This document shows positions 1 to 64,000 of a DNA stretch of 64,000 nucleotides, piece after piece. The notes below the pieces were generated by a model. That model worked only from the letters and a program-made list of their open reading frames with translations. It made no database searches and had not been told where the DNA came from. This DNA is from Lepidodermella squamata. Taxonomy: Eukaryota; Animalia; Gastrotricha. A program made the position numbers and the translations under genes. Position 1 is the first letter of the stretch; each line of letters opens with the position of its first letter. Location: the NCBI GenBank assembly GCA_047495785.1, contig JBLDXI010000054.1, forward strand, positions 1 to 64,000. The letters run 5' to 3'.

Positions 1-474
1 ACACATCTCGTGAGAGTATCGGCTCAGCTCGAAAGATTATTGTATAATATCGCTTTGATTATTATAATATCGAATATCGCCAGTTTAGCAACCCCAAACT
101 CCACCGCCTGCGCCCGCTAAATTATTTTAAAGGTGATAGGATTCTTATGATAGCCATAATCGGAAGATGGGCGATAAAAAGGCACACATCGCATGAGACG
201 TGCTATATAGGACGCCGCGGCTCGATAAAAAGCAAGAAAGACGAGTTTTTTTTTGATGAGGTAAAGTCCCACGACCGCGGGGTGAATCATGAATCGTCTC
301 ATTAATTTTTTGCAGTTGAACGTAGACTGATAATAAACAGATGGCATAATGCTGTGGCTTGATGCTTCGTTGCCTGGCTACAGTCTCCCAGTCGCTATGG
401 GGAAAATCGATTTGCAGCTGCTCTCACCACGAACGCCGTCAGTGCGATAGCTTGGTACATTTATTGTCGTTGAC

Positions 475-1031
475 ATGATCCCATCGATTCTATATTTTCT
501 TACATCTCTCCATGCGGTCCTTTGTAAGTTATAAACATCATCAGTTTTACCGCTTACTTAATCAGTTGCATAGGTTTGTCATGCTACTCATATAGCAGTG
601 TCAGTCCCGGGAGCACACTCGGAATAGCAAAAAGCGAGTGCGATGCTTGCTGGGCTTTTCAAACTGTTACGACCGACTGTGACACCACCTCTGCCACGAG
701 AGTTGATCTTTTCATGCAATGTGCATGTCGAGCTGGATCCACTACCTGTACAGGTGTGAGACTCAAACAAGATCAATATTGTGGATTCCAAAACTTGACG
801 ACAAATACGTGCTGGGGAGCTGTGAAGGAATGTGTTTGTTGCTCAAATTACTGCAATCATGAAAATTTCTGCATTCCACCAACCGATAAAAAGTTTTACC
901 TTCTTACGACAGCACCTCCAAGCGATACTACGTCACAGTCAAGTGGACGAAACACCTCTAACGCTTTAAACTTCAGATTCCTCACCGCAATAATTCCAGC
1001 TATAATCCTGATCTCGCTTCATTCAATTTAA
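475..1031 (+). CDS. Ly6/uPAR three-finger (quiver/Lynx-like) protein, predicted secreted and GPI-anchored; 2 exons (475-523, 574-1031)
   Basis: Exon 1 encodes signal peptide MIPSILYFLTSLHAVL. A GT..AG intron at 524-573 joins in frame to LSCYSY. The Cys-rich domain ends in CCSNYCN, followed by an S/T-rich linker and a hydrophobic C-terminus. Confidence 0.8.
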
Positions 1032-1104
1032 ATTACGCGAAACAAATAATTTCCTGAATAAGTTTATTCTTGATGACAGTTTTGCGTCTCCATATATGCC
1101 TATT

Positions 1105-1235
1105 CACAAAATTTGAAAAAATAAAAAAGTTGAGACGCGAGTTGGAATCGAACCAGTTACTTTATTCATACAACAAATTTGAAAAAGTTAAAAAAACTTG
1201 TGACGCGAGATGGAGTCGAACCGCATCCTTTATAA
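1105..1235 (-). repeat. Two diverged ~70-bp tandem units, each with a Pol III B-box followed by a T-run on the minus strand
   Basis: Minus-strand GGTTCGATTCCAACTCGCGTC and GGTTCGACTCCATCTCGCGTC, each followed by T6-7 and TTTTTCAAATTT. Confidence 0.6.
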
Positions 1236-1649
1236 GCATTATAAGAAAGCGCATTTTTGTGTGTACACTGTGGCGTAGTGGATAAAGCGTCTGCCCTAGC
1301 AGACAGGCCGTACCTAGGCCTTAAACGGGGAGTGATGCCGCTAACGTGTTTGCCCAGGCGGTTAAACTGAGCAACGTCCTGGTACCGACGTAAAAAGGTC
1401 CCGTCCAAAGACGTAAAACTAAAACGACCTTGGTAGCGTCGAAAAACCTATCACGACATTTGTGAGGTCGTTAAAACTTCTATGTTAGGGAGATGAGCAA
1501 CCAGTTCTCCACTGCGGTGAAAACTGCATGTTTTAAACTGGAAGGAAAGTCGTAGAAGACCTTCAGGCATCACGGGGCGGAGACTTTTGCTTTCGCAATT
1601 TTTATTTACAGCATTATATAAAGTAATAACAAGTATATAGGTTGGGCCT

Positions 1650-1731
1650 CGTCCCGTAGCTCAGTGGTTCACGCACTGGGCTTTCCGTTTTGAGGGTCGG
1701 GTTCGAGTCCACACTGAAACAGAGAATTTTT
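1650..1731 (+). ncRNA. tRNA-like Pol III transcription unit (not a canonical tRNA)
   Basis: A-box TAGCTCAGTGG (1657-1667) and B-box GGTTCGAGTCC (1700-1710) at tRNA spacing, TTTTT terminator at 1727. Acceptor and anticodon stems do not pair. Confidence 0.5.
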
Positions 1732-1824
1732 CTTTCTTTTCTTCTCTTTCTTCTTCTTTCTCTTTCTCTTTCTTCTTCTTCTTTCTCTTTCTCTTTCTTC
1801 TTCTTTCTCTTCTTTTCTTTCTTT
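1727..1824 (+). repeat. Polypyrimidine (TTC/TTTC/TC)n low-complexity tract
   Basis: About 100 nt of only C and T. Confidence 0.95.
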
Positions 1825-1827
1825 AGA

Positions 1828-2100
1828 TTAAAACTTTTGCTTTTTCATTATCCAACTTCCACGATCCGTACTTTCAATAATATGACTGCTCAGAAGCGAA
1901 TTAGATTGTCGAATTTCGCCCACTTCACGAGAATTCAAACAGTAAAAGTCATTTATAATATTCAGTAATATATTATTCTCCTCGGTGAAATCGAACACCC
2001 AGCCGTAGCAATTATCCATGTACATATCCAATTTCGATAAATAGAACTGAAGGCTTTTGAGTTCCTGAGGGCTTTTGGGGTACTTGATCATTTGCTCCAT
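1828..2100 (-). CDS. Small hypothetical Polinton protein downstream of pPolB
   Basis: ORF from ATG 2100, co-oriented with and immediately after pPolB; no recognised domain. Confidence 0.5.
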   Translation of the reverse strand: MEQMIKYPKSPQELKSLQFYLSKLDMYMDNCYGWVFDFTEENNILLNIINDFYCLNSREVGEIRQSNSLLSSHIIESTDRGSWIMKKQKF

Positions 2101-2133
2101 TTTCACCTTATCTTATAAGCCTCACTGCTTTAA

Positions 2134-5100
2134 CTAAAAGAGGGAATCGCTACTTCTCATCAGCTGCATGAAATCAATCATGAAATGGCCGTGCGCGAAA
2201 GTGTTGATGCCATCATCACTGACCCATCGCTTATCATCATAGGGACACAGGGCAATCTTGGAACTTTGCATCGTAACTAAATTATGGGAGAATGATCGAA
2301 TCTGATTGAAATTTATATTGACTACTTTCTTGTTCTTCACGCAATCCCTGTAATGGTCGAATGTCAGCTTCGACTTCACACCCTGCCGCTTAACTCCCTT
2401 CGCCTTTTTTATTTCATCTTTTTCTGAGTACAAAATTGCATAGACCTTGGATCGTGCCCCGGCGAATTCTCGTATTACACGTCCCTTTGCTTCGTCTTTA
2501 AATACGCCGTTAGTTTTACAGTTGACAGTTGAGAATAGGAAGTGATCTTTAGGATAATCAGAGAAATCGAATAGGTTTTCGATGGGTTTCATGTCTGTGT
2601 AAACGTCTTCAGTTGTGATATGGTAGCACAACGAATCTGTGTCTGTGAAAAGAAGCTTAGCTTTGTCGCCGTACTTTCGTTTGATGACATTGTAGTGGAA
2701 GTCGTACATATGCACCTTGGACAAATCCAAAATGGCTGCTCCAACGATAATTGGTCGATCATAAAAGATCTCAGTTTTTGCCATTTCCACGCTGAACAGC
2801 TCGTCACTTATCTTCTTAGCGTCCTTGAATGTTGGTTTGTTTACTAGTTTCTGAAGCTTCTTAGGGCAAGTAACCAGTTTTAAGTCAATGCGATTCCGAA
2901 CGTTCTCACAAGTTTTACCGAAAATGACGTTATTCATCAGTTTGAAAAACCCCTTCTCAAATTCGTTGCTAGCCTCTTTTCGCTTTCGAGTATTGAATGC
3001 GATATAGGGCTCGGCCCAATTGCTCTGTTTGAACTTCAAAGCTCGGTGCACCTTTTTCAGAACTAAACCATTATCAAGAGCTTGCTGTAGCGCGCGATAG
3101 TGCATGACGTAATGTTTCTTGTCGTTCAGATTTTGTGTTAGCTTTTTCACCTTCGCCGGCCTGTTTAGTCCTAATTGCTTATGCAGATCTTGCATGTGAG
3201 GGCTCGGTTCGCAAAGAATATGCTCTGGACAGAACGGATAGTCATTATGTGAGTCATGAAGCCTTGCAGGATAGTCGATATCAACCTCCAGCATGTACCC
3301 GAATTCGTCTTTGGCCCCAAGTGACTTCACGAAATCTTTGGTGATTGCTTCAGGACCAATCCATTCGAAGTCTTTCTGCGGTAACCACTGGGTCATCGCG
3401 AAAGAATAAAGCGCGTTGGCGTCCCAATACATTATAAACGATTTCGGAGCATTTGCGTCATAGTCTGTCATACCTTCGTTATTAGCCTTCGCGTACCTCC
3501 CAGGAATAACAGCTATACCGCCTCTTATGCCTTTTTCAACGAATTCAAGCATCTCCTTATTATCAAAGAGATCCAGTTCAACACGTGTGTATTTCAGCAT
3601 CGCGTCCCAACTTAACCCAGGTGCACCTAAATAATGCGCCGGGTCCAGATCGTAATAGCTTATGCAGGTGTCTCGAAAACTGTCAAAACAATCTGCTAAC
3701 AAGAGAACATCTGTTTTCAAATACAGGTCGTGGTAGTCTTTCAGAGTTTTGCAATTCAGTTTTGACCAAACGGTTTGTGCGTGTTCATAATCCTCGTCAG
3801 ATATAGAAGTTATTTCGATTTTGTTATCATCAAGCGAACAAGAATTTAGTCTGTTTGAGAAATGCGACTTATTCGGTAGCTGAGTTTCATTCAGTTTGTC
3901 GAGGCTATCTATATAATCGTACGGATAAACTCCCTTTCGAAGCAGCAGGGATCTTTGTTCAGTTGTGAACTTAGAAAGCTGTTCATCAAAATGAGCGAAC
4001 CTCTTTCCCGATTTTTTCAGATTACTGACTATTTGGTCCAGGCTTTCACTCATAAACTGAAACGAATCGATAAATCGAAGTTTGCCTATACTAAAACTTG
4101 AATACTTTTCCGAGGAATTAGCTATGACGTCAATCGTCAACAGGTTTGGTCTTTTCTTTTTGTCTTCTTTTTTGAAATTTGCAATCTTTTCTCCATTGAT
4201 TTCGTTCACTACTTTTCCGGCTGCCTGCATTATCAAGTGCGAATCGTACCCACTCAGGTTATGAAAAACAACCGGGATGAAAGAATGCTTGAGATTCAAA
4301 TTCAGATTGCAGGCATTATGAGCAGCTCCTCTGAAACGGCCTGTAAGATGGTCATGATCGCGGACTTTATCGTCGCCCAAGGCGCTTCGGCAAACATGGC
4401 AGTGCTGTGCATTATCATAACTTTGTTGCTCTGGTTGAGATAACACCATGTCTTTATTGGTTTCCTGGATAAATTTCCTCAAACTGTATTGCTTTTTAAT
4501 CAAGAATCTCAGGAACTGCTCCGCACAATTTGCCCCTTCAAACTGCCAATACTTCGAACGGATCTCAGGTACCTTACTAGCCAGTAAACATCCGAAGGAA
4601 TTCGCAACATGCTTCTGATAAATCAAGGACCTACCCTTTTGAACATCGGAATTCGTTAGCGTAGTCTCCGCATCACAATAGAAAACAAACGGTACTTCAA
4701 GCTGCTTGTAGTAATTTTTGAAAATAACTCGGCTACCTTTCGGAGGAAACTTCACTATGACGTTGCCATTTACTATGCAATTATGCTCTTTAAGCTTTAT
4801 TTCGCTGTCGAATCCAGTCAGACACTGTAAGCACCAATGCTTTTTGTGCTGATCAGAACTAGGCAGCAACCGGCTCAAATTTTTTATCCAGCTGAAGTGT
4901 GCTATCACCTTAGCACCGTCTCTGAGAGTAGTTCGCAGTAGGTTAACTTCTTGGGCGTACGGTTTCTTCGACGCGTAGTATGAAATAAAGCGATGGCAAC
5001 CATCTTTTTCTTTGTATTCAATCACGTTGATCTTTATCCTATTCTGATCTTCAAGATTTGAAATATCGTTCCACGAAATGGGAAACTTGATACCGTCATG

Positions 5101-6177
5101 TTTCAGTTCATTTTTAAATAACTTGTACTTGGATGTTTCCTGTGCATTTTTATCTACTGGATGCAAGCAAGCCAGCATGCTCCAGATTATGCATTCATCG
5201 TCGGTGTTTTTAACATTTATAACGGCCTTTTTATCAGCAATAAACTTCGGTGTTGGAATGTAAGATCCTGTCCCTAACGGGCAGTAGCTGAAAGCACAAA
5301 CACGGAGTCGCGAAATGTTTTGAAAGATCCATCCGGAGCCGCGCTGCTCGTAATTCTCAATGGCACCACCAAGTTGAGAGAAGTGTTGGTCTACAACGCT
5401 CCCTATGTCATCATATTTCCTGATAACTGGGGCAGCCTTTACAGCGGAAGACCATTTATGTTCTGATTTACTATTGTTGTCTTTTTTCCAATTCAAATCA
5501 GCGTTAAACACGATTTTGATGTTATCATTTTGCTCTAATTTTTCTTGCACGTAGTTAACAACTGATTCCCTAGCCTTTTCGGTAAATAGATGGAAATCAC
5601 TTCCTGAATTATGAGCTTCAATGTCTAACCTATAAAGGATATTCTTGAAATGCTCGGGATTTTTCTGCTCATTAAATTCCATGTAATTGTTATCCTCAAG
5701 AGAGTTAATCCGCTCGATATAATTGTAGCCTTCGGCAATCAACTTGTTGTACGTTGGTCCACCCCATTTGATGAATTTCAAAGTCTTAGGATTTATGACA
5801 TGATTTTCTTTCTGCCCTCTGAACACCATTTCACCAGCAGCATTCAAGAAATAGCCATCTTTACGCAGCCTCTGATAGTCCTGGCTGCCCCTTTTTATCT
5901 TGCTCACACCTCGTTTCATAAGCTGATTATTCGCATCGTCATAGAAAAACTCCTTTTCAAGTTTTTTGAAGTTGGACGAACCGATAGAAATATATTTGTT
6001 TGTGATAGGATTTAATACTGTTTTCCGTTGGGTTCTCTCGTAAGGCATCCCACCCTTCGTCCAACGGTTATCTTTTAATTCAAAACCCTTCCTCAATAGC
6101 GCATTGTATGCTCGGCCACCAACCTTAATACGACGACCGTTAGGTCCCATTACATTGGTTTCACTGTTGTCGGTCAT
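2134..6177 (-). CDS. polB: Protein-primed family B DNA polymerase (terminal-protein region, vOTU-like domain, EndoVII-like Zn insert, exonuclease, polymerase)
   Basis: YCDAET (ExoI), FHNLSGYD (ExoII), KGVYPY, YWDANALY (motif A), KLMNNVIFGK (B), TDTDS (C). CHVC..DHDHLTG..HNACN EndoVII insert. DECIIWS...HFSW vOTU-like Cys/His. Confidence 0.97.
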   Translation of the reverse strand: MTDNSETNVMGPNGRRIKVGGRAYNALLRKGFELKDNRWTKGGMPYERTQRKTVLNPITNKYISIGSSNFKKLEKEFFYDDANNQLMKRGVSKIKRGSQDYQRLRKDGYFLNAAGEMVFRGQKENHVINPKTLKFIKWGGPTYNKLIAEGYNYIERINSLEDNNYMEFNEQKNPEHFKNILYRLDIEAHNSGSDFHLFTEKARESVVNYVQEKLEQNDNIKIVFNADLNWKKDNNSKSEHKWSSAVKAAPVIRKYDDIGSVVDQHFSQLGGAIENYEQRGSGWIFQNISRLRVCAFSYCPLGTGSYIPTPKFIADKKAVINVKNTDDECIIWSMLACLHPVDKNAQETSKYKLFKNELKHDGIKFPISWNDISNLEDQNRIKINVIEYKEKDGCHRFISYYASKKPYAQEVNLLRTTLRDGAKVIAHFSWIKNLSRLLPSSDQHKKHWCLQCLTGFDSEIKLKEHNCIVNGNVIVKFPPKGSRVIFKNYYKQLEVPFVFYCDAETTLTNSDVQKGRSLIYQKHVANSFGCLLASKVPEIRSKYWQFEGANCAEQFLRFLIKKQYSLRKFIQETNKDMVLSQPEQQSYDNAQHCHVCRSALGDDKVRDHDHLTGRFRGAAHNACNLNLNLKHSFIPVVFHNLSGYDSHLIMQAAGKVVNEINGEKIANFKKEDKKKRPNLLTIDVIANSSEKYSSFSIGKLRFIDSFQFMSESLDQIVSNLKKSGKRFAHFDEQLSKFTTEQRSLLLRKGVYPYDYIDSLDKLNETQLPNKSHFSNRLNSCSLDDNKIEITSISDEDYEHAQTVWSKLNCKTLKDYHDLYLKTDVLLLADCFDSFRDTCISYYDLDPAHYLGAPGLSWDAMLKYTRVELDLFDNKEMLEFVEKGIRGGIAVIPGRYAKANNEGMTDYDANAPKSFIMYWDANALYSFAMTQWLPQKDFEWIGPEAITKDFVKSLGAKDEFGYMLEVDIDYPARLHDSHNDYPFCPEHILCEPSPHMQDLHKQLGLNRPAKVKKLTQNLNDKKHYVMHYRALQQALDNGLVLKKVHRALKFKQSNWAEPYIAFNTRKRKEASNEFEKGFFKLMNNVIFGKTCENVRNRIDLKLVTCPKKLQKLVNKPTFKDAKKISDELFSVEMAKTEIFYDRPIIVGAAILDLSKVHMYDFHYNVIKRKYGDKAKLLFTDTDSLCYHITTEDVYTDMKPIENLFDFSDYPKDHFLFSTVNCKTNGVFKDEAKGRVIREFAGARSKVYAILYSEKDEIKKAKGVKRQGVKSKLTFDHYRDCVKNKKVVNINFNQIRSFSHNLVTMQSSKIALCPYDDKRWVSDDGINTFAHGHFMIDFMQLMRSSDSLF

Positions 6178-6269
6178 GATTGTATATATTATACTAAGAA
6201 AATAATCTTTAAGTAATTTTCCGCAATTGAAGAAAATCTTATATAGTTTTTTTCTGATGATAATATATA

Positions 6270-6569
6270 ATGACTACAAACACGATTAAGCAAAGAGGTC
6301 GCCCGAAGAAATATCTGACTGAAGAAGAACGCGAGACAGGCTATCGTGATCAGCATCGTATAGCTTGCAAAAACTACTGGAAGAAAACTATGGAAGTTGT
6401 TAGAGCAAGTCGTGGACAGGGAAAATGTCATGAAGTAACTTCACAAATGGAAGGAGCGATCACAAGTGACAGAATGTGTGAGCCTAAGCCTGAAAACCTT
6501 ACGACGAAGGATATAGAGGAAATTATAAATCAAATGTTGGCAACAAAACTGCAAAAATTGCTCTCATAG
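6270..6569 (+). CDS. Small AT-hook DNA-binding protein, divergent from pPolB
   Basis: KQRGRPKKY AT-hook followed by a charged helix. Confidence 0.7.
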   Translation: MTTNTIKQRGRPKKYLTEEERETGYRDQHRIACKNYWKKTMEVVRASRGQGKCHEVTSQMEGAITSDRMCEPKPENLTTKDIEEIINQMLATKLQKLLS

Positions 6570-6594
6570 GCTTCACTGTGCGGTCATGATTGAA

Positions 6595-8016
6595 CTAATC
6601 CAACAAGTTATCAGCGGGCTCCCAAGTCGGCTTATCATATCCTGCCCATTTGACGTAAACCATTTCTTTACCTTTAACTTTCTTCCTTCTCAAAATCTTT
6701 TCAACCCGGTAAAGGTTTTCTTGCTGTTGGGAAGATTTCTGCAATTCCTGTTCGTAAAAGCTACCTACTACTGGTTCACCATCTAGAGCCTCGATTTTAT
6801 AGGTTCTAGGAATGGTTTCGTTAACCTTGACGACTTTAAGAAGCTCTTCACTCCATGAAGGGTGGAAACCTTTTTCAAAGGTCTCTTTCAGTCGGCTGAT
6901 CCTCACAATGTCACCAAGAGCGAACTTGGGCTTACGTAACTTTTTTTCATCTGATTCCGCGTACAAATTGTTGTGAACGATGTCTCTATTCTTTGGATCT
7001 ATCGCCTGAGTTGGCGTCATTCGAATCGATCTGTGCTTAGTAAGGTTGTACTCTCGAACTAGGTCATCTAATATTGCAACCCAATTACGTGAGTTGTTAA
7101 GTGTAAAGCGTTTCCACATTCTAGTTTTAAGAGTCCTGTTAAACCTCTCGATCATAGGGTTATGAAAATTTTCATAGGTCGAGTACCGATTCACCTTATT
7201 TGCTTTCAACCATTTAGTGAAGATTGAATTATAAAATTCACTACCCTCATCGACCCAAATATTTTTAGGCTTTCGTCGGCTTGTCTTAATAACTGATGAG
7301 AAGGCATCGAAAACACTTTTTGCGTCTTTTGATTTCAGTGGGACGGCCCATGCATATCTGCTGAAGCAGCATATCACGGTCAAAATGTACTTATAGCCAT
7401 TATTGTCATCGGTCAAGTCGTTCATGAAGACAATGTCCATGCCCCATGTGTCGTCAACGTTATGCACATAAACGCGACGTCTTGGAAACCGCTTTCTTGC
7501 GGGTTTATGAAGCTCCTCAGCTAATGTTTCAAACTTCATTTTGCTAACTGTTTCTGATCGCGGCGGCTCTTGTTTTGTCTTTCGCTTCGGAATTTGTTGC
7601 GAGTAGCTAACAGGTCTCCTATCTCGAAGAGCCATGCCTTTCCCTTGCAGATGGTCAGCGATTCCACCTTCAACGAACGTTTTGTAGACAAATGCTGCCA
7701 TAGCCCTCTCATAACCACTTTTCGATCGATCACTAGCAATCCTGAGTGCCTTGTCTGCAAGAATTCTATCGCTAACGGTGCGTCGCTCTCTGTCTTTGTA
7801 AAAGTGATAAGCAGCGTCATGTTCTCTGGCTGCCTCGTCCAACTCATTTATACCTCTGTAGCCCTGGCTCATTCTTTGAACAAAATGTGTTCCTGGGCCA
7901 GCGTAGCTATATGACTGCTTATTGTTATAAGACCCTCCAGGAACGGTTTCTCCTTGAACGGGATAACTCGGTAAATGGAATTCCACCGGCAAATTGTTAA
8001 TTATTCTGTCAAACAT
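6595..8016 (-). CDS. Fusion of parvovirus VP1u-type phospholipase A2 (PLA2X), retroviral-type DDE integrase and chromodomain
   Basis: YAGPG Ca-loop and DEAAREHDAAY PLA2 motif; WGMD..WVDEGSEF..IERFNRT DDE triad; YRVEKIL..YVKWAGY..TWEP chromodomain. Confidence 0.95.
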   Translation of the reverse strand: MFDRIINNLPVEFHLPSYPVQGETVPGGSYNNKQSYSYAGPGTHFVQRMSQGYRGINELDEAAREHDAAYHFYKDRERRTVSDRILADKALRIASDRSKSGYERAMAAFVYKTFVEGGIADHLQGKGMALRDRRPVSYSQQIPKRKTKQEPPRSETVSKMKFETLAEELHKPARKRFPRRRVYVHNVDDTWGMDIVFMNDLTDDNNGYKYILTVICCFSRYAWAVPLKSKDAKSVFDAFSSVIKTSRRKPKNIWVDEGSEFYNSIFTKWLKANKVNRYSTYENFHNPMIERFNRTLKTRMWKRFTLNNSRNWVAILDDLVREYNLTKHRSIRMTPTQAIDPKNRDIVHNNLYAESDEKKLRKPKFALGDIVRISRLKETFEKGFHPSWSEELLKVVKVNETIPRTYKIEALDGEPVVGSFYEQELQKSSQQQENLYRVEKILRRKKVKGKEMVYVKWAGYDKPTWEPADNLLD

Positions 8017-8052
8017 TATTCATTAGGACTTGAAATTCTAAATAAAGAGCAA

Positions 8053-8745
8053 ATGATCAATTGGGACAGCATCGTTCAATCACAACGACAGGAGTACAAA
8101 AATGGATCTCCCTTTTTCCCTCAGCATCCTTCTCGATGTCTTATTATTGGACCGTCCGGGACCGGAAAGACTTCAGATCTGCTGACAATACTGCATAACT
8201 CCTTTTTTCACAAGATCTACTTATATAGTAAAACTCTTGATGAGGACAAGTACGAGTACCTGATTAAGCTTCAGAAACAGAAGGAAGACATTCTTTCCAA
8301 GCAAGGAATTTCAGTAAACCTTGTTCACTCTTCCAATGACATTTCTGAAGTCATGCCTCTTGAAGGCCTAGATAAAAGTTACCAGCATGCTTATATATTC
8401 GACGATATTTGTATGGAGCAAAAGAGGCTGCAAGAAACACATATCGGTGCAATGTGGATAAGATGCCGTAAGTACAACGCGTCAGCCTTTTATCTTTCGC
8501 AGTCATATTTTAAGATCCCAAAGGCAATTAGGGATAATGCCGATTTTGTTGTGCTGAAGAAGCTGGCTGACAACAGGGAGCTGAGCATAATTCATCGAAT
8601 ATACGCCCCCTCAATTAAGACAACTGAATTTTTTGCCAAGTACAATGAAGCCGTTAGCCTTCCTCATGGTTCGTTTATCATTGACAGTCAAAGCAAGCCA
8701 CAGTGTCTACGACTTAGAGCTAATTACGCTTCAATCTTCGCCTAA
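8053..8745 (+). CDS. FtsK/A32-like DNA packaging ATPase
   Basis: Walker A GPSGTGKT, Walker B YIFDD, RKYN..LSQSYFKIPKAIRDN. ATG 8053 chosen because TCTA precedes it. Confidence 0.95.
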   Translation: MINWDSIVQSQRQEYKNGSPFFPQHPSRCLIIGPSGTGKTSDLLTILHNSFFHKIYLYSKTLDEDKYEYLIKLQKQKEDILSKQGISVNLVHSSNDISEVMPLEGLDKSYQHAYIFDDICMEQKRLQETHIGAMWIRCRKYNASAFYLSQSYFKIPKAIRDNADFVVLKKLADNRELSIIHRIYAPSIKTTEFFAKYNEAVSLPHGSFIIDSQSKPQCLRLRANYASIFA

Positions 8746-8945
8746 TCATTTTTAACTTTTAAAAATTAGTTTAAATTATCTATCAAACAGTTTGAATTAT
8801 CTTGGCTTTACTGATTACCTCCAGTATAAGATGAGTTCAACTGAGCGTTCAATAGGCGATCATTAGGCGTTCAAGAAGCGATCATGTGGCTAACGAGGAG
8901 CGACCGCTGGGCGAAAAAGGAGCGATTTATTCTAGCCAGAGTGAT

Positions 8946-9989
8946 ATGCCGCTACGCGAATTAACAACTGATGAACAAATTCGAATTCTTGAAGATTTAG
9001 ATAAGCAGGAGAAGATGTACGACCGACACTTGGCCATGGTTAAAGGTGATGTATATGCTTTAAAGTATAAGCATAGTGTAAATGTTGAACCCGATCCCCT
9101 TACAGCTTTGCATGAGACTTACAGGCAGATGCCAACTGTAGAGGCAATAAGATCCGTTGCCAAGGAGCTCAAACAAACAGCAAAGAGAAGCTTACCAACA
9201 GCTAATCACCCGCATCACCTAGAAGCGGTATTACCAAAGGCGGAACCGACAACTGAAGAGGCGAAGGAATCAGTGGAGGACATAGTTTTGAAGAGACATA
9301 ACTTCCCCACAGCTAAAGAAATTGAAGAGGCTGGGGCTGACCCCGCGCATATTATTGTATCTCTTTCGCACTATAATAAAAATGTGTTGGGCTCCCAACT
9401 AGCTCAGCTCACTAAAAAAGGATACAAAGACTCTCCACAGTATCAATCGATTCAAAATGATATACAGATTTTGAAAAACTTCAAGAACTCGTTGCTTGAG
9501 ACATTTGAGAATCAAAGGGTGCTACTTGAGAAAACTGGTACAGGTATATCCAACAATTATTTGAAGATTGGTAGGTTTTACGCCAGAAAAGACGACATAA
9601 AGCGAGGGGTTTTAAGGATTCGCAAGAAGAATAAAGGCAAAGTGCAAGGTTTAGCCGATATAGACATAAGTGATGGTGTCAAACAATTGCTCTTGAAAAG
9701 GTACAATCCGAAGGTGAACTTTTCCAAGCAAGACTATGATCAATACCAAAAAATTTGTGAACTGACTGGATATCGACCAAAACCCCATTCTAAAATCTGG
9801 AACAGAATTTACGTGACTGATGTTGTTGATGCCCAAAAGAGGCTCGTAAACGCGATTGGTGAAATCAGAGCGGGAAACAATAACGCTGAAATATATAACG
9901 AAGTTGTTAGTATTGCAGATTTTCTTTTGAAGAACAATAGATTGACCAAAGCTGAATACGAAAATCTAATAACAATGGTAAATGGGTGA
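8946..9989 (+). CDS. Conserved Polinton core protein (PZ-like)
   Basis: C-terminal IGEIRAGNNN motif typical of Polinton proteins; located between ATPase and penton; ATG 8946 preceded by TCTA. Confidence 0.7.
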   Translation: MPLRELTTDEQIRILEDLDKQEKMYDRHLAMVKGDVYALKYKHSVNVEPDPLTALHETYRQMPTVEAIRSVAKELKQTAKRSLPTANHPHHLEAVLPKAEPTTEEAKESVEDIVLKRHNFPTAKEIEEAGADPAHIIVSLSHYNKNVLGSQLAQLTKKGYKDSPQYQSIQNDIQILKNFKNSLLETFENQRVLLEKTGTGISNNYLKIGRFYARKDDIKRGVLRIRKKNKGKVQGLADIDISDGVKQLLLKRYNPKVNFSKQDYDQYQKICELTGYRPKPHSKIWNRIYVTDVVDAQKRLVNAIGEIRAGNNNAEIYNEVVSIADFLLKNNRLTKAEYENLITMVNG

Positions 9990-10722
9990 TCCAATATTTC
10001 TGCCTTTGGAATATTACTGCAATAACAGATCGGACGCCAGCAACGTCATCGATCGTTACCTAAATGATAAGATCGATTTCACAAAGCGCAGCATCGCCGT
10101 TTCATATATTCACTTTTACGATGTTTTTTATAATGTATCACAGGCTTCAGGTAATAGTAAGCTCAGATATAAAGATCCAGAAGATGCGACTTTTGAAATA
10201 CGATTTCCTGATGGAACCTTCACTTTTCGTGATTATAACAATTATATTCACTTTGTTATGAAAGGAAACGGCCATTTCAAGACCATCGATGGCTCAGAAG
10301 TTTACGGCATAAGCTTATCTGTCAATACTGTTCTGAATAAACTGAGCTTTCGAATTCAACCAGGTTACGCTCTTCTGATCGAGCATGATGCTACGTCTGA
10401 ATTTCTAGGTGTAGACAAAGGCGAATTCCGAGCAGATTTTAATGGGCAACATATTCCTAACATCACGATGTCAAATGACTCAATGTTTGTTCACTGTAAC
10501 GTCGTCAATAATAGCCTAGTCCCGGAGGTTAGTGATGTCATCTTCACCTGTCCGATTAACAAAAATTTCGGTCAACACGTTAACATTGTTCCAAATGAGA
10601 AACGTTACTTGTCCTGTACGAATGCTAATACACAAAACATAAAAATAACGCTCACCACCCAGGCTGGTGCAACACTGGAGATGACTGAAAGAAAATGGGG
10701 TATTGGTCTAGATATTCGCTAG
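9982..10722 (+). CDS. Minor capsid protein (penton, single jelly roll)
   Basis: FYNVS..N..LRY, FPDGTF, VHCNVV, ITLTTQAG pattern; beta-rich, 246 aa. Confidence 0.85.
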   Translation: MGDPIFLPLEYYCNNRSDASNVIDRYLNDKIDFTKRSIAVSYIHFYDVFYNVSQASGNSKLRYKDPEDATFEIRFPDGTFTFRDYNNYIHFVMKGNGHFKTIDGSEVYGISLSVNTVLNKLSFRIQPGYALLIEHDATSEFLGVDKGEFRADFNGQHIPNITMSNDSMFVHCNVVNNSLVPEVSDVIFTCPINKNFGQHVNIVPNEKRYLSCTNANTQNIKITLTTQAGATLEMTERKWGIGLDIR

Positions 10723-10745
10723 CTTTTTCTAGTTACTTTGTTATA

Positions 10746-11045
10746 ATGAAAAATCGCAGAACTAAAGCATATGTCGTAGGACGCGGTTACGTAGACATCG
10801 CAAGAAATATGCTCGACAAATTGACTGGTGTCTTACCGGTTCAGACTTTAGCCAAATCAGCTCTTTCAAAGGCAGCGGAAGTTGCCGGTGACAAAATAGG
10901 TGCATATGCCGCAAATAAACTTGCAGACAAAGTTATGCCGGCAAAGCCAGCTGAGCGCTCTATTCAGGCTATTGAGGAGCTTGAGAAGAAAATCAAAAGA
11001 GACATCGATAATTACACCGGAACAGGCTTTAAGCTGATACGCTAA
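10746..11045 (+). CDS. Small basic Ala/Lys-rich virion core protein (pVII/pX-like)
   Basis: Basic N-terminus, VVGRG and YTGTG adenain-like sites, amphipathic helices; lies between penton and major capsid. Confidence 0.7.
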   Translation: MKNRRTKAYVVGRGYVDIARNMLDKLTGVLPVQTLAKSALSKAAEVAGDKIGAYAANKLADKVMPAKPAERSIQAIEELEKKIKRDIDNYTGTGFKLIR

Positions 11046-11064
11046 ATATCTAATGCATATATAA

Positions 11065-12438
11065 ATGCTTCAATCCGAAATAGTGAACTGTCTCTTTGAG
11101 AGCCCGACCATAGATGATCGGCAGTTCGAAAGGAAAAGCTGGGCCGAGGTTTGTGCAACAAGCTTTATACAGGATCAGCCCTCTCAGCCTTCTCGCCTTA
11201 TCTTTTCTACATATAACTTGCGTGAGTTGTTTATATTGCCGAGGGAAGCCTATATCCAGTTGACTGTTGAGTTCCGACGAAACGATAGTCAGGCTTTCAA
11301 AGCAACCGACAAGTACGCAATTAGGAACCATGTTATATCCATGTTTGAAACAGTTGAAGTGCAAGTAGGTGATAATGATAACCAGGTAGAGCAAACACGT
11401 TATAACGAACACTGGAGCTCGTTGCTGGGCGTTATTCACTGGTCTGATGACTATGCGCGAAGTCTTGGGGAAGAATCACTTTTCGCCAGAGACTACCCAG
11501 CCCATGTCAATTATGATATGACTCCTGAAGTTACAGCAGAAAGTTTCGACCCTGCGAAGAACAGCTGCAACGAGGGACTACTCTTGAGATCTTTGTATGT
11601 TAAGGATCATAAGATGGTTGTCACACTTTACTTAAGGGACATTCCTTTCTTCCAAAATTATTTTGGGATGTGGACCAAGGCGAGATTTCGTGTGATATTA
11701 ACACCAAATTACACCAAACCCATAGTCGCAGCCATAGGGAAAAACGATGATTTGCCGGAAGGGATGCATTTCCAAATTTCGTCAGCTTATATGTTTATTC
11801 CGGAAGTCACATTGATGCCTGAAACTAGAGCACGCATTTTGAAAGCCTTCAATACGGGTCTCACGAAACTTTACAAATGGCAATCGCTAGAATGCTTTCA
11901 GAGCCCCCAGTTTGCTGTGAATAGTTCATCGGTACAATGGACAATCACATCTGAGATGAAAAAACCAAGCTGGCTGTATATTGTATTCTTGCAAGACTTC
12001 TCAGACGCAGAGTATCAAACAAAACTGACACAAATTTACACTCAGTGGAATATATTCAGCTACTCTCTCATGATAAACAATAAGGAGGCGTTTGCCGAGG
12101 CCAACATGAACTTTTCCCGCTTCAACGCTCACCGGCTCTATAACTATATTAAGGAAAACATGAACCATTTCAATGATCGTGAAAGCACGAACACTGGTAG
12201 TCAGCTTAGTTACCTTGATTTTTGTCGATTTTACCGTTTCCTGGCATTCAATCTGGAAAGTGTAGATGCCGGTGCTATATATAATTCACGCGGTGACCAA
12301 AGCGTGAGCGTCACATTCAAAGCTAGAATCAGCCCTGTCGATAAGCCATTAGTTATGTTTTGTTTTATTTTTAGAGAAAAAGAAATAGGCTTCAACTACA
12401 AAGACGACAAGCTCGAGATAAGCCTTAACATGCTCTGA
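11065..12438 (+). CDS. Major capsid protein (double jelly roll, hexon-like)
   Basis: 457 aa, beta-rich; LPREAYIQLTVEF, SMFETVEVQVG and KPSWLYIVF segments typical of Polinton capsids; context. Confidence 0.88.
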   Translation: MLQSEIVNCLFESPTIDDRQFERKSWAEVCATSFIQDQPSQPSRLIFSTYNLRELFILPREAYIQLTVEFRRNDSQAFKATDKYAIRNHVISMFETVEVQVGDNDNQVEQTRYNEHWSSLLGVIHWSDDYARSLGEESLFARDYPAHVNYDMTPEVTAESFDPAKNSCNEGLLLRSLYVKDHKMVVTLYLRDIPFFQNYFGMWTKARFRVILTPNYTKPIVAAIGKNDDLPEGMHFQISSAYMFIPEVTLMPETRARILKAFNTGLTKLYKWQSLECFQSPQFAVNSSSVQWTITSEMKKPSWLYIVFLQDFSDAEYQTKLTQIYTQWNIFSYSLMINNKEAFAEANMNFSRFNAHRLYNYIKENMNHFNDRESTNTGSQLSYLDFCRFYRFLAFNLESVDAGAIYNSRGDQSVSVTFKARISPVDKPLVMFCFIFREKEIGFNYKDDKLEISLNML

Positions 12439-12459
12439 ATTTTCTAACTTAGAATAATA

Positions 12460-13038
12460 ATGACTAAATACATTCCATTCGACATTAAACTAACAGAGAC
12501 ACAGAGAAGAGCATTTCAAAAACCAGGCCAAGTTGTATTGCGTTTCACAATTGATCAGCTTCTTGCAGATCCAAATGGTTCCAAGTTGTTGTTGACGCAA
12601 AGGCAGATAGATAAAGTAATGAAGAGCAAACAAAGGATGAAAGGGCTTGATATTAAACTGAGCAAAACTCAGCTCCGGAAGAATCAGTCTGGCGGGTTCC
12701 TGTTACCAGCGCTTGCCGCAGCTTCCAAATTTATAGCACCTGTAGCTGTTGCAGCGCTGAGCGGCCTTGCCAGTTCCCTCGCCAGTACAGCAGCTGACAA
12801 GATCGTAGGCAAAGGCGTGTCGCTGACAATACCAAAAGAGGATTTAAATGAACTGCAAAAGGCGGTTTCGCTTCTGGAATCCCGACAAATTGTGCCTGCT
12901 GGCAGTAGTAAGGCAATTAAAAGCCATATAGAGCAACAGGGTGGAGCTTTTATCTTGCCGCTTGTATCAAGCTTACTGGGTGCATTCCTTCCGACCTTAT
13001 TCGGAAAAGGGGTTTATATGCCGTGGGAAAAAAACTGA
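12460..13038 (+). CDS. Virion core / membrane-active precursor (protein X-like) with multiple adenain-type sites
   Basis: QSGG-FLLP, IVGKG, QQGG-AFILP and LFGKG flank hydrophobic/amphipathic segments. Confidence 0.75.
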   Translation: MTKYIPFDIKLTETQRRAFQKPGQVVLRFTIDQLLADPNGSKLLLTQRQIDKVMKSKQRMKGLDIKLSKTQLRKNQSGGFLLPALAAASKFIAPVAVAALSGLASSLASTAADKIVGKGVSLTIPKEDLNELQKAVSLLESRQIVPAGSSKAIKSHIEQQGGAFILPLVSSLLGAFLPTLFGKGVYMPWEKN

Positions 13039-13481
13039 CAAATACCGGGTTTTATCCCCTATCCAATCTTGAGATAACCGAAGCTTTGAAGAGGCTCCTC
13101 GGAAAAGACTTCAAGGGCTGTTATGCTCGGGATGACCTTCCTGATAAACTTGAACGAGGATATTACGTCATTAACCTGGACGATAAAGTTAACCGCGGAA
13201 GTCATTGGGTCTCAATGGCTGTGAAGTCGACTGAAATAATCTACTTCGATAGCTTCGGGTTTATATGCCCTAATGAGATCATTAAGCGTCGCGGCAAACG
13301 AGTTATTTGGTATTCCACACATGATATACAACATCCTGGCTCTGTTGCATGTGGCTTCTATGCCATTTACTTTCTAAGAGAATTAGGTAAAGGTAGGGAT
13401 AAGTTAGCTATTTTGCTAGACTTCAATAACACCGGGTCACCGCACAATGATGACTTACTGAAAAATCTATTGTTAAGCTAG
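13023..13481 (+). CDS. Adenain-like maturation cysteine protease; no ATG before the catalytic His, probably made by -1 frameshift from the upstream ORF
   Basis: GSHWV, YFDSFG and IQ....ACGFY catalytic motifs; overlaps the upstream ORF in the -1 frame across A AAA AAC TGA. Confidence 0.93.
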   Translation: MGKKLTNTGFYPLSNLEITEALKRLLGKDFKGCYARDDLPDKLERGYYVINLDDKVNRGSHWVSMAVKSTEIIYFDSFGFICPNEIIKRRGKRVIWYSTHDIQHPGSVACGFYAIYFLRELGKGRDKLAILLDFNNTGSPHNDDLLKNLLLS

Positions 13482-13483
13482 AT

Positions 13484-13663
13484 ATGTATTGCCTGCATTG
13501 TAGGAAAAACACTAAATCAGTGAATGAGCAGCAATTAGCCACTCGTAATAACCGAGCTCTCATGACAGGATCTTGTACACTCTGCGGTATGACAAAGTAT
13601 AAATTCATAAGAATGTTAAAGAGAAACGCCATCGTAGATAAAAAGGATGCAAGCGTCCGTTGA
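13484..13663 (+). CDS. 59-aa zinc-ribbon protein (DUF5679-like), absent from the ORF track
   Basis: MYCLHCRKNT...TRNNRALMTGSCTLCGMTKYKFI; two CxxC pairs; TCTA 14 nt upstream. Confidence 0.85.
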   Translation: MYCLHCRKNTKSVNEQQLATRNNRALMTGSCTLCGMTKYKFIRMLKRNAIVDKKDASVR

Positions 13664-14153
13664 AGATGAATTGAAGAGACTGATGGATAATTTTGAGAAT
13701 TCTAAATCAGTGAGAAAGACATTTTCTACCATGCCTTACGTGTATTGCGATGCGTGTGCCACAGAACTTTTGCTTGACGAAAGGGCGAATTTCAACGTAT
13801 GCCCAAACTGCGGTTTATGTTATCCATACTGTGAGCACTCCCCGCCATTCAAATTAGTACCTTACAAACGAAAATGGCATTTAATGACTGTAATTAAAAA
13901 GCGCGGTATAGAAATGCTACCTCCTCAACTTGAGAGGCTGATGTCGAGCTTTATCAAGTTTGACTCGGGCTATGCAGAACTCTTTCCCGATCAAAATATG
14001 ATGCACCTTGACTTTGTTATCAAAGCTCTGGCTCAGGAACATGGATACGACCTTGTGGCACAGAGCGTACACGTGAAATCGGTTAACGATAAGACGCTGA
14101 GGCAATGGCGGAATAAGTATAATCTAGTCATCGCTCATTATGAGATCGAATGA
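13647..14153 (+). CDS. VLTF3-like (poxvirus A2 / NCLDV late transcription factor) zinc-ribbon plus helical protein
   Basis: CDAC..VCPNCG zinc ribbon, then YKRKWHL (cf. YxRxxHF) and a helical C-terminal region. Confidence 0.65.
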   Translation: MQASVEDELKRLMDNFENSKSVRKTFSTMPYVYCDACATELLLDERANFNVCPNCGLCYPYCEHSPPFKLVPYKRKWHLMTVIKKRGIEMLPPQLERLMSSFIKFDSGYAELFPDQNMMHLDFVIKALAQEHGYDLVAQSVHVKSVNDKTLRQWRNKYNLVIAHYEIE

Positions 14154-14799
14154 AATATTCATTCCAAGTGAATGGTTTGAAAATACTCGACAGGCAGCAA
14201 TTTATTTGAGGGCAGACGGCAGTACTCCATTCGCGGCAAACCTAAACGCGAATAGCTACTGCATCGAAAATTTGGGCGGCCCCGTTTTCGACAACGATGC
14301 TGTAAGCAAAAATTGGGTTGAGCGAAGTTGTTTAATGATTCAATCCGATCAGACTGTTGACTTTAAAAATGCTAGGCTCACGAACATCCATCCACCAATA
14401 AATCCAAACGATGGCGCGATTCGGGCTTCCAGATTGATATGCTCTGGCAAGGTTTCTCTTGCGCGCGAGAATAAGCTAAGTTTTGATAACATGATTTCCG
14501 GAATGCCTGAAGTAAGCGATAGCTTAGTGTTTCGGGCAGACTTAACAGCCAGAGTGGAAATGTGGTTCCGGCTGGACGACAACAGAGCCACATCCTTCAC
14601 CCTTGATTTCTTCAAAAACAACGGTAACTTGTTCTCGAAATACTTCAACTATAACAATGTTAATTTGGAGAGCAGCAATGAATACTGTTCCTTTATAGAG
14701 CGATTCCGATTGAATGATAGCTTAACGGTTATTGCAGCAGCTGACGAAAGCATACAACTGTCATACATTTTGATTATTTCTAACCTAAAGAATACGTGA
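14140..14799 (+). CDS. Fibre/spike-like protein
   Basis: YLRADGS then two IxNLxxPxxxxDA-type shaft repeats and a beta-rich C-terminal head. Confidence 0.7.
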   Translation: MRSNEIFIPSEWFENTRQAAIYLRADGSTPFAANLNANSYCIENLGGPVFDNDAVSKNWVERSCLMIQSDQTVDFKNARLTNIHPPINPNDGAIRASRLICSGKVSLARENKLSFDNMISGMPEVSDSLVFRADLTARVEMWFRLDDNRATSFTLDFFKNNGNLFSKYFNYNNVNLESSNEYCSFIERFRLNDSLTVIAAADESIQLSYILIISNLKNT

Positions 14800-14813
14800 T
14801 AAATATATTCAGA

Positions 14814-15395
14814 ATGAATGACAACCAGCTAAAAACAGTAGATAGTATTTACCCCACTGCTCCTAGACTACAAATGTCTTCTACTCAAGAGTTCAGGCTT
14901 GCTGAGCTCCGGCGCCTAAATGATGTTTTCAACACAGAAATATCGAAAAGAAAGAAGCTTTATAATAGGTATTCCCGTTTTTCGTCAATTTGCAAAGCTA
15001 CTATTCATGGAATAACGGGCGGCACAACATCGCTTGCTATTGGTGGAATCGCACTACTGTCACTTGGCCTCCCAACCGGTATAATGTTGGAGATTACTGC
15101 AGCTTCGGGCGGCATGGTCATACTAGCTCTCAACCTGCTTGACTTAAAGTTCGAAAGGAAAGCCGAAAAACATGAAAGAATCGCCACTCTTGCCATGTCG
15201 AAAGCCAACTCAATAGGCGACATGATCAAAACAGCCCTGGAAGATAACCACATCAGTGACACTGAGTATCAGGTTATTATGAGAGAAAACGAGAAATTCC
15301 ATGATATGAAAAAGTTGCTTCAGAAGAGTTTAAACTGTGACCGCACGCAGATATTTCTTGAGGAACTGAAAAAGCACGGTGTGAACGTCCCTTGA
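14814..15395 (+). CDS. Polinton membrane protein: coiled coil, hydrophobic hairpin, N-terminal PTAP motif
   Basis: IYPTAP, FRLxxL..E...R....RY, two Gly-rich hydrophobic helices, KHERI..LA..K.NSI...ALED..IS..EY. Alternative GTG start at 14796. Confidence 0.8.
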   Translation: MNDNQLKTVDSIYPTAPRLQMSSTQEFRLAELRRLNDVFNTEISKRKKLYNRYSRFSSICKATIHGITGGTTSLAIGGIALLSLGLPTGIMLEITAASGGMVILALNLLDLKFERKAEKHERIATLAMSKANSIGDMIKTALEDNHISDTEYQVIMRENEKFHDMKKLLQKSLNCDRTQIFLEELKKHGVNVP

Positions 15396-15396
15396 G

Positions 15397-15651
15397 CTAG
15401 CGAAAAGGCGAGTAAAATATCACACGTTTCTTTGGTGTTCTAACTACTTTAGCATGATTGCCTTTGATTTTCGAAGGCTTTTTAATTCTATCCCTATTCA
15501 CAAAATACCCTAGCAACGCGACGATTACACTCAATGCAACAAAAATGCGTTGAAGCTGGGTGTTCGTCCTTAAGCAGTCGATCTGAAGTTCTCTTACAAG
15601 CACCTTAATATATGAGATTATTTCTTCTTGGGCACTCGAGTAAGTATTCAT
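15397..15651 (-). CDS. Small single-pass membrane protein
   Basis: IFVALSVIVALLGYFV helix followed by a basic tail; tightly packed with neighbours. Confidence 0.6.
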   Translation of the reverse strand: MNTYSSAQEEIISYIKVLVRELQIDCLRTNTQLQRIFVALSVIVALLGYFVNRDRIKKPSKIKGNHAKVVRTPKKRVIFYSPFR

Positions 15652-15669
15652 TAAGTATTAAAACGATTT

Positions 15670-16005
15670 TTATTTTTCTCGTCGCGCCCTCATTTCAGCT
15701 ATGAATTTCTCTATATCTGACTTCCTTTTCTGTCGCCGTTCATACAGCTCAGCTTTGCGCCTCTGGCTCTGTAACTTACGGTCGTTATCTTCTTTTTCCC
15801 TTGCAGTCAGCAAATCGCTGTATTTCTGTTCAATGACAGCCTTCTCGTTCTCCAAAGTCTTAATACGGGTATTTGAGGACTGTCTCTTGAGCGAGGAATA
15901 CTGATCGCTGATAATCTCAACTTCCTGCTTCAGTTTGTTGATATCTTCATCCTTCTCATCGACAATTTCATCGACCTCTGTGTATGAAAGAAATCCTTTC
16001 TCCAT
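15670..16005 (-). CDS. Charged coiled-coil protein
   Basis: E/K/R-rich heptads; AT-rich leader before the ATG. Confidence 0.7.
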   Translation of the reverse strand: MEKGFLSYTEVDEIVDEKDEDINKLKQEVEIISDQYSSLKRQSSNTRIKTLENEKAVIEQKYSDLLTAREKEDNDRKLQSQRRKAELYERRQKRKSDIEKFIAEMRARREK

Positions 16006-16012
16006 GCTTATA

Positions 16013-16270
16013 TTATTTACCGAGAAATCTTCTTCTTAGCAGGTAAGCTTTCTTGCCGCCGACATGGGTGACATCATTTGGAATCAGACTGACGTTGATG
16101 CCACCGCCCTTCAACGATGAGAACCGTTGTTGTTTGCCTAAATGATAGTAAATCGTGCCTCTGCTGAGTCCCACTTCAGCTGCGATTTCATCTACTGTCT
16201 TGGAGCTATTCTGATATTCATGGATTGCTTGGCTGATTTTGTCTGGATTTATTGCCTTGCGACGAAGCAT
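16013..16270 (-). CDS. Helix-turn-helix DNA-binding protein
   Basis: TVDEIAAEVGLSRGTIYYHL is a canonical HTH. Confidence 0.8.
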   Translation of the reverse strand: MLRRKAINPDKISQAIHEYQNSSKTVDEIAAEVGLSRGTIYYHLGKQQRFSSLKGGGINVSLIPNDVTHVGGKKAYLLRRRFLGK

Positions 16271-16578
16271 CTTATATTTATTTGAGAAATTTAAATATTT
16301 AAATATTTCAATGTTCCATAGTTCAAATGTTCAAACTAAATAAAGGATGTCATCAGCCAATTTATATATTAAAATATTTTAACATTTGTATGTTGAAATG
16401 CGGATTGTTACTTCTGCAATCGATTGGCTTCAACGCCCGATGGAGTCACGTCATGAAAAGGAGAAGCTGCAAGAGATGTTGCTTCCCTCAAGTAACTCGC
16501 TGATTTGCGTAAATGAACAATGAACTATTCTTAAATTGAGGTAAATTTAAAAGTCAAAATGGGATGCAGTCAACAATT

Positions 16579-16872
16579 TTAGTCCTCGTCACTTGATGGC
16601 ACAATGTCGTCAAATACAGTTAGAAATTGCGTAAATGCTTTTCGGGTTTCTTCATCATCAAAGGGGTACCGTTTAACTGCAGTTTCGACGCGTCTTCGCT
16701 CGATGTCTTCGTATGCAGATCTGCGCTTCTTTATCCTGCAGAATCGAGATACTCTCGAATAGTGTGCCAAAGCATCTTCGATGCGCATTCTCGGAAACAG
16801 ACTTTCCATTGCACGAACTTCTCGGTTGGGTTCGTCCCTAGTAGGCCTGATACTTTTGACATAGGTGCTCAC
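16579..16872 (-). CDS. Hypothetical Polinton protein
   Basis: Protein-like charged composition with acidic tail; start codon uncertain. Confidence 0.45.
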   Translation of the reverse strand: MSTYVKSIRPTRDEPNREVRAMESLFPRMRIEDALAHYSRVSRFCRIKKRRSAYEDIERRRVETAVKRYPFDDEETRKAFTQFLTVFDDIVPSSDED

Positions 16873-16982
16873 ATGGAAACAAAACGATGACAGGATGGGA
16901 CCATATAAGGTTCTGCGATGGTCCTGCCAGTCATCATCAAGATCAGGGGACGTTGTTAGGCAGTCCTGGTCATCGCTTACAG

Positions 16983-17249
16983 CTATGCATAACGAAGTCG
17001 AGGTTCAATCACGTATTTATCATACAACAATTTTTTACCAGAGACACCTCCTGCAGGTAGCCAAACTTTAACTTCTGCAACATTAGTACCATCTCTGTCC
17101 GCCAGTGCTGAAATTCGCTGTTGCTTGTTCGGTCCTGTCCAGTGGTAAGCTAATCTACACTCCATGCTTTCAGATGATGGGCAAGACTTTAGAAAAGTTA
17201 CTACGCGTGCAAAATACAGGCGGCATACTGATAAGCACAGTTTGATCAA
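16983..17249 (-). CDS. Hypothetical protein
   Basis: ORF co-oriented with neighbours; no motif; start uncertain. Confidence 0.3.
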   Translation of the reverse strand: MIKLCLSVCRLYFARVVTFLKSCPSSESMECRLAYHWTGPNKQQRISALADRDGTNVAEVKVWLPAGGVSGKKLLYDKYVIEPRLRYA

Positions 17250-17899
17250 TACACCTAGGGCGTCGTTGCCTTGGAAACTCCATTAATATTTAAACTTTTA
17301 TCAATACATTGGCTAATGGAAATTCAATTATGTTTCTGATTCATCGACACCCCATGATGAAAGCATTGCGCATTCATGTTGAAGGTATTGAATTATTCAT
17401 GAAAATAAGACGGTATTGTTCGAACAAAATCAATAGAAAGAACTATGCAGGTATGGAAACATATGTTGATTGACATTAAAGGATGCGGCTAGACATGCAC
17501 TCAACTAATTCGTAAGCTAACCCTGTGTACGAACGATTCACAATACATTTGAACAGCTGTGTAATTAAAGATTGTTTAGGTCTGAAAGGAAAGAAATTAA
17601 AATAAAATCGCCTGTTCGGAGATGAAAATATGAGAAGATCCATAGATTGGTGCCTTTGAGAGAGGATCTACCAAATGGCGCGAACCCCAGGGCACCTCCC
17701 TCGATGTTCAGCGCCTGGGACGCCATTTTGTTTCAAGGCATTTACACCGCGTCAATTGAATCACCCTATTTCAGTTTTCAGGTCATCGATCATCGCTGCC
17801 AGCTGAACCAGTCGTGCGATGAGACACTAGGAACTGAATTTCGCTTGAAGAGAAAGATTGAAACCACTCCCGTTATTATCGATTCATCATCGCTTGAAA

Positions 17900-18082
17900 A
17901 GGGGCGGGGTTTGAACTACCCGGTCCGCCCGGTGGTGCGGGCCCTACCCCACCAAACCCAGGCGGACAAGACCCCCGCCCATTTACGCGGTGTCACTTGA
18001 ATTTCAATTTAATTTAATTCGAGTTATCAGGTCATATTCACCTGGCCGGCTGCCCGGGCTAGTATCGGTATTTCTTACTACT
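17900..18082. repeat. Right terminal region (presumed TIR) with GC-rich nested hairpin and ACTACT terminus
   Basis: Nested complements GGGCGGGG/CCCCGCCC, GTCCGCC/GGCGGAC, GGTGG/CCACC. Terminus reads AGTAGTAAGAAATACCG on the minus strand. The partner TIR is not in the window. Confidence 0.65.
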
Positions 18083-18896
18083 CTGGTATCCAACCTTGTT
18101 CCATGCAAATGCGATCGACGGCTCGGCAATTGGCGTCGAAGGTTTTCGTCGATATGTAACCGTAGAACTCCTTCAAGGGAACGTTATATTTGGCTTGGCT
18201 GGGAAATAGGAGTCCTACTGTAATTTAGACATGACTTTCTTCCCCTTCGATAAGCAGACGTGTGATATCGAATTTATTCTGTCGCAAAGCGACAAATTCG
18301 CAAAAATCAGTAGCGCAAAGTTCTTGGCGTTAAAACAAAACAAAACTCCATTTATGAAGGAGAACTCCGGATGGGAGCATGACGTGTCGCAACGATTCGC
18401 ATCGTTTGGCGTTCTAGAATACAACCCATCAACTAATATGTCAATGGCTACTTTCAGCTTCGTATTCAAACGGAAACCTGAATACTATTTGACATACCTT
18501 TTCGGGCCGAGTGTGCTTCTCAGCGTGTTGATTCTGTCGTCATTTCTGATCCCGGCCGAGGTTCCAGATCGGCCTGTTTTCGCTTGTACGGTCATGTTGT
18601 CTATATTTGTTCTTCAAAATAACCTTCAGGCGTACTTGCCAAAAACCCCGAAACCGATGGCTGCCGGAATTTTCAACTTGTCGCAAGCCGTCCTCGCTAC
18701 GCTGTGCATCATATACGAATCCATGATGTGCGGTTTCATCGTTCTGCTTCCAGAAATCTCTGGTAAAAAGTTGCCCGTTCTCGGTAGAACAGTTTCTTTC
18801 TATTTTGTTATCGATGCCATTGTGTTTTTACTGACCTTTATTGCATATTTAACGTCATATGTGGTGATTGGTATCATTTTGTTACAGCTGTTCTAA
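18083..18896 (+). pseudogene. 5'-truncated Cys-loop LGIC gene (subfamily A) disrupted by the Polinton
   Basis: Homology starts at WYPTLFHAN right after ACTACT; in-frame TAG at 18207-18209; Cys-loop and M1-M4 intact downstream. Confidence 0.9.
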
Positions 18897-19199
18897 ATTC
18901 TAAGAAGTTTAAGTCATACGAACGGAAAAAACTCGCCCCATCTTCGCTTGCTGCGTTTAGTACTGTCTTGTGTATAGGATAACTATTTAACCTAGTCTTC
19001 CTGTTTCTGAAACTGCTGATATTATCGGTTGTTGGGGATAGTTTCAGTGTATCCATACGCATTTTTAATTTCTGGCTTCACGGAGACTTTCAAATTATGT
19101 GAGGCAGATAAATATCTTTAAAGCAAAAGTATTTTCGTGTTTCACAGAAGATCCGAAGATGCCCTTTCGGCTAGGGACTACTACTGTATGGACCCGACA

Positions 19200-19819
19200 C
19201 TTTCAAGCAAACTTTCAAGTGTCCTGTAGGACACTGGTGTCCTATGGGCCTCAAAATGACAAAAGGAAAAAAATAGATCCGCACTTAGAAACAAGGTATT
19301 TTTGCACCATTTTTCAGACTCAAATCGAAAAAAAATCGTCAGCTAAAGCTCGCTTCGCTCGCGAGTTGCCTATTTATGAAATAATTCATGAAAACCCCCG
19401 ATGGGACGGTAACCGATGCTTCTCTGAGACGATAAATGATGGAATCAATTTTTGAAACTGACCTATGTCCCTTGTTATTTAAGCACGTTACAGATTGCAC
19501 CTTACGACATGATTAATTGAAATTTCATAATTAACGAGTGCATTTCTTGGAAGGCATTTCCTCATATTTAAGATAGTATACGTCGTTTTTCAGTGTCGAA
19601 TTCTAAAAATTCTAAAAAAAAGTTTATGTTTCACCCGGGATTTTATCAGTTTCGAGCACGGTTGCCATCAAAAACCAATTTGAACTAGCAATAAATTTGT
19701 CGCTCAAAAATTTGCACAAAATCCCAACCAAATTTCAGCCATTTTACCTAGGTGTCCTACGAGCTATTCTCATAGGACACTGCTGTGTCATACGAGACAA
19801 AAAGTTTGGAAACCGCTGG
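19200..19819. mobile_element. Degraded non-autonomous hAT-like DNA transposon
   Basis: 3' end AAAAGTTTGGAAACCGCTG; inverted subterminal GTGTCCTA/TAGGACAC motifs at both ends. Confidence 0.5.
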
Positions 19820-20971
19820 GCTAAACCTGTGTATTAATTCACTCAATAATGGCGATGACTTATCCTAATCTGAACGCAATCTGACCTAGCGGCGATAAAG
19901 GAGCCTCGAGTGATTATTAATGTGATTTATGCCAGTCTCCCTCTACCTCGAATCTCTCGAAGTTTAAATGGCTGCCTCCGGTCTAGCTTTGATCTAATTT
20001 CTACGATCAAAGATCAAAGTAGACGGATCATTTCGCCATTTCTCGATCTACTGATTTCCGACTGGGGATAGTGGTCTTTTTTATCAATTATTCGCAGGAC
20101 GCAGGACACAGGACACAAGTGTGAATAAGTTGTGTGCGTGATGAGAGTGGTGTTACCACCTGGGCTCCGCTAGGTACCCGTCTCTCAGTGCACCATCCAC
20201 CACCTCCTTTCTCCGACCAACATGTAACAACCCAACACAGAGGCCATAACGCAGTCACGGATCATCAGATTGCACAATATTGGAGCTACATTGATGGATG
20301 ACCAGCAAGGCTGCTTGCTGTGCACGCTGGGTGGTCGAACGCCAACTACTCCGTACCACAGTGAGACAAGCAGTTTAGTGCGTTTTTTTTAAGCGATGAG
20401 GTAGTCTGCCGACTAGCACTCACTTCCCTTTGTCCCAGCATCGCCCATTTAACGCAGACGTCGACCGATTCCGATTCCGATTGTGTGCGTGAAAATGCGT
20501 CACCACTGCGTTACACATTGCGGGTAGGAATGCTTCAACTAGCCATTATGAATTATGATTATCAATTAGCCGTGACATGGCTGTGCATATGCTGTAGGTA
20601 CTATAAAAATATTATTATTTACAAAAATAGCTTGATGAATATTATAGTGCTCATCGACCCAGCCCCCTCAGTATAAATTGAATCAAATAAAATTAAACGT
20701 TTTATTGAACAGTTTGCACTAATTTAACAGAGAAAGCTATAAACTAAATTCCACGCTGGAAAACTGAGTGAGATCTTTTAGTGAAAGCTTCTCGCAAACT
20801 ATTATTTGGACGCGGAATTCTTATGAGCCATAGCTATTATTCTCAATAACTAAACGATTTCTTCAGAATCCAAACCTGCTGGCCCAACCTGGACAGTTAG
20901 CTCCTTACAGCCCTTGCAGTGTTCGAGCAGGCTTTCAACGGACTATTATTATGCGGATTTATTTATTGTGA

Positions 20972-22163
20972 ATGACTCTGATTCTGATTATCACACTATT
21001 TTCTACATTAGCTTGCCTGAGAGCCGCGAATGACGACCTATTCGGGAATGCAACCGCTATTATCCTTGAAAGCTGCCACGTTAGCCCAACAATCAACTCC
21101 CCTCAGGAAAAAGAGAGGATCCCGACTCCGCTTACAGTCACCATGCAAGGCGATCGCTTCCTAGGAATAAACGAACCCGATGAGACCTTCTCTTTTGTTG
21201 GCTCGCTCTTCCTAACCTGGATTGTACCTTGTGTTGGACAACTATATGAAAGCCCTATTTGGCCGAAAGATCTGCCCGAAATGACGAGGGAGAACCCGGA
21301 TCACTACTGGGCGCCCGATATCCTCCATAGAAATAGCGTCGAAGACGTTGGTCTAGACAGTAATTCGCTGAGCAAACGGCTCGCCATAATTCTAGCAGCG
21401 AATTTTTTTTGTGACCTACAATTTCGGAACGTTTACCTCATATTGCGACCTGGATTTGTTTAAATTCCCCTTTGACTCACAAACTTGCTACGCCTATTTC
21501 ATCCTTAACCAAAAGTCGAATTTTGTCAACATTGCATACGCAAAATTCGAATCGGTTTCAAAGTATTTTATGCCAGATAACGCGGCTTGGAAACTGGTGG
21601 AATTTAACGCAACTCATCAAGGTGAGCTGATTATTGTTCAAGGCTATGATTATCCATTCACGTCAGCAAAATTTTACATGACCTTCGAAAGAAAACCAGC
21701 ATACGTCATGACAAATCTATTCGCGCCTAGTTTCATACTCAGCTTATTGGAATTATCGTCTTTTTTAGTTCCTGGCGATATGCCTGATCGGCCAACTTTT
21801 GCCTGTACCGTTATGCTGTCGATTTTCGTGCTTCAGAGCCAGATAATGGCGAATCTACCGAAAACACCAAAGCCCATCTTTTCTTCTTATTACGTTCTGG
21901 CTCAGTCCGGGTTTGCAATGTTATGCGCCATCTATGCCGCGGCAATGTGTTCATTTCACTCGTTTTATCCGGATTTGGCCAGCAGCAAAATGAGTCTGTT
22001 TAAAAGTTGTCGATTGTCGACCTTTATTGATTTAGTTGCATTTCATATTGCTGCAGTACTTTTGGTTATTCTCAATCTATCAGCAGCTGCTATTTTTGTG
22101 CGATTGAATGGGGATGAGAAATATTTCAGTGACATGTGGCATCTGAACTTTGAAAGTTGCTGA
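20972..22163 (+). pseudogene. Cys-loop LGIC subunit with a single frameshift in a T8 run (pseudogene or homopolymer error)
   Basis: ORFs 20972-21463 and 21411-22163 join into a full subunit if one T is removed at 21403-21410. Confidence 0.8.
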
Positions 22164-22341
22164 ATGATGGGAGAGATGAAAAATGAAACTTACGTGACCA
22201 ATTTTATTGTCACTTTTAATCTGTAGAATTGCTTAAAGTTCGAGTCTTTCATTCTGGCTTCGAATGAATACCGAGCGGGAAAAATCTTCCCCACTTTATA
22301 AGTTATAAGGTAATCAAATTAGCACGCAATTTGAGGTAGTT

Positions 22342-23011
22342 CTAGTTGCTAGCTGAATCATAAAACAGCTCCACTGTTTCATCCGAGTCTTTTGCCTTGG
22401 CATAATCTCTAGCCGTCTTGCCACTTGCATCTTTCGCGCGAACCTCGGCCTTGAAATGATCTGTAAGCATTTTCATTATTCCAACTTTTTCACCGATAGC
22501 AGCGTAATGCAATGGTGTTCGGCCATGCTTGTCGCGAGCTTCGACATTGACATTGAATTTCCCTGCCAGCAAATCAACTACTTGAGCGTGGCCATACTCA
22601 GCAGCATAGTGCAACGGCGTCCTTCCATCAATATCCTCAACTTCCGCATTAGCCTCCAATTTTCCAGCAAGAAAATCGACCATATCAGAATTGCCGTCTA
22701 TTGCAGCTTTGTGCAAAGCTCTTATGCCGTTCTGATCTGCAGCATTGACGTTAGCACCGAATTCTTTCACTAGAAATACCATAGCTTCTGTTTGACCAGC
22801 CCTCGCAGCAAAATGAAATGCCGTTTCGTTATTAGAGTTTCGATAATCGACAATTGAGTGCCTCATCCTCAAGAAGCATCCTCATTCTATAGATATCGCT
22901 CCGTGCAGCACATTCGAAGAGTTCCTTGGTTTCAAGACTATGACTTGAGAAAATAGAACAGAATAAATGAACAAATGAACCTACGTTCTGGTAATCATTC
23001 TTATTGTTCAT
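22342..23011 (-). CDS. Ankyrin-repeat protein, apparent frameshift near 22860
   Basis: TAFHFAA, ALHKAA and two GRTPLHYAA repeats; an upstream ankyrin-like cap ELFECAARSD..MLL lies in another frame from ATG 23011. Confidence 0.75.
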
Positions 23012-23847
23012 AAGACATAAGGCGTATGATGTATCAGTGTAATTTATCTACTATTTTATGAACTATTCCATTCATGATTAGGGAACTATAATATCACTCG
23101 GATTGTTGCGTTGAAATTACTAATTGTATTAAAATCAAACGATTCAGTGTTTGTATTTCATTACCTAAACCCTAAACTTACAAAATATGTGTGTGCGTGC
23201 TTTTTTTTATTAGATTTTATTCATCGTAATGCGTATAAAAATTTGTACTTGGAGGCTCATGCTAATAAATAATTCAAGTCTTATACGTACGGCATATGGA
23301 TTATTCATGAATCCTACGAAGCCTACGCAGCGAATTCTTTCAAGTTGATGCGACATGCGACATGAGGAAAATGCTGCAATTTCATTCAGTGCGTGCTAGT
23401 TCTGTAAAGAAATGAAGTGAGCAAGTTGCGTTTTAAATTGCTTATACCTTCCGTGATTTGGGAACTTTTAAAGCTCATACATCAACCCGTTTTTCTGCTC
23501 CCGGCTCGCCACTCGCCACAAACTTCATCTTGGGGAGAACATTTCGTGGGGATATCTTGAAATAGGACCAGGTTGTATAAATATCAAGATCTGGAACAAC
23601 GCACCCTGAAGTTCTTAACATTTCCAATTTCATGGTAAGTTTCCCCCTTAGCGAAAGTTATCCGGATCATAGCGGAAAATATGCCGTAAAACAGCCCGAG
23701 ATATGTTCTGATATCCCGGGCTGTTTGAGCCAGGATATCACGCTATCCTACCAAGGACCTACCAAGGACACTGGATCTCCCTAGAAGGCAAGAAGGAAAA
23801 GGTCCAGATTTTTATTTACTTCTTCAACATAATAACTGATAAGCAGG

Positions 23848-24978
23848 CTAACGAAGAAGCAAAGTGAAAACGACGGCGTAAAACAAAGTTATGCAAGCGA
23901 AATGAGTGAAAAAAGATAGCAAGTCTACAAATATGAATAAACGACCCTCGCGACCAAACCATCGAACTTTCCGCTCCGCTTGTTCGGGCCAAAGAGTTGT
24001 AAATCCACACATTACAGCTGAATACATTGCAACGATAGCTGAGAAGACAACGACTCCCACCAAGTAAAACTCGGCAACCATTGGCCTTGGGCTAGCTGGG
24101 ACTGATGCTCCGAATTGACTCTGCATCACCATGATTGACAGCATTACAGAACACGCGAAAGCTGGCCGGTCCGGTTCAGTCGCTGGAATAGCGAAAGATG
24201 CGAAGACGAGGCCGTTCAAAATCACACTAGGCGCGAAAAGCGAGATGATAATGAACTGCGGTTTTCGCTTCAAAATGATGGATATTCTCGCCTCCGTGAA
24301 CCTATCCGGGCCAATCATGATGCCATCGAGATGCGTTTCATTGCTCACGATTTCCCAGTTTGAATTCGACGGCATACCGTTGCTCTGGAATCTCTGGTAA
24401 ATTGCTTCGTTGATATTCATATGCCGTTGAGGCAGCCGGCTTGATATGATCAAAGAGCAGGTTTGAGCGTCGAACGGGAATCGAAGCAGTTCCAGATCAC
24501 AAGTTGTCGTAAACCTGCCGTGGTAACTGCCTAAAAAGCGACCCTCAGATGGCCACATAACCATGCTTCTAAACGTTTCTTCAGCCGCGTCAAGGGCCGT
24601 TTGCCCATACGAGTTTCGCAAAGTCAGTGGCGGGAACCAAATGCTGTCTGTTGGGACTTCATACATTTCTCGGTAGAAATATTCTGGCCAGTGGTTGGAG
24701 GCGTTGTTGACGTAATCCTTGACGCATTTAACTTCCCAAAAGAGATGTATTGCGCCGTTAAACGAAAACGTCTCAGCTACGTCGTTGATGCCGAGGAAGC
24801 GGTCCAAGCCAACAGTGACTGACAGATTTGTTGTTAATTTAGTAATTTCATTCGGTGAATTCGCCGATGCGTGAATGTGGCAGTTTTGCTGCAGAAGCTC
24901 CAAGGCTGGGAAATAGTTTTCGTTCAGGGCGACCACGCCTGCTATGAACCAGCAAAAAAGGATGAATCTTGAAGCCAT
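23848..24978 (-). CDS. Cys-loop LGIC subunit, intronless (subfamily C)
   Basis: Signal peptide, CDLELLRFPFDAQTC, four TM helices, PDRPAF M2. Confidence 0.92.
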   Translation of the reverse strand: MASRFILFCWFIAGVVALNENYFPALELLQQNCHIHASANSPNEITKLTTNLSVTVGLDRFLGINDVAETFSFNGAIHLFWEVKCVKDYVNNASNHWPEYFYREMYEVPTDSIWFPPLTLRNSYGQTALDAAEETFRSMVMWPSEGRFLGSYHGRFTTTCDLELLRFPFDAQTCSLIISSRLPQRHMNINEAIYQRFQSNGMPSNSNWEIVSNETHLDGIMIGPDRFTEARISIILKRKPQFIIISLFAPSVILNGLVFASFAIPATEPDRPAFACSVMLSIMVMQSQFGASVPASPRPMVAEFYLVGVVVFSAIVAMYSAVMCGFTTLWPEQAERKVRWFGREGRLFIFVDLLSFFTHFACITLFYAVVFTLLLR

Positions 24979-25171
24979 GTTTGACAACGAATCGGGCGAA
25001 TGGAAGATGTCATTTCCTTGCAAGAAATTTAAAGCAAACACTGCTTGATAGAACAGACTTAATTAATTTTCACATTCTTTTTTTGTTTACTAACCGAGCA
25101 TTTTCAATCGATTTCGATATCATCTTGCACGTACGTGATCATACTCATCATAAAGCGCTCCGGGACTCAGG

Positions 25172-25240
25172 ACTAAGGCGAATTAGCAAGTTAGGGTTCC
25201 GCGTTCTCACCGCGACGGCCCGGTTTCGATTCCCGGAACT
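25172..25240 (+). pseudogene. Degenerate tRNA-Glu(CTC) copy or tRNA-derived SINE head
   Basis: GTTAGGGTTCCGCGTTCTCACCGCGACGGCCCGGTTTCGATTCCCGG (25190-25236) matches the tRNA-Glu anticodon and T arms; acceptor stem lost. Confidence 0.65.
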
Positions 25241-25867
25241 AAACTATTTCTAACATGAAGTTTCGGATTCTTTTGTTGTTACGCAGCTTGAAAAAGTAAT
25301 CTTACTGAAATAAATGATTCCCACATGCCCATAGGTAAACGGAATTTCGGCTCGCTTGGCGCAGCTCGTGGTTCTAGATCGGGGGAAATTGTATTTCATT
25401 ATGGAAGACACTTGGCAGATGTTTTTCCCAAGTTTGGTTCTTGAACAGTGTAACAGCGTAAGAAATGTATGTGCTCCATTTTTAATTTGCTCAATTCAAG
25501 GATGAAATCAGCAATACATTTTACAATACAATAGAATGGTATAATTTCAATACCTTCGAGCTTTCTTGACGGAGCACGTCCAGCATACCTTGTGCATAGT
25601 GCCAAGTACAGCAAATTATCGTGCACTCGGATGATGCGATGCGGAAATTGAATCATACCTGTTTTGCGCCTCTGACATTTTTCGTAAATGAAAAAACCAT
25701 TCTATCAACCAATAATTCAATACAAAATCGCAGAGGACGAAACTGACGATGAATCTGAGAGGAAATTGCATTCGAAAGCATTGAGATTGACGAACTATAA
25801 TAAAAAAATATAAAAATATCTGGCTAACTCTTTTCGTCCACTTTCCAATAGTTTATATGTCATCATC

Positions 25868-27049
25868 ATGGCTAGTTCGATACTCCAAGCAATTCTGATC
25901 ATTTACATGTCGCAGAATGCCTCGGCGAAACCAGCCGATAATGACAGTATTTGGACGTTCAACCCAACATCAACGATTCTAAGCAACTGTAGGATAGGAC
26001 CGACAGTCAATTCTCCGACTGAATTAGAAGGAGAGCCCACTCTGGTTAAGCTAGCGCTACAGCCAAAACTATTAGCAGAAATTGACGATGTTTCTGAAAC
26101 TTTCACTATTTACGCTAGACTCTTCATCATCTATGAATCAAAATGCATCGCCGACCTCTACCGAAACAAATCGCGTAATGGTAGCGTCGAATGGCCGCCC
26201 GCCATCAGATACTTGTCAAAAGAAGACCCGAGCCAGTACTGGTACCCGAACTTGTCTCATGAAAATTCAATCGCCAGCCCAGAGATGGTCGAAAGTTTGT
26301 ACAGCAGAGTAGGTATCGACTTTGTTAGAGGCAGCGTTACAATTACCCTGACGGGGAAATTCGCATCAAACTGCAATTTAGACATGACGTACTTCCCTTA
26401 CGATAAGCAGACGTGCAGTATTGAAATTGCTATTTTGCAAAGCGACATTTACACGAAAATCAGTGAAGCATGGTTCTTTTCATACAAATATTACGATCCT
26501 CCCTTTCTGAAGGAGAACTCCGGATGGGAGCATGACATTTCGCAACGATCTGCCACATTCGGCGTTCTTAGGATCATGCCTTCAGCTAATTATTCAAGAG
26601 CTACTTTCAGCTTCGGATTCAAACGGAAACCTGCATATTTTATGACATATCTTTTCGGGCCCAGTCTGCTTTTAGCAGTATTGATTTTGTCGTCGTTTCT
26701 CATCCCGGCAGAGGTTTCAGATCGACCGGTTTTCGCATGCACAGTTATGCTGACTATTTTTGTCCTGCAAGAGAATCTGCAAGCTTATTTGCCGAAAACG
26801 CCAAAGCCAATGGTCGCAGGATTCTTCAGCTTGTCACAAGCTATTCTCGCAACGCTGTGTATCATATACGAATCCATGATGTGTGGATTCATCGCTTCAT
26901 TTCCCGACATTGCGGGCAGAAAGTTTTCGATTTTTGGCAGAGCAGTTTCTTGCTATTTTGCTGTTGACGCATTCGTCTTTTCACTCGCATTCATTGCGTA
27001 TTTAGCGTCATATGGGCTGATTGTTATCATACTGTTGCATCTGTTATAA
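25868..27049 (+). CDS. Cys-loop LGIC subunit, intronless (subfamily A)
   Basis: CNLDMTYFPYDKQTC, four TM helices, SDRPVF M2. Confidence 0.93.
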   Translation: MASSILQAILIIYMSQNASAKPADNDSIWTFNPTSTILSNCRIGPTVNSPTELEGEPTLVKLALQPKLLAEIDDVSETFTIYARLFIIYESKCIADLYRNKSRNGSVEWPPAIRYLSKEDPSQYWYPNLSHENSIASPEMVESLYSRVGIDFVRGSVTITLTGKFASNCNLDMTYFPYDKQTCSIEIAILQSDIYTKISEAWFFSYKYYDPPFLKENSGWEHDISQRSATFGVLRIMPSANYSRATFSFGFKRKPAYFMTYLFGPSLLLAVLILSSFLIPAEVSDRPVFACTVMLTIFVLQENLQAYLPKTPKPMVAGFFSLSQAILATLCIIYESMMCGFIASFPDIAGRKFSIFGRAVSCYFAVDAFVFSLAFIAYLASYGLIVIILLHLL

Positions 27050-27456
27050 ATACTCGCCTATTAACGCTACAATGTTATGTAATACGAACATGAAACGCTT
27101 GTTTCCTTTGTGCTTTTTGCCGTTGAATGTGTGTAATGTGTATGAAAACTAAATTCTTAACGCTCTGTAGCTCTAAAACTGAACCAGCTTGTTATGTTTC
27201 TGAAACTATACGAAATGACTTTACTATTTCTGTGGATTTCCTTGAAGTTTTAGCTCATGGACGTGAAGTTTTTCCTCCATCCTTCATCCTCGGCGCATAC
27301 ATCGTGGCTTGTGATTCATCTTTTCCGAATTTCTACCTGAGATGCGATTAAAAGGCATTTTCAGACTCTATAGCCAGCATTTTTTAATGGCTCAATTTCC
27401 TTAGTTTAAACGTTTGAACACTCATTGGCACAATTAAACAGGCGAAAAGGAAATAT

Positions 27457-28306
27457 GTTCCCGATTCCCCGAAACATTTTCCCCGAAATTGCTGGGCGCC
27501 CGAAATATATTTCCCCGAAATTTTACGAAAACGCGAGCTCTATTTTCAACAAGTTCATAATCAATGAGCAAAATATTCATATCACAATCCGGCGCTAATG
27601 TCCGAGAGATGCAGGCTAATGCTCTTTAAAAACTCGATGAGAAGAGTAGTTATGCGACGGGCTGAACGTTCTAATGGCGCCAGGCCTTGTCCGTCGATAG
27701 GTCGATTCTCTGACAGATACCAATGTTCTAGCAAATTTATTGCCGCATTGACGGTTTTATTCTTTTTGATTGTTCTTTTTAATTATTTTGGCCGCCCGAA
27801 AGTTGCACCAGTTTCGCCTCGACGCCTCGATTTTCGTCGAGGATCAAGTCGATGAACTGCCAAACGTTTGGATGCGCCGCAACCAACTTTTTGTTCATCG
27901 CACTGTGCCATCCTAAACTGATTAATTTAACGACGAAAAACAAGAAAAACAAGAAACGATTAAGCTAACCTTCTTCGACATTGTTTGTTCGTATTTCTTT
28001 GGCGTGAACGTTCCACTCACAAGGAGGAAATAGCCCTTTCCCACATTGAATTTAAATACGTGCAGAATTGCTTCATAGCTTGAATTGCAGGAGCTTTTTC
28101 GGTGGGATGATGAATGGCGCTCTGCACATCTACAGCGAGTAGAAAGGCTGGGGCTAGACGTAACTCTAGACGCAGCTCCGCGTCACGTTAGTTGCCACTC
28201 AACTCGGCTTTGGATAGTATTTAAGGACACCCAAATCACCCAGTTTTCGAATTATGGCTTGGCTACTACAACTTCGTTTCGGGGAAGTTATTTCGGGGAA
28301 CCGGTC
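27457..28306. mobile_element. Putative non-autonomous DNA transposon with inverted subterminal repeats
   Basis: TTCCCCGAAA repeats at the left and TTTCGGGGAA repeats at the right. Confidence 0.45.
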
Positions 28307-28681
28307 ATAAATCCATGGGAGAACTGAGACTCTTTGGCGAGCATAGATAAACTCGATCATAATCGGATTTTTTTATGGATTCAGAGTTTTTAATAGATAT
28401 AGATTCGCGTTAGAGTTTAGCGATTGAATATTAGATTAGTAAAGTCGACAAGCGTATAGGGTATAGGGTCCATAGGTCGCGTGATTTTTATTTTCACACA
28501 ACAGGGCTAGATCGTGAGTGTCATATCTTCAGTATATTTTTATCTATGAAATTTCGCAATTGTGCTAGCTTTGTATGGGCGCTTCGTGATGAATCGAGGA
28601 GGAAATTGCATTCGACAATCAATATCAGAGAAATTGTCATCTGCAACATTTCTTCCAATAGTTCCCATATCACCAGTGCTC

Positions 28682-29854
28682 ATGGCTATTTCGATTATTC
28701 AAGCATATCTCATCATAGCCATGTGGCGAACTGCCTTGGCTGTACCAGCCAACAATGACAGCATTTGGATGTTCAATCCAACTTCAACGATTCTCAGCAA
28801 CTGTAGGATAGGACCGACAGCCAATTCGCCGACTGAATTAGAAGGAGAGCCCACCTCAATCGATTTATCGCTAAAACCAACACTCTTAGATAATATTGAT
28901 GATGTGTCCGAAACTTTCACCATTTCTGCTTCAATCTACATGGCCTATAAATCAAAATGCATTGCCGACCTCTACCAAAACAAATCGCGTATTGGGAACA
29001 TCGAATGGCCGAAAAACATATCTCTCCTAACAAGGGAAGATCCGAACCAGTACTGGTGTCCAAGCTTGTTACATGAAAATTCGGTCGGCAGCACAGCGAT
29101 GGTCGAAGGTTTTTTTCGATTTGCAATTATAAACGTCACGTTGGGAAGTGTTACATATGGCTTGACGGGTAAATTAGCGTCCTACTGCAATTTGGACATG
29201 ACCTACTTCCCTTTCGATAAGCAGACGTGTAAAATCGAATTTACTCTAGCGCAAGGCGATATATTCTCAAAAATCAAAGTCGCACGGTACAAAGATTCCT
29301 TTACTCAGTTTATGAAAGAAAACTCCGGATGGGAGCATGACATTTCGCAACGATCCGTGACATTTGGCGTTCAACTATTCGAGCCAATCACAAATTTTTC
29401 AAAGGCTTCTTACACCTTCGTGTTCAAACGGAAACCTGAATACTATTTGACATATCTTTTCGGACCAAGTGTGCTTCTCTGCGTGTTGATTCTATCTTCA
29501 TTTCTTATCCCAGCCGAGATCCCAGACCGGCCCGTTTTCGCTTGTACAGTTATGTTGGCTATATTTGTTCTTCAAGAAAACCTACAGTCTAGCCTGCCGA
29601 AAACCCCAAAGCCGATGGCTGCCGGAATTTTCAACCTGTCGCAGGCCATTCTCGCAACTCTGTGCATCATTTACGAATCCATGATGTGTGGTTTCATCGC
29701 TTTATTCCACGGCGTTGCAGAGCGAAAGTTCACGATTTTAGGTAGAACGGTTTCTTGCTATATTATTGTCGATGTCATAGTCGTCTTACTCACCATTATG
29801 GCTTATTTAGCGTCATATGTGGCGATTGCTATCTTCCTGTTGCAGCTGTTCTGA
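28682..29854 (+). CDS. Cys-loop LGIC subunit, intronless (subfamily A)
   Basis: ATG 28682 signal peptide; CNLDMTYFPFDKQTC; four TM helices. Confidence 0.93.
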   Translation: MAISIIQAYLIIAMWRTALAVPANNDSIWMFNPTSTILSNCRIGPTANSPTELEGEPTSIDLSLKPTLLDNIDDVSETFTISASIYMAYKSKCIADLYQNKSRIGNIEWPKNISLLTREDPNQYWCPSLLHENSVGSTAMVEGFFRFAIINVTLGSVTYGLTGKLASYCNLDMTYFPFDKQTCKIEFTLAQGDIFSKIKVARYKDSFTQFMKENSGWEHDISQRSVTFGVQLFEPITNFSKASYTFVFKRKPEYYLTYLFGPSVLLCVLILSSFLIPAEIPDRPVFACTVMLAIFVLQENLQSSLPKTPKPMAAGIFNLSQAILATLCIIYESMMCGFIALFHGVAERKFTILGRTVSCYIIVDVIVVLLTIMAYLASYVAIAIFLLQLF

Positions 29855-29974
29855 ATGCGCTAAACTTTTAAATCTTATACGAGCGTTATACGAATTTTGC
29901 CGCTTTTCGTTTGTTGTCTTGTGTTGTCTCGGTGCGTATGTATTATGTATACCGTAAACGTTAGCAAACCTTTG

Positions 29975-30295
29975 CAGCCAGGAAAGTGTAGTTTCGCGGA
30001 ATCAAATTTGCATGTTGCGGAACCTAATTTTAGGCAAGCAAAAGGTCGATTTTTGAATATTTCTACGAAATAAAGGTAATGAATTCTATAGTCTATAGTG
30101 TGTTCTATAGTGCGTCTTATACTGAATTTAATGATGATTTAGTTCAAATTAGGCTGTTTAATCATGACAACCTTGAAAGCTTCGAAAAGTGACTTTTAGC
30201 CCATTGAAAATTCCGAAATTTGGTTCCGCTAACAGGCAAATTTGGTTACACTACAGTCAAATTTGGTTCCGCTAAAATTAGGACCCTTTCACTAC
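29975..30295. mobile_element. MITE-like element
   Basis: GCGGAA(T/C)C(A/T)AATTT twice at the left and AAATTTGGTT(C/A)C(G/A)C three times at the right, in inverted orientation. Confidence 0.5.
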
Positions 30296-30552
30296 CATTA
30301 ATCAATTAATCCACAGTATCACTGAAGTATCTGTATTTGCTGCGATTATAGCGCTGACGTGAAACTGACGATTTTCATTTCGAGCATTCACCTTATCTCG
30401 AGACCGGATAGCTATTGTTCTAAACTGTTCATTCGGGATTGTTTATTTTCGGTTCGCTCTTATTCGCTCTTTCAGCTATATTAGCTATATACTAGCGATT
30501 TTACTAGCGATATTGTTTTTAGGGCTCTTAATAAAATATAGAATTTACCATT

Positions 30553-31686
30553 TTAACCTAACATTAGATTGAAGATAGTGGCATAAAACAAAACCAGCAA
30601 GAATAAATGTAAAGTGAATGATGCTGCGTCGACCAGTAAGAAAAATCGTATTTTAACACCGCATACCATTCTCACTTGCTCAGCTTTTTCCGGCCACAGG
30701 GACGTAAAGCCGCACATGATCGCCGAATATGTCGCGACAGATGCTGCGAAAACGACCACTCCAATCAAGTAGTACTCGGCGATTATCGGCTTCGGAGTTG
30801 CTGGGACTAAGTTGCCAAACTGGCCCTGCATAACCATGATTGACAGCATGACAGAACACGCGAAGGCTGGCCGGTCAGGTTCAGTGGATGGAATCGCAAA
30901 GGCAGCGAAAATTAAGCAATTGAGAAGGATACTAGGAGCGAGAAGGCTCATAATTATGAATTGCGGCTTTCGCTTCAGCGTCATGCGAAATCTCATCTCG
31001 CGAAACTCGCCATACGTTGGCAGCACAACGGGCAAAACTACGGAATCGTAGGCCAATATTTGCCAGTTGGAATTAGCTGGCATGCTATTGTCTCCTGGAG
31101 CAAAATTAAAACCAGTGCTCAAAAGGTTGACGTGGTTAACAGGCAGTCGGCTGGAAATGATGATAGAACAATTCTGAGTATCCAACGGGTATTGATACAG
31201 CTGTATATCGCAAAACGCGCCAACCTTGCCGTAGTAGTTTGCGAAGAAGTAGCCAACATTTGGTAAGATATTCAAAGTTTTAGCAAGATCATCCGTGGAA
31301 TCAATCACGGTCTGAGCGTTAGAATTTCGCAGCAGCAGGGCTGGAAACCAGAACCTGTCCAAAGCCGGCACATCGTATATCGCAGCGGACAAATGAGCAG
31401 GCCATTTGTTCGCCGGGTTGGTTGCGAATTTCGCCACGCAGTCCGATCTCCAAACTACAGTCATCATTCCAATGAATGTTACAGCTTCTGCTACATCGTT
31501 CACGCCCAGAAATCTATCGACCATAAGCCCAACTGTGACATTTGTTTGAATGCCGAGCAATTCGTTGGGGCTATTCGCTGATGCGTCAATGTTGCAGTTT
31601 TCGAGTAGTTTTTCAACCTGAACGCTTACTTTTTCATCTGCTATGATTTCTTCTATAAAGAAGAAAGTAGCTAGTATTAAAATCAT
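30553..31686 (-). CDS. Cys-loop LGIC subunit, intronless (subfamily C)
   Basis: CDIQLYQYPLDTQNC; four TM helices. Confidence 0.92.
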   Translation of the reverse strand: MILILATFFFIEEIIADEKVSVQVEKLLENCNIDASANSPNELLGIQTNVTVGLMVDRFLGVNDVAEAVTFIGMMTVVWRSDCVAKFATNPANKWPAHLSAAIYDVPALDRFWFPALLLRNSNAQTVIDSTDDLAKTLNILPNVGYFFANYYGKVGAFCDIQLYQYPLDTQNCSIIISSRLPVNHVNLLSTGFNFAPGDNSMPANSNWQILAYDSVVLPVVLPTYGEFREMRFRMTLKRKPQFIIMSLLAPSILLNCLIFAAFAIPSTEPDRPAFACSVMLSIMVMQGQFGNLVPATPKPIIAEYYLIGVVVFAASVATYSAIMCGFTSLWPEKAEQVRMVCGVKIRFFLLVDAASFTLHLFLLVLFYATIFNLMLG

Positions 31687-32395
31687 GACGACTGAAATAA
31701 AAGCGTCTTGCTAAGCGGTCAAAACGAACATGCCTACAGTCGCAAAAATTCGCATTTTAATTGGCAGAAATGTTTAAATATTTGGTTTTTGTAACAAAAA
31801 TACCTCGTGTTGCCAAGGTTTTTTCCACTTCCCCCCGCATTTACATCCACCCAATTATATCTTATTTCTGACACTGGAGTTTCATGTTAATCAAGATCCT
31901 ATGTTTACTCAACTAAGGCGTTGTCGCTGAGAGGAGAAATGGCTAGACGGTTGATGGAATAAATTTTTCACCTTTAACTATGCCTTTAACCTTAAAAGTT
32001 CTATGAGTTTTATAGATGCCGTTCAAATACCGTGAGACTGAGAAGATATTCAGAGAAATCCATAGCAGCCATGATCTGACCATTGTCAACAACTCAACAG
32101 TTTTCGCCGGTAGTTTCGTATTTCCTGTAATAAGGCCACCTCGGCTTGTACCGTTGATTTATTCGAGAATGATGAGTATGTGTTAGCAGACTAAAGCACT
32201 TGTCGAGAATAGCTTTAAAGAAGTACAATTTGTAAATGTTTGATCTTCCAAATCGAGCCCCCACGATGAATCGATGCTAACGCTTGTAGCTCGTGAGGCG
32301 TGAATCGTATAGTAAGCAGCCGTGATTATTAAAAGGCGATTTGTGAAAATCGTTTAAATTTCTGCACCAGCCTCATTCAACATCAATTACGAGAT

Positions 32396-33544
32396 TCAGT
32401 TGAACGCTAGATAGCTCGTTACAATAATATTGAACGCAAGATAAGTTAAGAATAAAATCACAAACGCAACAATGTCGATAGCTACAAAAGCGCGCATCTT
32501 CTTGCCGCAGAAATGCACGATCTTGTTCGCTCGATCTTCGTACATGATGCAGTAGCCGCACATAAAAGCCGCGTATGTCGAGCAGACCATAGCGAACATG
32601 ATCACGCCGAGGACGTAGTACGAGGTGATTATGGGCCGGGGCGACTGAGGAACCGCAGCTGAAAACATGCTCTGAAGTACGAAAATCGACAGCATGACTG
32701 AACAGGCGAACGAGGCCCGATCAGGCTCAGTTGCTGGGATTCCAAATGCCGCGATTTCCAGGGTCGATAGGATGAAACTCGGCGCAAACATGTTCAGCAA
32801 ATAATACTCCGCCCTTCTCTTCAGTGACATAGTAAAGAAGACTTGGCTCAATGTGCCGAAATTTGCTATTTCAAACTCTTGCATTTCAGTTCGATTCGAA
32901 GCCAAAACCCAGTTCGAGTTCTTCGGCATGATGTTACGGCTCAACGAGAACAGATCAGCAGCGGCAACTTTAACAAACTGGGTCGATGTTCGCGTGTAGA
33001 TTATGGCTGTGCAAGTCTGTGTGTCAAAAGGAAACAGGGTCAAGTCAAGATCGCAAGTGTAAGTGAATCTGCCAGCATAAGCCGCAGAAAATCGACCATC
33101 AAACGGATAGATCGTGAGTAGTTCTGAGAATTCATCAGCTTGATCCATTGCAATCTGGCCAACTGCGTTTCTAAGGCCAAGAGGTGGTATCCAATAAAAA
33201 TCTGCTGGCTCGTTTTGCAGGATTGCTAACTTTGCTGGCCATTGATTCTTCGGATCTTTCACGTACTCAAACACGCACGGAACTTGCCAAATCATCTGTA
33301 GGACGCCATTGAACGAGAGGGACTCTGCAAGGTCATCTATGCCCAGAAATCTGTCGATTTGAAGGTATAGTAAAATCGGGGTGGGCACTCCTTCGAACTC
33401 AGTCGGTGAATTAGCTGTTGGGCCGACGTTGCAGTTAGCGTTGAATATATCAGAGGCCTTCAGAGTCGGTGAGTACGTGAGATTATCAGCCGATGTTCGA
33501 TTTGCAAAGCCCAGCCATAAAAAGAGAAAAGCTTTAAGTCTCAT
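32396..33544 (-). CDS. Cys-loop LGIC subunit, intronless (subfamily B, probable chimera)
   Basis: CDLDLTLFPFDTQTC; PDRASF M2. Confidence 0.93.
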   Translation of the reverse strand: MRLKAFLFLWLGFANRTSADNLTYSPTLKASDIFNANCNVGPTANSPTEFEGVPTPILLYLQIDRFLGIDDLAESLSFNGVLQMIWQVPCVFEYVKDPKNQWPAKLAILQNEPADFYWIPPLGLRNAVGQIAMDQADEFSELLTIYPFDGRFSAAYAGRFTYTCDLDLTLFPFDTQTCTAIIYTRTSTQFVKVAAADLFSLSRNIMPKNSNWVLASNRTEMQEFEIANFGTLSQVFFTMSLKRRAEYYLLNMFAPSFILSTLEIAAFGIPATEPDRASFACSVMLSIFVLQSMFSAAVPQSPRPIITSYYVLGVIMFAMVCSTYAAFMCGYCIMYEDRANKIVHFCGKKMRAFVAIDIVAFVILFLTYLAFNIIVTSYLAFN

Positions 33545-34597
33545 GATTGACTTTGAGTTGAGTTTGAGTTGAGTTGAGTTCGAAAAAATGAAACCACGTT
33601 AGTATTTATTGTCGAGTCCAGTAGATCGAGATCTTTCCACCGGATATTAAGCTTTCTCTGACGAAGGTGAATTTTGATATTGCGCATTGCCTGGACTGTT
33701 TATTGGATCATGAATGCGCGAGTGAGATTGGAAAAGCAAGGATTACATGGAAAAGCGTTAGCTGGAATATATGTTTTCAGCTTTGTTTGAACTGAATTCT
33801 TTTGGTTTATCAGCCTGACGCCTGACGTGATTCAGTCATTGCCTGGGAAAAATTGACCTTGCGTCAAGATAGAGATTTATTATTTGGTTTTGAGCTGATC
33901 TGTATCTTTCCAATGGATTAATGCCAACATTTAGCTTGTAGTATCGAGTGTCCACTTCCAGCTTCGGTTGGAAATTGGAAATGGATAGGAAACTGATCTT
34001 TTCCAGGCGCAAATTTTTCGCGAAATCTTTTTGCAGCTGAAGGTAGGGAAACTGTTGTGAAGCAAGACATTGACTCTTTACAGCACATTACCTTCCTTGT
34101 GTGAAGCTCAGCAAAGCGACTAATTTACCAAGCGTGTTGTAATACTCTTCCAGAAACAGCTCTGCCACTCTTTGCCTGTAGTCCGACTTTGTTTGTAAAT
34201 TTACCCCCTGAGAGCGTGGCAGGCTTTTAGGCTTTTAGGCTAAAATGAGCACATCATAAGGGTTTTTTCGCAAAATCCGAAGATTTTCGAAGGACAGCAA
34301 AATTTCGATCAACGAAATCAAGACAACACGTCATTTAAAAAGCGGTTTGTTTGGATCATCACAAATAAGTGTATTACCTTGCCAACTTAGTCATTTGGGA
34401 TGTAATGATACCTATTACGACTGGGGAATTGAAATCAATGTCGTATTTTATGTTATTATTGGAATCAGTAATTAGGGTACGACTAGTTTAAACATAGCTA
34501 AGGTATCTTAAATGTTATATTTTCAGATTAATTAACAATGGCAATCTCCAAAGTTAGAGAGCCCTGATTTCCGACTCGAGTTGGCCTAAAGATGCTT

Positions 34598-35752
34598 TTA
34601 TCTGAAGGAAAGATATCCAAGCATGATTAGGTTGAACGAGATGTTGCAAAGGAAAAAGATAACAAAAGCAACACTATCGATAACAATGAACAGGTGGACG
34701 ATAGCTCCAAAAAACGTGATTTTTTTATAAGCCTTATCGTGAAATAGCCTGCAGAAACCACACATGAACGCAGAATATGTCGAACTAACCATGGCGAACA
34801 TGATGACACCAAGAATGTAGAACGAAGTGAGGATAGGCTGAGGGGACTGAGGAACAGCGCCGGAGAACAGGCCTTGCAGTACAAAAATCGACAGCATAAC
34901 TGAACAAGCGAATGCAGCTCGATCAGGCTCCGTGGCGGGGATTCCGAATGCGGCGATTTCCAGCGTCGACAGGAAAAAACTCGGCGCAAACATGTTCAGC
35001 AAATAGTACTCGGGTCTTCGTTTCAGAATCATCTCAAAGCTAACCTGGCTGTTATGGCCATGATTCGGCACAAAAAAATCTTGTACTTCAGTTTTGTTTC
35101 CAACCAGCAACCAATTCGAATTTTTCGGAATAATCTGCTGGCCTAGAGCTAGCAAATTTGCCCCAGCAATAACGACATATTTCATTGTTGACCGCTGGTA
35201 GAAAGAGATTGTGCATGTTTGCGTATCAAATGGGAAAAGCATTAGATCCAGATCGCAGGTATAAGTGAAGCGGCCAGCATAGGCCGTGGCGAATCTGCCC
35301 TCAAACGGGTATATAGCTAGTAACCCAGCGTAATTGTCATCCTGCGCCATAGTAAGTTTGCCCACAGCATTCCTGATCCCAACTGGGGGTATCCAATAAT
35401 CTTCATGGTGCTCGTTCTGTAAAACCGTCAATTTGGCCGGCCATTGATTTGCCGGGTCGTTGACGTACTGGCTAACGCATGGCACTTGCCACAGCATTTG
35501 AAGTATTCCGTTGAATGATACTGACTCTTCAACGTCATTTACGCCGAGAAATCTGTCGATTTGAAGGGCAAGTCGCACTGGGATGGGCACGTCTTCGAAC
35601 TCAGTTGGCGAATTCGCACCAGGGCCGATGTTGCAGTGTGCGTTCAAAATCTCAGCTACCTTCAAAGTTGCTGTGTACGTGAGGTTGTCGGCAGTCACCT
35701 GGTGCGATAAGCATAGCCATAAGAAGAATATCGATTTCAATTTGAAGCCCAT
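34598..35752 (-). CDS. Cys-loop LGIC subunit, intronless (subfamily B)
   Basis: CDLDLMLFPFDTQTC; four TM helices; first ATG 35752. Confidence 0.93.
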   Translation of the reverse strand: MGFKLKSIFFLWLCLSHQVTADNLTYTATLKVAEILNAHCNIGPGANSPTEFEDVPIPVRLALQIDRFLGVNDVEESVSFNGILQMLWQVPCVSQYVNDPANQWPAKLTVLQNEHHEDYWIPPVGIRNAVGKLTMAQDDNYAGLLAIYPFEGRFATAYAGRFTYTCDLDLMLFPFDTQTCTISFYQRSTMKYVVIAGANLLALGQQIIPKNSNWLLVGNKTEVQDFFVPNHGHNSQVSFEMILKRRPEYYLLNMFAPSFFLSTLEIAAFGIPATEPDRAAFACSVMLSIFVLQGLFSGAVPQSPQPILTSFYILGVIMFAMVSSTYSAFMCGFCRLFHDKAYKKITFFGAIVHLFIVIDSVAFVIFFLCNISFNLIMLGYLSFR

Positions 35753-36732
35753 AATTTTATCCAACGAATATTAATGGGGAAACATCTTGGAAAACATCAA
35801 TCATGCTGTGATAACAATATAGCGGACATTACCCTAGTTTTATGAGGGTAAGTGGCACTGGGGAAGTTTTTGAGTTTAAAATAACTTTGATTTTAATTAG
35901 AAGAACATCACTTCATTAATTCTAAAACTATCATTCACATGGGATTACTGCGAAAAGCTGAATAAGCGTCCTAAGAGATACGATTATTCCCAATTGGGAA
36001 ATCTCAATTGACCTCAATATTGATTGGAATTAGCTATAATTTTATTGACCTTTTATATTATAATGATAATAGCTAAGTACTGGTGGTTATCTGAGGCTTT
36101 TATAGCATGCAGAAAGAAGAAGAAAACGTGAACAAAGCCATTTTTCATATTTTTACTCAAAGCTCGTTGAGGTGTTCGTAAACAAGCAACCACGCTTTTT
36201 CGATACGAAACATTAGTTCGGACTGAGTTTTGGCGGTAACTAAAAAGATTTATCGTTATCGTAAAAAAGCCTATATCCGAGTTTTCAACGGCGCTAACGA
36301 TATGGGTTAAATGGAAACCGGGCAGAGGTGATGCCAAGGTCATTTTTTACGTGATTAGAAATAGAAGATAATTTGTAGTGATTAGTGCTGGATCGAACGA
36401 CAACATTGTTTCATAGAAAACTGACTAATCAGCTCGCGGGTCAAACTGCTACTTACTAAACTTGAACTTGCACTTGAAACACAATGCACTTGAAAAGCAT
36501 ATCAGATCAGCATATTGAACGTTTTATCCATTTCACAGGTGTTTTGTTAGTTCATTTTCTTCCGAGCATTCATATCGAACGTCGATTTATATGCCTGAGA
36601 GATTCCAAACGCCGGCGGTTGGCGTCTTGCTGCTTTTTATTAGAGTAGTTTCAAAGAACAAAGAATGTGATCAATAGTGGAATATGAATGCGCACAACGA
36701 TGAAGATGAGGTAGATTTTAGCGTGCAAGACA

Positions 36733-37878
36733 TTACATCGAAGCCATGCAGGCTGTTGTGACGAAGTTGAACGCGAAATACGCCAGAAAGAAAATGGAGA
36801 AAGCGATAACGTCAATGACGATGACAGTTTTCTTCTTCCTCCCCATGAATTCCACGATTCGATTCGCATGTTCCTTGTACAGCCTGCAATAGCCGCACAT
36901 AATTGCGGAATACATTGAACAAGCCATTGCGAAGATTATGACTCCCAGCACGTAGTATGAGGTGACTATGGGCCTCGGGGAATGCGGAACAGCTGATGAG
37001 AACAGACCCTGTAGTACGAAGATCGACAACATTACTGAACAGGCGAATGAGGCTCGATCAGGCTCAGCGGCCGGGATTCCGAATGCCGCGATTTCCAGCG
37101 TCGATAGAATGAAACTGGGCGCAAACATGTTTAGCATATAGTAGTCCGCTCTCCTTTTCAGTACCATTGTGAAACTTGCCTCTCCAAGCCTCCCGTAATT
37201 CTCGACGGTAAACTCTGAGATGTCTGTTCTGTTCGACACCAAGATCCAGTTTGAGTTTTTCGGAATAATTTCACGATTCATTGTAATGAAATGGACTGCA
37301 GCAATCGTTACATACTGTGTCTTCGCCCGAGGATTAAAGTAGGCCGTGCAAGTTTGGGTATCGAATGGGAAAAGTGTTAGGTCCAGATCGCAAGTGTAGC
37401 TAAATCTGCCGGCATAACCCCCAGTGAATCGGCCCTCAAATGGGTAGATACTCATGAGTTCAGCGAATTCATCGGCTAGAGCTAGCGTCATTTGTTCGAC
37501 TGCGTTTCTCAGGCCGATAGGAGGTAGCCAGTAGGATTTCGATGGCTCATTCTGCAGGAAGTTCAACTTCTGCGGCCATCCATTCGCAGGATCTTTGACA
37601 TAGCGAGCAACGCATGGAACCTTCCAAATAACTTGTAAGAAGCCGTTGAATGACAGCGACTCTTCAATGTCGTTAATTCCGATGAATCTATCGATTTGTA
37701 GAACGAGTTCAATCGGCGTGGGAATGTCTTCGAATTCGGTTGGGCTGTTAGCTGTAGGGCCTATATTGCAGTTTTTAGTTAGAACTTCAGCGGCTTTCAA
37801 AGTTTCTGTGTAGGTTAGGTTGTCCGCAGCAGCAACACGGAAAATCGACCAGGTAAAGACTATGAATGATGAAATCAT
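36733..37878 (-). CDS. Cys-loop LGIC subunit, intronless (subfamily B)
   Basis: CDLDLTLFPFDTQTC; four TM helices; first ATG 37878. Confidence 0.93.
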   Translation of the reverse strand: MISSFIVFTWSIFRVAAADNLTYTETLKAAEVLTKNCNIGPTANSPTEFEDIPTPIELVLQIDRFIGINDIEESLSFNGFLQVIWKVPCVARYVKDPANGWPQKLNFLQNEPSKSYWLPPIGLRNAVEQMTLALADEFAELMSIYPFEGRFTGGYAGRFSYTCDLDLTLFPFDTQTCTAYFNPRAKTQYVTIAAVHFITMNREIIPKNSNWILVSNRTDISEFTVENYGRLGEASFTMVLKRRADYYMLNMFAPSFILSTLEIAAFGIPAAEPDRASFACSVMLSIFVLQGLFSSAVPHSPRPIVTSYYVLGVIIFAMACSMYSAIMCGYCRLYKEHANRIVEFMGRKKKTVIVIDVIAFSIFFLAYFAFNFVTTACMASM

Positions 37879-38089
37879 TTTCTCCAAATAACGAAAAATT
37901 ATTTTTATTCACTCGAGGATGCACATGTTTAACAGGAAATATCCGCAATCTCTTCCGGTGAAGAATAAATGGCAATAAATTGATCTGGATCAATATTACG
38001 GATCACATTCTCCTAGTTTCAGCTTTCATCATTTTAGAAAGTTCAGGGTGAAATCTTTTCCAGATTACTATTTTATTGGCACCAAGAAA

Positions 38090-39226
38090 TTATCGAAGCA
38101 AGTGCATGAAGACAACGATATAGAAAATCACTGTAGTAGCTAAAAGAAAGCTAAAAACAGCTATATCCACTGCGATGAAATACCGGCAATCATAACCACA
38201 AAACACAACTTTTCTTTCCGATTTGTCAGGTCTCAGAAAAATATAACCGCACATTATCGCCGCATATATCGCGCAGAAAGTCGCTAAAACAACAATACCG
38301 ATCAGATAGAACCCAGTTACAATGGGGCGGGGAGTAGCTGGAACCAAGGCTCCGAATTGGGCCTGCATAACCAGGATTGACAGCATGACAGAACACGCGA
38401 AAGATGGCCGTTCAGGCTCCGGGGCTGGGATGGCGAAAGACGCGAAAATTAGCGTATTCAATATGAAACTCGGGCAGAAAAGGTTTAAAACTATGAAATT
38501 TGCCTTTCGTTTCAGTGTAATTTTGATTGTCGCTTCGCTGAAAATGCCGATGTCAGCCACTGGCCGTGAAATCACCCAAGTTTCATTTCGAAGCATTTCC
38601 CAGTTTGAATTTGCTGGGATGACGTTATCTTCTGAAGTTTGAAAACTCATACTCACGATTTTGACAAACTTCTCAGGCCATCGACAGCCTATATAGACGT
38701 AGCAATTTTGCGTATCAAATGGAAATTTGAGGAGTTGTAGGTCGCAGAATGATGCGATTTTGCCGACGTAGGCGCCCACAAAAATCCCCTTTTTTGGCCT
38801 AACCATCAGCGTCCGAACTACATCAGGCGATGAATCCAGTACAATTTGAGTGTAGGAATTTCTCTGCGTCATAGAAGGAAACCACATGAGATTCTCTACC
38901 GGAACTTCGTACATTTCCTCGAGGTAACTAGGCCAGTTGTTAGCTTCATTGTTAGCGAAATCAGCCACGCATCTCACGACCCAAACCAGCTGAATAGCGC
39001 CGATGAATGTTAGAGTCTCGGCTACATCATTGATGCCTAAAAATCGGTCGATGTGACCTGTTATTGACACCTTCACCGGACGGCCGGATGCTTCATCGGG
39101 GGAATTTATGCCGGAGCTTATGTGACAGTTGCTTCGAAGCCTCTCCAAATGTGCAGCGTTACTTGGTTCCTCACCCAAAACTGGGGCGTTTAGGAAAATT
39201 GAAAATAGAACGATCCCAATAATCAT
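38090..39226 (-). CDS. Cys-loop LGIC subunit, intronless (subfamily C)
   Basis: CDLQLLKFPFDTQNC; PERPSF M2. Confidence 0.92.
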   Translation of the reverse strand: MIIGIVLFSIFLNAPVLGEEPSNAAHLERLRSNCHISSGINSPDEASGRPVKVSITGHIDRFLGINDVAETLTFIGAIQLVWVVRCVADFANNEANNWPSYLEEMYEVPVENLMWFPSMTQRNSYTQIVLDSSPDVVRTLMVRPKKGIFVGAYVGKIASFCDLQLLKFPFDTQNCYVYIGCRWPEKFVKIVSMSFQTSEDNVIPANSNWEMLRNETWVISRPVADIGIFSEATIKITLKRKANFIVLNLFCPSFILNTLIFASFAIPAPEPERPSFACSVMLSILVMQAQFGALVPATPRPIVTGFYLIGIVVLATFCAIYAAIMCGYIFLRPDKSERKVVFCGYDCRYFIAVDIAVFSFLLATTVIFYIVVFMHLLR

Positions 39227-39462
39227 GACTATCAGCTTTAGCTTTAATGCACTAACATCAGCTGTATTTTACCAATAAGTGCAATTATCTGATATTATTT
39301 ACATATGCATTAGCGACGATTTCCTGTTTTGATTAGCAGCGAATTTAATATGTTTTTTTTCTGCCATATTTGTATTTGGGGACCTATCCGGTCATTTTTG
39401 CGTAAACAAAAGTGATTTCGTTAGATGATCGCGCATTTATAATTTTTTTGCTTTAGAATGAT

Positions 39463-40414
39463 ATGAACGCAAGCTCAATCGACATGCCTCTCAATCTGGA
39501 CGCTATCGATGTTATGAACAGCATACACCTGCTGCTAATCCTGCTTGCAAACTCCGGCAAGTCGCAACCAGTCAAAGTAGAGCAAGTGAGTTCAACTTTC
39601 AAATTAAGCTATTCAACAATTTCGCTCCATATTTGAGACAAGTTTCTCTAGTTATCCGTCACAGGAATTCGAAATGTTAGGCTACTCACATTGGGTGTAT
39701 GGAGTAGCTTATGATTTGATATGATTGGTGGTGAAATAATTTTAGAATCAAATGAAACAGTGCCTTCAGGCTTATGGATTGAGTAAAGATTTCCATGTTA
39801 GCTTAAATTCACTCATTTTCTATAGGGATTTTGTGGACCTCTGCCGATGATTCCAAATGGATATCTTAGCCCTGGAAACATCACCTTCGGCGCTGAAAGA
39901 ATTGTTTTCTGCCGACCTGGTTTCACGCTTCAAGGCGAAGTCCTAATCGCCTGTATGCTGAGTGGCCACTGGAGTACTCCCGGCACGTGTGTCAGAAGAG
40001 AAGACAGAGATGAGCCGATTATAAGAGGTAATACCTAGTCCTAATTAGATTCTAATATTGGGTCTCTTTATGCATCAGCAAATATCAATCTTAAATCGAC
40101 CGATCCTGCCTCTGATATGCTCTCGAGTCCAATTTTGCTCAACATCAACACCACGGAGAAAACGACGCAAATGTGGCGCCAGCTCAATATACCAGGTAAT
40201 TTCGCCCATCAAACTCAGATTTTGCTAACATTTTTTTCCAGCTCAACTATTGCTGGAGAGTTTGAAACCCGAGCGACCAAAGGAGACGACTAGAATTGCT
40301 ACAACTGAGCTGTTCATCGTTACTGGTTCTATAATCATCATAATCACTATAATTCTTGTCTTGCTACTTATGATGTGGTGTTATTTCCCGCAAGCTTGTG
40401 CTGGTTGTATGTAG
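39463..40414 (+). CDS. Single sushi/CCP-domain type I membrane protein, about 4 exons
   Basis: Signal-like MNSIHLLLILLA; exon from 39826 FCGPLPMIPNG..FCRPGFTLQG...CMLSGHWSTPGTC; GT-AG introns lead to TM LFIVTGSIIIIITIILVLLLMMW and TAG at 40412. Confidence 0.75.
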
Positions 40415-40671
40415 GCGAATAAAGATGCACATAAGCCTGTATGTCTCAGAACAGTGCTTCCTGTCACATTGTTTGGTAAACACGTGGCCTCAATTTCCTC
40501 AAGTAGGCCAGGGTCCTTTCATAATGCATAAGATTTGCACACCTATCAGGCTACGCTGCTCCGAGAACAAACAATGGACGCTTTTTACTTTGACGCGTAG
40601 GCCACGAGCCAAAAAATATCAAGATAGTCTGGATTATCATTTTATAGCGAGAACTTTCAGCCCTTAGAAAT

Positions 40672-40967
40672 ATGGCAGAAAAATCAGGTAAAATTCATAT
40701 TTTTCAAAATTCTCCATAGCCATGTTTTTCATTGAAGATACAGCTGCGATGTTGCTGGATATCGAGCGAGATCGGCAGAAGCAGGCGCATCGATTTTTCT
40801 GCCTGGTCGGAACTACGATCGGATGTTTGCTCGGAGTTATGCTGATCGGAGGCCTCTCTGCGATTATAGTTTACCTATTTTCAACGAACGTTTTGCAGAA
40901 AGAGTGCAGATCTTGCATGAATCTGAGTGGATCGATAACTTTATTCAATAAAAAATTGCCAAAATAA
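40672..40967 (+). CDS. Small single-pass membrane protein, probably 2 exons
   Basis: MAEKS micro-exon, GT-AG intron, long hydrophobic helix, AATAAA near the end. Confidence 0.5.
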
Positions 40968-41405
40968 AATGTAATAAAATTTGACATTATTCAGGCTTAG
41001 GAGTTCGTATGCGTGGAATGAAATACAGAAAGGATACTTTCCACTGCCCTTTCCTCCTAACCCAGAGAGCGAAGTAGGAGAGCAGAACTGGTAAGGATAA
41101 CAAAAATCGTCATTAAGGTCTTCTATGGTCTTTGCCTAATGGGCAAATAGTAAAGGCGACTTACTATAGAGATGTAAGTGCGAGATTTTCCGCGACATTA
41201 GCGCATTGTTAACCTTGAAAAGATTCTAGCTACTAACTTGAATGAGTGAAGCAGTATTCTGGTAACAACTTGAGGGAGGAAAGCAAAAAATATCCCCGAA
41301 ACCAACAGAAGTTTCGGAAACTGTTTTACACCAGCAAGGGCTTTAGACAAACAAAAATGGCAACAACCGAATATTGAAGTTTTTCACGCTATTGTAGCTA
41401 TAATA

Positions 41406-42587
41406 CTAAAACAGCTGCAAAAGGATGATACCAATCAGGACATATGACGCTAAATACGCGATAAATGTGAGTGAAAAGACGAATGCGTCAACAGCGAAAT
41501 AGAAAGATATTGTTTTACCGAGAATCGTAAACTTTCTACCAGCGATTTCAGGCAACAAAGCGATAAATCCGCACATCATGGATTCGTATATAACACACAG
41601 TGTGGCAAGAACAGCGTGTGATAGGCAGAAAATGCCCGCAATCATCGGTTTTGGGGTTTTTGGTAAATAAGCTTGAAGATTTTCTTGCAGAAAGAAAATA
41701 CCCAACATAACCGTACAAGCGAATACAGGCCGGTCTGGAACCTCGGCCGGGATGAGAAATGACGAAAGAATCAATACTGCAAGAAGCACACTTGGCCCGA
41801 AAAGGTATGTCAAGAAATAATCAGGTTTCCGCTTAAATACGAAGCTGAAAGTAGCACCTGAAAAATTGGTCCAATAGCTAAATTGCAGAGGGCCAATTGC
41901 CACTGATCGTTGCGAAGTGTCATGCTCCCAGCCGGAGTTCTCCTTCATAAATGGAGTGTCGTAATAATCATACGGAGAGAACCGAGCAACGCCGATTTTG
42001 GAGAACACGTCACCTTGCAATAGAGCAAATTCGATATTGCACGTCTGCTTATCAAAAGGGAAGTGCGTCAGGTTTAAATTGCAGTAGGACGCAAATTTCC
42101 CTGTCAGGCCAAATGTTACGCTGCCATGCATGACGTCCACGAGTGTTTGTCGAAAAAAGCCTTCCGCCATCGCTGGGCTGCTGACCGAATTTTCATGGGA
42201 CAAGGTTGGATACCAGTACTGGCTCGGGTCTTCCTTGGACAGGTAATAGATGGTAGGCGGCCATTCGATGTTACCATTACACGATACATTACGGTAGAGA
42301 TCGGCAATGCACCTTGATTCATAGGTGATTAATAGTGAAGCGGAAATAGTGAAAGTTTCAGACACGTCATTAATTTCTGTTAAAAGTTTAGGTTGTAGAT
42401 CCAGGGTAATTAGAGTGGGCTTTCCCTCAAATTCAGTCGGCGAATTGACTGTCGGGCCTATCCTGCAGTTGCTTAAAATCGTTGTAGATGGATTGAACTT
42501 CGGAATGCAGTCAGCGATGGCTGGTACAGAAAAGGCATTTTGCAACATGCAAAATTTGAGAAATGCTTGGAAAATCGAAATAATCAT
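41406..42587 (-). CDS. Cys-loop LGIC subunit, intronless (subfamily A)
   Basis: CNLNLTHFPFDKQTC; four TM helices. Confidence 0.93.
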   Translation of the reverse strand: MIISIFQAFLKFCMLQNAFSVPAIADCIPKFNPSTTILSNCRIGPTVNSPTEFEGKPTLITLDLQPKLLTEINDVSETFTISASLLITYESRCIADLYRNVSCNGNIEWPPTIYYLSKEDPSQYWYPTLSHENSVSSPAMAEGFFRQTLVDVMHGSVTFGLTGKFASYCNLNLTHFPFDKQTCNIEFALLQGDVFSKIGVARFSPYDYYDTPFMKENSGWEHDTSQRSVAIGPLQFSYWTNFSGATFSFVFKRKPDYFLTYLFGPSVLLAVLILSSFLIPAEVPDRPVFACTVMLGIFFLQENLQAYLPKTPKPMIAGIFCLSHAVLATLCVIYESMMCGFIALLPEIAGRKFTILGKTISFYFAVDAFVFSLTFIAYLASYVLIGIILLQLF

Positions 42588-42774
42588 GATAGTGGAATAT
42601 CACCTACTGGCAGAAACGCTGCCAGATAACATTTGTATGAGATTTATTCGAAGCCCTCGAATGCAATTTCCTGTACGATGCATCACAAAGCATCAATCGT
42701 TGTACAGCAAGCAAATATAGAACAAAAATGTGCGAACAGTTTCTTTAACAAATACAGCAAACACGGACTCGCAG

Positions 42775-43004
42775 ACTCTAGAACTCTCTAGAACTCTAGA
42801 ACGGACTCTAGAAGGTTGACGAAGCAAATGCGGTACTGGCAACCTTCGCCGATTGGTACCGACCCCAAGGGCGACCAATTGAGATGGATTGATGGAATAA
42901 AACAACATTTAAATACAATTGGAACTACTGATTTGGAGGAGGCCGACGCCCAGGCTCAGGATAGAATTAGTTGGCGGCACAAAATTCATAGCTATTTCGG
43001 CTGA
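42775..43004 (+). mobile_element. 3' fragment of an RTE-like non-LTR retrotransposon, preceded by ACTCTAGA tandem repeats
   Basis: RWIDGIKQHL..G......A.AQAQDRISWR is typical of RTE ORF2 C-termini. Confidence 0.55.
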
Positions 43005-43497
43005 TTTAAACATATTTATTTTTACTTTGGACTTTGAACGGACAATCATGATCGGCGGCTTGCTACCTGGCCCTCCCCCGACACTCGGTTCGTCTAGCGT
43101 GGATAAAAATAAACACTGCGCTAGGCGGGCTGGGTATACACCAGGGTGAATTTTATTGTATACTTGTTCACATGAGAATCAACATATTGTTCATATTCAT
43201 TACGTAGATGCCAGCCGCCAATCGGCACATCATTACGATTACCCAGGCCCATAGTCACTTCATTCTACGTTCTTGGAGTTATAATGTTTGCCATGGGATG
43301 CTCAACCTATGCAGCAATTATGTGTGGCTTGAACGTCTGAAGAATTCTCTAGCGGAAACATGAGGTGGAAAAGCAGAAACTATCCTCAAAAAATGACAGA
43401 ACTCTTAAAAAATTAGCCGGGTTTTATAGGTTTTATCAAAGAAAGGAGGCAACATCCGAAGGTGGAACAAGTTTTTAACGCTCGCATAGCTATAATA

Positions 43498-44679
43498 CTA
43501 GAACAGCTGCAACAGGACGATACCAATCAGCACATACGACGCTAAATACGCAACAAATGTTAGTGAAAAGACTACAACGTCAACAGCAAAAGAGAGAGTT
43601 ATTGTCTTCTCGATAATCGAAAGCTTTGTGCCCGCGATTTCTGGGAATGAAGCGATAAATCCGCACATCATGGATTCGTATATGACACACAGTGTAGCGA
43701 GAACGCTTTGTGATAGGCTAAAGATGCCCGCCGCCATCGGCTTAGGGGTCTTCGGTAAATAAGCTTGGAGATTTTCTTGCAGAAAGAAAATAGCCAACAT
43801 AACCGTACAAGCGAATACAGGCCGATCTGGAACCTCGGCAGGGATGAGAAATGACGAAAGAATCAATACTGCAAGAAGCACACTTGGCCCGAAAAGGTAT
43901 GTCAAGAAATAATCAGGTTTCCGCTTAAATCCGAAGCTGAAAGTAGCCCTTGAAAAATTGGCCCATGGGCCAAAACTCAGAACACCAAATGTGGCGGTTC
44001 GCTGCGAGATATCATGCTCCCAGCCGGAGTTCTCCTTCATAAATGGAGTATCGTAATATTCATACGGAAAGAAGAAGGCAACGCCGATTTTTGAGTACAC
44101 GTCACCTTGTAGTAAAGCGAATTCGATATTACACGTCTGCTTATCGAAAGGGAAGTAGGTCAGGTCTAAATTGCAATAGGACGCAAATTTCCCCGTCAAG
44201 TCAAATGAGACAAGTCCCGTCGTCACGTTTACGAAGGTTTGTCGAAAAAAACCTTCTACAATCGCTGGGCTGCCGACCGAATTTTCATGGGACAAGGTTG
44301 GATACCAGTACTGGCTCGGGTCTTCCTTGGACAGGTAATCGATGGCAGGCGGCCATTCGACGCTACCATTGTACGATACATTACGATAGAGATCGGCAAT
44401 GCATTTTGATTCATAGTTGATCAAGAGTGAAGCGGAAATAGTGAAAGTTTCAGAGACATCGTCGATTTCTGCTAATAGTTTTGGTTGTAGTGCTAGCCAA
44501 ATTAGAGTTGGCTGCCTTTCTAATTCAGTCGGCGAATTGACTGTCGGTCCTATTCTACAGTTGCTCAGGATCGTTGCTGTTGGATTGAACGTCCGAATAC
44601 TGTCGCTGTTAGCTAGTATAGCAAAGGCATTTTGCAACATGTAAATGATGTGATATGGTTGAAAAAACGAACTAGCCAT
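43498..44679 (-). CDS. Cys-loop LGIC subunit, intronless (subfamily A)
   Basis: ATG 44679; CNLDLTYFPFDKQTC; four TM helices. Confidence 0.93.
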   Translation of the reverse strand: MASSFFQPYHIIYMLQNAFAILANSDSIRTFNPTATILSNCRIGPTVNSPTELERQPTLIWLALQPKLLAEIDDVSETFTISASLLINYESKCIADLYRNVSYNGSVEWPPAIDYLSKEDPSQYWYPTLSHENSVGSPAIVEGFFRQTFVNVTTGLVSFDLTGKFASYCNLDLTYFPFDKQTCNIEFALLQGDVYSKIGVAFFFPYEYYDTPFMKENSGWEHDISQRTATFGVLSFGPWANFSRATFSFGFKRKPDYFLTYLFGPSVLLAVLILSSFLIPAEVPDRPVFACTVMLAIFFLQENLQAYLPKTPKPMAAGIFSLSQSVLATLCVIYESMMCGFIASFPEIAGTKLSIIEKTITLSFAVDVVVFSLTFVAYLASYVLIGIVLLQLF

Positions 44680-45275
44680 GCTATTGTCATTGCAACTACT
44701 GGAAGGAAAGTTGCCTGATAACAATTTAGTTGAGATTTTTATTAGATTTTTTGCAAGCTTGCCAGCGGCAATTTCCTCTCAGATGTATCATGAAGCCTCA
44801 ATCGTCGATATCGTTTGCATTTATACAATTTTCTGATACATGTTGAGTTATATGGGAAATACACTGGCTTATTAATACGTATCAGCATTGGTTTATTGAA
44901 AAATCCAGGTTTCGTCTATCCGCTTATCTGGGCTCGTTATAATTTGTTTCAGGCGTGGATTAGTTTTTCAACGCTTAAAACTATTCGAAACTAAACTATT
45001 CGATCTGAACCAAAGAGCGAAGTACCGCTTGGGATGATCAGTTCAATAAGTCGGCAATGTGACTTCAGTCAAAGACTAAAGGGGGACCCTTACTTCGATA
45101 TTCCTTATCATTACCAGTTCTGCTGTCCTACTTTACTCTCTGAACTGAACAATAGATTCACAAAAGGAATGTGACGAGTTGCAGAAGAAGGTTGAAGAAG
45201 GATTAAACAGTGGCACAGCAAACTAATGCAAAGAATGGTCAATTGTTTCAACGGTTGAATTGTATGAACAATTTA

Positions 45276-46283
45276 TTAGAAAATCTGTAACAGAATTACA
45301 CCAATGAGCACATTCGGGAGTAAATACGCTATGAAGCTGAATGAGAAGCTGACTACGCCGACAACCATGTAACAGCATATTGTCTTATACTCTTATACTT
45401 TTAGAGATCTTATACTTTTTACTGGCGATGTCTGGCAACAATGTGATGAATCCACACATCATGGATTCGTAAATGACGCACAGCGTTGCTAGAATGGCTT
45501 GAGACAAACTGGAAATTCCCGCAACCATCGGTTTCGGGGTTTTAGGCAAGTAAGCCTGTAGGTTTTCTTGAAGAACAAAAATAGCCAACATAACTGTACA
45601 AGCAAAAACAGGCCGATCTGGAACCTCGGCAGGGATGAGAAACGACGACAAAATCAGTATCCCAAGGAGCAGACTCGGAGCGTACAGATACGTCAAGAAA
45701 TATTGTGGTTTTCTTTTGAATGTAAAGCTGAAAATGGCCTTTGAAAAATTGGTAGACGAGTCGAATTTCAGAGGGCCAAATGTCACGGATCGCTGTGAAA
45801 TGTCATGATCCCAGCCGGAGTTCTCCTTTAGGAACGTTGCATCATTAGGATGGAACAGTGCATCAGAGATTCCTGTGTAAGCTGTGCTTTGCATTACAAC
45901 GAATTCGATTCGGCACACTTGCGAATCGAAAGGGAAATAGGTCATGTCCAAATTACAGTAGGACGTAAATTTTCCAGTCAAGACAAAATAACGCCAAAAT
46001 CGAGTTGTACAACGACAGTTCTATAAATTCCTTCAACCATCGCCGGGCTGCCAATTGCATTTTCGTGAAATATAGCGGGAAACCAGTACTGGTTTGGATC
46101 CTCCATGGACAGATAATAAATCGCAGAAGGCCATTCGACGCTGCCATTACGGGACACATTGCGGAACAAATCAGCGATACATTTCAAAATAGCGATACAA
46201 ATACTGTCATTGCTGGCTGGTACAGCCAAGGCACTATGAATCACGTGATAGATCAGAAACGCGGCAACATTTGCAGTTGTCAT
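45276..46283 (-). pseudogene. Cys-loop LGIC pseudogene (subfamily A)
   Basis: Deletion of about 55 codons between SNDSI and KCIADL; frameshift near 45980; small AGTATAAG duplication puts M4 out of frame near 45385. Confidence 0.88.
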
Positions 46284-47368
46284 AACAGCGGAAAGGTAGT
46301 TTTTCGAAGCTAGGTTGCACATTTTTCAGCAAGATTCGTTATTTGTCATTCCTGCCATTGCTGGCCAATGCATCTCGCAACATGTAAATGATGCGCTATG
46401 CTCGAAAAATCATGGCAGTGAAACATCAACTACTGGAAGAAAAATCGTTACCAGGCAGTTTCCTGCAGGCAGAGTGGGATTGTAATCTCGTCGAATCCAA
46501 TTTCCTCCCCGGTTCATCCCAATGCATATAAATCTTTAATATTTGCAATATTGCACCGAATTGTCTGCTGATATTCAGTTGCTGAGCCTCGTGCTTGCGT
46601 GATACATCCAAATAAGCAACTAAGCAAGGCGTTTATTGACGATTCAACCGCAGCTATTAATGGCGATAGTGCTCAATGGAAGAGCCCTCTACTTGTAAGC
46701 CGTTTTGAGTACTGTTCCGGTGTTGCATGCGAGATAATTTTTTCATCCATTTTTCATGTTTAAGACGAACTAAAGAGTGGGAATCGGGCGTCGGCTATGA
46801 AAAAGGAGAAACAAAAGTTTGGTGGGTGAAAATACTTGACCGCAATGCCGGCCAACATTGGAACAGTCTGAATTTGCCGACCGGCTGAGAGTCCCGATTT
46901 CTTGAAATTCATTTCGTTCAACGTCCAACTACACTGCTACGATTTTCGCTGGCATTATACGAGTTCGTTATAACGATTCTGCACTTTATCTTTTCTAAGG
47001 TTGAGGGCTGACCGATAGAATTCCTTTTCCTCGACTGAATTTTGAACCCAGCCCTGAGAAATTCATAGTGCAGGCATTTAACTTATTGTCAAGCGTGTTT
47101 GTGATGGTAAACTAAAAAAACCCAAACCAAAGCCATTGCTCTGTTAGAATTTGCGTGCTATTATACTAGCTAAAATACTATGACATCTTTTTATGAATCA
47201 TGCTCAATGTGGTTATCGGCACCGACCGTGCGTTTGGCATAATAATTTACAAACTATGCGTTGAGAGCAATAAAAACGACTCCGCTCGTGTTATTAAAAG
47301 TATATTCAGCTATTCTCAACTGTCATTCCAATTTCACGTTACACTTTCAGAGTTCAGCTCTACAGAGA

Positions 47369-50241
47369 ATGCGACCAATCTTATTTTTATGTACGGTTTC
47401 AGTAGCGTTTGCTGATATCGATTTCAACAATGTGAGATATAGATCTTGTAAAAAGTGTGCGTCGAATTCCTTAGTTTAGGTTCTCAAACGCGCAATTGAT
47501 AATCGCCAACTTTCAACTGTCCGACAATTGCTGGCAAGTGGAGTTGTCAGCGCAAATGCGAGCTTAGAAATGAGCAGGAAAAGCCTAGTCATCCCTGCGC
47601 TAATCCATGCTGCTCAGGTGAAAATTTACCATGAATTCGATAAACAGAAATAGTATAATTGTTTTACCCTACAGGCAGGATATTACGAAATGGTACGCCT
47701 TCTTCTCGAAAATGGAGCCGATGTAGACGCAAAAATTGAACGAGAGACTGAGTTCAGCTTCGCCAGTCAAACAACCGCCTTACACGTGGCGGCTTACTCC
47801 GGCCAACTCGACATTGCTCGGCTCTTAGCTGAGAAATTCACCGCTAACGTGTCAGCAATCGATGCGAATGGCAATTCCGCTATGATGTCCCTCTTCCAAA
47901 CAACGATACCTAATCATCTGCTTTGGTCGTATGTCTCACTGGCAGTTTATCTTCCCGACGAATTGCCGGATAGAAGAGACGTGAAGGGACAATGTGCCCT
48001 GCACCTTGCAAGTCAGATCAGCACAACTGATCCAATGCCCTTTGTTCGGCACTTGGTTGAAAGCCGTAAACTCGACGTAGACGCTAGAGACAACAACGGA
48101 GATACTCCTCTTCTGATTGCAGCCAGGACTGGTAGTTCGCTCAGCCTGGCTCGTTACCTTGTTGAGAAGGGAGCTGATACTAAGGCCGTGAATAACGCCG
48201 GAGAAAATTTGCTACTAAGCGCGTGCAAAGCCGGAAGCAAACGCCGAGGTCTCGATTTTATCAAATTCGCCATTGAAGTCGGTGGCAATAACGTAAATTC
48301 CGTGGCTGATGGTAAGCGTTGTGACTACCTGATCGTCAACTCAAATCCCCTGTATATGACCAATCCAAATGATGGATATCGGATCCGAGCTGTGAGATAC
48401 CTAGTTAGTAAGGGGTTCGATCTTAACCCTCGCGGCGTAGATTCCCCGCTGATGGTCGCAGCCAGGATGGATTCGTTACGATATTTGAACGCCCTGCTTG
48501 ATATGGGGGCGGATGTGAACGTGACCAATCCCGCGGGAAAGACGGCGCTGGATTTCGCACGGGAGAAGAACTATCGTGGCAACGTTGCAAGTCTACTGCG
48601 TCTTAAAGCTGTTGCAGGCCAAAATTTGACAGGAGTTTCTACTATTACTACACCTGGACGAACTACTACCCGATCGATGATGATGTCAACTGGGAAAATC
48701 GCGGTTGCATCTGGCCGGAGACTTGAGTTCTTTTCAGATGATGCACTCGAAGCTGCCGTAATTTCATTGGGCGGCCCGAAGTTGAATGTCAGAAATTGGG
48801 ATCGCAGAAGCAACCTGACTGGTAATGTTGAAGTCAGACCTACCTATAGATAATCGGATCAATCAGCAGCAAGCAACCCTAGATGAGGTTTGTTTGTTTT
48901 AGACAAGTCCCTAATTCCTGATTTTAACTCATTTCCTATCAGAAATTTGTCCGGCTCGTGATCGATGGCAATATTTCAGCCGTGCGCGAGATGATAGCGA
49001 CGAAGCAAGCCCGAGGCAATGCTATCCTAATCACAGATGAATACGACCCTATCCCGGCCGTAGCAGCTGCTTTGAAAGCTGGAGACACTACCTTGGAAAT
49101 GGTGGAGCTACTGCTCGAAAACGGTGGTGATGCGGATGCTGTTCATCCTGATAATAGTAGAAGCGCCCTGATGATGGCTGCGTCCAGCGGAAGCCTTGAA
49201 ATGGTCCAACTTCTCTTGAAGTACGGCGCGGAGATTGACACGGAGATTGTGCGCGATAGAACAAGAACAGCACTCATAGAAGCTGCGGCTTTTAACAAGA
49301 TAGATATTGTCAAGTATCTCAGGACAAATGGAGCGAACAAATATTCAGATAAATTGATTGTTGCCTATAACCAACTAAATGGTGTTCCAGTACTCCCGTT
49401 GATTAAGTATGCCGTCGAAGAAGCTCAAAATTCTGTGAATGAGACAGATTCCCATGGCTCAACTGCTTTCATCAGTGCAGCGACAGATTTGTCGTATTCC
49501 GACGACCGCCTCGGGGTTCTCGCGTACTTGCTCGCAAAAGGAGCTGATCCTGATGGTTTTGTTTATTCGCACGGCAATAAAGAGACACTACTGCATTACG
49601 CTGTCAGCGAAAACGATATAGATTTAATCCGATTCTTGGTCGAAGTCGCGAAGGTCAACGTGGAAGTGCGGAATGACGATAATTTGACGGCTTTGATGAT
49701 TGCCGCGAAGAACGGCGACGGCGAGACGGCGGAAATTCTGTTCAGCGCAAAAGCAGATCGAACGGCAACTGATAGCGATGGCAACACGCCTTACCTTTTG
49801 CATTGCGCTAGTAGTAAAGCCCCTGGATCGCTTACTCAGCGCTTTGTAGGATTCGGCGATTTCGACGTAAATTCGCAGAATTACAATAACGAAACCTGCT
49901 TGGCGCTACTTCATCCCCGGCGGAACCCGACGTACACGTTCAATTTAGTGAACTTTCTCGTTCGTTCAGGCTACGATATCAATAGGAAATTGCGGCGAGG
50001 TGACACTGCGCTTAATATGTACATTATGAACGGCGGCTATTCAGCGATTCGAGATTTCCGAGAAGCAGGAGCTGATTTAAAGCAGACGAATGACGATAGC
50101 CTCACTGCTCCGGATATCGCCAAGCTATACGGCAACGATCTAGCTGTTCAGGAATTGGAGAAACCACTGACTCAGTCATCGGCAGACGGGTGGGCGGGCG
50201 ATGTTTTAGTGGCCACGTCAGGAACAGCAGCGCCGCCTTAG
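47369..50241 (+). CDS. Large ankyrin-repeat protein with predicted signal peptide; multi-exon, two ankyrin blocks
   Basis: Exon 1 MRPILFLCTVSVAFA-DIDFNN splices in frame via an exon at ~47480-47617 into ORF 47690-48853. Short GT-AG introns near 48822-48942 can join ORF 48958-50241. Many GxTPL/TAL repeats. Confidence 0.75.
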
Positions 50242-50754
50242 TGTGGCGCACTCTCGCTGTTTCGGAGGAATCTTGCATTTCCGAATTTTGATACGTTAAT
50301 TCGAAAAGATGAGTCATGTAAGGTACCTTCTTAAAACCCAAATTAGCTACGTGCGGTACAAGTATAAAGCTTTTGGGAATAAGCTTTTAGTAATGATACG
50401 CGCCCGAAGAAAATCTGTCTGTTTTTGTATATAATAAAGAACAGCTGCTGGATCCCTACTGGGCCAGACCTTTTATACTTGATTGTACAAAGAAACAGTG
50501 TGCTACTTTCAGGGGGATCACATGTGAATGTCAAATGAACAGCCATATTTTGATAGTTGATAGTTGATATTCGAGTTCGAGAGTGATTGAATATTTCCAA
50601 TTGTTCGGGATATTTTTGTGGCAAATTAAGCATTGCCTGAGATGCAAAATGTTACTTGATTTATTCTGAATTTTCTTAGTAGTTTATTGTTAAAACAATG
50701 ATCCGACTGATACTAAGTAACAGTTTGCCTATAGACGCGGGTATTTACATTTAA

Positions 50755-51125
50755 CTAATTCTTTCCGTATAAATGAATATTTATGATTTTGCATGAGTCT
50801 TTTATCGTTGAAATGACGATGTCGCACATGAGTGACTGCGGTAGTTCGAGACGTTTTGCGAAGTCGCGGAAGAACTTATTGATGGTACCACGGGCGCCAA
50901 CGAAGAGACCGATTACTTCGAGGGAAGTTAGATTGTATCTTTCCTTGAAGTATTCTGCGCAAGGCTCGTAGTGTGCCCGTTTTTCTTTGTCGACTTCCAG
51001 GGCTTGATCTGGGCTTTTTTTCGAAGCGGATGGTAGGGTCCAAGATCCACCCTTCTCTCGTGCTTTTATTGAAGGCGATAATGTCGACCCTTTTGAGGCC
51101 GTCATTTTCTGCGAGGCATTGAAAA
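50755..51125 (-). mobile_element. 5'-truncated non-LTR retrotransposon fragment, restriction-like endonuclease domain (R2/NeSL/R4-type)
   Basis: RVDIIAF..WILDPTIRFE / EKRAHY..GLFVGARG split by a frameshift at a homopolymer near 51018. Confidence 0.8.
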
Positions 51126-52001
51126 TTGAGCGTTGAAAAGTGAAATGTTTCTTCATTTTTCAATTTTTTACTACGTTCTCTATGGTAATAGTAGCACTGT
51201 ATGACACAAAAACATTACATTGCAGTTTCGCAAAAAATATATTAGTGAATAATAGAGGCTTGTTTCGCCCTTGCGACTGAGCTAAATGAGAGGCTATTAT
51301 TCACCTGGGTAGCTTTCTACCTTCATGCTCTCCACCTATTCTGAAATATGGAAGAGCTTCCGCGTAGATCCCGTCCACCGGCACCAAATCGCCTTTAAAG
51401 TTGTGAAACAAATCATTTGTTCACTGTTGCAAGCGCCATGACTAAGGCAAACGTAACAATATAGCGTAGGCGCCGTCAACGATGTATAATGGATATCCAA
51501 AACATCAGATCGCTATCGGCAGCCTTTAGCAACATAACGCGCCTTGTAGCATTTGACTTTGCCGTAATGATTTACGCTCGAAAGCCCAGCGACTACAATA
51601 CACGTTAACATGTATAGGTCTCCTTTCTATCAAAACCATTTACCTTACAACTCTACATGCGCCATTACACTGCTTTAGCTTCCAGGCCGGTAATTGCTTC
51701 ATCACACATGTGAATTTCAGCAACCTAAAGAAAAGCTGTTTGAGAAAAATTGGCTTCTTCATTTTCACGTTGAAGAGGAATTGTTTCGTCTTGGAGCAGG
51801 TTCAGCGAAAGTTTGACTTTACTTGATTGGACTGGCCCTACAAATATCCAACCAAAGAGAATCTCCTTCGGCATCAATCAGGTTGACAGCTGCCGTCATA
51901 TTAATATCGTACTTACAACAGGGCACGATGGGCTTGCTTTTTACGAAGTCAGGTTCATTTCTACAAGGCATCTCTTGTTCGAACTCAACACCGATATTAA
52001 A

Positions 52002-53150
52002 ATGAGAGTGGGAATCCATTTATTCGCATTGCTCTACTTTGTTAATCGCGGTGCAGCTGATAAACTCACATACTCGCCTACTATTAAGGCCGCCGATATT
52101 TTCAACGCTAACTGCAATATCGGCCCGACGGCTAATTCACCGACCGAGTTCGAGGGAGTGCCTACTCCGATCTCACTCATCCTTCAAATCGACAGATTCC
52201 TGGGCATAGATGACCTTGCAGAGTCCCTCTCGTTCAACGGGGTTCTTCAGATTATTTGGGAGGTCCCGTGCGTGTTTGAGTACGTGAACAACACGGATAA
52301 TCAATGGCCAACTAAATTGGCAATGCTGCAAAATGAACCACCGGATTCCTACTGGATACCGCCTGTCGGTCTCAGAAACGCTGTGGGTCAGATGGCGATG
52401 GATAAAGCTGATGAATTCTCAGAACTGCTCACGATCTATCCGTTTGAAGGTCGATTTAACGGGGCTTATGCTGGCAGATTCACCTACACTTGCGATCTCG
52501 ACCTAACCCTGTTTCCATTTGACACCCAAACTTGTACGGCCGTAATCAACATGAGAATATCAACTCTATTCGTTAAAGTTGCCGTTGCGAAAATGATCTC
52601 ATTGAGTCCTAATATCATGCCGAAAAACTCGAATTGGATTTTGGTTTCAAACGACACTGAAATACAGGAGTTTGAGCTTGCGAACTTCGGTAGTCTGAGT
52701 CAGGCCTTATTCACTATGACGTTGAAGAGGCGAGCCGAGTACTACATGCTTAATATGTTCGCACCTAGCTTCATTCTATCGACCCTGGAAATTGCAGCAT
52801 TTGGAATACCAGCCACTGAGCCTGACCGAGCGTCGTTCGCCTGCTCAGTTATGCTGTCAATTTTCGTGCTTCAGGGCCTTTTCTCAGCTGCAGTGCCTCA
52901 ATCACCGCGGCCTATAGTCACTTCATTCTACGTTCTTGGGGTTATTATGTTTGCTATGGGCTGCTCAACTTACGCAGCAATCATGTGCGGTTGGTGCATG
53001 ATGCATGAAGATCGAGCTCGAAGAACTGTACATATCTGCGGCAAAAAGATGCGCGCTTTCGTTGCTATTGACATTGTAGCGTTTGCTATCTTCTTGTTGA
53101 CTTACATTTCGTTCAACGTTATCACGGTTTTTTGCCTTGCTTTCATATAG
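52002..53150 (+). CDS. Cys-loop LGIC subunit, intronless (subfamily B)
   Basis: ATG 52002 signal peptide; CDLDLTLFPFDTQTC; four TM helices. Confidence 0.93.
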   Translation: MRVGIHLFALLYFVNRGAADKLTYSPTIKAADIFNANCNIGPTANSPTEFEGVPTPISLILQIDRFLGIDDLAESLSFNGVLQIIWEVPCVFEYVNNTDNQWPTKLAMLQNEPPDSYWIPPVGLRNAVGQMAMDKADEFSELLTIYPFEGRFNGAYAGRFTYTCDLDLTLFPFDTQTCTAVINMRISTLFVKVAVAKMISLSPNIMPKNSNWILVSNDTEIQEFELANFGSLSQALFTMTLKRRAEYYMLNMFAPSFILSTLEIAAFGIPATEPDRASFACSVMLSIFVLQGLFSAAVPQSPRPIVTSFYVLGVIMFAMGCSTYAAIMCGWCMMHEDRARRTVHICGKKMRAFVAIDIVAFAIFLLTYISFNVITVFCLAFI

Positions 53151-53620
53151 CTCAGCATGGAAGCACTAAAATCAGGCTAAGATTTATTCTACAGGGAAAA
53201 TTGAGAAAGAATTCTGAATAATTATTACAACAGGCTTGTCTTGGTGTATCATGATTATATATGTTTTGAAGCATGAATAAACAGCAACGAACAGCATTAC
53301 GATCGTTGAATTTCACGTGCAGGATTCGATTAGCGAGAACATTGCTATAGGTATTTCGCCGTGCTGCTCTCCGACGTGCAATGAACGTAGAAAACAGAGC
53401 AATAAACTTTACCAGCTCGGTTGCGTCGGTCTGATCATTTCGAAAGTCTGTTTACACAGAACAATGTTCCGATCCTCTGTCAAATATCAATGTTTTGTGG
53501 AAAGTTTTTGCCGATGAATGTTTTACTGACGAAAATCTCAATATCCGCTAGAAAATCTTGTCATATCGTGATATGATGCATAAGCTTTAGTTTAAGCATT
53601 TCTGCTACTCAAAACTGACT

Positions 53621-54769
53621 ATGAAATTGAAGCTGTTTTTCTACTTGTGGCTATGCTCGTTTAATCAAGTGGAAGCAGGCAACCTCACTTATTCGGCCAC
53701 TTTTAAAGCAGCAGACATTCTCAACGCTCAATGCAACATTGGCCCTACAGCCAACTCGCCAACTGAACACGAAGGATACCCTACTCTTATTTTCCTTTTC
53801 CTTCAAATCGACAGATTCTACGGCATAAATGACGTTGGAGAATCGATATCGTTCAATGGCATTCTTCAAATTGTTTGGTTCGTACCCTGTGTCAGTCAAT
53901 ACGCGAATGACCCAGCGAACCAATGGCCAGCTACCTACAAGGTGCTCCAGAACGAGCCATCGACTTCGTATTGGATTCCACCTGTAGGCCTTCGGAATTC
54001 AGTCGGTCAAATGATGCTGGACAGAGCTGATGAATTTGCAGAAATAGTCTCCATCTATCCGTTTGAGGGTCGATTTGTTGGTGGCTATGTCGGGCGATTC
54101 AGTTATACCTGCGACTTAGACCTAACCCTATTCCCATTTGATACCCAGACCTGCACAGCGGTGATTAATCAGCGAGTGATTACTGATTTCGTAAAAATGG
54201 CGAGCGCGAGTTTCATCACAGTACAGTCGGAGATAATCCCGCAAAACTCGAATTGGATTTTGATGTCAAATCGAACTGAAATACAAGAATTTGAAGTTGT
54301 TAATTACGGTAAGTTGAACCAAGCAACTTTCACAATGGTTTTGAAACGAAGGGCCGAGTACTACATGCTGAACATGTTCGCGCCTAGTTTTATTCTATCG
54401 ACGCTGGAAATCGCAGCCTTTGGAATCCCAGCAACTGAGCCTGATCGAGCATCATTTGCCTGCTCAGTCATGCTGTCGATTTTCGTGCTTCAGGGCATGT
54501 TTTCAGCCGCCGTTCCTCAATCGCCGAAGCCCATAGTCACATCCTACTACGTCCTCGGCGTGATCATGTTCGCTATGGTCTGCTCCACATACGCGGCTAT
54601 CATGTGCGGCTACTGCATCATGTACGAAGATCGAGCGAATAGAATCGTGCGTTTCTGTGGCAAGAAGATGCGCGCTTTTGTCGCTATCGACATTGTTGCG
54701 TTTGTGGTTTTATTCTTAATTTACATTGCATTCAATTTTATTGTAACGAGCTACCTTGCGTTCAAATGA
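53621..54769 (+). CDS. Cys-loop LGIC subunit, intronless (subfamily B)
   Basis: CDLDLTLFPFDTQTC; four TM helices. Confidence 0.93.
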   Translation: MKLKLFFYLWLCSFNQVEAGNLTYSATFKAADILNAQCNIGPTANSPTEHEGYPTLIFLFLQIDRFYGINDVGESISFNGILQIVWFVPCVSQYANDPANQWPATYKVLQNEPSTSYWIPPVGLRNSVGQMMLDRADEFAEIVSIYPFEGRFVGGYVGRFSYTCDLDLTLFPFDTQTCTAVINQRVITDFVKMASASFITVQSEIIPQNSNWILMSNRTEIQEFEVVNYGKLNQATFTMVLKRRAEYYMLNMFAPSFILSTLEIAAFGIPATEPDRASFACSVMLSIFVLQGMFSAAVPQSPKPIVTSYYVLGVIMFAMVCSTYAAIMCGYCIMYEDRANRIVRFCGKKMRAFVAIDIVAFVVLFLIYIAFNFIVTSYLAFK

Positions 54770-55531
54770 CTCTCGCTAATTGAATCTACACATGAGCTGA
54801 TAAGATCATTTAACTATCGCTCGGCTGAAGGCTAAATATGCTGATTACTGTCGTATATATGGTAAAATCATAGCTTGTTTTGTTTCAAACGAATAAAATA
54901 GTTCATGACATTTTGACAAATCTGATAAAAAAAATGGGCCCTTCGCATCAACGGCCGACGTGGGCTGAAATTTGCCTTAGTCATTTTCAGGTGTAATGAT
55001 CTTGCGCTGAGCGCAGTTGCTGATACTGTAAGCTCCACAACTGCCAAGGTTAGAGCTTTCAAATTTACCGACTTCAACGTCACGTCAACACAAACTTTCA
55101 AATTTACCACGCTGTACGAATCGGTAAAAGGTAATTTCGTACCCGCAAATTCATTTTCATTCCAATTGACCAAAAATGCAAAGATAACTATTCGAATTTC
55201 GTGACATTTCGTGACATTAAAAAGGGCATCTAATAATTCCGCGCTTTAAACAAGTCGCGTGTGTGTCTGAAATTCCGTATGGGTGGGGTACCACCCTCGG
55301 GGACTGTTGTCGGTTGATCAACGCGTTTTAAGTGTTTCGTTACTTGTAATCACTGTGACTACCCTGATCGTCGTTTATCAGCCGTTTCTGGTGCTTTGGA
55401 GAGCTTGGGCTGCTCTCTAGCATGCTCAGAAGTCATGAAATTCGTAAAAATGCCCCATTTTAGGACCCTAAATTGACCCATATTGAAGCTACTAGTCACG
55501 TCCAAGGGGGTCATGAAGTGGTGGAAATAGT

Positions 55532-55780
55532 TTTAAACCTCACTTACTAATTTAAGAACACGATTCGGAAACAACTAATGACATCCGCCTGAAAATATGG
55601 TTGAAAATTGCGATTTACGCAAATTACGACAGGTGTGCGTTTCTTTATGGCCATGTTTAAACCTCACTTACTAATTTAAGAACACGATTCGGAAACAACT
55701 AATGACATCCGCCTGAAAATATGGTTGAAAATTGCGATTTACGCAAATTACGACAGGTGTGCGTTTCTTTATGGCCATGT
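55532..55780 (+). repeat. Perfect tandem duplication, 124-bp unit x2
   Basis: TTTAAACCTCAC...TATGGCCATG starts at 55532 and again at 55656. Confidence 0.95.
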
Positions 55781-56266
55781 ATGGCCATGTATCAGTATCA
55801 GTATGAGAATGAAAATTTTGACTTCGTGTGAATGTCGATGAAATATTGTCTAAAACATGAACATACAGCCATGAACGGCTTTAAGATCGGGGATTGATTG
55901 TGTGGCGGTATCTTTTTATTTTTTTATCATGTTAGATTTGATAAACGTGAAAATTGTTACGCATTTTACCGTGATGCTCTCCGGAGCGCGATGAACGTAG
56001 CAAACAGGGTGAGCAATGCACTTTACCGGCCTAGTTGCGCCAGTCTGCAAACTTTGAAAGTTTGTTTACGCAGAACAGTGTTCCGATCCTTGTCAAACAC
56101 CACACGGCAAAATCAAGATAAGCTCGTGATATTGTTTGAAATATTCTCTGATGAATGATCTGCGTTCTACGGACGAATATCTCAATATCCGGTACATAAA
56201 TCTTGGATTGTCGCGCTATGAGGCATGAGGCATTTGTTATTTTTTCGTCCAAAACTGAAGCTGACT

Positions 56267-57415
56267 ATGAAATTGAAGCTGTTTTTGTACCTGTTGTTGT
56301 GCTCGTTCAACCAAATGGCCGCAGAAAATCTCACGTATGCAGCGACTTTGAAAGCAGCGGATCTTCTTAACGCAAGGTGCAACATTGGCCCTACAGCGAA
56401 CTCACCAACAGAATACGAGGGAACCCCTACTCCGATAATACTTTTCCTTCAAATCGACAGATTTCTCGGCATAAATGACGTTGAAGAATCCCTGTCATTC
56501 AACGGCCTTCTTCAAATGGTTTGGTTTGTTCCTTGCGTCAGTCAGTACGTGAACGACCCAGCAAACCAATGGCCTCCTATGCTGACAATGCTCCAAAATG
56601 AGCAAGCGACATCGTATTGGATGCCACCTATTGGCCTTAGAAATGCAGTCGGCCAAATGATAATGGAGCTAGCAAGCGAATTTGCGGGAGTAATATCCAT
56701 ATATCCTTATGAAGCTCGATTTGTTGGTGGCTATGCCGGTCGATTCACTTACACCTGCGATCTCGACCTAACATTGTTTCCATTTGATACCCAGACTTGC
56801 ACTGCGTTAATTTATCAACGAGTGGTTACCAAATTCTTCATAATGGCGGACGCTAAATTCATTACAATAACGTCTGAGATAATTCCGCAAAACTCGAACT
56901 GGATATTGCTGTCCAATCGAACTGAAATACAAGAATTTGATGTGGTTAATTTCGGCAGGGTGAACCAAGCAGCTTTCACGATGGTTCTGAAACGAAGGGC
57001 TGAGTTCTACATGCTGAACATGTTCGCACCGAGTTTCATTCTATCGACCCTGGAAATCGCTGCATTTGGAATCCCGGCGACTGAGCCTGATCGAGCTGCA
57101 TTCGCATGTTCAGTCATGCTGTCGATTTTCGTGCTTCAGGGTATGTTCTCAGCTGCTGTTCCTCAGTCACCTCGGCCCATAATCACCTCGTACTATGTTC
57201 TCGGAGTAATTATGTTCGCTATGATTTGCTCGACATACGCAGCTATCATGTGCGGCTACTGCATCATGTACGAAGACCGAGCAAACAGGATCGTGCATTT
57301 CTGTGGCAAAAAGATGCGCGCTTTCGTCGCTATCGACATCGTCGCATTTCTCATTTTCTTTTTGACCTACATTTCGTTCAATGTTATTTTAACGGGCTAC
57401 CTCGCGTTCAATTGA
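56267..57415 (+). CDS. Cys-loop LGIC subunit, intronless (subfamily B)
   Basis: MKLKLF start shared with the 53621 paralog; Cys-loop; four TM helices. Confidence 0.93.
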   Translation: MKLKLFLYLLLCSFNQMAAENLTYAATLKAADLLNARCNIGPTANSPTEYEGTPTPIILFLQIDRFLGINDVEESLSFNGLLQMVWFVPCVSQYVNDPANQWPPMLTMLQNEQATSYWMPPIGLRNAVGQMIMELASEFAGVISIYPYEARFVGGYAGRFTYTCDLDLTLFPFDTQTCTALIYQRVVTKFFIMADAKFITITSEIIPQNSNWILLSNRTEIQEFDVVNFGRVNQAAFTMVLKRRAEFYMLNMFAPSFILSTLEIAAFGIPATEPDRAAFACSVMLSIFVLQGMFSAAVPQSPRPIITSYYVLGVIMFAMICSTYAAIMCGYCIMYEDRANRIVHFCGKKMRAFVAIDIVAFLIFFLTYISFNVILTGYLAFN

Positions 57416-58166
57416 ATTCCGCTCCTATGTTGAACTAACGCATATGAGGTGAGAGGATCATCTCCCTATCGTTCGAGAGCTAACATGCGCTGTATATTGT
57501 CTTATGTAAACTGTTTCATACCCTGAAATTATACCAGCAGTCAACTACTTTTAGCAAGTGTTATGTAATCGTTTTCAAAATAGCTTATGGTGAATGAATA
57601 AAATACACCCTTAGTCTTAGCGTAGTTACTGATTAGGTGAGCTCTAATTTTTATTTTCGATTTTGGCAGTAAATCAAAAGTTTCACAAATCAATCATTCT
57701 TCAAATTTAGCACGCTTTACGAATCTGGACCTGAGATTTATGACCGCTTTCGCCCATCAGCTAATGCTGACTCTAAGGGGTATATTCGGACCCTAATTTT
57801 CAGCTAACAGAGGTTGGGACCCCTGAGTTACTATCGGGCTTTCTTGACTGTACATTAAGAACTGGGGGCGCAATTATTGAATGTCACGGTTTGATCTAGA
57901 ATCTAGATGAACAATATCCTTTGCCGACTTATTAAAACACTTCCCATTAATTGCTGCTAGTAATCAGCGAACCATATCGATTGAAACTACGCAGCAGAAT
58001 ATCATACGAACGAGGGCTCCTAATAACACGAATGACAATTGGGTTGACTCGTGAGGCAGCATAAATAGCAAGAGGTGGGCAAACATCCGCCAATAATTGA
58101 TCATAAAGTTAAGCTCTAAGTCTTCCACTTATTCGTTGTTGGCATTTTAAATAAACCGATTATGAA

Positions 58167-59330
58167 ATGTTTATTATACTCACCGTTTCCATATTCGCAG
58201 TCACGAGTGCGGAAACCGATCTTGACCTTATTCTGTCGCAATGTCACGTGTCGCCTGAAGCAAACTCGCCCAGCGAGCTCACAGGTCAACCTACTTTAAT
58301 TCGAACTTCTTTGATGGTCGACCGAATAATGGAACTGGACGACGTGAGTGAGACAATGAAGATAGGCGGAGTTTTCATAGTCAACTGGTTCGACAGGTGC
58401 ACAGCTACTCTGCAAGGCAACACAACCACATCCGTGATTCAGTTGTTCGACGATAGCCTCGGTAAAATATGGAGGCCGCGATTTTTCCATCGCAATGGCA
58501 TAACTAACACTGCGTTGAAAGGCGATGACATAGGCAAGGCCCTGGCTATCGAGATACCGATTGGTGTCTACTACGAGCAAACGGTTGGCCTTTTCGATTC
58601 ATATTGTTACTTCGACTTTTTTCGATATCCTTTTGAAAGGTACTTAGGCTTTACTGAAAAGGGACGCATTATCTAGAAAAAATCTGATTTTTTTCAAAGG
58701 CAATTCTGTTGCGCAAAATTTGTGCTGATGAATCGGCATCAATTCGCTTATATCGAATTCGCAACTGTAAATTTCCTATCGAACGACATCATCTCCAACG
58801 GCTCTGTCTGGCGATATCTTTCGAGCAGCGCTTCAGTCGATCGCAGTAATTCATCTGGAAATTATAACGACTACAACGTCGCTGAATTTTGCTTCTATTT
58901 CCAACGCAACCCAGACTACTATCTTATCAACCTATTCGCACCAGGTTTTATTCTGAGTCTGTTGGAAGAATCAAGTTTCCTCGTGCCAGCCGAGTTCCCA
59001 GACCGAGCTGCACTAGCGTGTACCTTCATGCTGTCAACCTTCGTCCTGCAAGCCCAAATGCTGTCGAGCCTACCGAAAACTTCGCAAGCTATCGTTGCAG
59101 AGTATTACCTGCTTGGTCAAACGATTTTCGCCATGTTGATTGCAATATATTCCTCGGCGATATGTACGTTTGTGACTCTGTGGCCGGACAAAGCTCGCAG
59201 TGATCTGGTCGTGTTCAAGAAAAGCTTCAGATATTACATTTTCGTTGACTTGGTAGCTTGCTCGGTTTTTGCCACTGTGTTCACCTGTTTCAATCTGGCG
59301 ACGGCTTGGGTCTTTATAGTTAGCGCTTGA
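58167..59330 (+). CDS. Divergent Cys-loop LGIC subunit with one 60-nt intron (58640-58699)
   Basis: Splicing restores C-x13-C: CYFDFFRYPFERQFC; PDRAAL M2. Confidence 0.9.
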
Positions 59331-59816
59331 TAGACTATTACACTACCGTAAACTCTTGACTCAAGGATTGCGTGATATATGATATAAGTACCTTTTGGGA
59401 GTATTATTTTTTATTATCTCATTTCTCATTTTCTTTCTCAGTAAATTGCTGACGTGCGCTATTCATTCGAAACTTGGGAACAGAACATAAAAAATACGAA
59501 GGAGAAGCTGATCAAACAAATAGATTAATCATGAGTAAATTACGAAAACACAATGCATGCTTTCTACATCTAAGTACTGAGCTGAAGCCGATTCTCATCA
59601 ACAATACTTAATACATGTGACTATTAAGCTCAAGGTCAGTGAGTAAGCCAAAAAGTGAAGCAGATGCCGAAGTTATTTTTAAACTGCACTATCGATTTTA
59701 TAAGCTATAAATAGACTCATGTTTGACCAGCTTATTCGCTTGGCATAAAATTTATTCTGTTCTTAATTCTTCGCTCGCAACTCGTCATTTGGTTCAATTT
59801 TTTCATCACAAGAAAA

Positions 59817-61360
59817 ATGAATTTTCTCCTCGTCTCCGCACTGTTCGCAATTAATGCGCAAAAAGGTTATTTTAATATTAGACTAACAGCATAGAATTAT
59901 ATCTCACCCCTTTTTCAGCATGCAGCGTCATCTACACAGCGCCTGTAACCAGCATGGGCCTGGAGGTATTTTAATGGTTTCCACCATAGTAAAACAACTG
60001 AAGTAGCATGTCATTTGATATAGCATAACTCGCCTTATAATGTGGACGTAACGTTCGGAACACCGGGACAAACTTTCCCTTTGATGGTTGATTCTGGCTC
60101 GAAGCCTCTCCAAGTTGCCGGTTTGCCCTTCGCTCGAGCTCTGAACTACCAAATCGATGGATTCGACGTTTCGAAATCCAAAACGTGGGAGAATGCGAGC
60201 AAAACTATCCCTCCGAATCAGATCAACTACGGCAGCGCCTCTCTTGCCTGCACTTTCGGCTACGACACTGTTTCCTTCGGAAATTTCAACGTGAAGAGAA
60301 CAGTCATTGCGATAACATACGAGGCCCTGTCTGGGAACCCGCCCAACGGCCACAGTGGCGTAGTCGGGATGGGGTGGCAGGATTACACCCAGCCTTGCAT
60401 CGCCAAGTCGCCATCTTGCATCTTACCAGCTATCATTTCTGCAGCTGTAGCGGAAAAGAACCAGCCGATCTGGACCATCTACCTAACATCAGCTTCGGGA
60501 TTCAAGGAGGGTGGCTTGAACATCGGAACGATTGATAGAAGCCAATTCACTGGAGATATCGTCTATTCGAAAGTCACGCCATACGGCATTTCGAATACCA
60601 AGTGGAACGTATATCTCGACAAAATTTCGGTAAAGAAAAGCCACAGGTTATTCGCAGTTTGAAAGTATGGGAATCCTTTCAAATTCAATAAAAAATGTTG
60701 TCAATTCAATGCGCCAAACTCGTTCGGCGGGGTTTCAGAGAGGGCGAAATTTCATTTCTCTATGGCTAGCTATAGAATAATCCTTTATTGCTGTTCTGCT
60801 TTCGTAATTTCCTAGCAGCTTTTGTCGCCCATTGACATTTTTTTCGAATTCGCCTCACAAGTTATTTTACATTACAGGTCAATGGCAAAACAATTGCTTG
60901 CCAAAACGGAGCTTGCAGCATCCTTCCCGATACCGGAACAACCGCTGCCATCAACCTGCCGTCCACTGAAGTCGCCACTGCAATTGCGAAAGGTCTGGGC
61001 GCTACTCAGCAGTGCACGGAAGCAAGCTGCAAGGACACCGAGGACAACTGGAACGGCGCAAACTGGGGCTGGCCGTGTAGTGCTAAGCTCTCGAAATCTC
61101 TGCCGACCCTCAATTTCGAGATAAATGGTGGCCGTGTCACAGTTCCTCCCGCAGTGTATCTTGGCAATAACCAGTTGGGGAAAACGAGCGGATGGTGTTC
61201 TTTGGGGTCGCCAGGTGGCATCTTCAAGGTGAGCGCAAATTCCAACAATCAGATTATTCTGGGCAAGCCAGTCATCCAGCGCTACTACAACGTCTTCGAT
61301 GTTGGAAATGCTCGCTGGGGCTTCGCCCCCGTCGTTGGTCTTCCTGCCGATTTAGCTTGA
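59817..61360 (+). CDS. Pepsin-family (A1) aspartic protease, copy 1, 4 exons
   Basis: Signal peptide exon; VTFGTPGQ..VDSGS; INYGS flap; GVVGMG; PDTGT; IILG; YNVFDVGNARWGFA. Confidence 0.9.
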
Positions 61361-61879
61361 GAGAAACCCTCGCAGCAGCGCAAGGTACTGAGAAAGAGAT
61401 GAGAGATAACGATGAGAAAGGATAAAGAAGAAATGAATAAACCCAATTAACACCTAATGACTACTTATACCAATTCCGAATATCAAAATTTGTCCTGGTT
61501 AATAATTATTTCTGTTAAATCTTTCGCAAAGTAGTGAAAAGAAGGCCGGTATCATAACTCTAAACTGGCTCTGACGCTCTGAATGCGTGTTTCAACCTGC
61601 AATCAGGACTCGCCACAGTACACTATATACTCCTACAGAAAAAAAGCAGTGTACACAAATCAAAGCCATAAGATAAGCACTGCCCTGGAAATGACTAAGT
61701 ATATTTACGTAAGTAAAAAAAGTACCGTAACGTTGGGCGCTTTGGCGAGTACTAACTGAATTGATTTTTCCATGATAAGAGCACTCTTGTTTGACAAGCT
61801 CAACTCTCCGGGAATCGCATTTTTCGCATAATTCTTCGCTTGTAACTCATTATGTAATTCTGATTTTTGTTCAGTAAAG

Positions 61880-63368
61880 ATGAAATTTCTTATCTTCTCC
61901 GCACTGTTCGCAATTCATGCGCAAAAAGGTTAGTTTGAGATTCGCCGTAACAGCATCGCGAAATACTAACCCCATATATTTAGCGTCAAGCGTCATTTAC
62001 ACAGCACCCGTAACCAGCTTGGGCATAGAGGTAAGTATATTAATGTAAATGTTTCCATGTGAGGCTGTATCATTAAATTGATTCAGCATAGTTCGCCCTA
62101 CAATGTCGACGTAACGTTCGGAACGCCCGGTCAAACCTTCCCTTTGATGGTCGATTCTGGCTCGAAACCGCTCCAAGTCGCGGGTCGACCCTTTGCGCGA
62201 GCTCTTGACAACAGAATCGGTGGGTTTGACGTTTCAAAATCCAAAACCTGGGGAAATGCGAGCAAAACTATCCCTCCGAGTCAGATCAACTACGGCAGCG
62301 CTTCTCTGGCCTGCACTTTCGGCTACGACACTGTTTCCTTCGGAAATTTCAACGTGAAGAGAACAGTCATTGCGATAACTTATGAAGCCCTGTCTGGAAA
62401 CCCGCCCAACGGACATAGTGGCGTAGTCGGCATGGGTTGGCAGAATCACACCCAAGCCTGCGTCCCAAAATCGCCATCTTGCATCTTACCAGCTATTATT
62501 TCGGCCGCTGTAGCGGAAAAGAACCTCCCGATTTGGACCATCTATCTAACAGCAGCTTCGGGATTCAAGGAGGGTGGCTTGAACATCGGTATGATTGACC
62601 AAAGCCAATTCACTGGTAGAATTGTCTATTCGAAGGTCACGCCATTCGGCATTTCGAAAACCAAGTGGAGCGTTTATCTAGACAAAATTTCGGTTAGGAA
62701 ATATCTTCTCGTTTAATGGGGTACAGTACACCCGGCTCGATAGATCCGAGCGAGAAAACCTAATGAAGAACTTTAATCCGAAAGTGTTGAAAAACACTCT
62801 AAATATGAAATTTTATTCCTCCTCGTTTTCTCATTTCTGGAACAGATTGTTTGCGAGGCCATTTACAGTTGTTATTGCATTACAGGTCAACGGTAAAGCT
62901 ATTGCTTGCCAGAGCAGTGCTTGCAGCATCATTCCTGATACCGGAACTACCGCTGCCATCAACCTACCTTCCACTGAAGTCGCCACTGCAATTGCGAAAG
63001 GTCTGGGCGCTACTCAACAATGTACAAAATCTAGCTGCAAGGACACAAATGAAAACTGGAACGGCGCAAACTGGGGCTGGCCGTGTAGTGCTAAGCTCTC
63101 GAAATCTCTGCCGACCCTCAATTTCGAGATAAATGGTGGTCGTGTCACTGTTCCTCCGGCAGTGTATCTTGGCCGTAAGCAGATGAACAAAACGAGCGGC
63201 TGGTGTTCTCTGGGCGCGCCTGGTGGCATCTTCAAGGTGAACGCAAACTCGCAGAATCTGATCATTGTTGGCAAGCCAGTCATCCAGCGCTACTACAACG
63301 TCTTCGATGTTGGAAATGCTCGCTGGGGCTTCGCGCCTGTTGTTGGTCTACCAGCCGATTTGGCATGA
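61880..63368 (+). CDS. Pepsin-family (A1) aspartic protease, copy 2, 4 exons
   Basis: Near-identical exons and the same intron positions as copy 1; DSGS and DTGT motifs. Confidence 0.9.
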
Positions 63369-63447
63369 TATGAAGTCTTATAGCCATACTAAGGCGATCG
63401 GAAAAGTGAAATGAGACTGAGAGATACTTATTTGAAGATAGATACTA

Positions 63448-63625
63448 CAGTCAGTCCTCGCCATAGTACACTCCGTTATAGTGCACTTATTCGTCATAGT
63501 ACACGTTTTGGCCGGTCCCAATTATGAGCTGACAAGCTAATTTCGACTCGCAAGGGTACATTTTTCGCTTATGTACACCTTTTTTCGGGTCCCCCGTGAA
63601 AGTGTACTATGGCGAGAACTGACTG
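63448..63625. mobile_element. Tc1/mariner-pogo type MITE
   Basis: 25-bp TIR CAGTCAGT(C/T)CTCGCCATAGTACACT with one mismatch; TA on both flanks. Confidence 0.9.
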
Positions 63626-64000
63626 TAGTTCCCGTTCAAAAAAGCTATGGGCGAGGGTATCGAAAAATAGATGAAGGGATGAAAAATAATTGAATAAAAG
63701 GACCAATGTTACTCAGACAGGTTTTGATTGGATCAACTGGTCTTTCAATTGCTAGGTACTTCAGCTTCAGGTTATCGCTTATCACTTATCACTTATTGTT
63801 TAGACTTAACAAGAATTTCATGGCTGCTGTGTTGCAGAAGGCACTCGTCGTATCTGTTATAAATTTAGAACTTCGAAGCGAATAGTCGTTGGAGAGTACG
63901 TGTCGTGTCGAATCACTGTTATTTTCGAAATAATATTAACTAATTGCAGGGACCCCGCACAGAACAGGTTACGAATAAAACAACAGCTATGAGTTCAAAG

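Follow-up and report, generated by a model that had tools for sequence, protein, structure and literature searches.

Gene content of the element

The window, by which we mean the whole 64,000-nucleotide stretch analysed here, carries a 15.1 kb element that its gene content assigns to the Mavericks/Polintons (Polintoviricetes), in a likely animal genome. Beside the virion-module genes, which are given with their upstream boxes below, the element contains the following:

6177-2134, minus strand: pPolB gene, with a mimivirus-late-type motif upstream
6270-6569, plus strand: AT-hook gene, with a mimivirus-late-type motif upstream
6595..8016, minus strand: PLA2-like, rve integrase and chromodomain gene (Pfam), without a TCT motif at the usual distance
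12921..13481, plus strand: adenovirus-type protease open frame, in frame -1 relative to the X-like gene
13647..14153, plus strand: VLTF3-like protein, 168 aa, with a zinc ribbon and one helical (cyclin-like) domain, without TCT upstream
16005-15670, minus strand: coiled-coil gene, with a mimivirus-late-type motif (2 mismatches) upstream
16270-16013, minus strand: HTH gene, with a mimivirus-late-type motif upstream

Pfam assigned rve to the integrase (E 1.1e-12), which shares one gene with a chromodomain and a PLA2-like domain, Pox_A32 to the A32-like ATPase (E 5.9e-9), DUF5679 to the zinc-ribbon gene (E 1.2e-13) and, just under the cut-off, Peptidase_C5 to the protease (E 5e-4), and both major capsid homologues that were scanned match DJR-like_dom (E 7e-7 and 1e-6). 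The Pfam scan of the element's ORFs gave no polymerase match for pPolB; its 1347-aa ORF, in which family-B DNA polymerase motifs can be seen, aligns to a relative at 39% over 1167 aa. The PZ-like gene owes its name to the initial annotation and to synteny, with no Pfam family above the cut-off, and the likely penton gene has weak tblastn matches in relatives. Neither an RNA polymerase nor a capping gene is present among the element's ORFs, no VLTF2 or PCNA-like partner was found in the element, and Rfam returned zero matches across 900-18300. With respect to terminal inverted repeats and a target-site duplication, no long inverted repeat joins both ends of the window copy, whose ends are undefined.

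The protease frame has no ATG upstream of its conserved N-terminus and no TCTA, and a slippery heptamer lies directly before the stop of the X-like gene, while no stimulatory hairpin was found 3' of the slippery site (z -0.48). The protease is likely produced by a -1 frameshift from the upstream X-like gene, and would lack a box of its own because it would be read from the X-like mRNA. In the available text of PMC11071296, predicted slippery sites lie in penton and hexon-protease, not in X-protease.

Two flavours of a TCT-core box

The tetramer TCTA recurs before the genes of the virion module:

8037..8040, plus strand: TCTA, 12 nt before the A32-like ATPase ATG 8053 (gene 8053-8745)
8931..8934, plus strand: TCTA, 11 nt before the PZ-like ATG 8946 (8946-9989)
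9965..9968, plus strand: TCTA inside the PZ-like coding sequence, 13 nt before the likely penton ATG 9982 (9982-10722)
10728..10731, plus strand: TCTA, 14 nt before ATG 10746, the predicted start of a small core-like gene (to 11045)
11049..11052, plus strand: TCTA, 12 nt before the major capsid ATG 11065 (11065-12438)
12443..12446, plus strand: TCTA, 13 nt before the X-like ATG 12460 (12460-13038)
13466..13469, plus strand: TCTA inside the protease coding sequence, 14 nt before the DUF5679 zinc-ribbon ATG 13484 (13484-13663)
14123..14126, plus strand: TCTA inside the VLTF3-like coding sequence, 13 nt before the fibre-like ATG 14140 (14140-14799)
14779..14782, plus strand: TCTA, 13 nt before a putative GTG start at 14796 and 31 nt before the in-frame ATG 14814 (gene to 15395)

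The spacer before the penton gene contains an out-of-frame ATG, and that before the major capsid gene is occupied by a 3-codon ORF. All nine TCTA-to-start distances claimed in the initial annotation were reproduced on recomputation. Its remark that copies sit inside upstream coding sequence is true for four of them, three of which read as Asn-Leu, AAT CTA; CTA makes up 42 of 353 Leu codons. In a scan of 256 tetramers over 30 four-position windows (7680 tests) upstream of 11 plus-strand starts, TCTA at 11-14 nt came out on top, with 8 of 11 starts (p 1.2e-13, Bonferroni 9e-10). At two of these starts (ATPase 8053 and core 10746) the same ORF holds an earlier ATG; the ATPase start has the same initiating Met in 17 of 17 close homologues, and scoring both starts as misses leaves 6 of 11 (p 2e-9, Bonferroni 1.6e-5). 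At the same distance TCTA precedes none of the 138 other plus-strand ATGs and two of the 112 minus-strand ATGs; in the host part it precedes 20 of 1694 ATGs and none of 25 ORFs of at least 150 aa. The TCTA signal is thus confirmed as real, position-fixed and specific to the element.

TCTA is the late tetramer of CroV and mavirus, as had been proposed (available text of PMC8547959 and PMC5294985). The AT-rich context ascribed to it stood for the upstream side (0.85 over 6 nt, against 0.63 for 15 other TCTA) but not for the downstream side (0.66 against 0.64). TCT at 9-19 nt is absent before the protease, integrase, 2100, 16809, 15651 and VLTF3-like genes. ATCGT does lie 11 nt upstream of the VLTF3-like and 15651 starts (n=2), with 38 occurrences in the whole element.

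A second set of boxes precedes four other genes:

6183..6207, minus strand: pPolB box of mimivirus late type with 1 mismatch, its end 5 nt before the gene's start
6245..6269, plus strand: AT-hook box of mimivirus late type with 1 mismatch, directly adjoining the gene's start
16009..16033, minus strand: coiled-coil box of mimivirus late type with 2 mismatches, its end 3 nt before the gene's start
16273..16297, minus strand: HTH box of mimivirus late type with 1 mismatch, its end 2 nt before the gene's start

The AT-hook and pPolB copies stand back to back. At no more than one mismatch, the published mimivirus late consensus has only three sites in the 15.1 kb element, all 0-5 nt before a start codon, and two in 46.5 kb of host DNA; it matches three non-virion genes (pPolB, AT-hook, HTH) and none of the nine TCTA sites. 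The pattern TTTCT-N4-W5-ATA finds four of four sites at starts and none in the host, a count that is not independent, the pattern having been derived from those same genes. This late motif of mimivirus and megavirus is common to Zamilon, and the one-mismatch criterion is that of PMC11464507, as far as its available text goes; unlike those systems, the window element has no known viral factory or helper, and its virion-gene boxes lie 4-7 positions off the consensus. The TCT(T/G/C) variants had been set against the late virion genes, yet it is those of pPolB, AT-hook and HTH that match the mimivirus late motif best, so this contrast is unsupported. Since the variants are also of late type, we read a single TCT-core promoter in two flavours, common to 12 genes (13 with the putative GTG start), and these boxes are likely gene-by-gene promoters of giant-virus late type.

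A VLTF3-like protein and the motifs of relatives

The proposal that ORF 13647-14153 encodes a VLTF3 relative is borne out, for a short form, by Atlas, Foldseek and family profile matches. Atlas placed 27 of 30 matches in Pox_VLTF3 clusters (best 0.95), and the best named match in Foldseek BFVD is a Pandoravirus VLTF3-like protein (E 3.9e-4). In a PDB fold search the top 13 rows all come from chains of Pol II initiation complexes, with a best E of 0.026 and none at E 0.001 or better, and a PDB sequence search with the family profile gave zinc-finger-type matches only. A profile library search returned nine homologues, six of which were aligned after a repeat-like protein, an 1881-aa protein and a 74-aa fragment had been dropped; a word-index search for homologues returned none. 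The zinc ribbon has four invariant Cys in the family alignment, and Pfam found A2L_zn_ribbon in four of seven family members (one above the cut-off) and Pox_VLTF3 in two of seven (both under it), the window protein itself falling below Pox_VLTF3. By these matches the 168-aa protein is VLTF3/TFIIB-like in nature, and it would likely act as an activator of late promoters.

Distant relatives share the promoter architecture: across 23 aquatic loci, one per 70% ATPase cluster, the consensus with a TCT core stands before 36 of 297 ORFs, against 1.0 in shuffles, the motif not being significant in 13 of the 23 representatives. One locus, L015, has TCTA 14-17 nt before all four listed ORF starts, and its ATPase clusters with those of long contigs that are likely animal; the window element, which bears the VLTF3-like gene, falls in a distinct clade. 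Both placements come from a quick ATPase tree with an unresolved base, from which L013, L030, L109 and L113 were left out. In the partial stretches of the aquatic relatives, none of 100 ORFs selected from 12 loci matched Pox_VLTF3, and an A2-profile gave nothing under E 0.1 over all loci. A Pox_VLTF3 search of whole records, covering 2 of 50 loci, gave no match. Because these VLTF3-negative relatives carry the motif, the motif alone is no pointer to an element's own factor. Insect-type loci place TCAGT 0-20 nt upstream of 22 of 135 ORFs (2.4 shuffled) and, in five representatives, before 6 of 68 (1.4 shuffled).

The relatives obtained are distant only, 25-36% identical to the window ATPase where that was the query; close-family ATPases are 58-72% identical, and capsid, ATPase and VLTF3 queries of viral, metagenome and genome contigs yielded no DNA of close relatives. 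A copy about 2% divergent in run X1 leaves TCTA 8931 and 9965 unchanged in fully listed contigs and has two changes in the capsid spacer, a comparison over the 40 of 258 matches listed that is too thin to carry weight.

Candidate readers of the boxes

Our preferred reading, which we put at a probability of roughly 0.45, is that the element's own VLTF3-like factor activates the TCT boxes in the nucleus with host RNA polymerase II. Expression would begin with the VLTF3-like gene, which lacks a TCT box and would rely on another signal or on read-through. TFIIB docks on the polymerase through its zinc ribbon; that of the VLTF3-like protein would do the same and position the polymerase on the TCT box. 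Transcription would start about 12-16 nt downstream of the box T, directly at the ATG or shortly ahead of it. Such starts would account for distances that vary over 4 nt and for the harmlessness of the extra ATGs in the penton and capsid spacers. The two flavours might set two levels or timings, one for replication and regulatory genes and one for virion genes, and the protease, translated from the X-like mRNA, would need no box. Counting for this reading are the tetramer statistics with their host controls, the mimivirus-consensus sites at starts, the architecture shared with distant relatives, the VLTF3 kinship, the absence of polymerase and capping genes from the element and the host-type ends in run X3. 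Counting against it are the aquatic relatives in which the motif occurs and no VLTF3 was found, the 13 of 23 representatives in which it is not significant, the missing VLTF2 and PCNA-like partners, the Pfam and PDB matches that fall short of their cut-offs and the scarcity of AATAAA close behind the genes.

Known systems speak on both sides. In the available parts of the published accounts, VLTF3 is kept in mriyaviruses and ariadnaviruses, which like the window element lack a viral RNA polymerase and whose transcription is inferred to be nuclear, and this counts for self-activation; those viruses are Nucleocytoviricota that keep VLTF2 beside VLTF3, whereas the window holds an rve/pPolB Polinton in which no VLTF2 was found, and this counts against. 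One proposal for integrated mavirus has a CroV late factor move into the nucleus and attach to promoters of this kind (available text of 10.1101/068312). The CroV late promoter, with copies in mavirus, type-4 EMALEs and ChlorV, is described in the available sources as TCTA shortly before starts, in mavirus's case of a small integrating pPolB/rve virus, much as in the window. The window element differs from CroV and mavirus in being a likely animal Polinton that encodes its own VLTF3-like protein, with TCTA limited to virion-module genes and AT-rich upstream only; that CroV is AT-enriched downstream of TCTA, in the portion of its description available, counts against self-activation, as does a pPolB under a late-type box, here as in helper-dependent virophages. 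It is conceivable, and we hold this only tentatively, that the element turned virophage-type helper-activated promoters self-starting, with a captured minimal TFIIB-like VLTF3 steering host Pol II.

VLTF3 occurs in a polintovirus subgroup (stony corals) and in other PLVs, according to the available text of PMC11131425, PMC8502044 and 10.64898/2026.06.19.733378, in whose main text the word 'promoter' is absent. Compared with the coral polintoviruses, the window protein is the 168-aa short form and its element a distinct ATPase clade. TCTA promoters and VLTF3 in Polintons have thus each been published; their apparent joint occurrence in an animal element was not found in print, and our literature search, which covered the main texts of largely non-subscription papers, turned up no account of TCTA or of late promoters in an animal Polinton.

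The main rival of the self-activation model is a helper giant virus: the late machinery of a co-infecting nucleocytovirus would read the same promoters, and the VLTF3-like protein would only redirect or compete with the helper factor. We consider this unlikely, though it has points in its favour, as the small-virus cases tested are all helper-driven in the available sources (mavirus with CroV, Zamilon with megavirus), entomopoxvirus-associated Polinton-like viruses exist in animals (available text of PMC11296320), and the replication genes too carry a late motif that is also present in VLTF3-negative aquatic relatives. A helper would, however, supply VLTF3, so an extra reason is needed for why the gene, which has at least 6 homologues, stayed intact in the element, and no giant-virus genes occur among the 25 host ORFs of the window (two Pfam-scanned). 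The sole RNA ends seen also speak against it: at the right end of the element, run X3, whose RNA identity is a guess, shows poly(T) ends at 14 and 20 nt beyond AATAAA signals, as in a 3' end of host type. AATAAA close downstream is absent for most element genes.

TCTA might instead be a short-leader core promoter for host general factors alone, a counterpart of insect-Polinton TCAGT, with the VLTF3-like gene a passenger or in another role. TCAGT is the arthropod initiator, and its place near the starts of insect-type loci indicates that initiators of host type, with short leaders, are in use among Polintons; this reading is nevertheless improbable, for none of the 25 host ORFs has a TCTA box, and matches to two independent giant-virus late consensuses together with a late factor would be coincidence.

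More improbable still is an RNA-level signal, be it an acceptor or branch point for splicing a single long late transcript, as in adenoviruses, or a cue for translation re-initiation. Three of nine copies read TCTAG and two TTCTAAC, resembling the splice acceptor and branch-point consensus, and the genes abut or overlap; but penton and capsid have no AG between TCTA and ATG, acceptors require no fixed distance to an ATG, and the motif also precedes divergent, non-adjacent genes. No same-strand joint appears among the matches listed in four runs, of which X2-X4 hold small shares of the element, and an X3 contig spans 12078-12532 without a gap (at thin coverage, and with X3 taken as RNA by guess). 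Coincidence, or a side effect of stop codons and AT-rich spacers, has next to no probability: the tetramer is short and two starts were picked downstream of the first ATG, but the tetramer scan and the ATG controls reject it, and no TCTA copy overlaps the upstream gene's stop.

If the self-activation reading is true, VLTF3 would be a candidate for the late factor that rouses integrated mavirus, and the DNA element read by VLTF3 would be defined. The finding bears on which late factor of the giant virus does the nuclear activation proposed for integrated mavirus, and the 168-aa protein with two flavours of short promoter offers a minimal pair that can be tested in reporters. TCT-type versus TCAGT-type Polintons may provide a sequence marker for two transcription strategies. 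For animal Polintons, the question it bears on is how capsid genes are expressed and whether a helper virus is needed; on the preferred reading, its own late-type boxes and its VLTF3 relative would let this element switch on its capsid genes without one.

Element layout and host flank

The Maverick/Polinton carries a plus-strand virion module flanked by minus-strand genes. A terminal inverted repeat was searched for in the element and none was found, so its ends are undefined. The features are as follows:

1828 to about 16800: Maverick/Polinton
2134-6177, minus strand: pPolB
Left part, after pPolB: AT-hook gene, then PLA2-rve-chromo integrase
Plus-strand module, first half, in order: A32 ATPase, PZ-like, penton-like, core-like, major capsid, X-like (12460-13038)
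Plus-strand module, second half, in order: protease (frame 12921-13481), DUF5679 zinc ribbon, VLTF3-like (13647-14153), fibre-like, membrane protein
Right part, after the plus-strand module: small minus-strand genes, HTH among them

The PZ, penton, core, X and fibre genes have no Pfam family, and their names derive from the initial annotation and synteny. In a quick tree that leaves the base unresolved, the ATPase and its close homologues (58-72% identical) form a separate clade. At 18000-64000, the flank contains ankyrin genes and a large family of intronless genes resembling ligand-gated ion channels, arranged in tandem and present on both strands. Because of these channel arrays, an animal host is likely but not proven.

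Two flavours of TCT box

An unbiased scan of 11 plus-strand starts placed TCTA at 11-14 nt at the top of 7680 tetramer/window combinations. The motif precedes 8/11 of these starts (p 1.2e-13, Bonferroni 9e-10), against 0/138 other plus-strand and 2/112 minus-strand ATGs in the element, and 20/1694 ATGs and 0/25 ORFs in the host part. All nine TCTA-to-start distances reported initially were correct on recount, and the AT-rich context claimed for the motif holds upstream but not downstream. The ATPase start is backed by 17/17 close homologues; within the TCTA set, the core start and the GTG at 14796 are both putative.

The initial annotation had treated the TCT(T/G/C) variants as separate from the late class, a division that we abandon, as those of pPolB, AT-hook and HTH match the mimivirus late consensus. 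With the consensus and 1-mismatch criterion as given in the accessible part of PMC11464507, both strands of 15.1 kb of the element contain exactly 3 sites, ending 5, 0 and 2 nt ahead of the pPolB, AT-hook and HTH starts, respectively. The 16005 gene shows 2 mismatches and the TCTA genes 4-7, while 46.5 kb of host DNA contains 2 sites. Both flavours contain TCT as their core, with its T 15-22 nt 5' of the start; virion genes carry TCTA, and replication and regulatory genes the mimivirus form. Judged by sequence, both flavours are giant-virus late-type. Available portions of the literature describe the TCTA late tetramer in CroV and mavirus (PMC8547959, PMC5294985), and this promoter form in EMALE04 and ChlorV as well. 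At 6183-6269, the back-to-back pPolB and AT-hook promoters form a 23-nt inverted repeat (83%).

The VLTF3-like protein and candidate readers of the boxes

The 168-aa ORF at 13647-14153 has 9 library matches, 6 of which were aligned (26-44% identity, four invariant cysteines). Pfam A2L_zn_ribbon was detected in 4/7 family members, and Pox_VLTF3, below cut-off, in 2/7. The predicted structure (pLDDT 75, pTM 0.59) suggests a zinc ribbon and a helical domain. Two BFVD structure matches reach E 0.001, one of them carrying the name VLTF3-like, and VLTF3 and TFIIB entries are numerous below them; no PDB match reaches this value, and the top 13 PDB rows are Pol II initiation-complex chains, taken to be TFIIB. 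Moreover, 27/30 Atlas hits fall in Pox_VLTF3 clusters. We accept the initial assignment of kinship to VLTF3. The accessible parts of PMC11131425, PMC8502044 and 10.64898/2026.06.19.733378 already report VLTF3 in polintoviruses.

Summed over who reads them, we put the probability that the boxes are promoters at about 0.85. Tentatively, we favour self-activation, in which the VLTF3-like protein, itself produced without a TCT box, would likely recruit host Pol II to the boxes, and transcription would likely begin at the ATG or just ahead of it. This is modelled on the proposal, in the accessible text of 10.1101/068312, that a late factor enters the nucleus to act on integrated mavirus, except that there the factor is CroV's. 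It also agrees with the retention of VLTF3 by putatively nuclear viruses without an RNA polymerase of their own, as partially available sources describe. It is rather unlikely that a helper giant virus reads the boxes instead, and less likely still that they are an initiator read by the host alone. An RNA-level signal is improbable, because penton and capsid lack an AG between motif and start.

Run X3 is RNA by guess (no listed sequencing run is recorded as RNA, and X3 is labelled as an organism other than X1). X3 has loose poly(T) ends at 16234 and 16257, which follow AATAAA signals of the minus strand by 14 and 20 nt. On that guess, these are host-type 3' ends, placed at the element's right end and not at virion genes. 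An X3 contig over 12078-12532 has no gap, and such contigs have no power to show starts; no same-strand joint occurs among those listed for the runs and contigs. The stretch 16234-16600 has far deeper X3 cover than the rest, with a poly(A) end beyond AATAAA. Near 16330-16400, the copies present in X1, X2 and X4 diverge. A repeat or an abundant RNA from the terminus is a possible reading of this stretch, which contains AT-rich palindromes at 16282-16312 and 16366-16385.

Protease frame and boxes in related loci

The protease is the sole virion-module enzyme without a box and without an ATG ahead of its conserved N-terminus. Its frame is -1 relative to the X-like gene, and a slippery heptamer sits directly ahead of the X stop (13028-13038). 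The protease could be scored in 52 loci, this one included: 11 have the -1 overlap, 9 of them with the heptamer (the window and relatives' loci L021, L022, L101, L102, L107, L108, L110 and L112); the others comprise 2 in-frame fusions (L103, L105), 4 +1 overlaps and 35 separate genes. A run X2 contig spans the junction uninterrupted, which makes assembly error unlikely. The search for a stimulatory hairpin at the window's slippery site was negative. The layout points to a likely programmed -1 frameshift, conserved in Polintons, which would account for the protease's missing promoter; our literature search found no such conserved frameshift.

Late promoters of the TCTA and mimivirus kinds are known from virophages, and VLTF3 from some Polintons, each on its own. 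In the literature searched (articles without supplements), we found neither TCT-type late promoters in an animal Polinton nor their link to a Polinton's own VLTF3. The box finding is real and testable.

Capsid, ATPase and VLTF3 queries of viral, metagenome and genome contigs found no close-family DNA. Distant relatives fall into two sets, which we label aquatic AT-rich and insect-type (our own labels, not host records). Across 90 aquatic loci, which are redundant (54 in one cluster), TCTA at 11-14 nt precedes 16/180 and 82/823 ORFs, compared with 3.4 and 17 after shuffling; for the TCT-core mimivirus form, the counts are 24/180 and 146/823, compared with 0.4 and 3.5. With one locus per cluster, the counts are 21/297 versus 6.3 and 36/297 versus 1.0, respectively. 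TCT is individually significant in 10/23 aquatic loci. In contrast, the 14 insect-type loci are enriched not for TCTA at 11-14 nt (4/135 versus 2.7) but for TCAGT (22/135 versus 2.4), which replaces TCT boxes 0-20 nt 5' of many starts in L101-L112, L007, L009 and L010.

In the short locus L015, whose ATPase falls in a clade with those from long contigs, TCTA stands 14-17 nt ahead of each of the 4 listed starts. Ahead of most virion-module genes, L021 (7562-14392) has a lineage-specific version of the box, long, T-rich and terminating in TGCTAATATA. The PLA2-like domain is joined to the integrase here (6595-8016) and in L015, within the X-like gene in insect-type loci, and beside DUF5679 in L022. 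The insect-type Polinton L112 (VBOA01000002.1) lies on a contig assigned to a bacterial metagenome-assembled genome, where it is probably a binning contaminant.

No VLTF3 was found in these relatives' loci, which are partial. Together with the boxes in aquatic loci, this suggests, at the sequence level, that the box architecture is old and widespread in this branch, and that an element-encoded VLTF3 is not required everywhere.

What the first reader, a model, noticed from the sequence alone, without database searches (positions are those of the whole stretch)
12990..13085. Probable programmed -1 ribosomal frameshift giving a gag-pro-like structural protein-protease fusion
Seen: the X-like ORF ends TGG GAA AAA AAC TGA, so A_AAA_AAC (13029-13035) is in the correct frame right before the stop. 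The -1 frame opens into the protease, whose first ATG lies after the catalytic His. Unlike most virion genes it has no TCTA leader. A candidate stem (CGG..TTATC / GATAACCG, ~13046-13080) follows, and the adenain-type site LFGK-G just upstream could release the protease. Known: A_AAA_AAC is a canonical eukaryotic slippery heptamer (MMTV gag-pro). Inference: recoding sets the protease:structural protein ratio. I do not know of this being described for Polintons.
Basis: partly seen in the sequence, partly recalled or inferred. Interest (0 to 1): 0.88.

Follow-up and report, generated by a model that had tools for sequence, protein, structure and literature searches.

The report
Polinton protease made by ribosomal frameshift
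In this virus-like jumping element of an animal, the protease gene has no ordinary start codon and overlaps the end of a likely structural protein gene at a 'slippery' seven-letter site, a layout repeated in distant relatives, so ribosomes likely slip back one letter to make a small amount of a fused protein, as retroviruses do.

Summary
A_AAA_AAC (13029-13035) is in frame directly before the stop of a 192-aa X-like ORF. The -1 frame is an intact adenain-type protease whose first ATG lies after the catalytic His. Three bridging contigs from two studies show no indel here. The protease lacks the TCTA leader found 15-18 nt upstream of eight other starts. Among fetched loci with this X-protease pair, 8 of 9 lineages (proteases 29-63% identical) have the same -1 overlap with an in-frame heptamer. 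The heptamers differ: A_AAA_AAC, G_GAU_UUU, A_AAU_UUU, U_UUU_UUA, U_UUA_AAA, A_AAA_AAG/A. Four of these lineages have no ATG, CTG, GTG, TTG or ACG before the protease's conserved N-terminus. Only 4 of 394 control ORF ends combine a heptamer with a long open -1 frame. Best reading: low-level -1 ribosomal frameshifting gives an X-protease fusion (0.78). Main rival: initiation at the GTG at 13023. No translation data were available. A related idea (hexon-adenain frameshift) is predicted in one preprint; I found no description of this junction.

The parts
12443..12446 (+). TCTA leader motif 17 nt upstream of the X-like ORF (likely promoter or leader word)
   Evidence: found at -15 to -18 of 8 starts; absent before the protease
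12460..13038 (+). X-like ORF, 192 aa: confidently modelled N-terminal ~75 aa, then SGGF and QGGA motifs, low-confidence helices and a G-x-G motif; likely virion core precursor
   Evidence: its family aligns to A9 (hhalign probability 99.8), in which 1 of 9 members hits Pfam Adeno_PX at E 8.7e-9
12997..13011 (+). LFGKG, candidate adenain-type cleavage site just upstream of the shift site (inferred)
   Evidence: G182 invariant and G184 in at least 90% of 21 homologues, Leu not conserved
13023..13025 (+). GTG in the protease frame, context gccGTGg: the rival near-cognate start
   Evidence: P0053 has Leu at this position
13029..13035 (+). Slippery heptamer A_AAA_AAC in the X frame
   Evidence: no indel or change in 3 bridging contigs
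13036..13038 (+). TGA stop of the X-like ORF directly after the heptamer; candidate pause signal (inferred)
   Evidence: stop 0-3 nt after the heptamer also in L108, L106 and L093
13046..13080 (+).
12921..13481 (+). Open -1 frame encoding the adenain-type protease; conserved part starts at 13056 (PLSN), His 13203, Asp 13248, Cys 13350; first ATG 13215
11065..12438 (+). Probable major capsid protein, directly upstream
   Evidence: BLASTP E 5e-12 to an L171 ORF that hits Pfam DJR-like_dom
7975..8745 (+). A32-type packaging ATPase
   Evidence: Pfam Pox_A32 E 7.4e-9
6595..8016 (-). PLA2-like, rve integrase and chromodomain ORF
   Evidence: Pfam E 4.9e-9, 1.1e-12 and 4e-8
2134..6177 (-). Probable protein-primed family B polymerase, 1347 aa
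   Evidence: size and an FTDTDS motif read from the sequence; Pfam gave only Endonuclease_7 at E 6.7e-4

Best explanation
The protease reading frame has no ATG before its catalytic His and overlaps the end of the X-like gene in the -1 frame at A_AAA_AAC, so a minority of ribosomes translating X likely slip back one base there and would make an X-protease fusion. Most ribosomes would stop at the adjacent TGA and release X alone. The fusion would travel into the particle with X at a fixed low ratio, and the protease would then likely be released at the G-x-G site just upstream. No local RNA structure is predicted in this copy, so the adjacent stop codon, a long-range structure or a protein is the likely stimulator. 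Shown: layout, heptamer, recurrence in relatives, absence of start codons. Inferred: single mRNA, slippage, ratio, packaging, cleavage.
For: (1) Layout and intact catalytic residues. (2) No indel in 3 bridging contigs from 2 studies. (3) No TCTA leader before the protease. (4) 8 of 9 deduplicated lineages with an X-like ORF abutting the protease (window, L108, L106, L110, L146, L105, L176, L093; miss: L112) have an in-frame heptamer in the last 8 codons and a -1 frame running into the protease. Their proteases are 29-63% identical and fall in several parts of the tree (5 label changes, at least 2 forced). (5) The heptamers differ, so no single inherited word explains the pattern. (6) Controls: 4 of 394 other ORF ends have a broad heptamer plus a -1 frame open for at least 100 codons. 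Composition-matched probability without the window and without L105: strict 5 of 7, p 2.7e-5; broad 6 of 7, p 7e-6. (7) No ATG, CTG, GTG, TTG or ACG before the PL[ST]N motif in L106/107, L110, L146 and the five L093-group loci; in L106/107 the -1 frame is open for only 2 codons upstream of the heptamer's end. (8) L146 and L105 have U_UUU_UUA followed by a hairpin about 8-10 nt downstream, z -5.4 and -2.4. (9) The 8 closest X homologues end PWE-K-[N/K/I] or PWE-[S/T]-KN. Two-frame compatibility with protease N-termini forces A_AAA_AAY or A_AAA_AAG in 6 pairings. (10) Divergent proteins P0095, P0102, P0129 and P0198 carry an X-like N-terminal part and the protease in one ORF, so a fused product occurs. 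(11) A_AAA_AAC is among the most shift-prone heptamers for mammalian ribosomes, and a nearby stop matters at the G_GAU_UUU site of pea enation mosaic virus (PMC5009743 passages).
Against: No stimulatory hairpin or pseudoknot is predicted in the window (z -0.26 to -0.72; 16 of 30 shuffles gave as good a pseudoknot), and none close to the site in L108/109, L110, L176 or the L093 group. The Trp codon forces an NTG codon in the protease frame in the whole close clade, and here it is a GTG in a good context. L105, L176 and L170 have an ATG overlapping the X stop. L112/L170 have no heptamer. P0018 ends K-I, which fits no canonical heptamer, and the pairings tried for P0018 and P0019 gave no junction placement. 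If all 22 ORFs with any X-profile hit are counted, including 13 weak hits (several lie upstream of proteases with their own ATG), heptamer enrichment alone is marginal: 7/22 vs 53/394, p 0.027; broad 8/22 vs 73/394, p 0.052. The 8-codon window and the inclusion of the weak hit L093 were chosen after seeing the data. DNA for the closest relatives could not be fetched, so their heptamers are deduced from proteins, and only one pairing (P0023/P0001) appears to come from one contig, judged by matching contig length.
Confidence: 0.78

Rival explanations
1. The protease is a separate protein, started at the near-cognate GTG at 13023, by leaky scanning or by re-initiation after the X stop.
For: GTG is in frame in the context gccGTGg. 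Pro-Trp is kept in the 8 closest X homologues and always yields cc-NTG-g. L105, L176 and L170 have an ATG overlapping the X stop.
Against: There is no TCTA leader. The GTG lies 563 nt into the X ORF, with an out-of-frame ATG 5 nt upstream. The codon is Leu in P0053. Four lineages have no such codon at all. This reading does not explain why the heptamers recur.
Confidence: 0.11
2. A spliced mRNA joins an upstream start, or the X ORF itself, to the protease frame.
For: Adomavirus late genes use splice acceptors (10.1101/341131 passage).
Against: The first AG after the heptamer is at 13072, beyond the conserved PLSN codons. L106/107 and L110 have no YAG in the open -1 frame before that motif. No joint was seen in the contigs laid, though none is a confirmed RNA run covering the site.
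Confidence: 0.05
3. The RNA polymerase, not the ribosome, slips on the A run, so some transcripts read through into the protease frame.
For: There is an A7 run here and a longer A run in the L093 group. TCTA matches the late-promoter word of mavirus and CroV, which hints at a viral polymerase (PMC8547959 passage).
Against: L108/109 and L106/107 have only short runs, yet the same layout. The heptamers are phased to the X frame in all 8 lineages.
Confidence: 0.04
4. The split is a mutation or assembly error in a dead copy of a gene that is normally one ORF.
For: Many database proteins hold X and protease in one ORF (28 of 241 proteins hit both profiles). No terminal inverted repeats were found.
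Against: Three bridging contigs that differ elsewhere by 3-11 letters share the split. The 8 closest X homologues stop at the same place. The split recurs in lineages with different heptamers.
Confidence: 0.02

Closest known systems
Retroviral gag-pro -1 frameshift (MMTV, HTLV-1, SRV-1; MMTV's use of A_AAA_AAC is recalled, not from a call)
   Same: A structural gene ends at a slippery heptamer, a protease in the -1 frame lacks its own ATG, and a minor fused product is expected to be packaged and processed.
   Different: This is a dsDNA Polinton with a cysteine (adenain-type) protease and a pX-like partner. No local pseudoknot or hairpin is predicted in this copy. Frameshifting is not measured.
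Predicted penton and hexon-adenain ('Hexain') frameshifts in adintoviruses and relatives (Buck et al., PMC11071296, section 16)
   Same: A predicted -1 slippery site in the virion gene module, in one case joining a structural protein to adenain.
   Different: There the partner is hexon or penton and the basis is a KnotInFrame prediction. Here the partner is the X-like protein, the protease has no ATG start, and the layout recurs across lineages. One supplementary record is labelled 'XAdenain' without explanation in the passages seen.
Phage lambda G-T tail chaperone frameshift (PMC5009743 passage)
   Same: A low-level -1 shift in a dsDNA virus morphogenesis module, conserved despite low sequence similarity.
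   Different: Bacterial ribosomes, and a chaperone rather than a protease.
Adenovirus pX and protease; adintovirus PLA2X and GasderminX (PMC8502044 passage)
   Same: A pX-like segment and an adenain-type protease in the same gene module.
   Different: No frameshift between them is described in the passages seen. In vertebrate Mavericks the protease is counted among intact ORFs (PMC8097293 passage).

Membership tests
Structure-stimulated eukaryotic -1 PRF (gag-pro type) | X_XXY_YYZ heptamer in the 0 frame before the stop | tested here: met
   A_AAA_AAC 13029-13035
Structure-stimulated eukaryotic -1 PRF (gag-pro type) | Downstream ORF in the -1 frame without its own ATG | tested here: met
   first ATG 4 codons after the catalytic His; a GTG exists at 13023
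Structure-stimulated eukaryotic -1 PRF (gag-pro type) | Stable hairpin or pseudoknot 5-9 nt downstream | tested here: not met
   window z -0.26 to -0.72, pseudoknot matched by 16 of 30 shuffles, proposed stem pair probability 0.0; met in L146 and L105. This copy is therefore said to work like gag-pro and is not filed as a structure-stimulated site.
Structure-stimulated eukaryotic -1 PRF (gag-pro type) | Site kept across relatives | tested here: met
   8 of 9 lineages
Structure-stimulated eukaryotic -1 PRF (gag-pro type) | One mRNA spans both ORFs and a transframe product is made | not testable with these tools
   needs transcript, reporter or proteomic data
Polinton/Maverick (adintovirus type) | rve integrase with C-terminal chromodomain | tested here: met
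Polinton/Maverick (adintovirus type) | A32-type ATPase, adenain-like protease and double jelly-roll capsid gene | tested here: met
   (capsid by an indirect BLASTP link)
Polinton/Maverick (adintovirus type) | Protein-primed family B polymerase | tested here: inconclusive
   1347-aa ORF with FTDTDS motif, no polymerase Pfam hit
Polinton/Maverick (adintovirus type) | Terminal inverted repeats and target-site duplication | tested here: inconclusive
   no long inverted repeat in 900-17200; the ends were not located
Adenovirus pX-like core proteins | Match to Pfam Adeno_PX | tested here: inconclusive
   0 of 21 members of A2 including the window protein; 1 of 9 of A9 (L146, E 8.7e-9); one Atlas cluster with 20% Adeno_PX at score 0.86, a lead only
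Adenain substrates | (M/I/L)XGX-G or (M/I/L)XGG-X site | tested here: inconclusive
   LFGKG fits in the window; the hydrophobic first residue is not kept in the closest homologues; cleavage untested

The most novel reading that the evidence does not exclude
A gag-pro-like -1 frameshift between the X-like core protein and the maturation protease is a widespread, old feature of a large part of the Polinton/Maverick group. Lineages have switched among frameshifted, in-frame fused and separately started proteases, and several use a bare slippery site plus an adjacent stop codon instead of an RNA structure. Many 'truncated' or 'broken' Polinton protease annotations would then be intact recoded genes.
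Probability: 0.65. Interest if true: 0.82.

Novelty: new variant of a known kind. Interest (0 to 1): 0.73.

Why it matters
Programmed -1 frameshifting is a hallmark of RNA viruses, retroelements and tailed phages. A conserved case in the virion module of eukaryotic dsDNA Polintons would show the same solution as retroviral gag-pro: one step that both doses the maturation protease and delivers it into the particle. Purifying selection on such a signal would be further indirect evidence that these elements make particles. It would also change annotation, because gene callers truncate these proteases or score the copies as frameshifted pseudogenes. A short reporter assay can test the claim directly.

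Tried and rejected
No whole genome is held, so other copies in this host could not be compared. The run search listed no RNA holder. X2, guessed to be RNA, did not cover the junction. Only contigs, not raw reads, were available. Scans for DNA of the close clade found none: viral contigs with X alignments, genome contigs, phage records, and a junction pattern whose 27 matches encoded no protease and gave one marginal X hit at E 0.033. The fold of the X-like protein (pLDDT 61) matched nothing clear (best Z 4.8). The single-sequence capsid model failed (pLDDT 31). Rfam gave only two sub-threshold lncRNA hits and ARAGORN none. A C-rich stretch about 10 nt downstream in several lineages was set aside because it encodes conserved Pro/His residues. 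In-frame X-protease proteins from very long contigs (P0009, P0025, P0225-P0240) were not counted as proof of functional fusion, since they may be decayed host copies. P0158 and P0125 were not counted either, because they read the -1 frame of an X C-terminus. No complex prediction was run.

Full report
Context. Window 1.8-16.3 kb holds a Polinton/Maverick-type element. It has a 1347-aa ORF with a family B polymerase motif, a PLA2-rve-chromo ORF, an A32 ATPase, a probable capsid gene, the X-like ORF and an adenain-type protease. The flank carries many similar ORFs of about 380-420 aa; the two scanned hit the Cys-loop ion-channel domain, so the host is inferred to be an animal. No terminal inverted repeats were found and no whole genome is held.

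The observation. ORF 12460-13038 ends GAA AAA AAC TGA, which puts A_AAA_AAC (13029-13035) in frame directly before the stop. The -1 frame is open from 12921 to 13481 and holds the His, Asp and Cys columns that are invariant or nearly so in 16 homologues. A profile of these hits adenovirus protease at E 1.7e-6. The first ATG lies 4 codons after the His. TCTA stands 15-18 nt before 8 of 23 candidate starts examined, including X and the capsid gene, and before none of the three candidate protease starts. Three contigs from two studies bridge the junction. They differ from the window by 3, 4 and 11 letters but show no gap and no listed change in 13018-13038. The proposed stem fails: -1.7 kcal/mol, pair probabilities 0.0, and folds no better than shuffles.

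Close relatives, protein level. The 8 best X homologues end PWEKK, PWEKN, PWEKI, PWESKN or PWETKN. Four of the 7 closest proteases are called as starting MG(x)KK, on the overlap itself. I tested 15 protein pairings for two-frame compatibility. Six pairings in the close clade placed the junction at the X stop and forced A_AAA_AAY or A_AAA_AAG. Two (P0018, P0019 with P0002) gave no junction placement. Three pairings in a more distant group forced A_AAA_AAC about 11 codons before the stop; the rows shown for the other four gave no heptamer. Only P0023/P0001 appear to share a contig, judged by equal contig length. P0053 has Leu where the window has GTG, but the Trp codon makes that codon NTG in every member, so near-cognate initiation is not excluded inside this clade.

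Distant relatives, DNA level. From 180 loci plus the window, extended to 199 loci and deduplicated to 416 ORF ends, nine lineages have an X-like ORF abutting the protease. Eight have a -1 overlap with an in-frame heptamer in the last 8 codons: window A_AAA_AAC; L108/109 G_GAU_UUU; L106/107 A_AAU_UUU; L110 A_AAA_AAC; L146 and L105 U_UUU_UUA; L176 U_UUA_AAA; L093 group A_AAA_AAA and A_AAA_AAG. The miss is L112/L170, where L170 has an ATG overlapping the stop. The proteases are 29-63% identical between lineages and scatter over the tree (5 label changes, at least 2 forced by well-supported branches, 50 chosen rows). In L106/107, L110, L146 and five L093-group loci there is no ATG, CTG, GTG, TTG or ACG before the conserved PL[ST]N motif. 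In L108/109 the only one is the TTG formed by the heptamer and the stop. L105 and L176 also have an ATG at the stop.

Statistics. Among 394 control ORF ends, 53 have a strict and 73 a broad heptamer in the last 8 codons, but only 3 and 4 also have a -1 frame open for 100 codons. With per-locus backgrounds, leaving out the window and L105, 5 of 7 strict gives p 2.7e-5 and 6 of 7 broad gives p 7e-6. Against this: counting all 22 ORFs with any X-profile hit, 13 of them weak hits and several in front of proteases with their own ATG, heptamer enrichment alone is p 0.027 (strict) and 0.052 (broad). The window size and the inclusion of L093 were chosen after seeing the data, and the lineages are not fully independent.

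Stimulator. Of 11 junctions folded, L146 and L105 have strong hairpins about 8-10 nt downstream (z -5.4 and -2.4). L106 has a possible pseudoknot (2 of 30 shuffles) and L108 a more distal structure (z -2.4 at 90 nt). The window and the rest show nothing. The stop lies 0-3 nt after the heptamer in the window, L108, L106 and L093. A review passage reports that a stop 3 nt after G_GAU_UUU is needed for frameshifting in pea enation mosaic virus, and lists A_AAA_AAC among the most shift-prone sites (PMC5009743). A stop-assisted, low-level shift is therefore my working model. It is inferred.

Fused forms. 28 of 241 proteins hit both the X and the protease profile. P0095, P0129, P0102 and P0198 are divergent and look like natural single-ORF forms. 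Those from very long contigs may be decayed host copies and were not counted.

The partner. The X-like protein has a confidently modelled N-terminal ~75 residues and low-confidence helices beyond, with no clear structural match. Its family links to one whose member L146 hits Adeno_PX at E 8.7e-9, so 'pX-like core protein' is a reasonable but indirect label. G-x-G near the C-terminus is conserved, while the hydrophobic residue of the adenain motif is not.

Literature. Searches. PMC11071296: passages, section 16 in full, and term searches in 6 supplementary files, two of them cut when stored. It predicts slippery sites for penton and hexon-adenain and labels one record 'XAdenain'. Passages only: PMC8502044, 10.1101/341131 (58), 10.1101/2023.10.06.561300 (59), PMC11161782, PMC5803895, PMC8097293, PMC5009743, PMC8547959. 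None of these passages describes an X-protease frameshift. Subscription papers, Repbase annotations and bioRxiv supplements were not seen and could bear on novelty. MMTV's use of this heptamer is recalled.

Verdict. A real and recurrent feature. It most likely works like retroviral gag-pro (0.78), but this copy is not filed as a structure-stimulated site because that feature was tested and not met. New variant of a known kind; interest 0.73.

Noticed in passing
window 8037-14126 (eight + strand starts): TCTA at a fixed distance (-15 to -18) before eight genes. The same word is the mavirus/CroV late promoter motif (PMC8547959), which hints at a dedicated late transcription signal or a helper virus.
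   Followed up: partly
window 6595-8016 (-): A PLA2-like domain is fused in frame to the integrase and chromodomain.
   Followed up: no
window 17.7-64 kb: About 20 similar single-ORF genes of 380-420 aa in both orientations; the two scanned hit the Cys-loop ligand-gated ion channel domain.
   Followed up: no
window 1135-1720: Short tRNA-like snippets at the left edge of the element; ARAGORN and Rfam found nothing, and no terminal inverted repeat was found.
   Followed up: partly
run X1 on window 11065-14200: Contig depth of about 800-1000 across the whole stretch with two haplotypes at the junction, which suggests many copies or free element DNA.
   Followed up: no
L146:901-945 and L105:3935-3980: HIV-type U_UUU_UUA followed by strong hairpins of different sequence; the best candidates for a positive reporter test.
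   Followed up: partly
L143:858-1275 and L112:853-1246: Other ORF ends with A_AAA_AAA and a long open -1 frame: a non-X ORF running into a protease (L143, which also has an ATG) and a protease running into the next ORF (L112).
   Followed up: no
L028, L103, L111, L113, L124 and similar loci: Proteases of Polinton-like virus contigs fused in frame to an unrelated N-terminal domain of about 200 residues.
   Followed up: no
window 13484-13663: Small DUF5679 gene directly after the protease, with its own TCTA leader.
   Followed up: no
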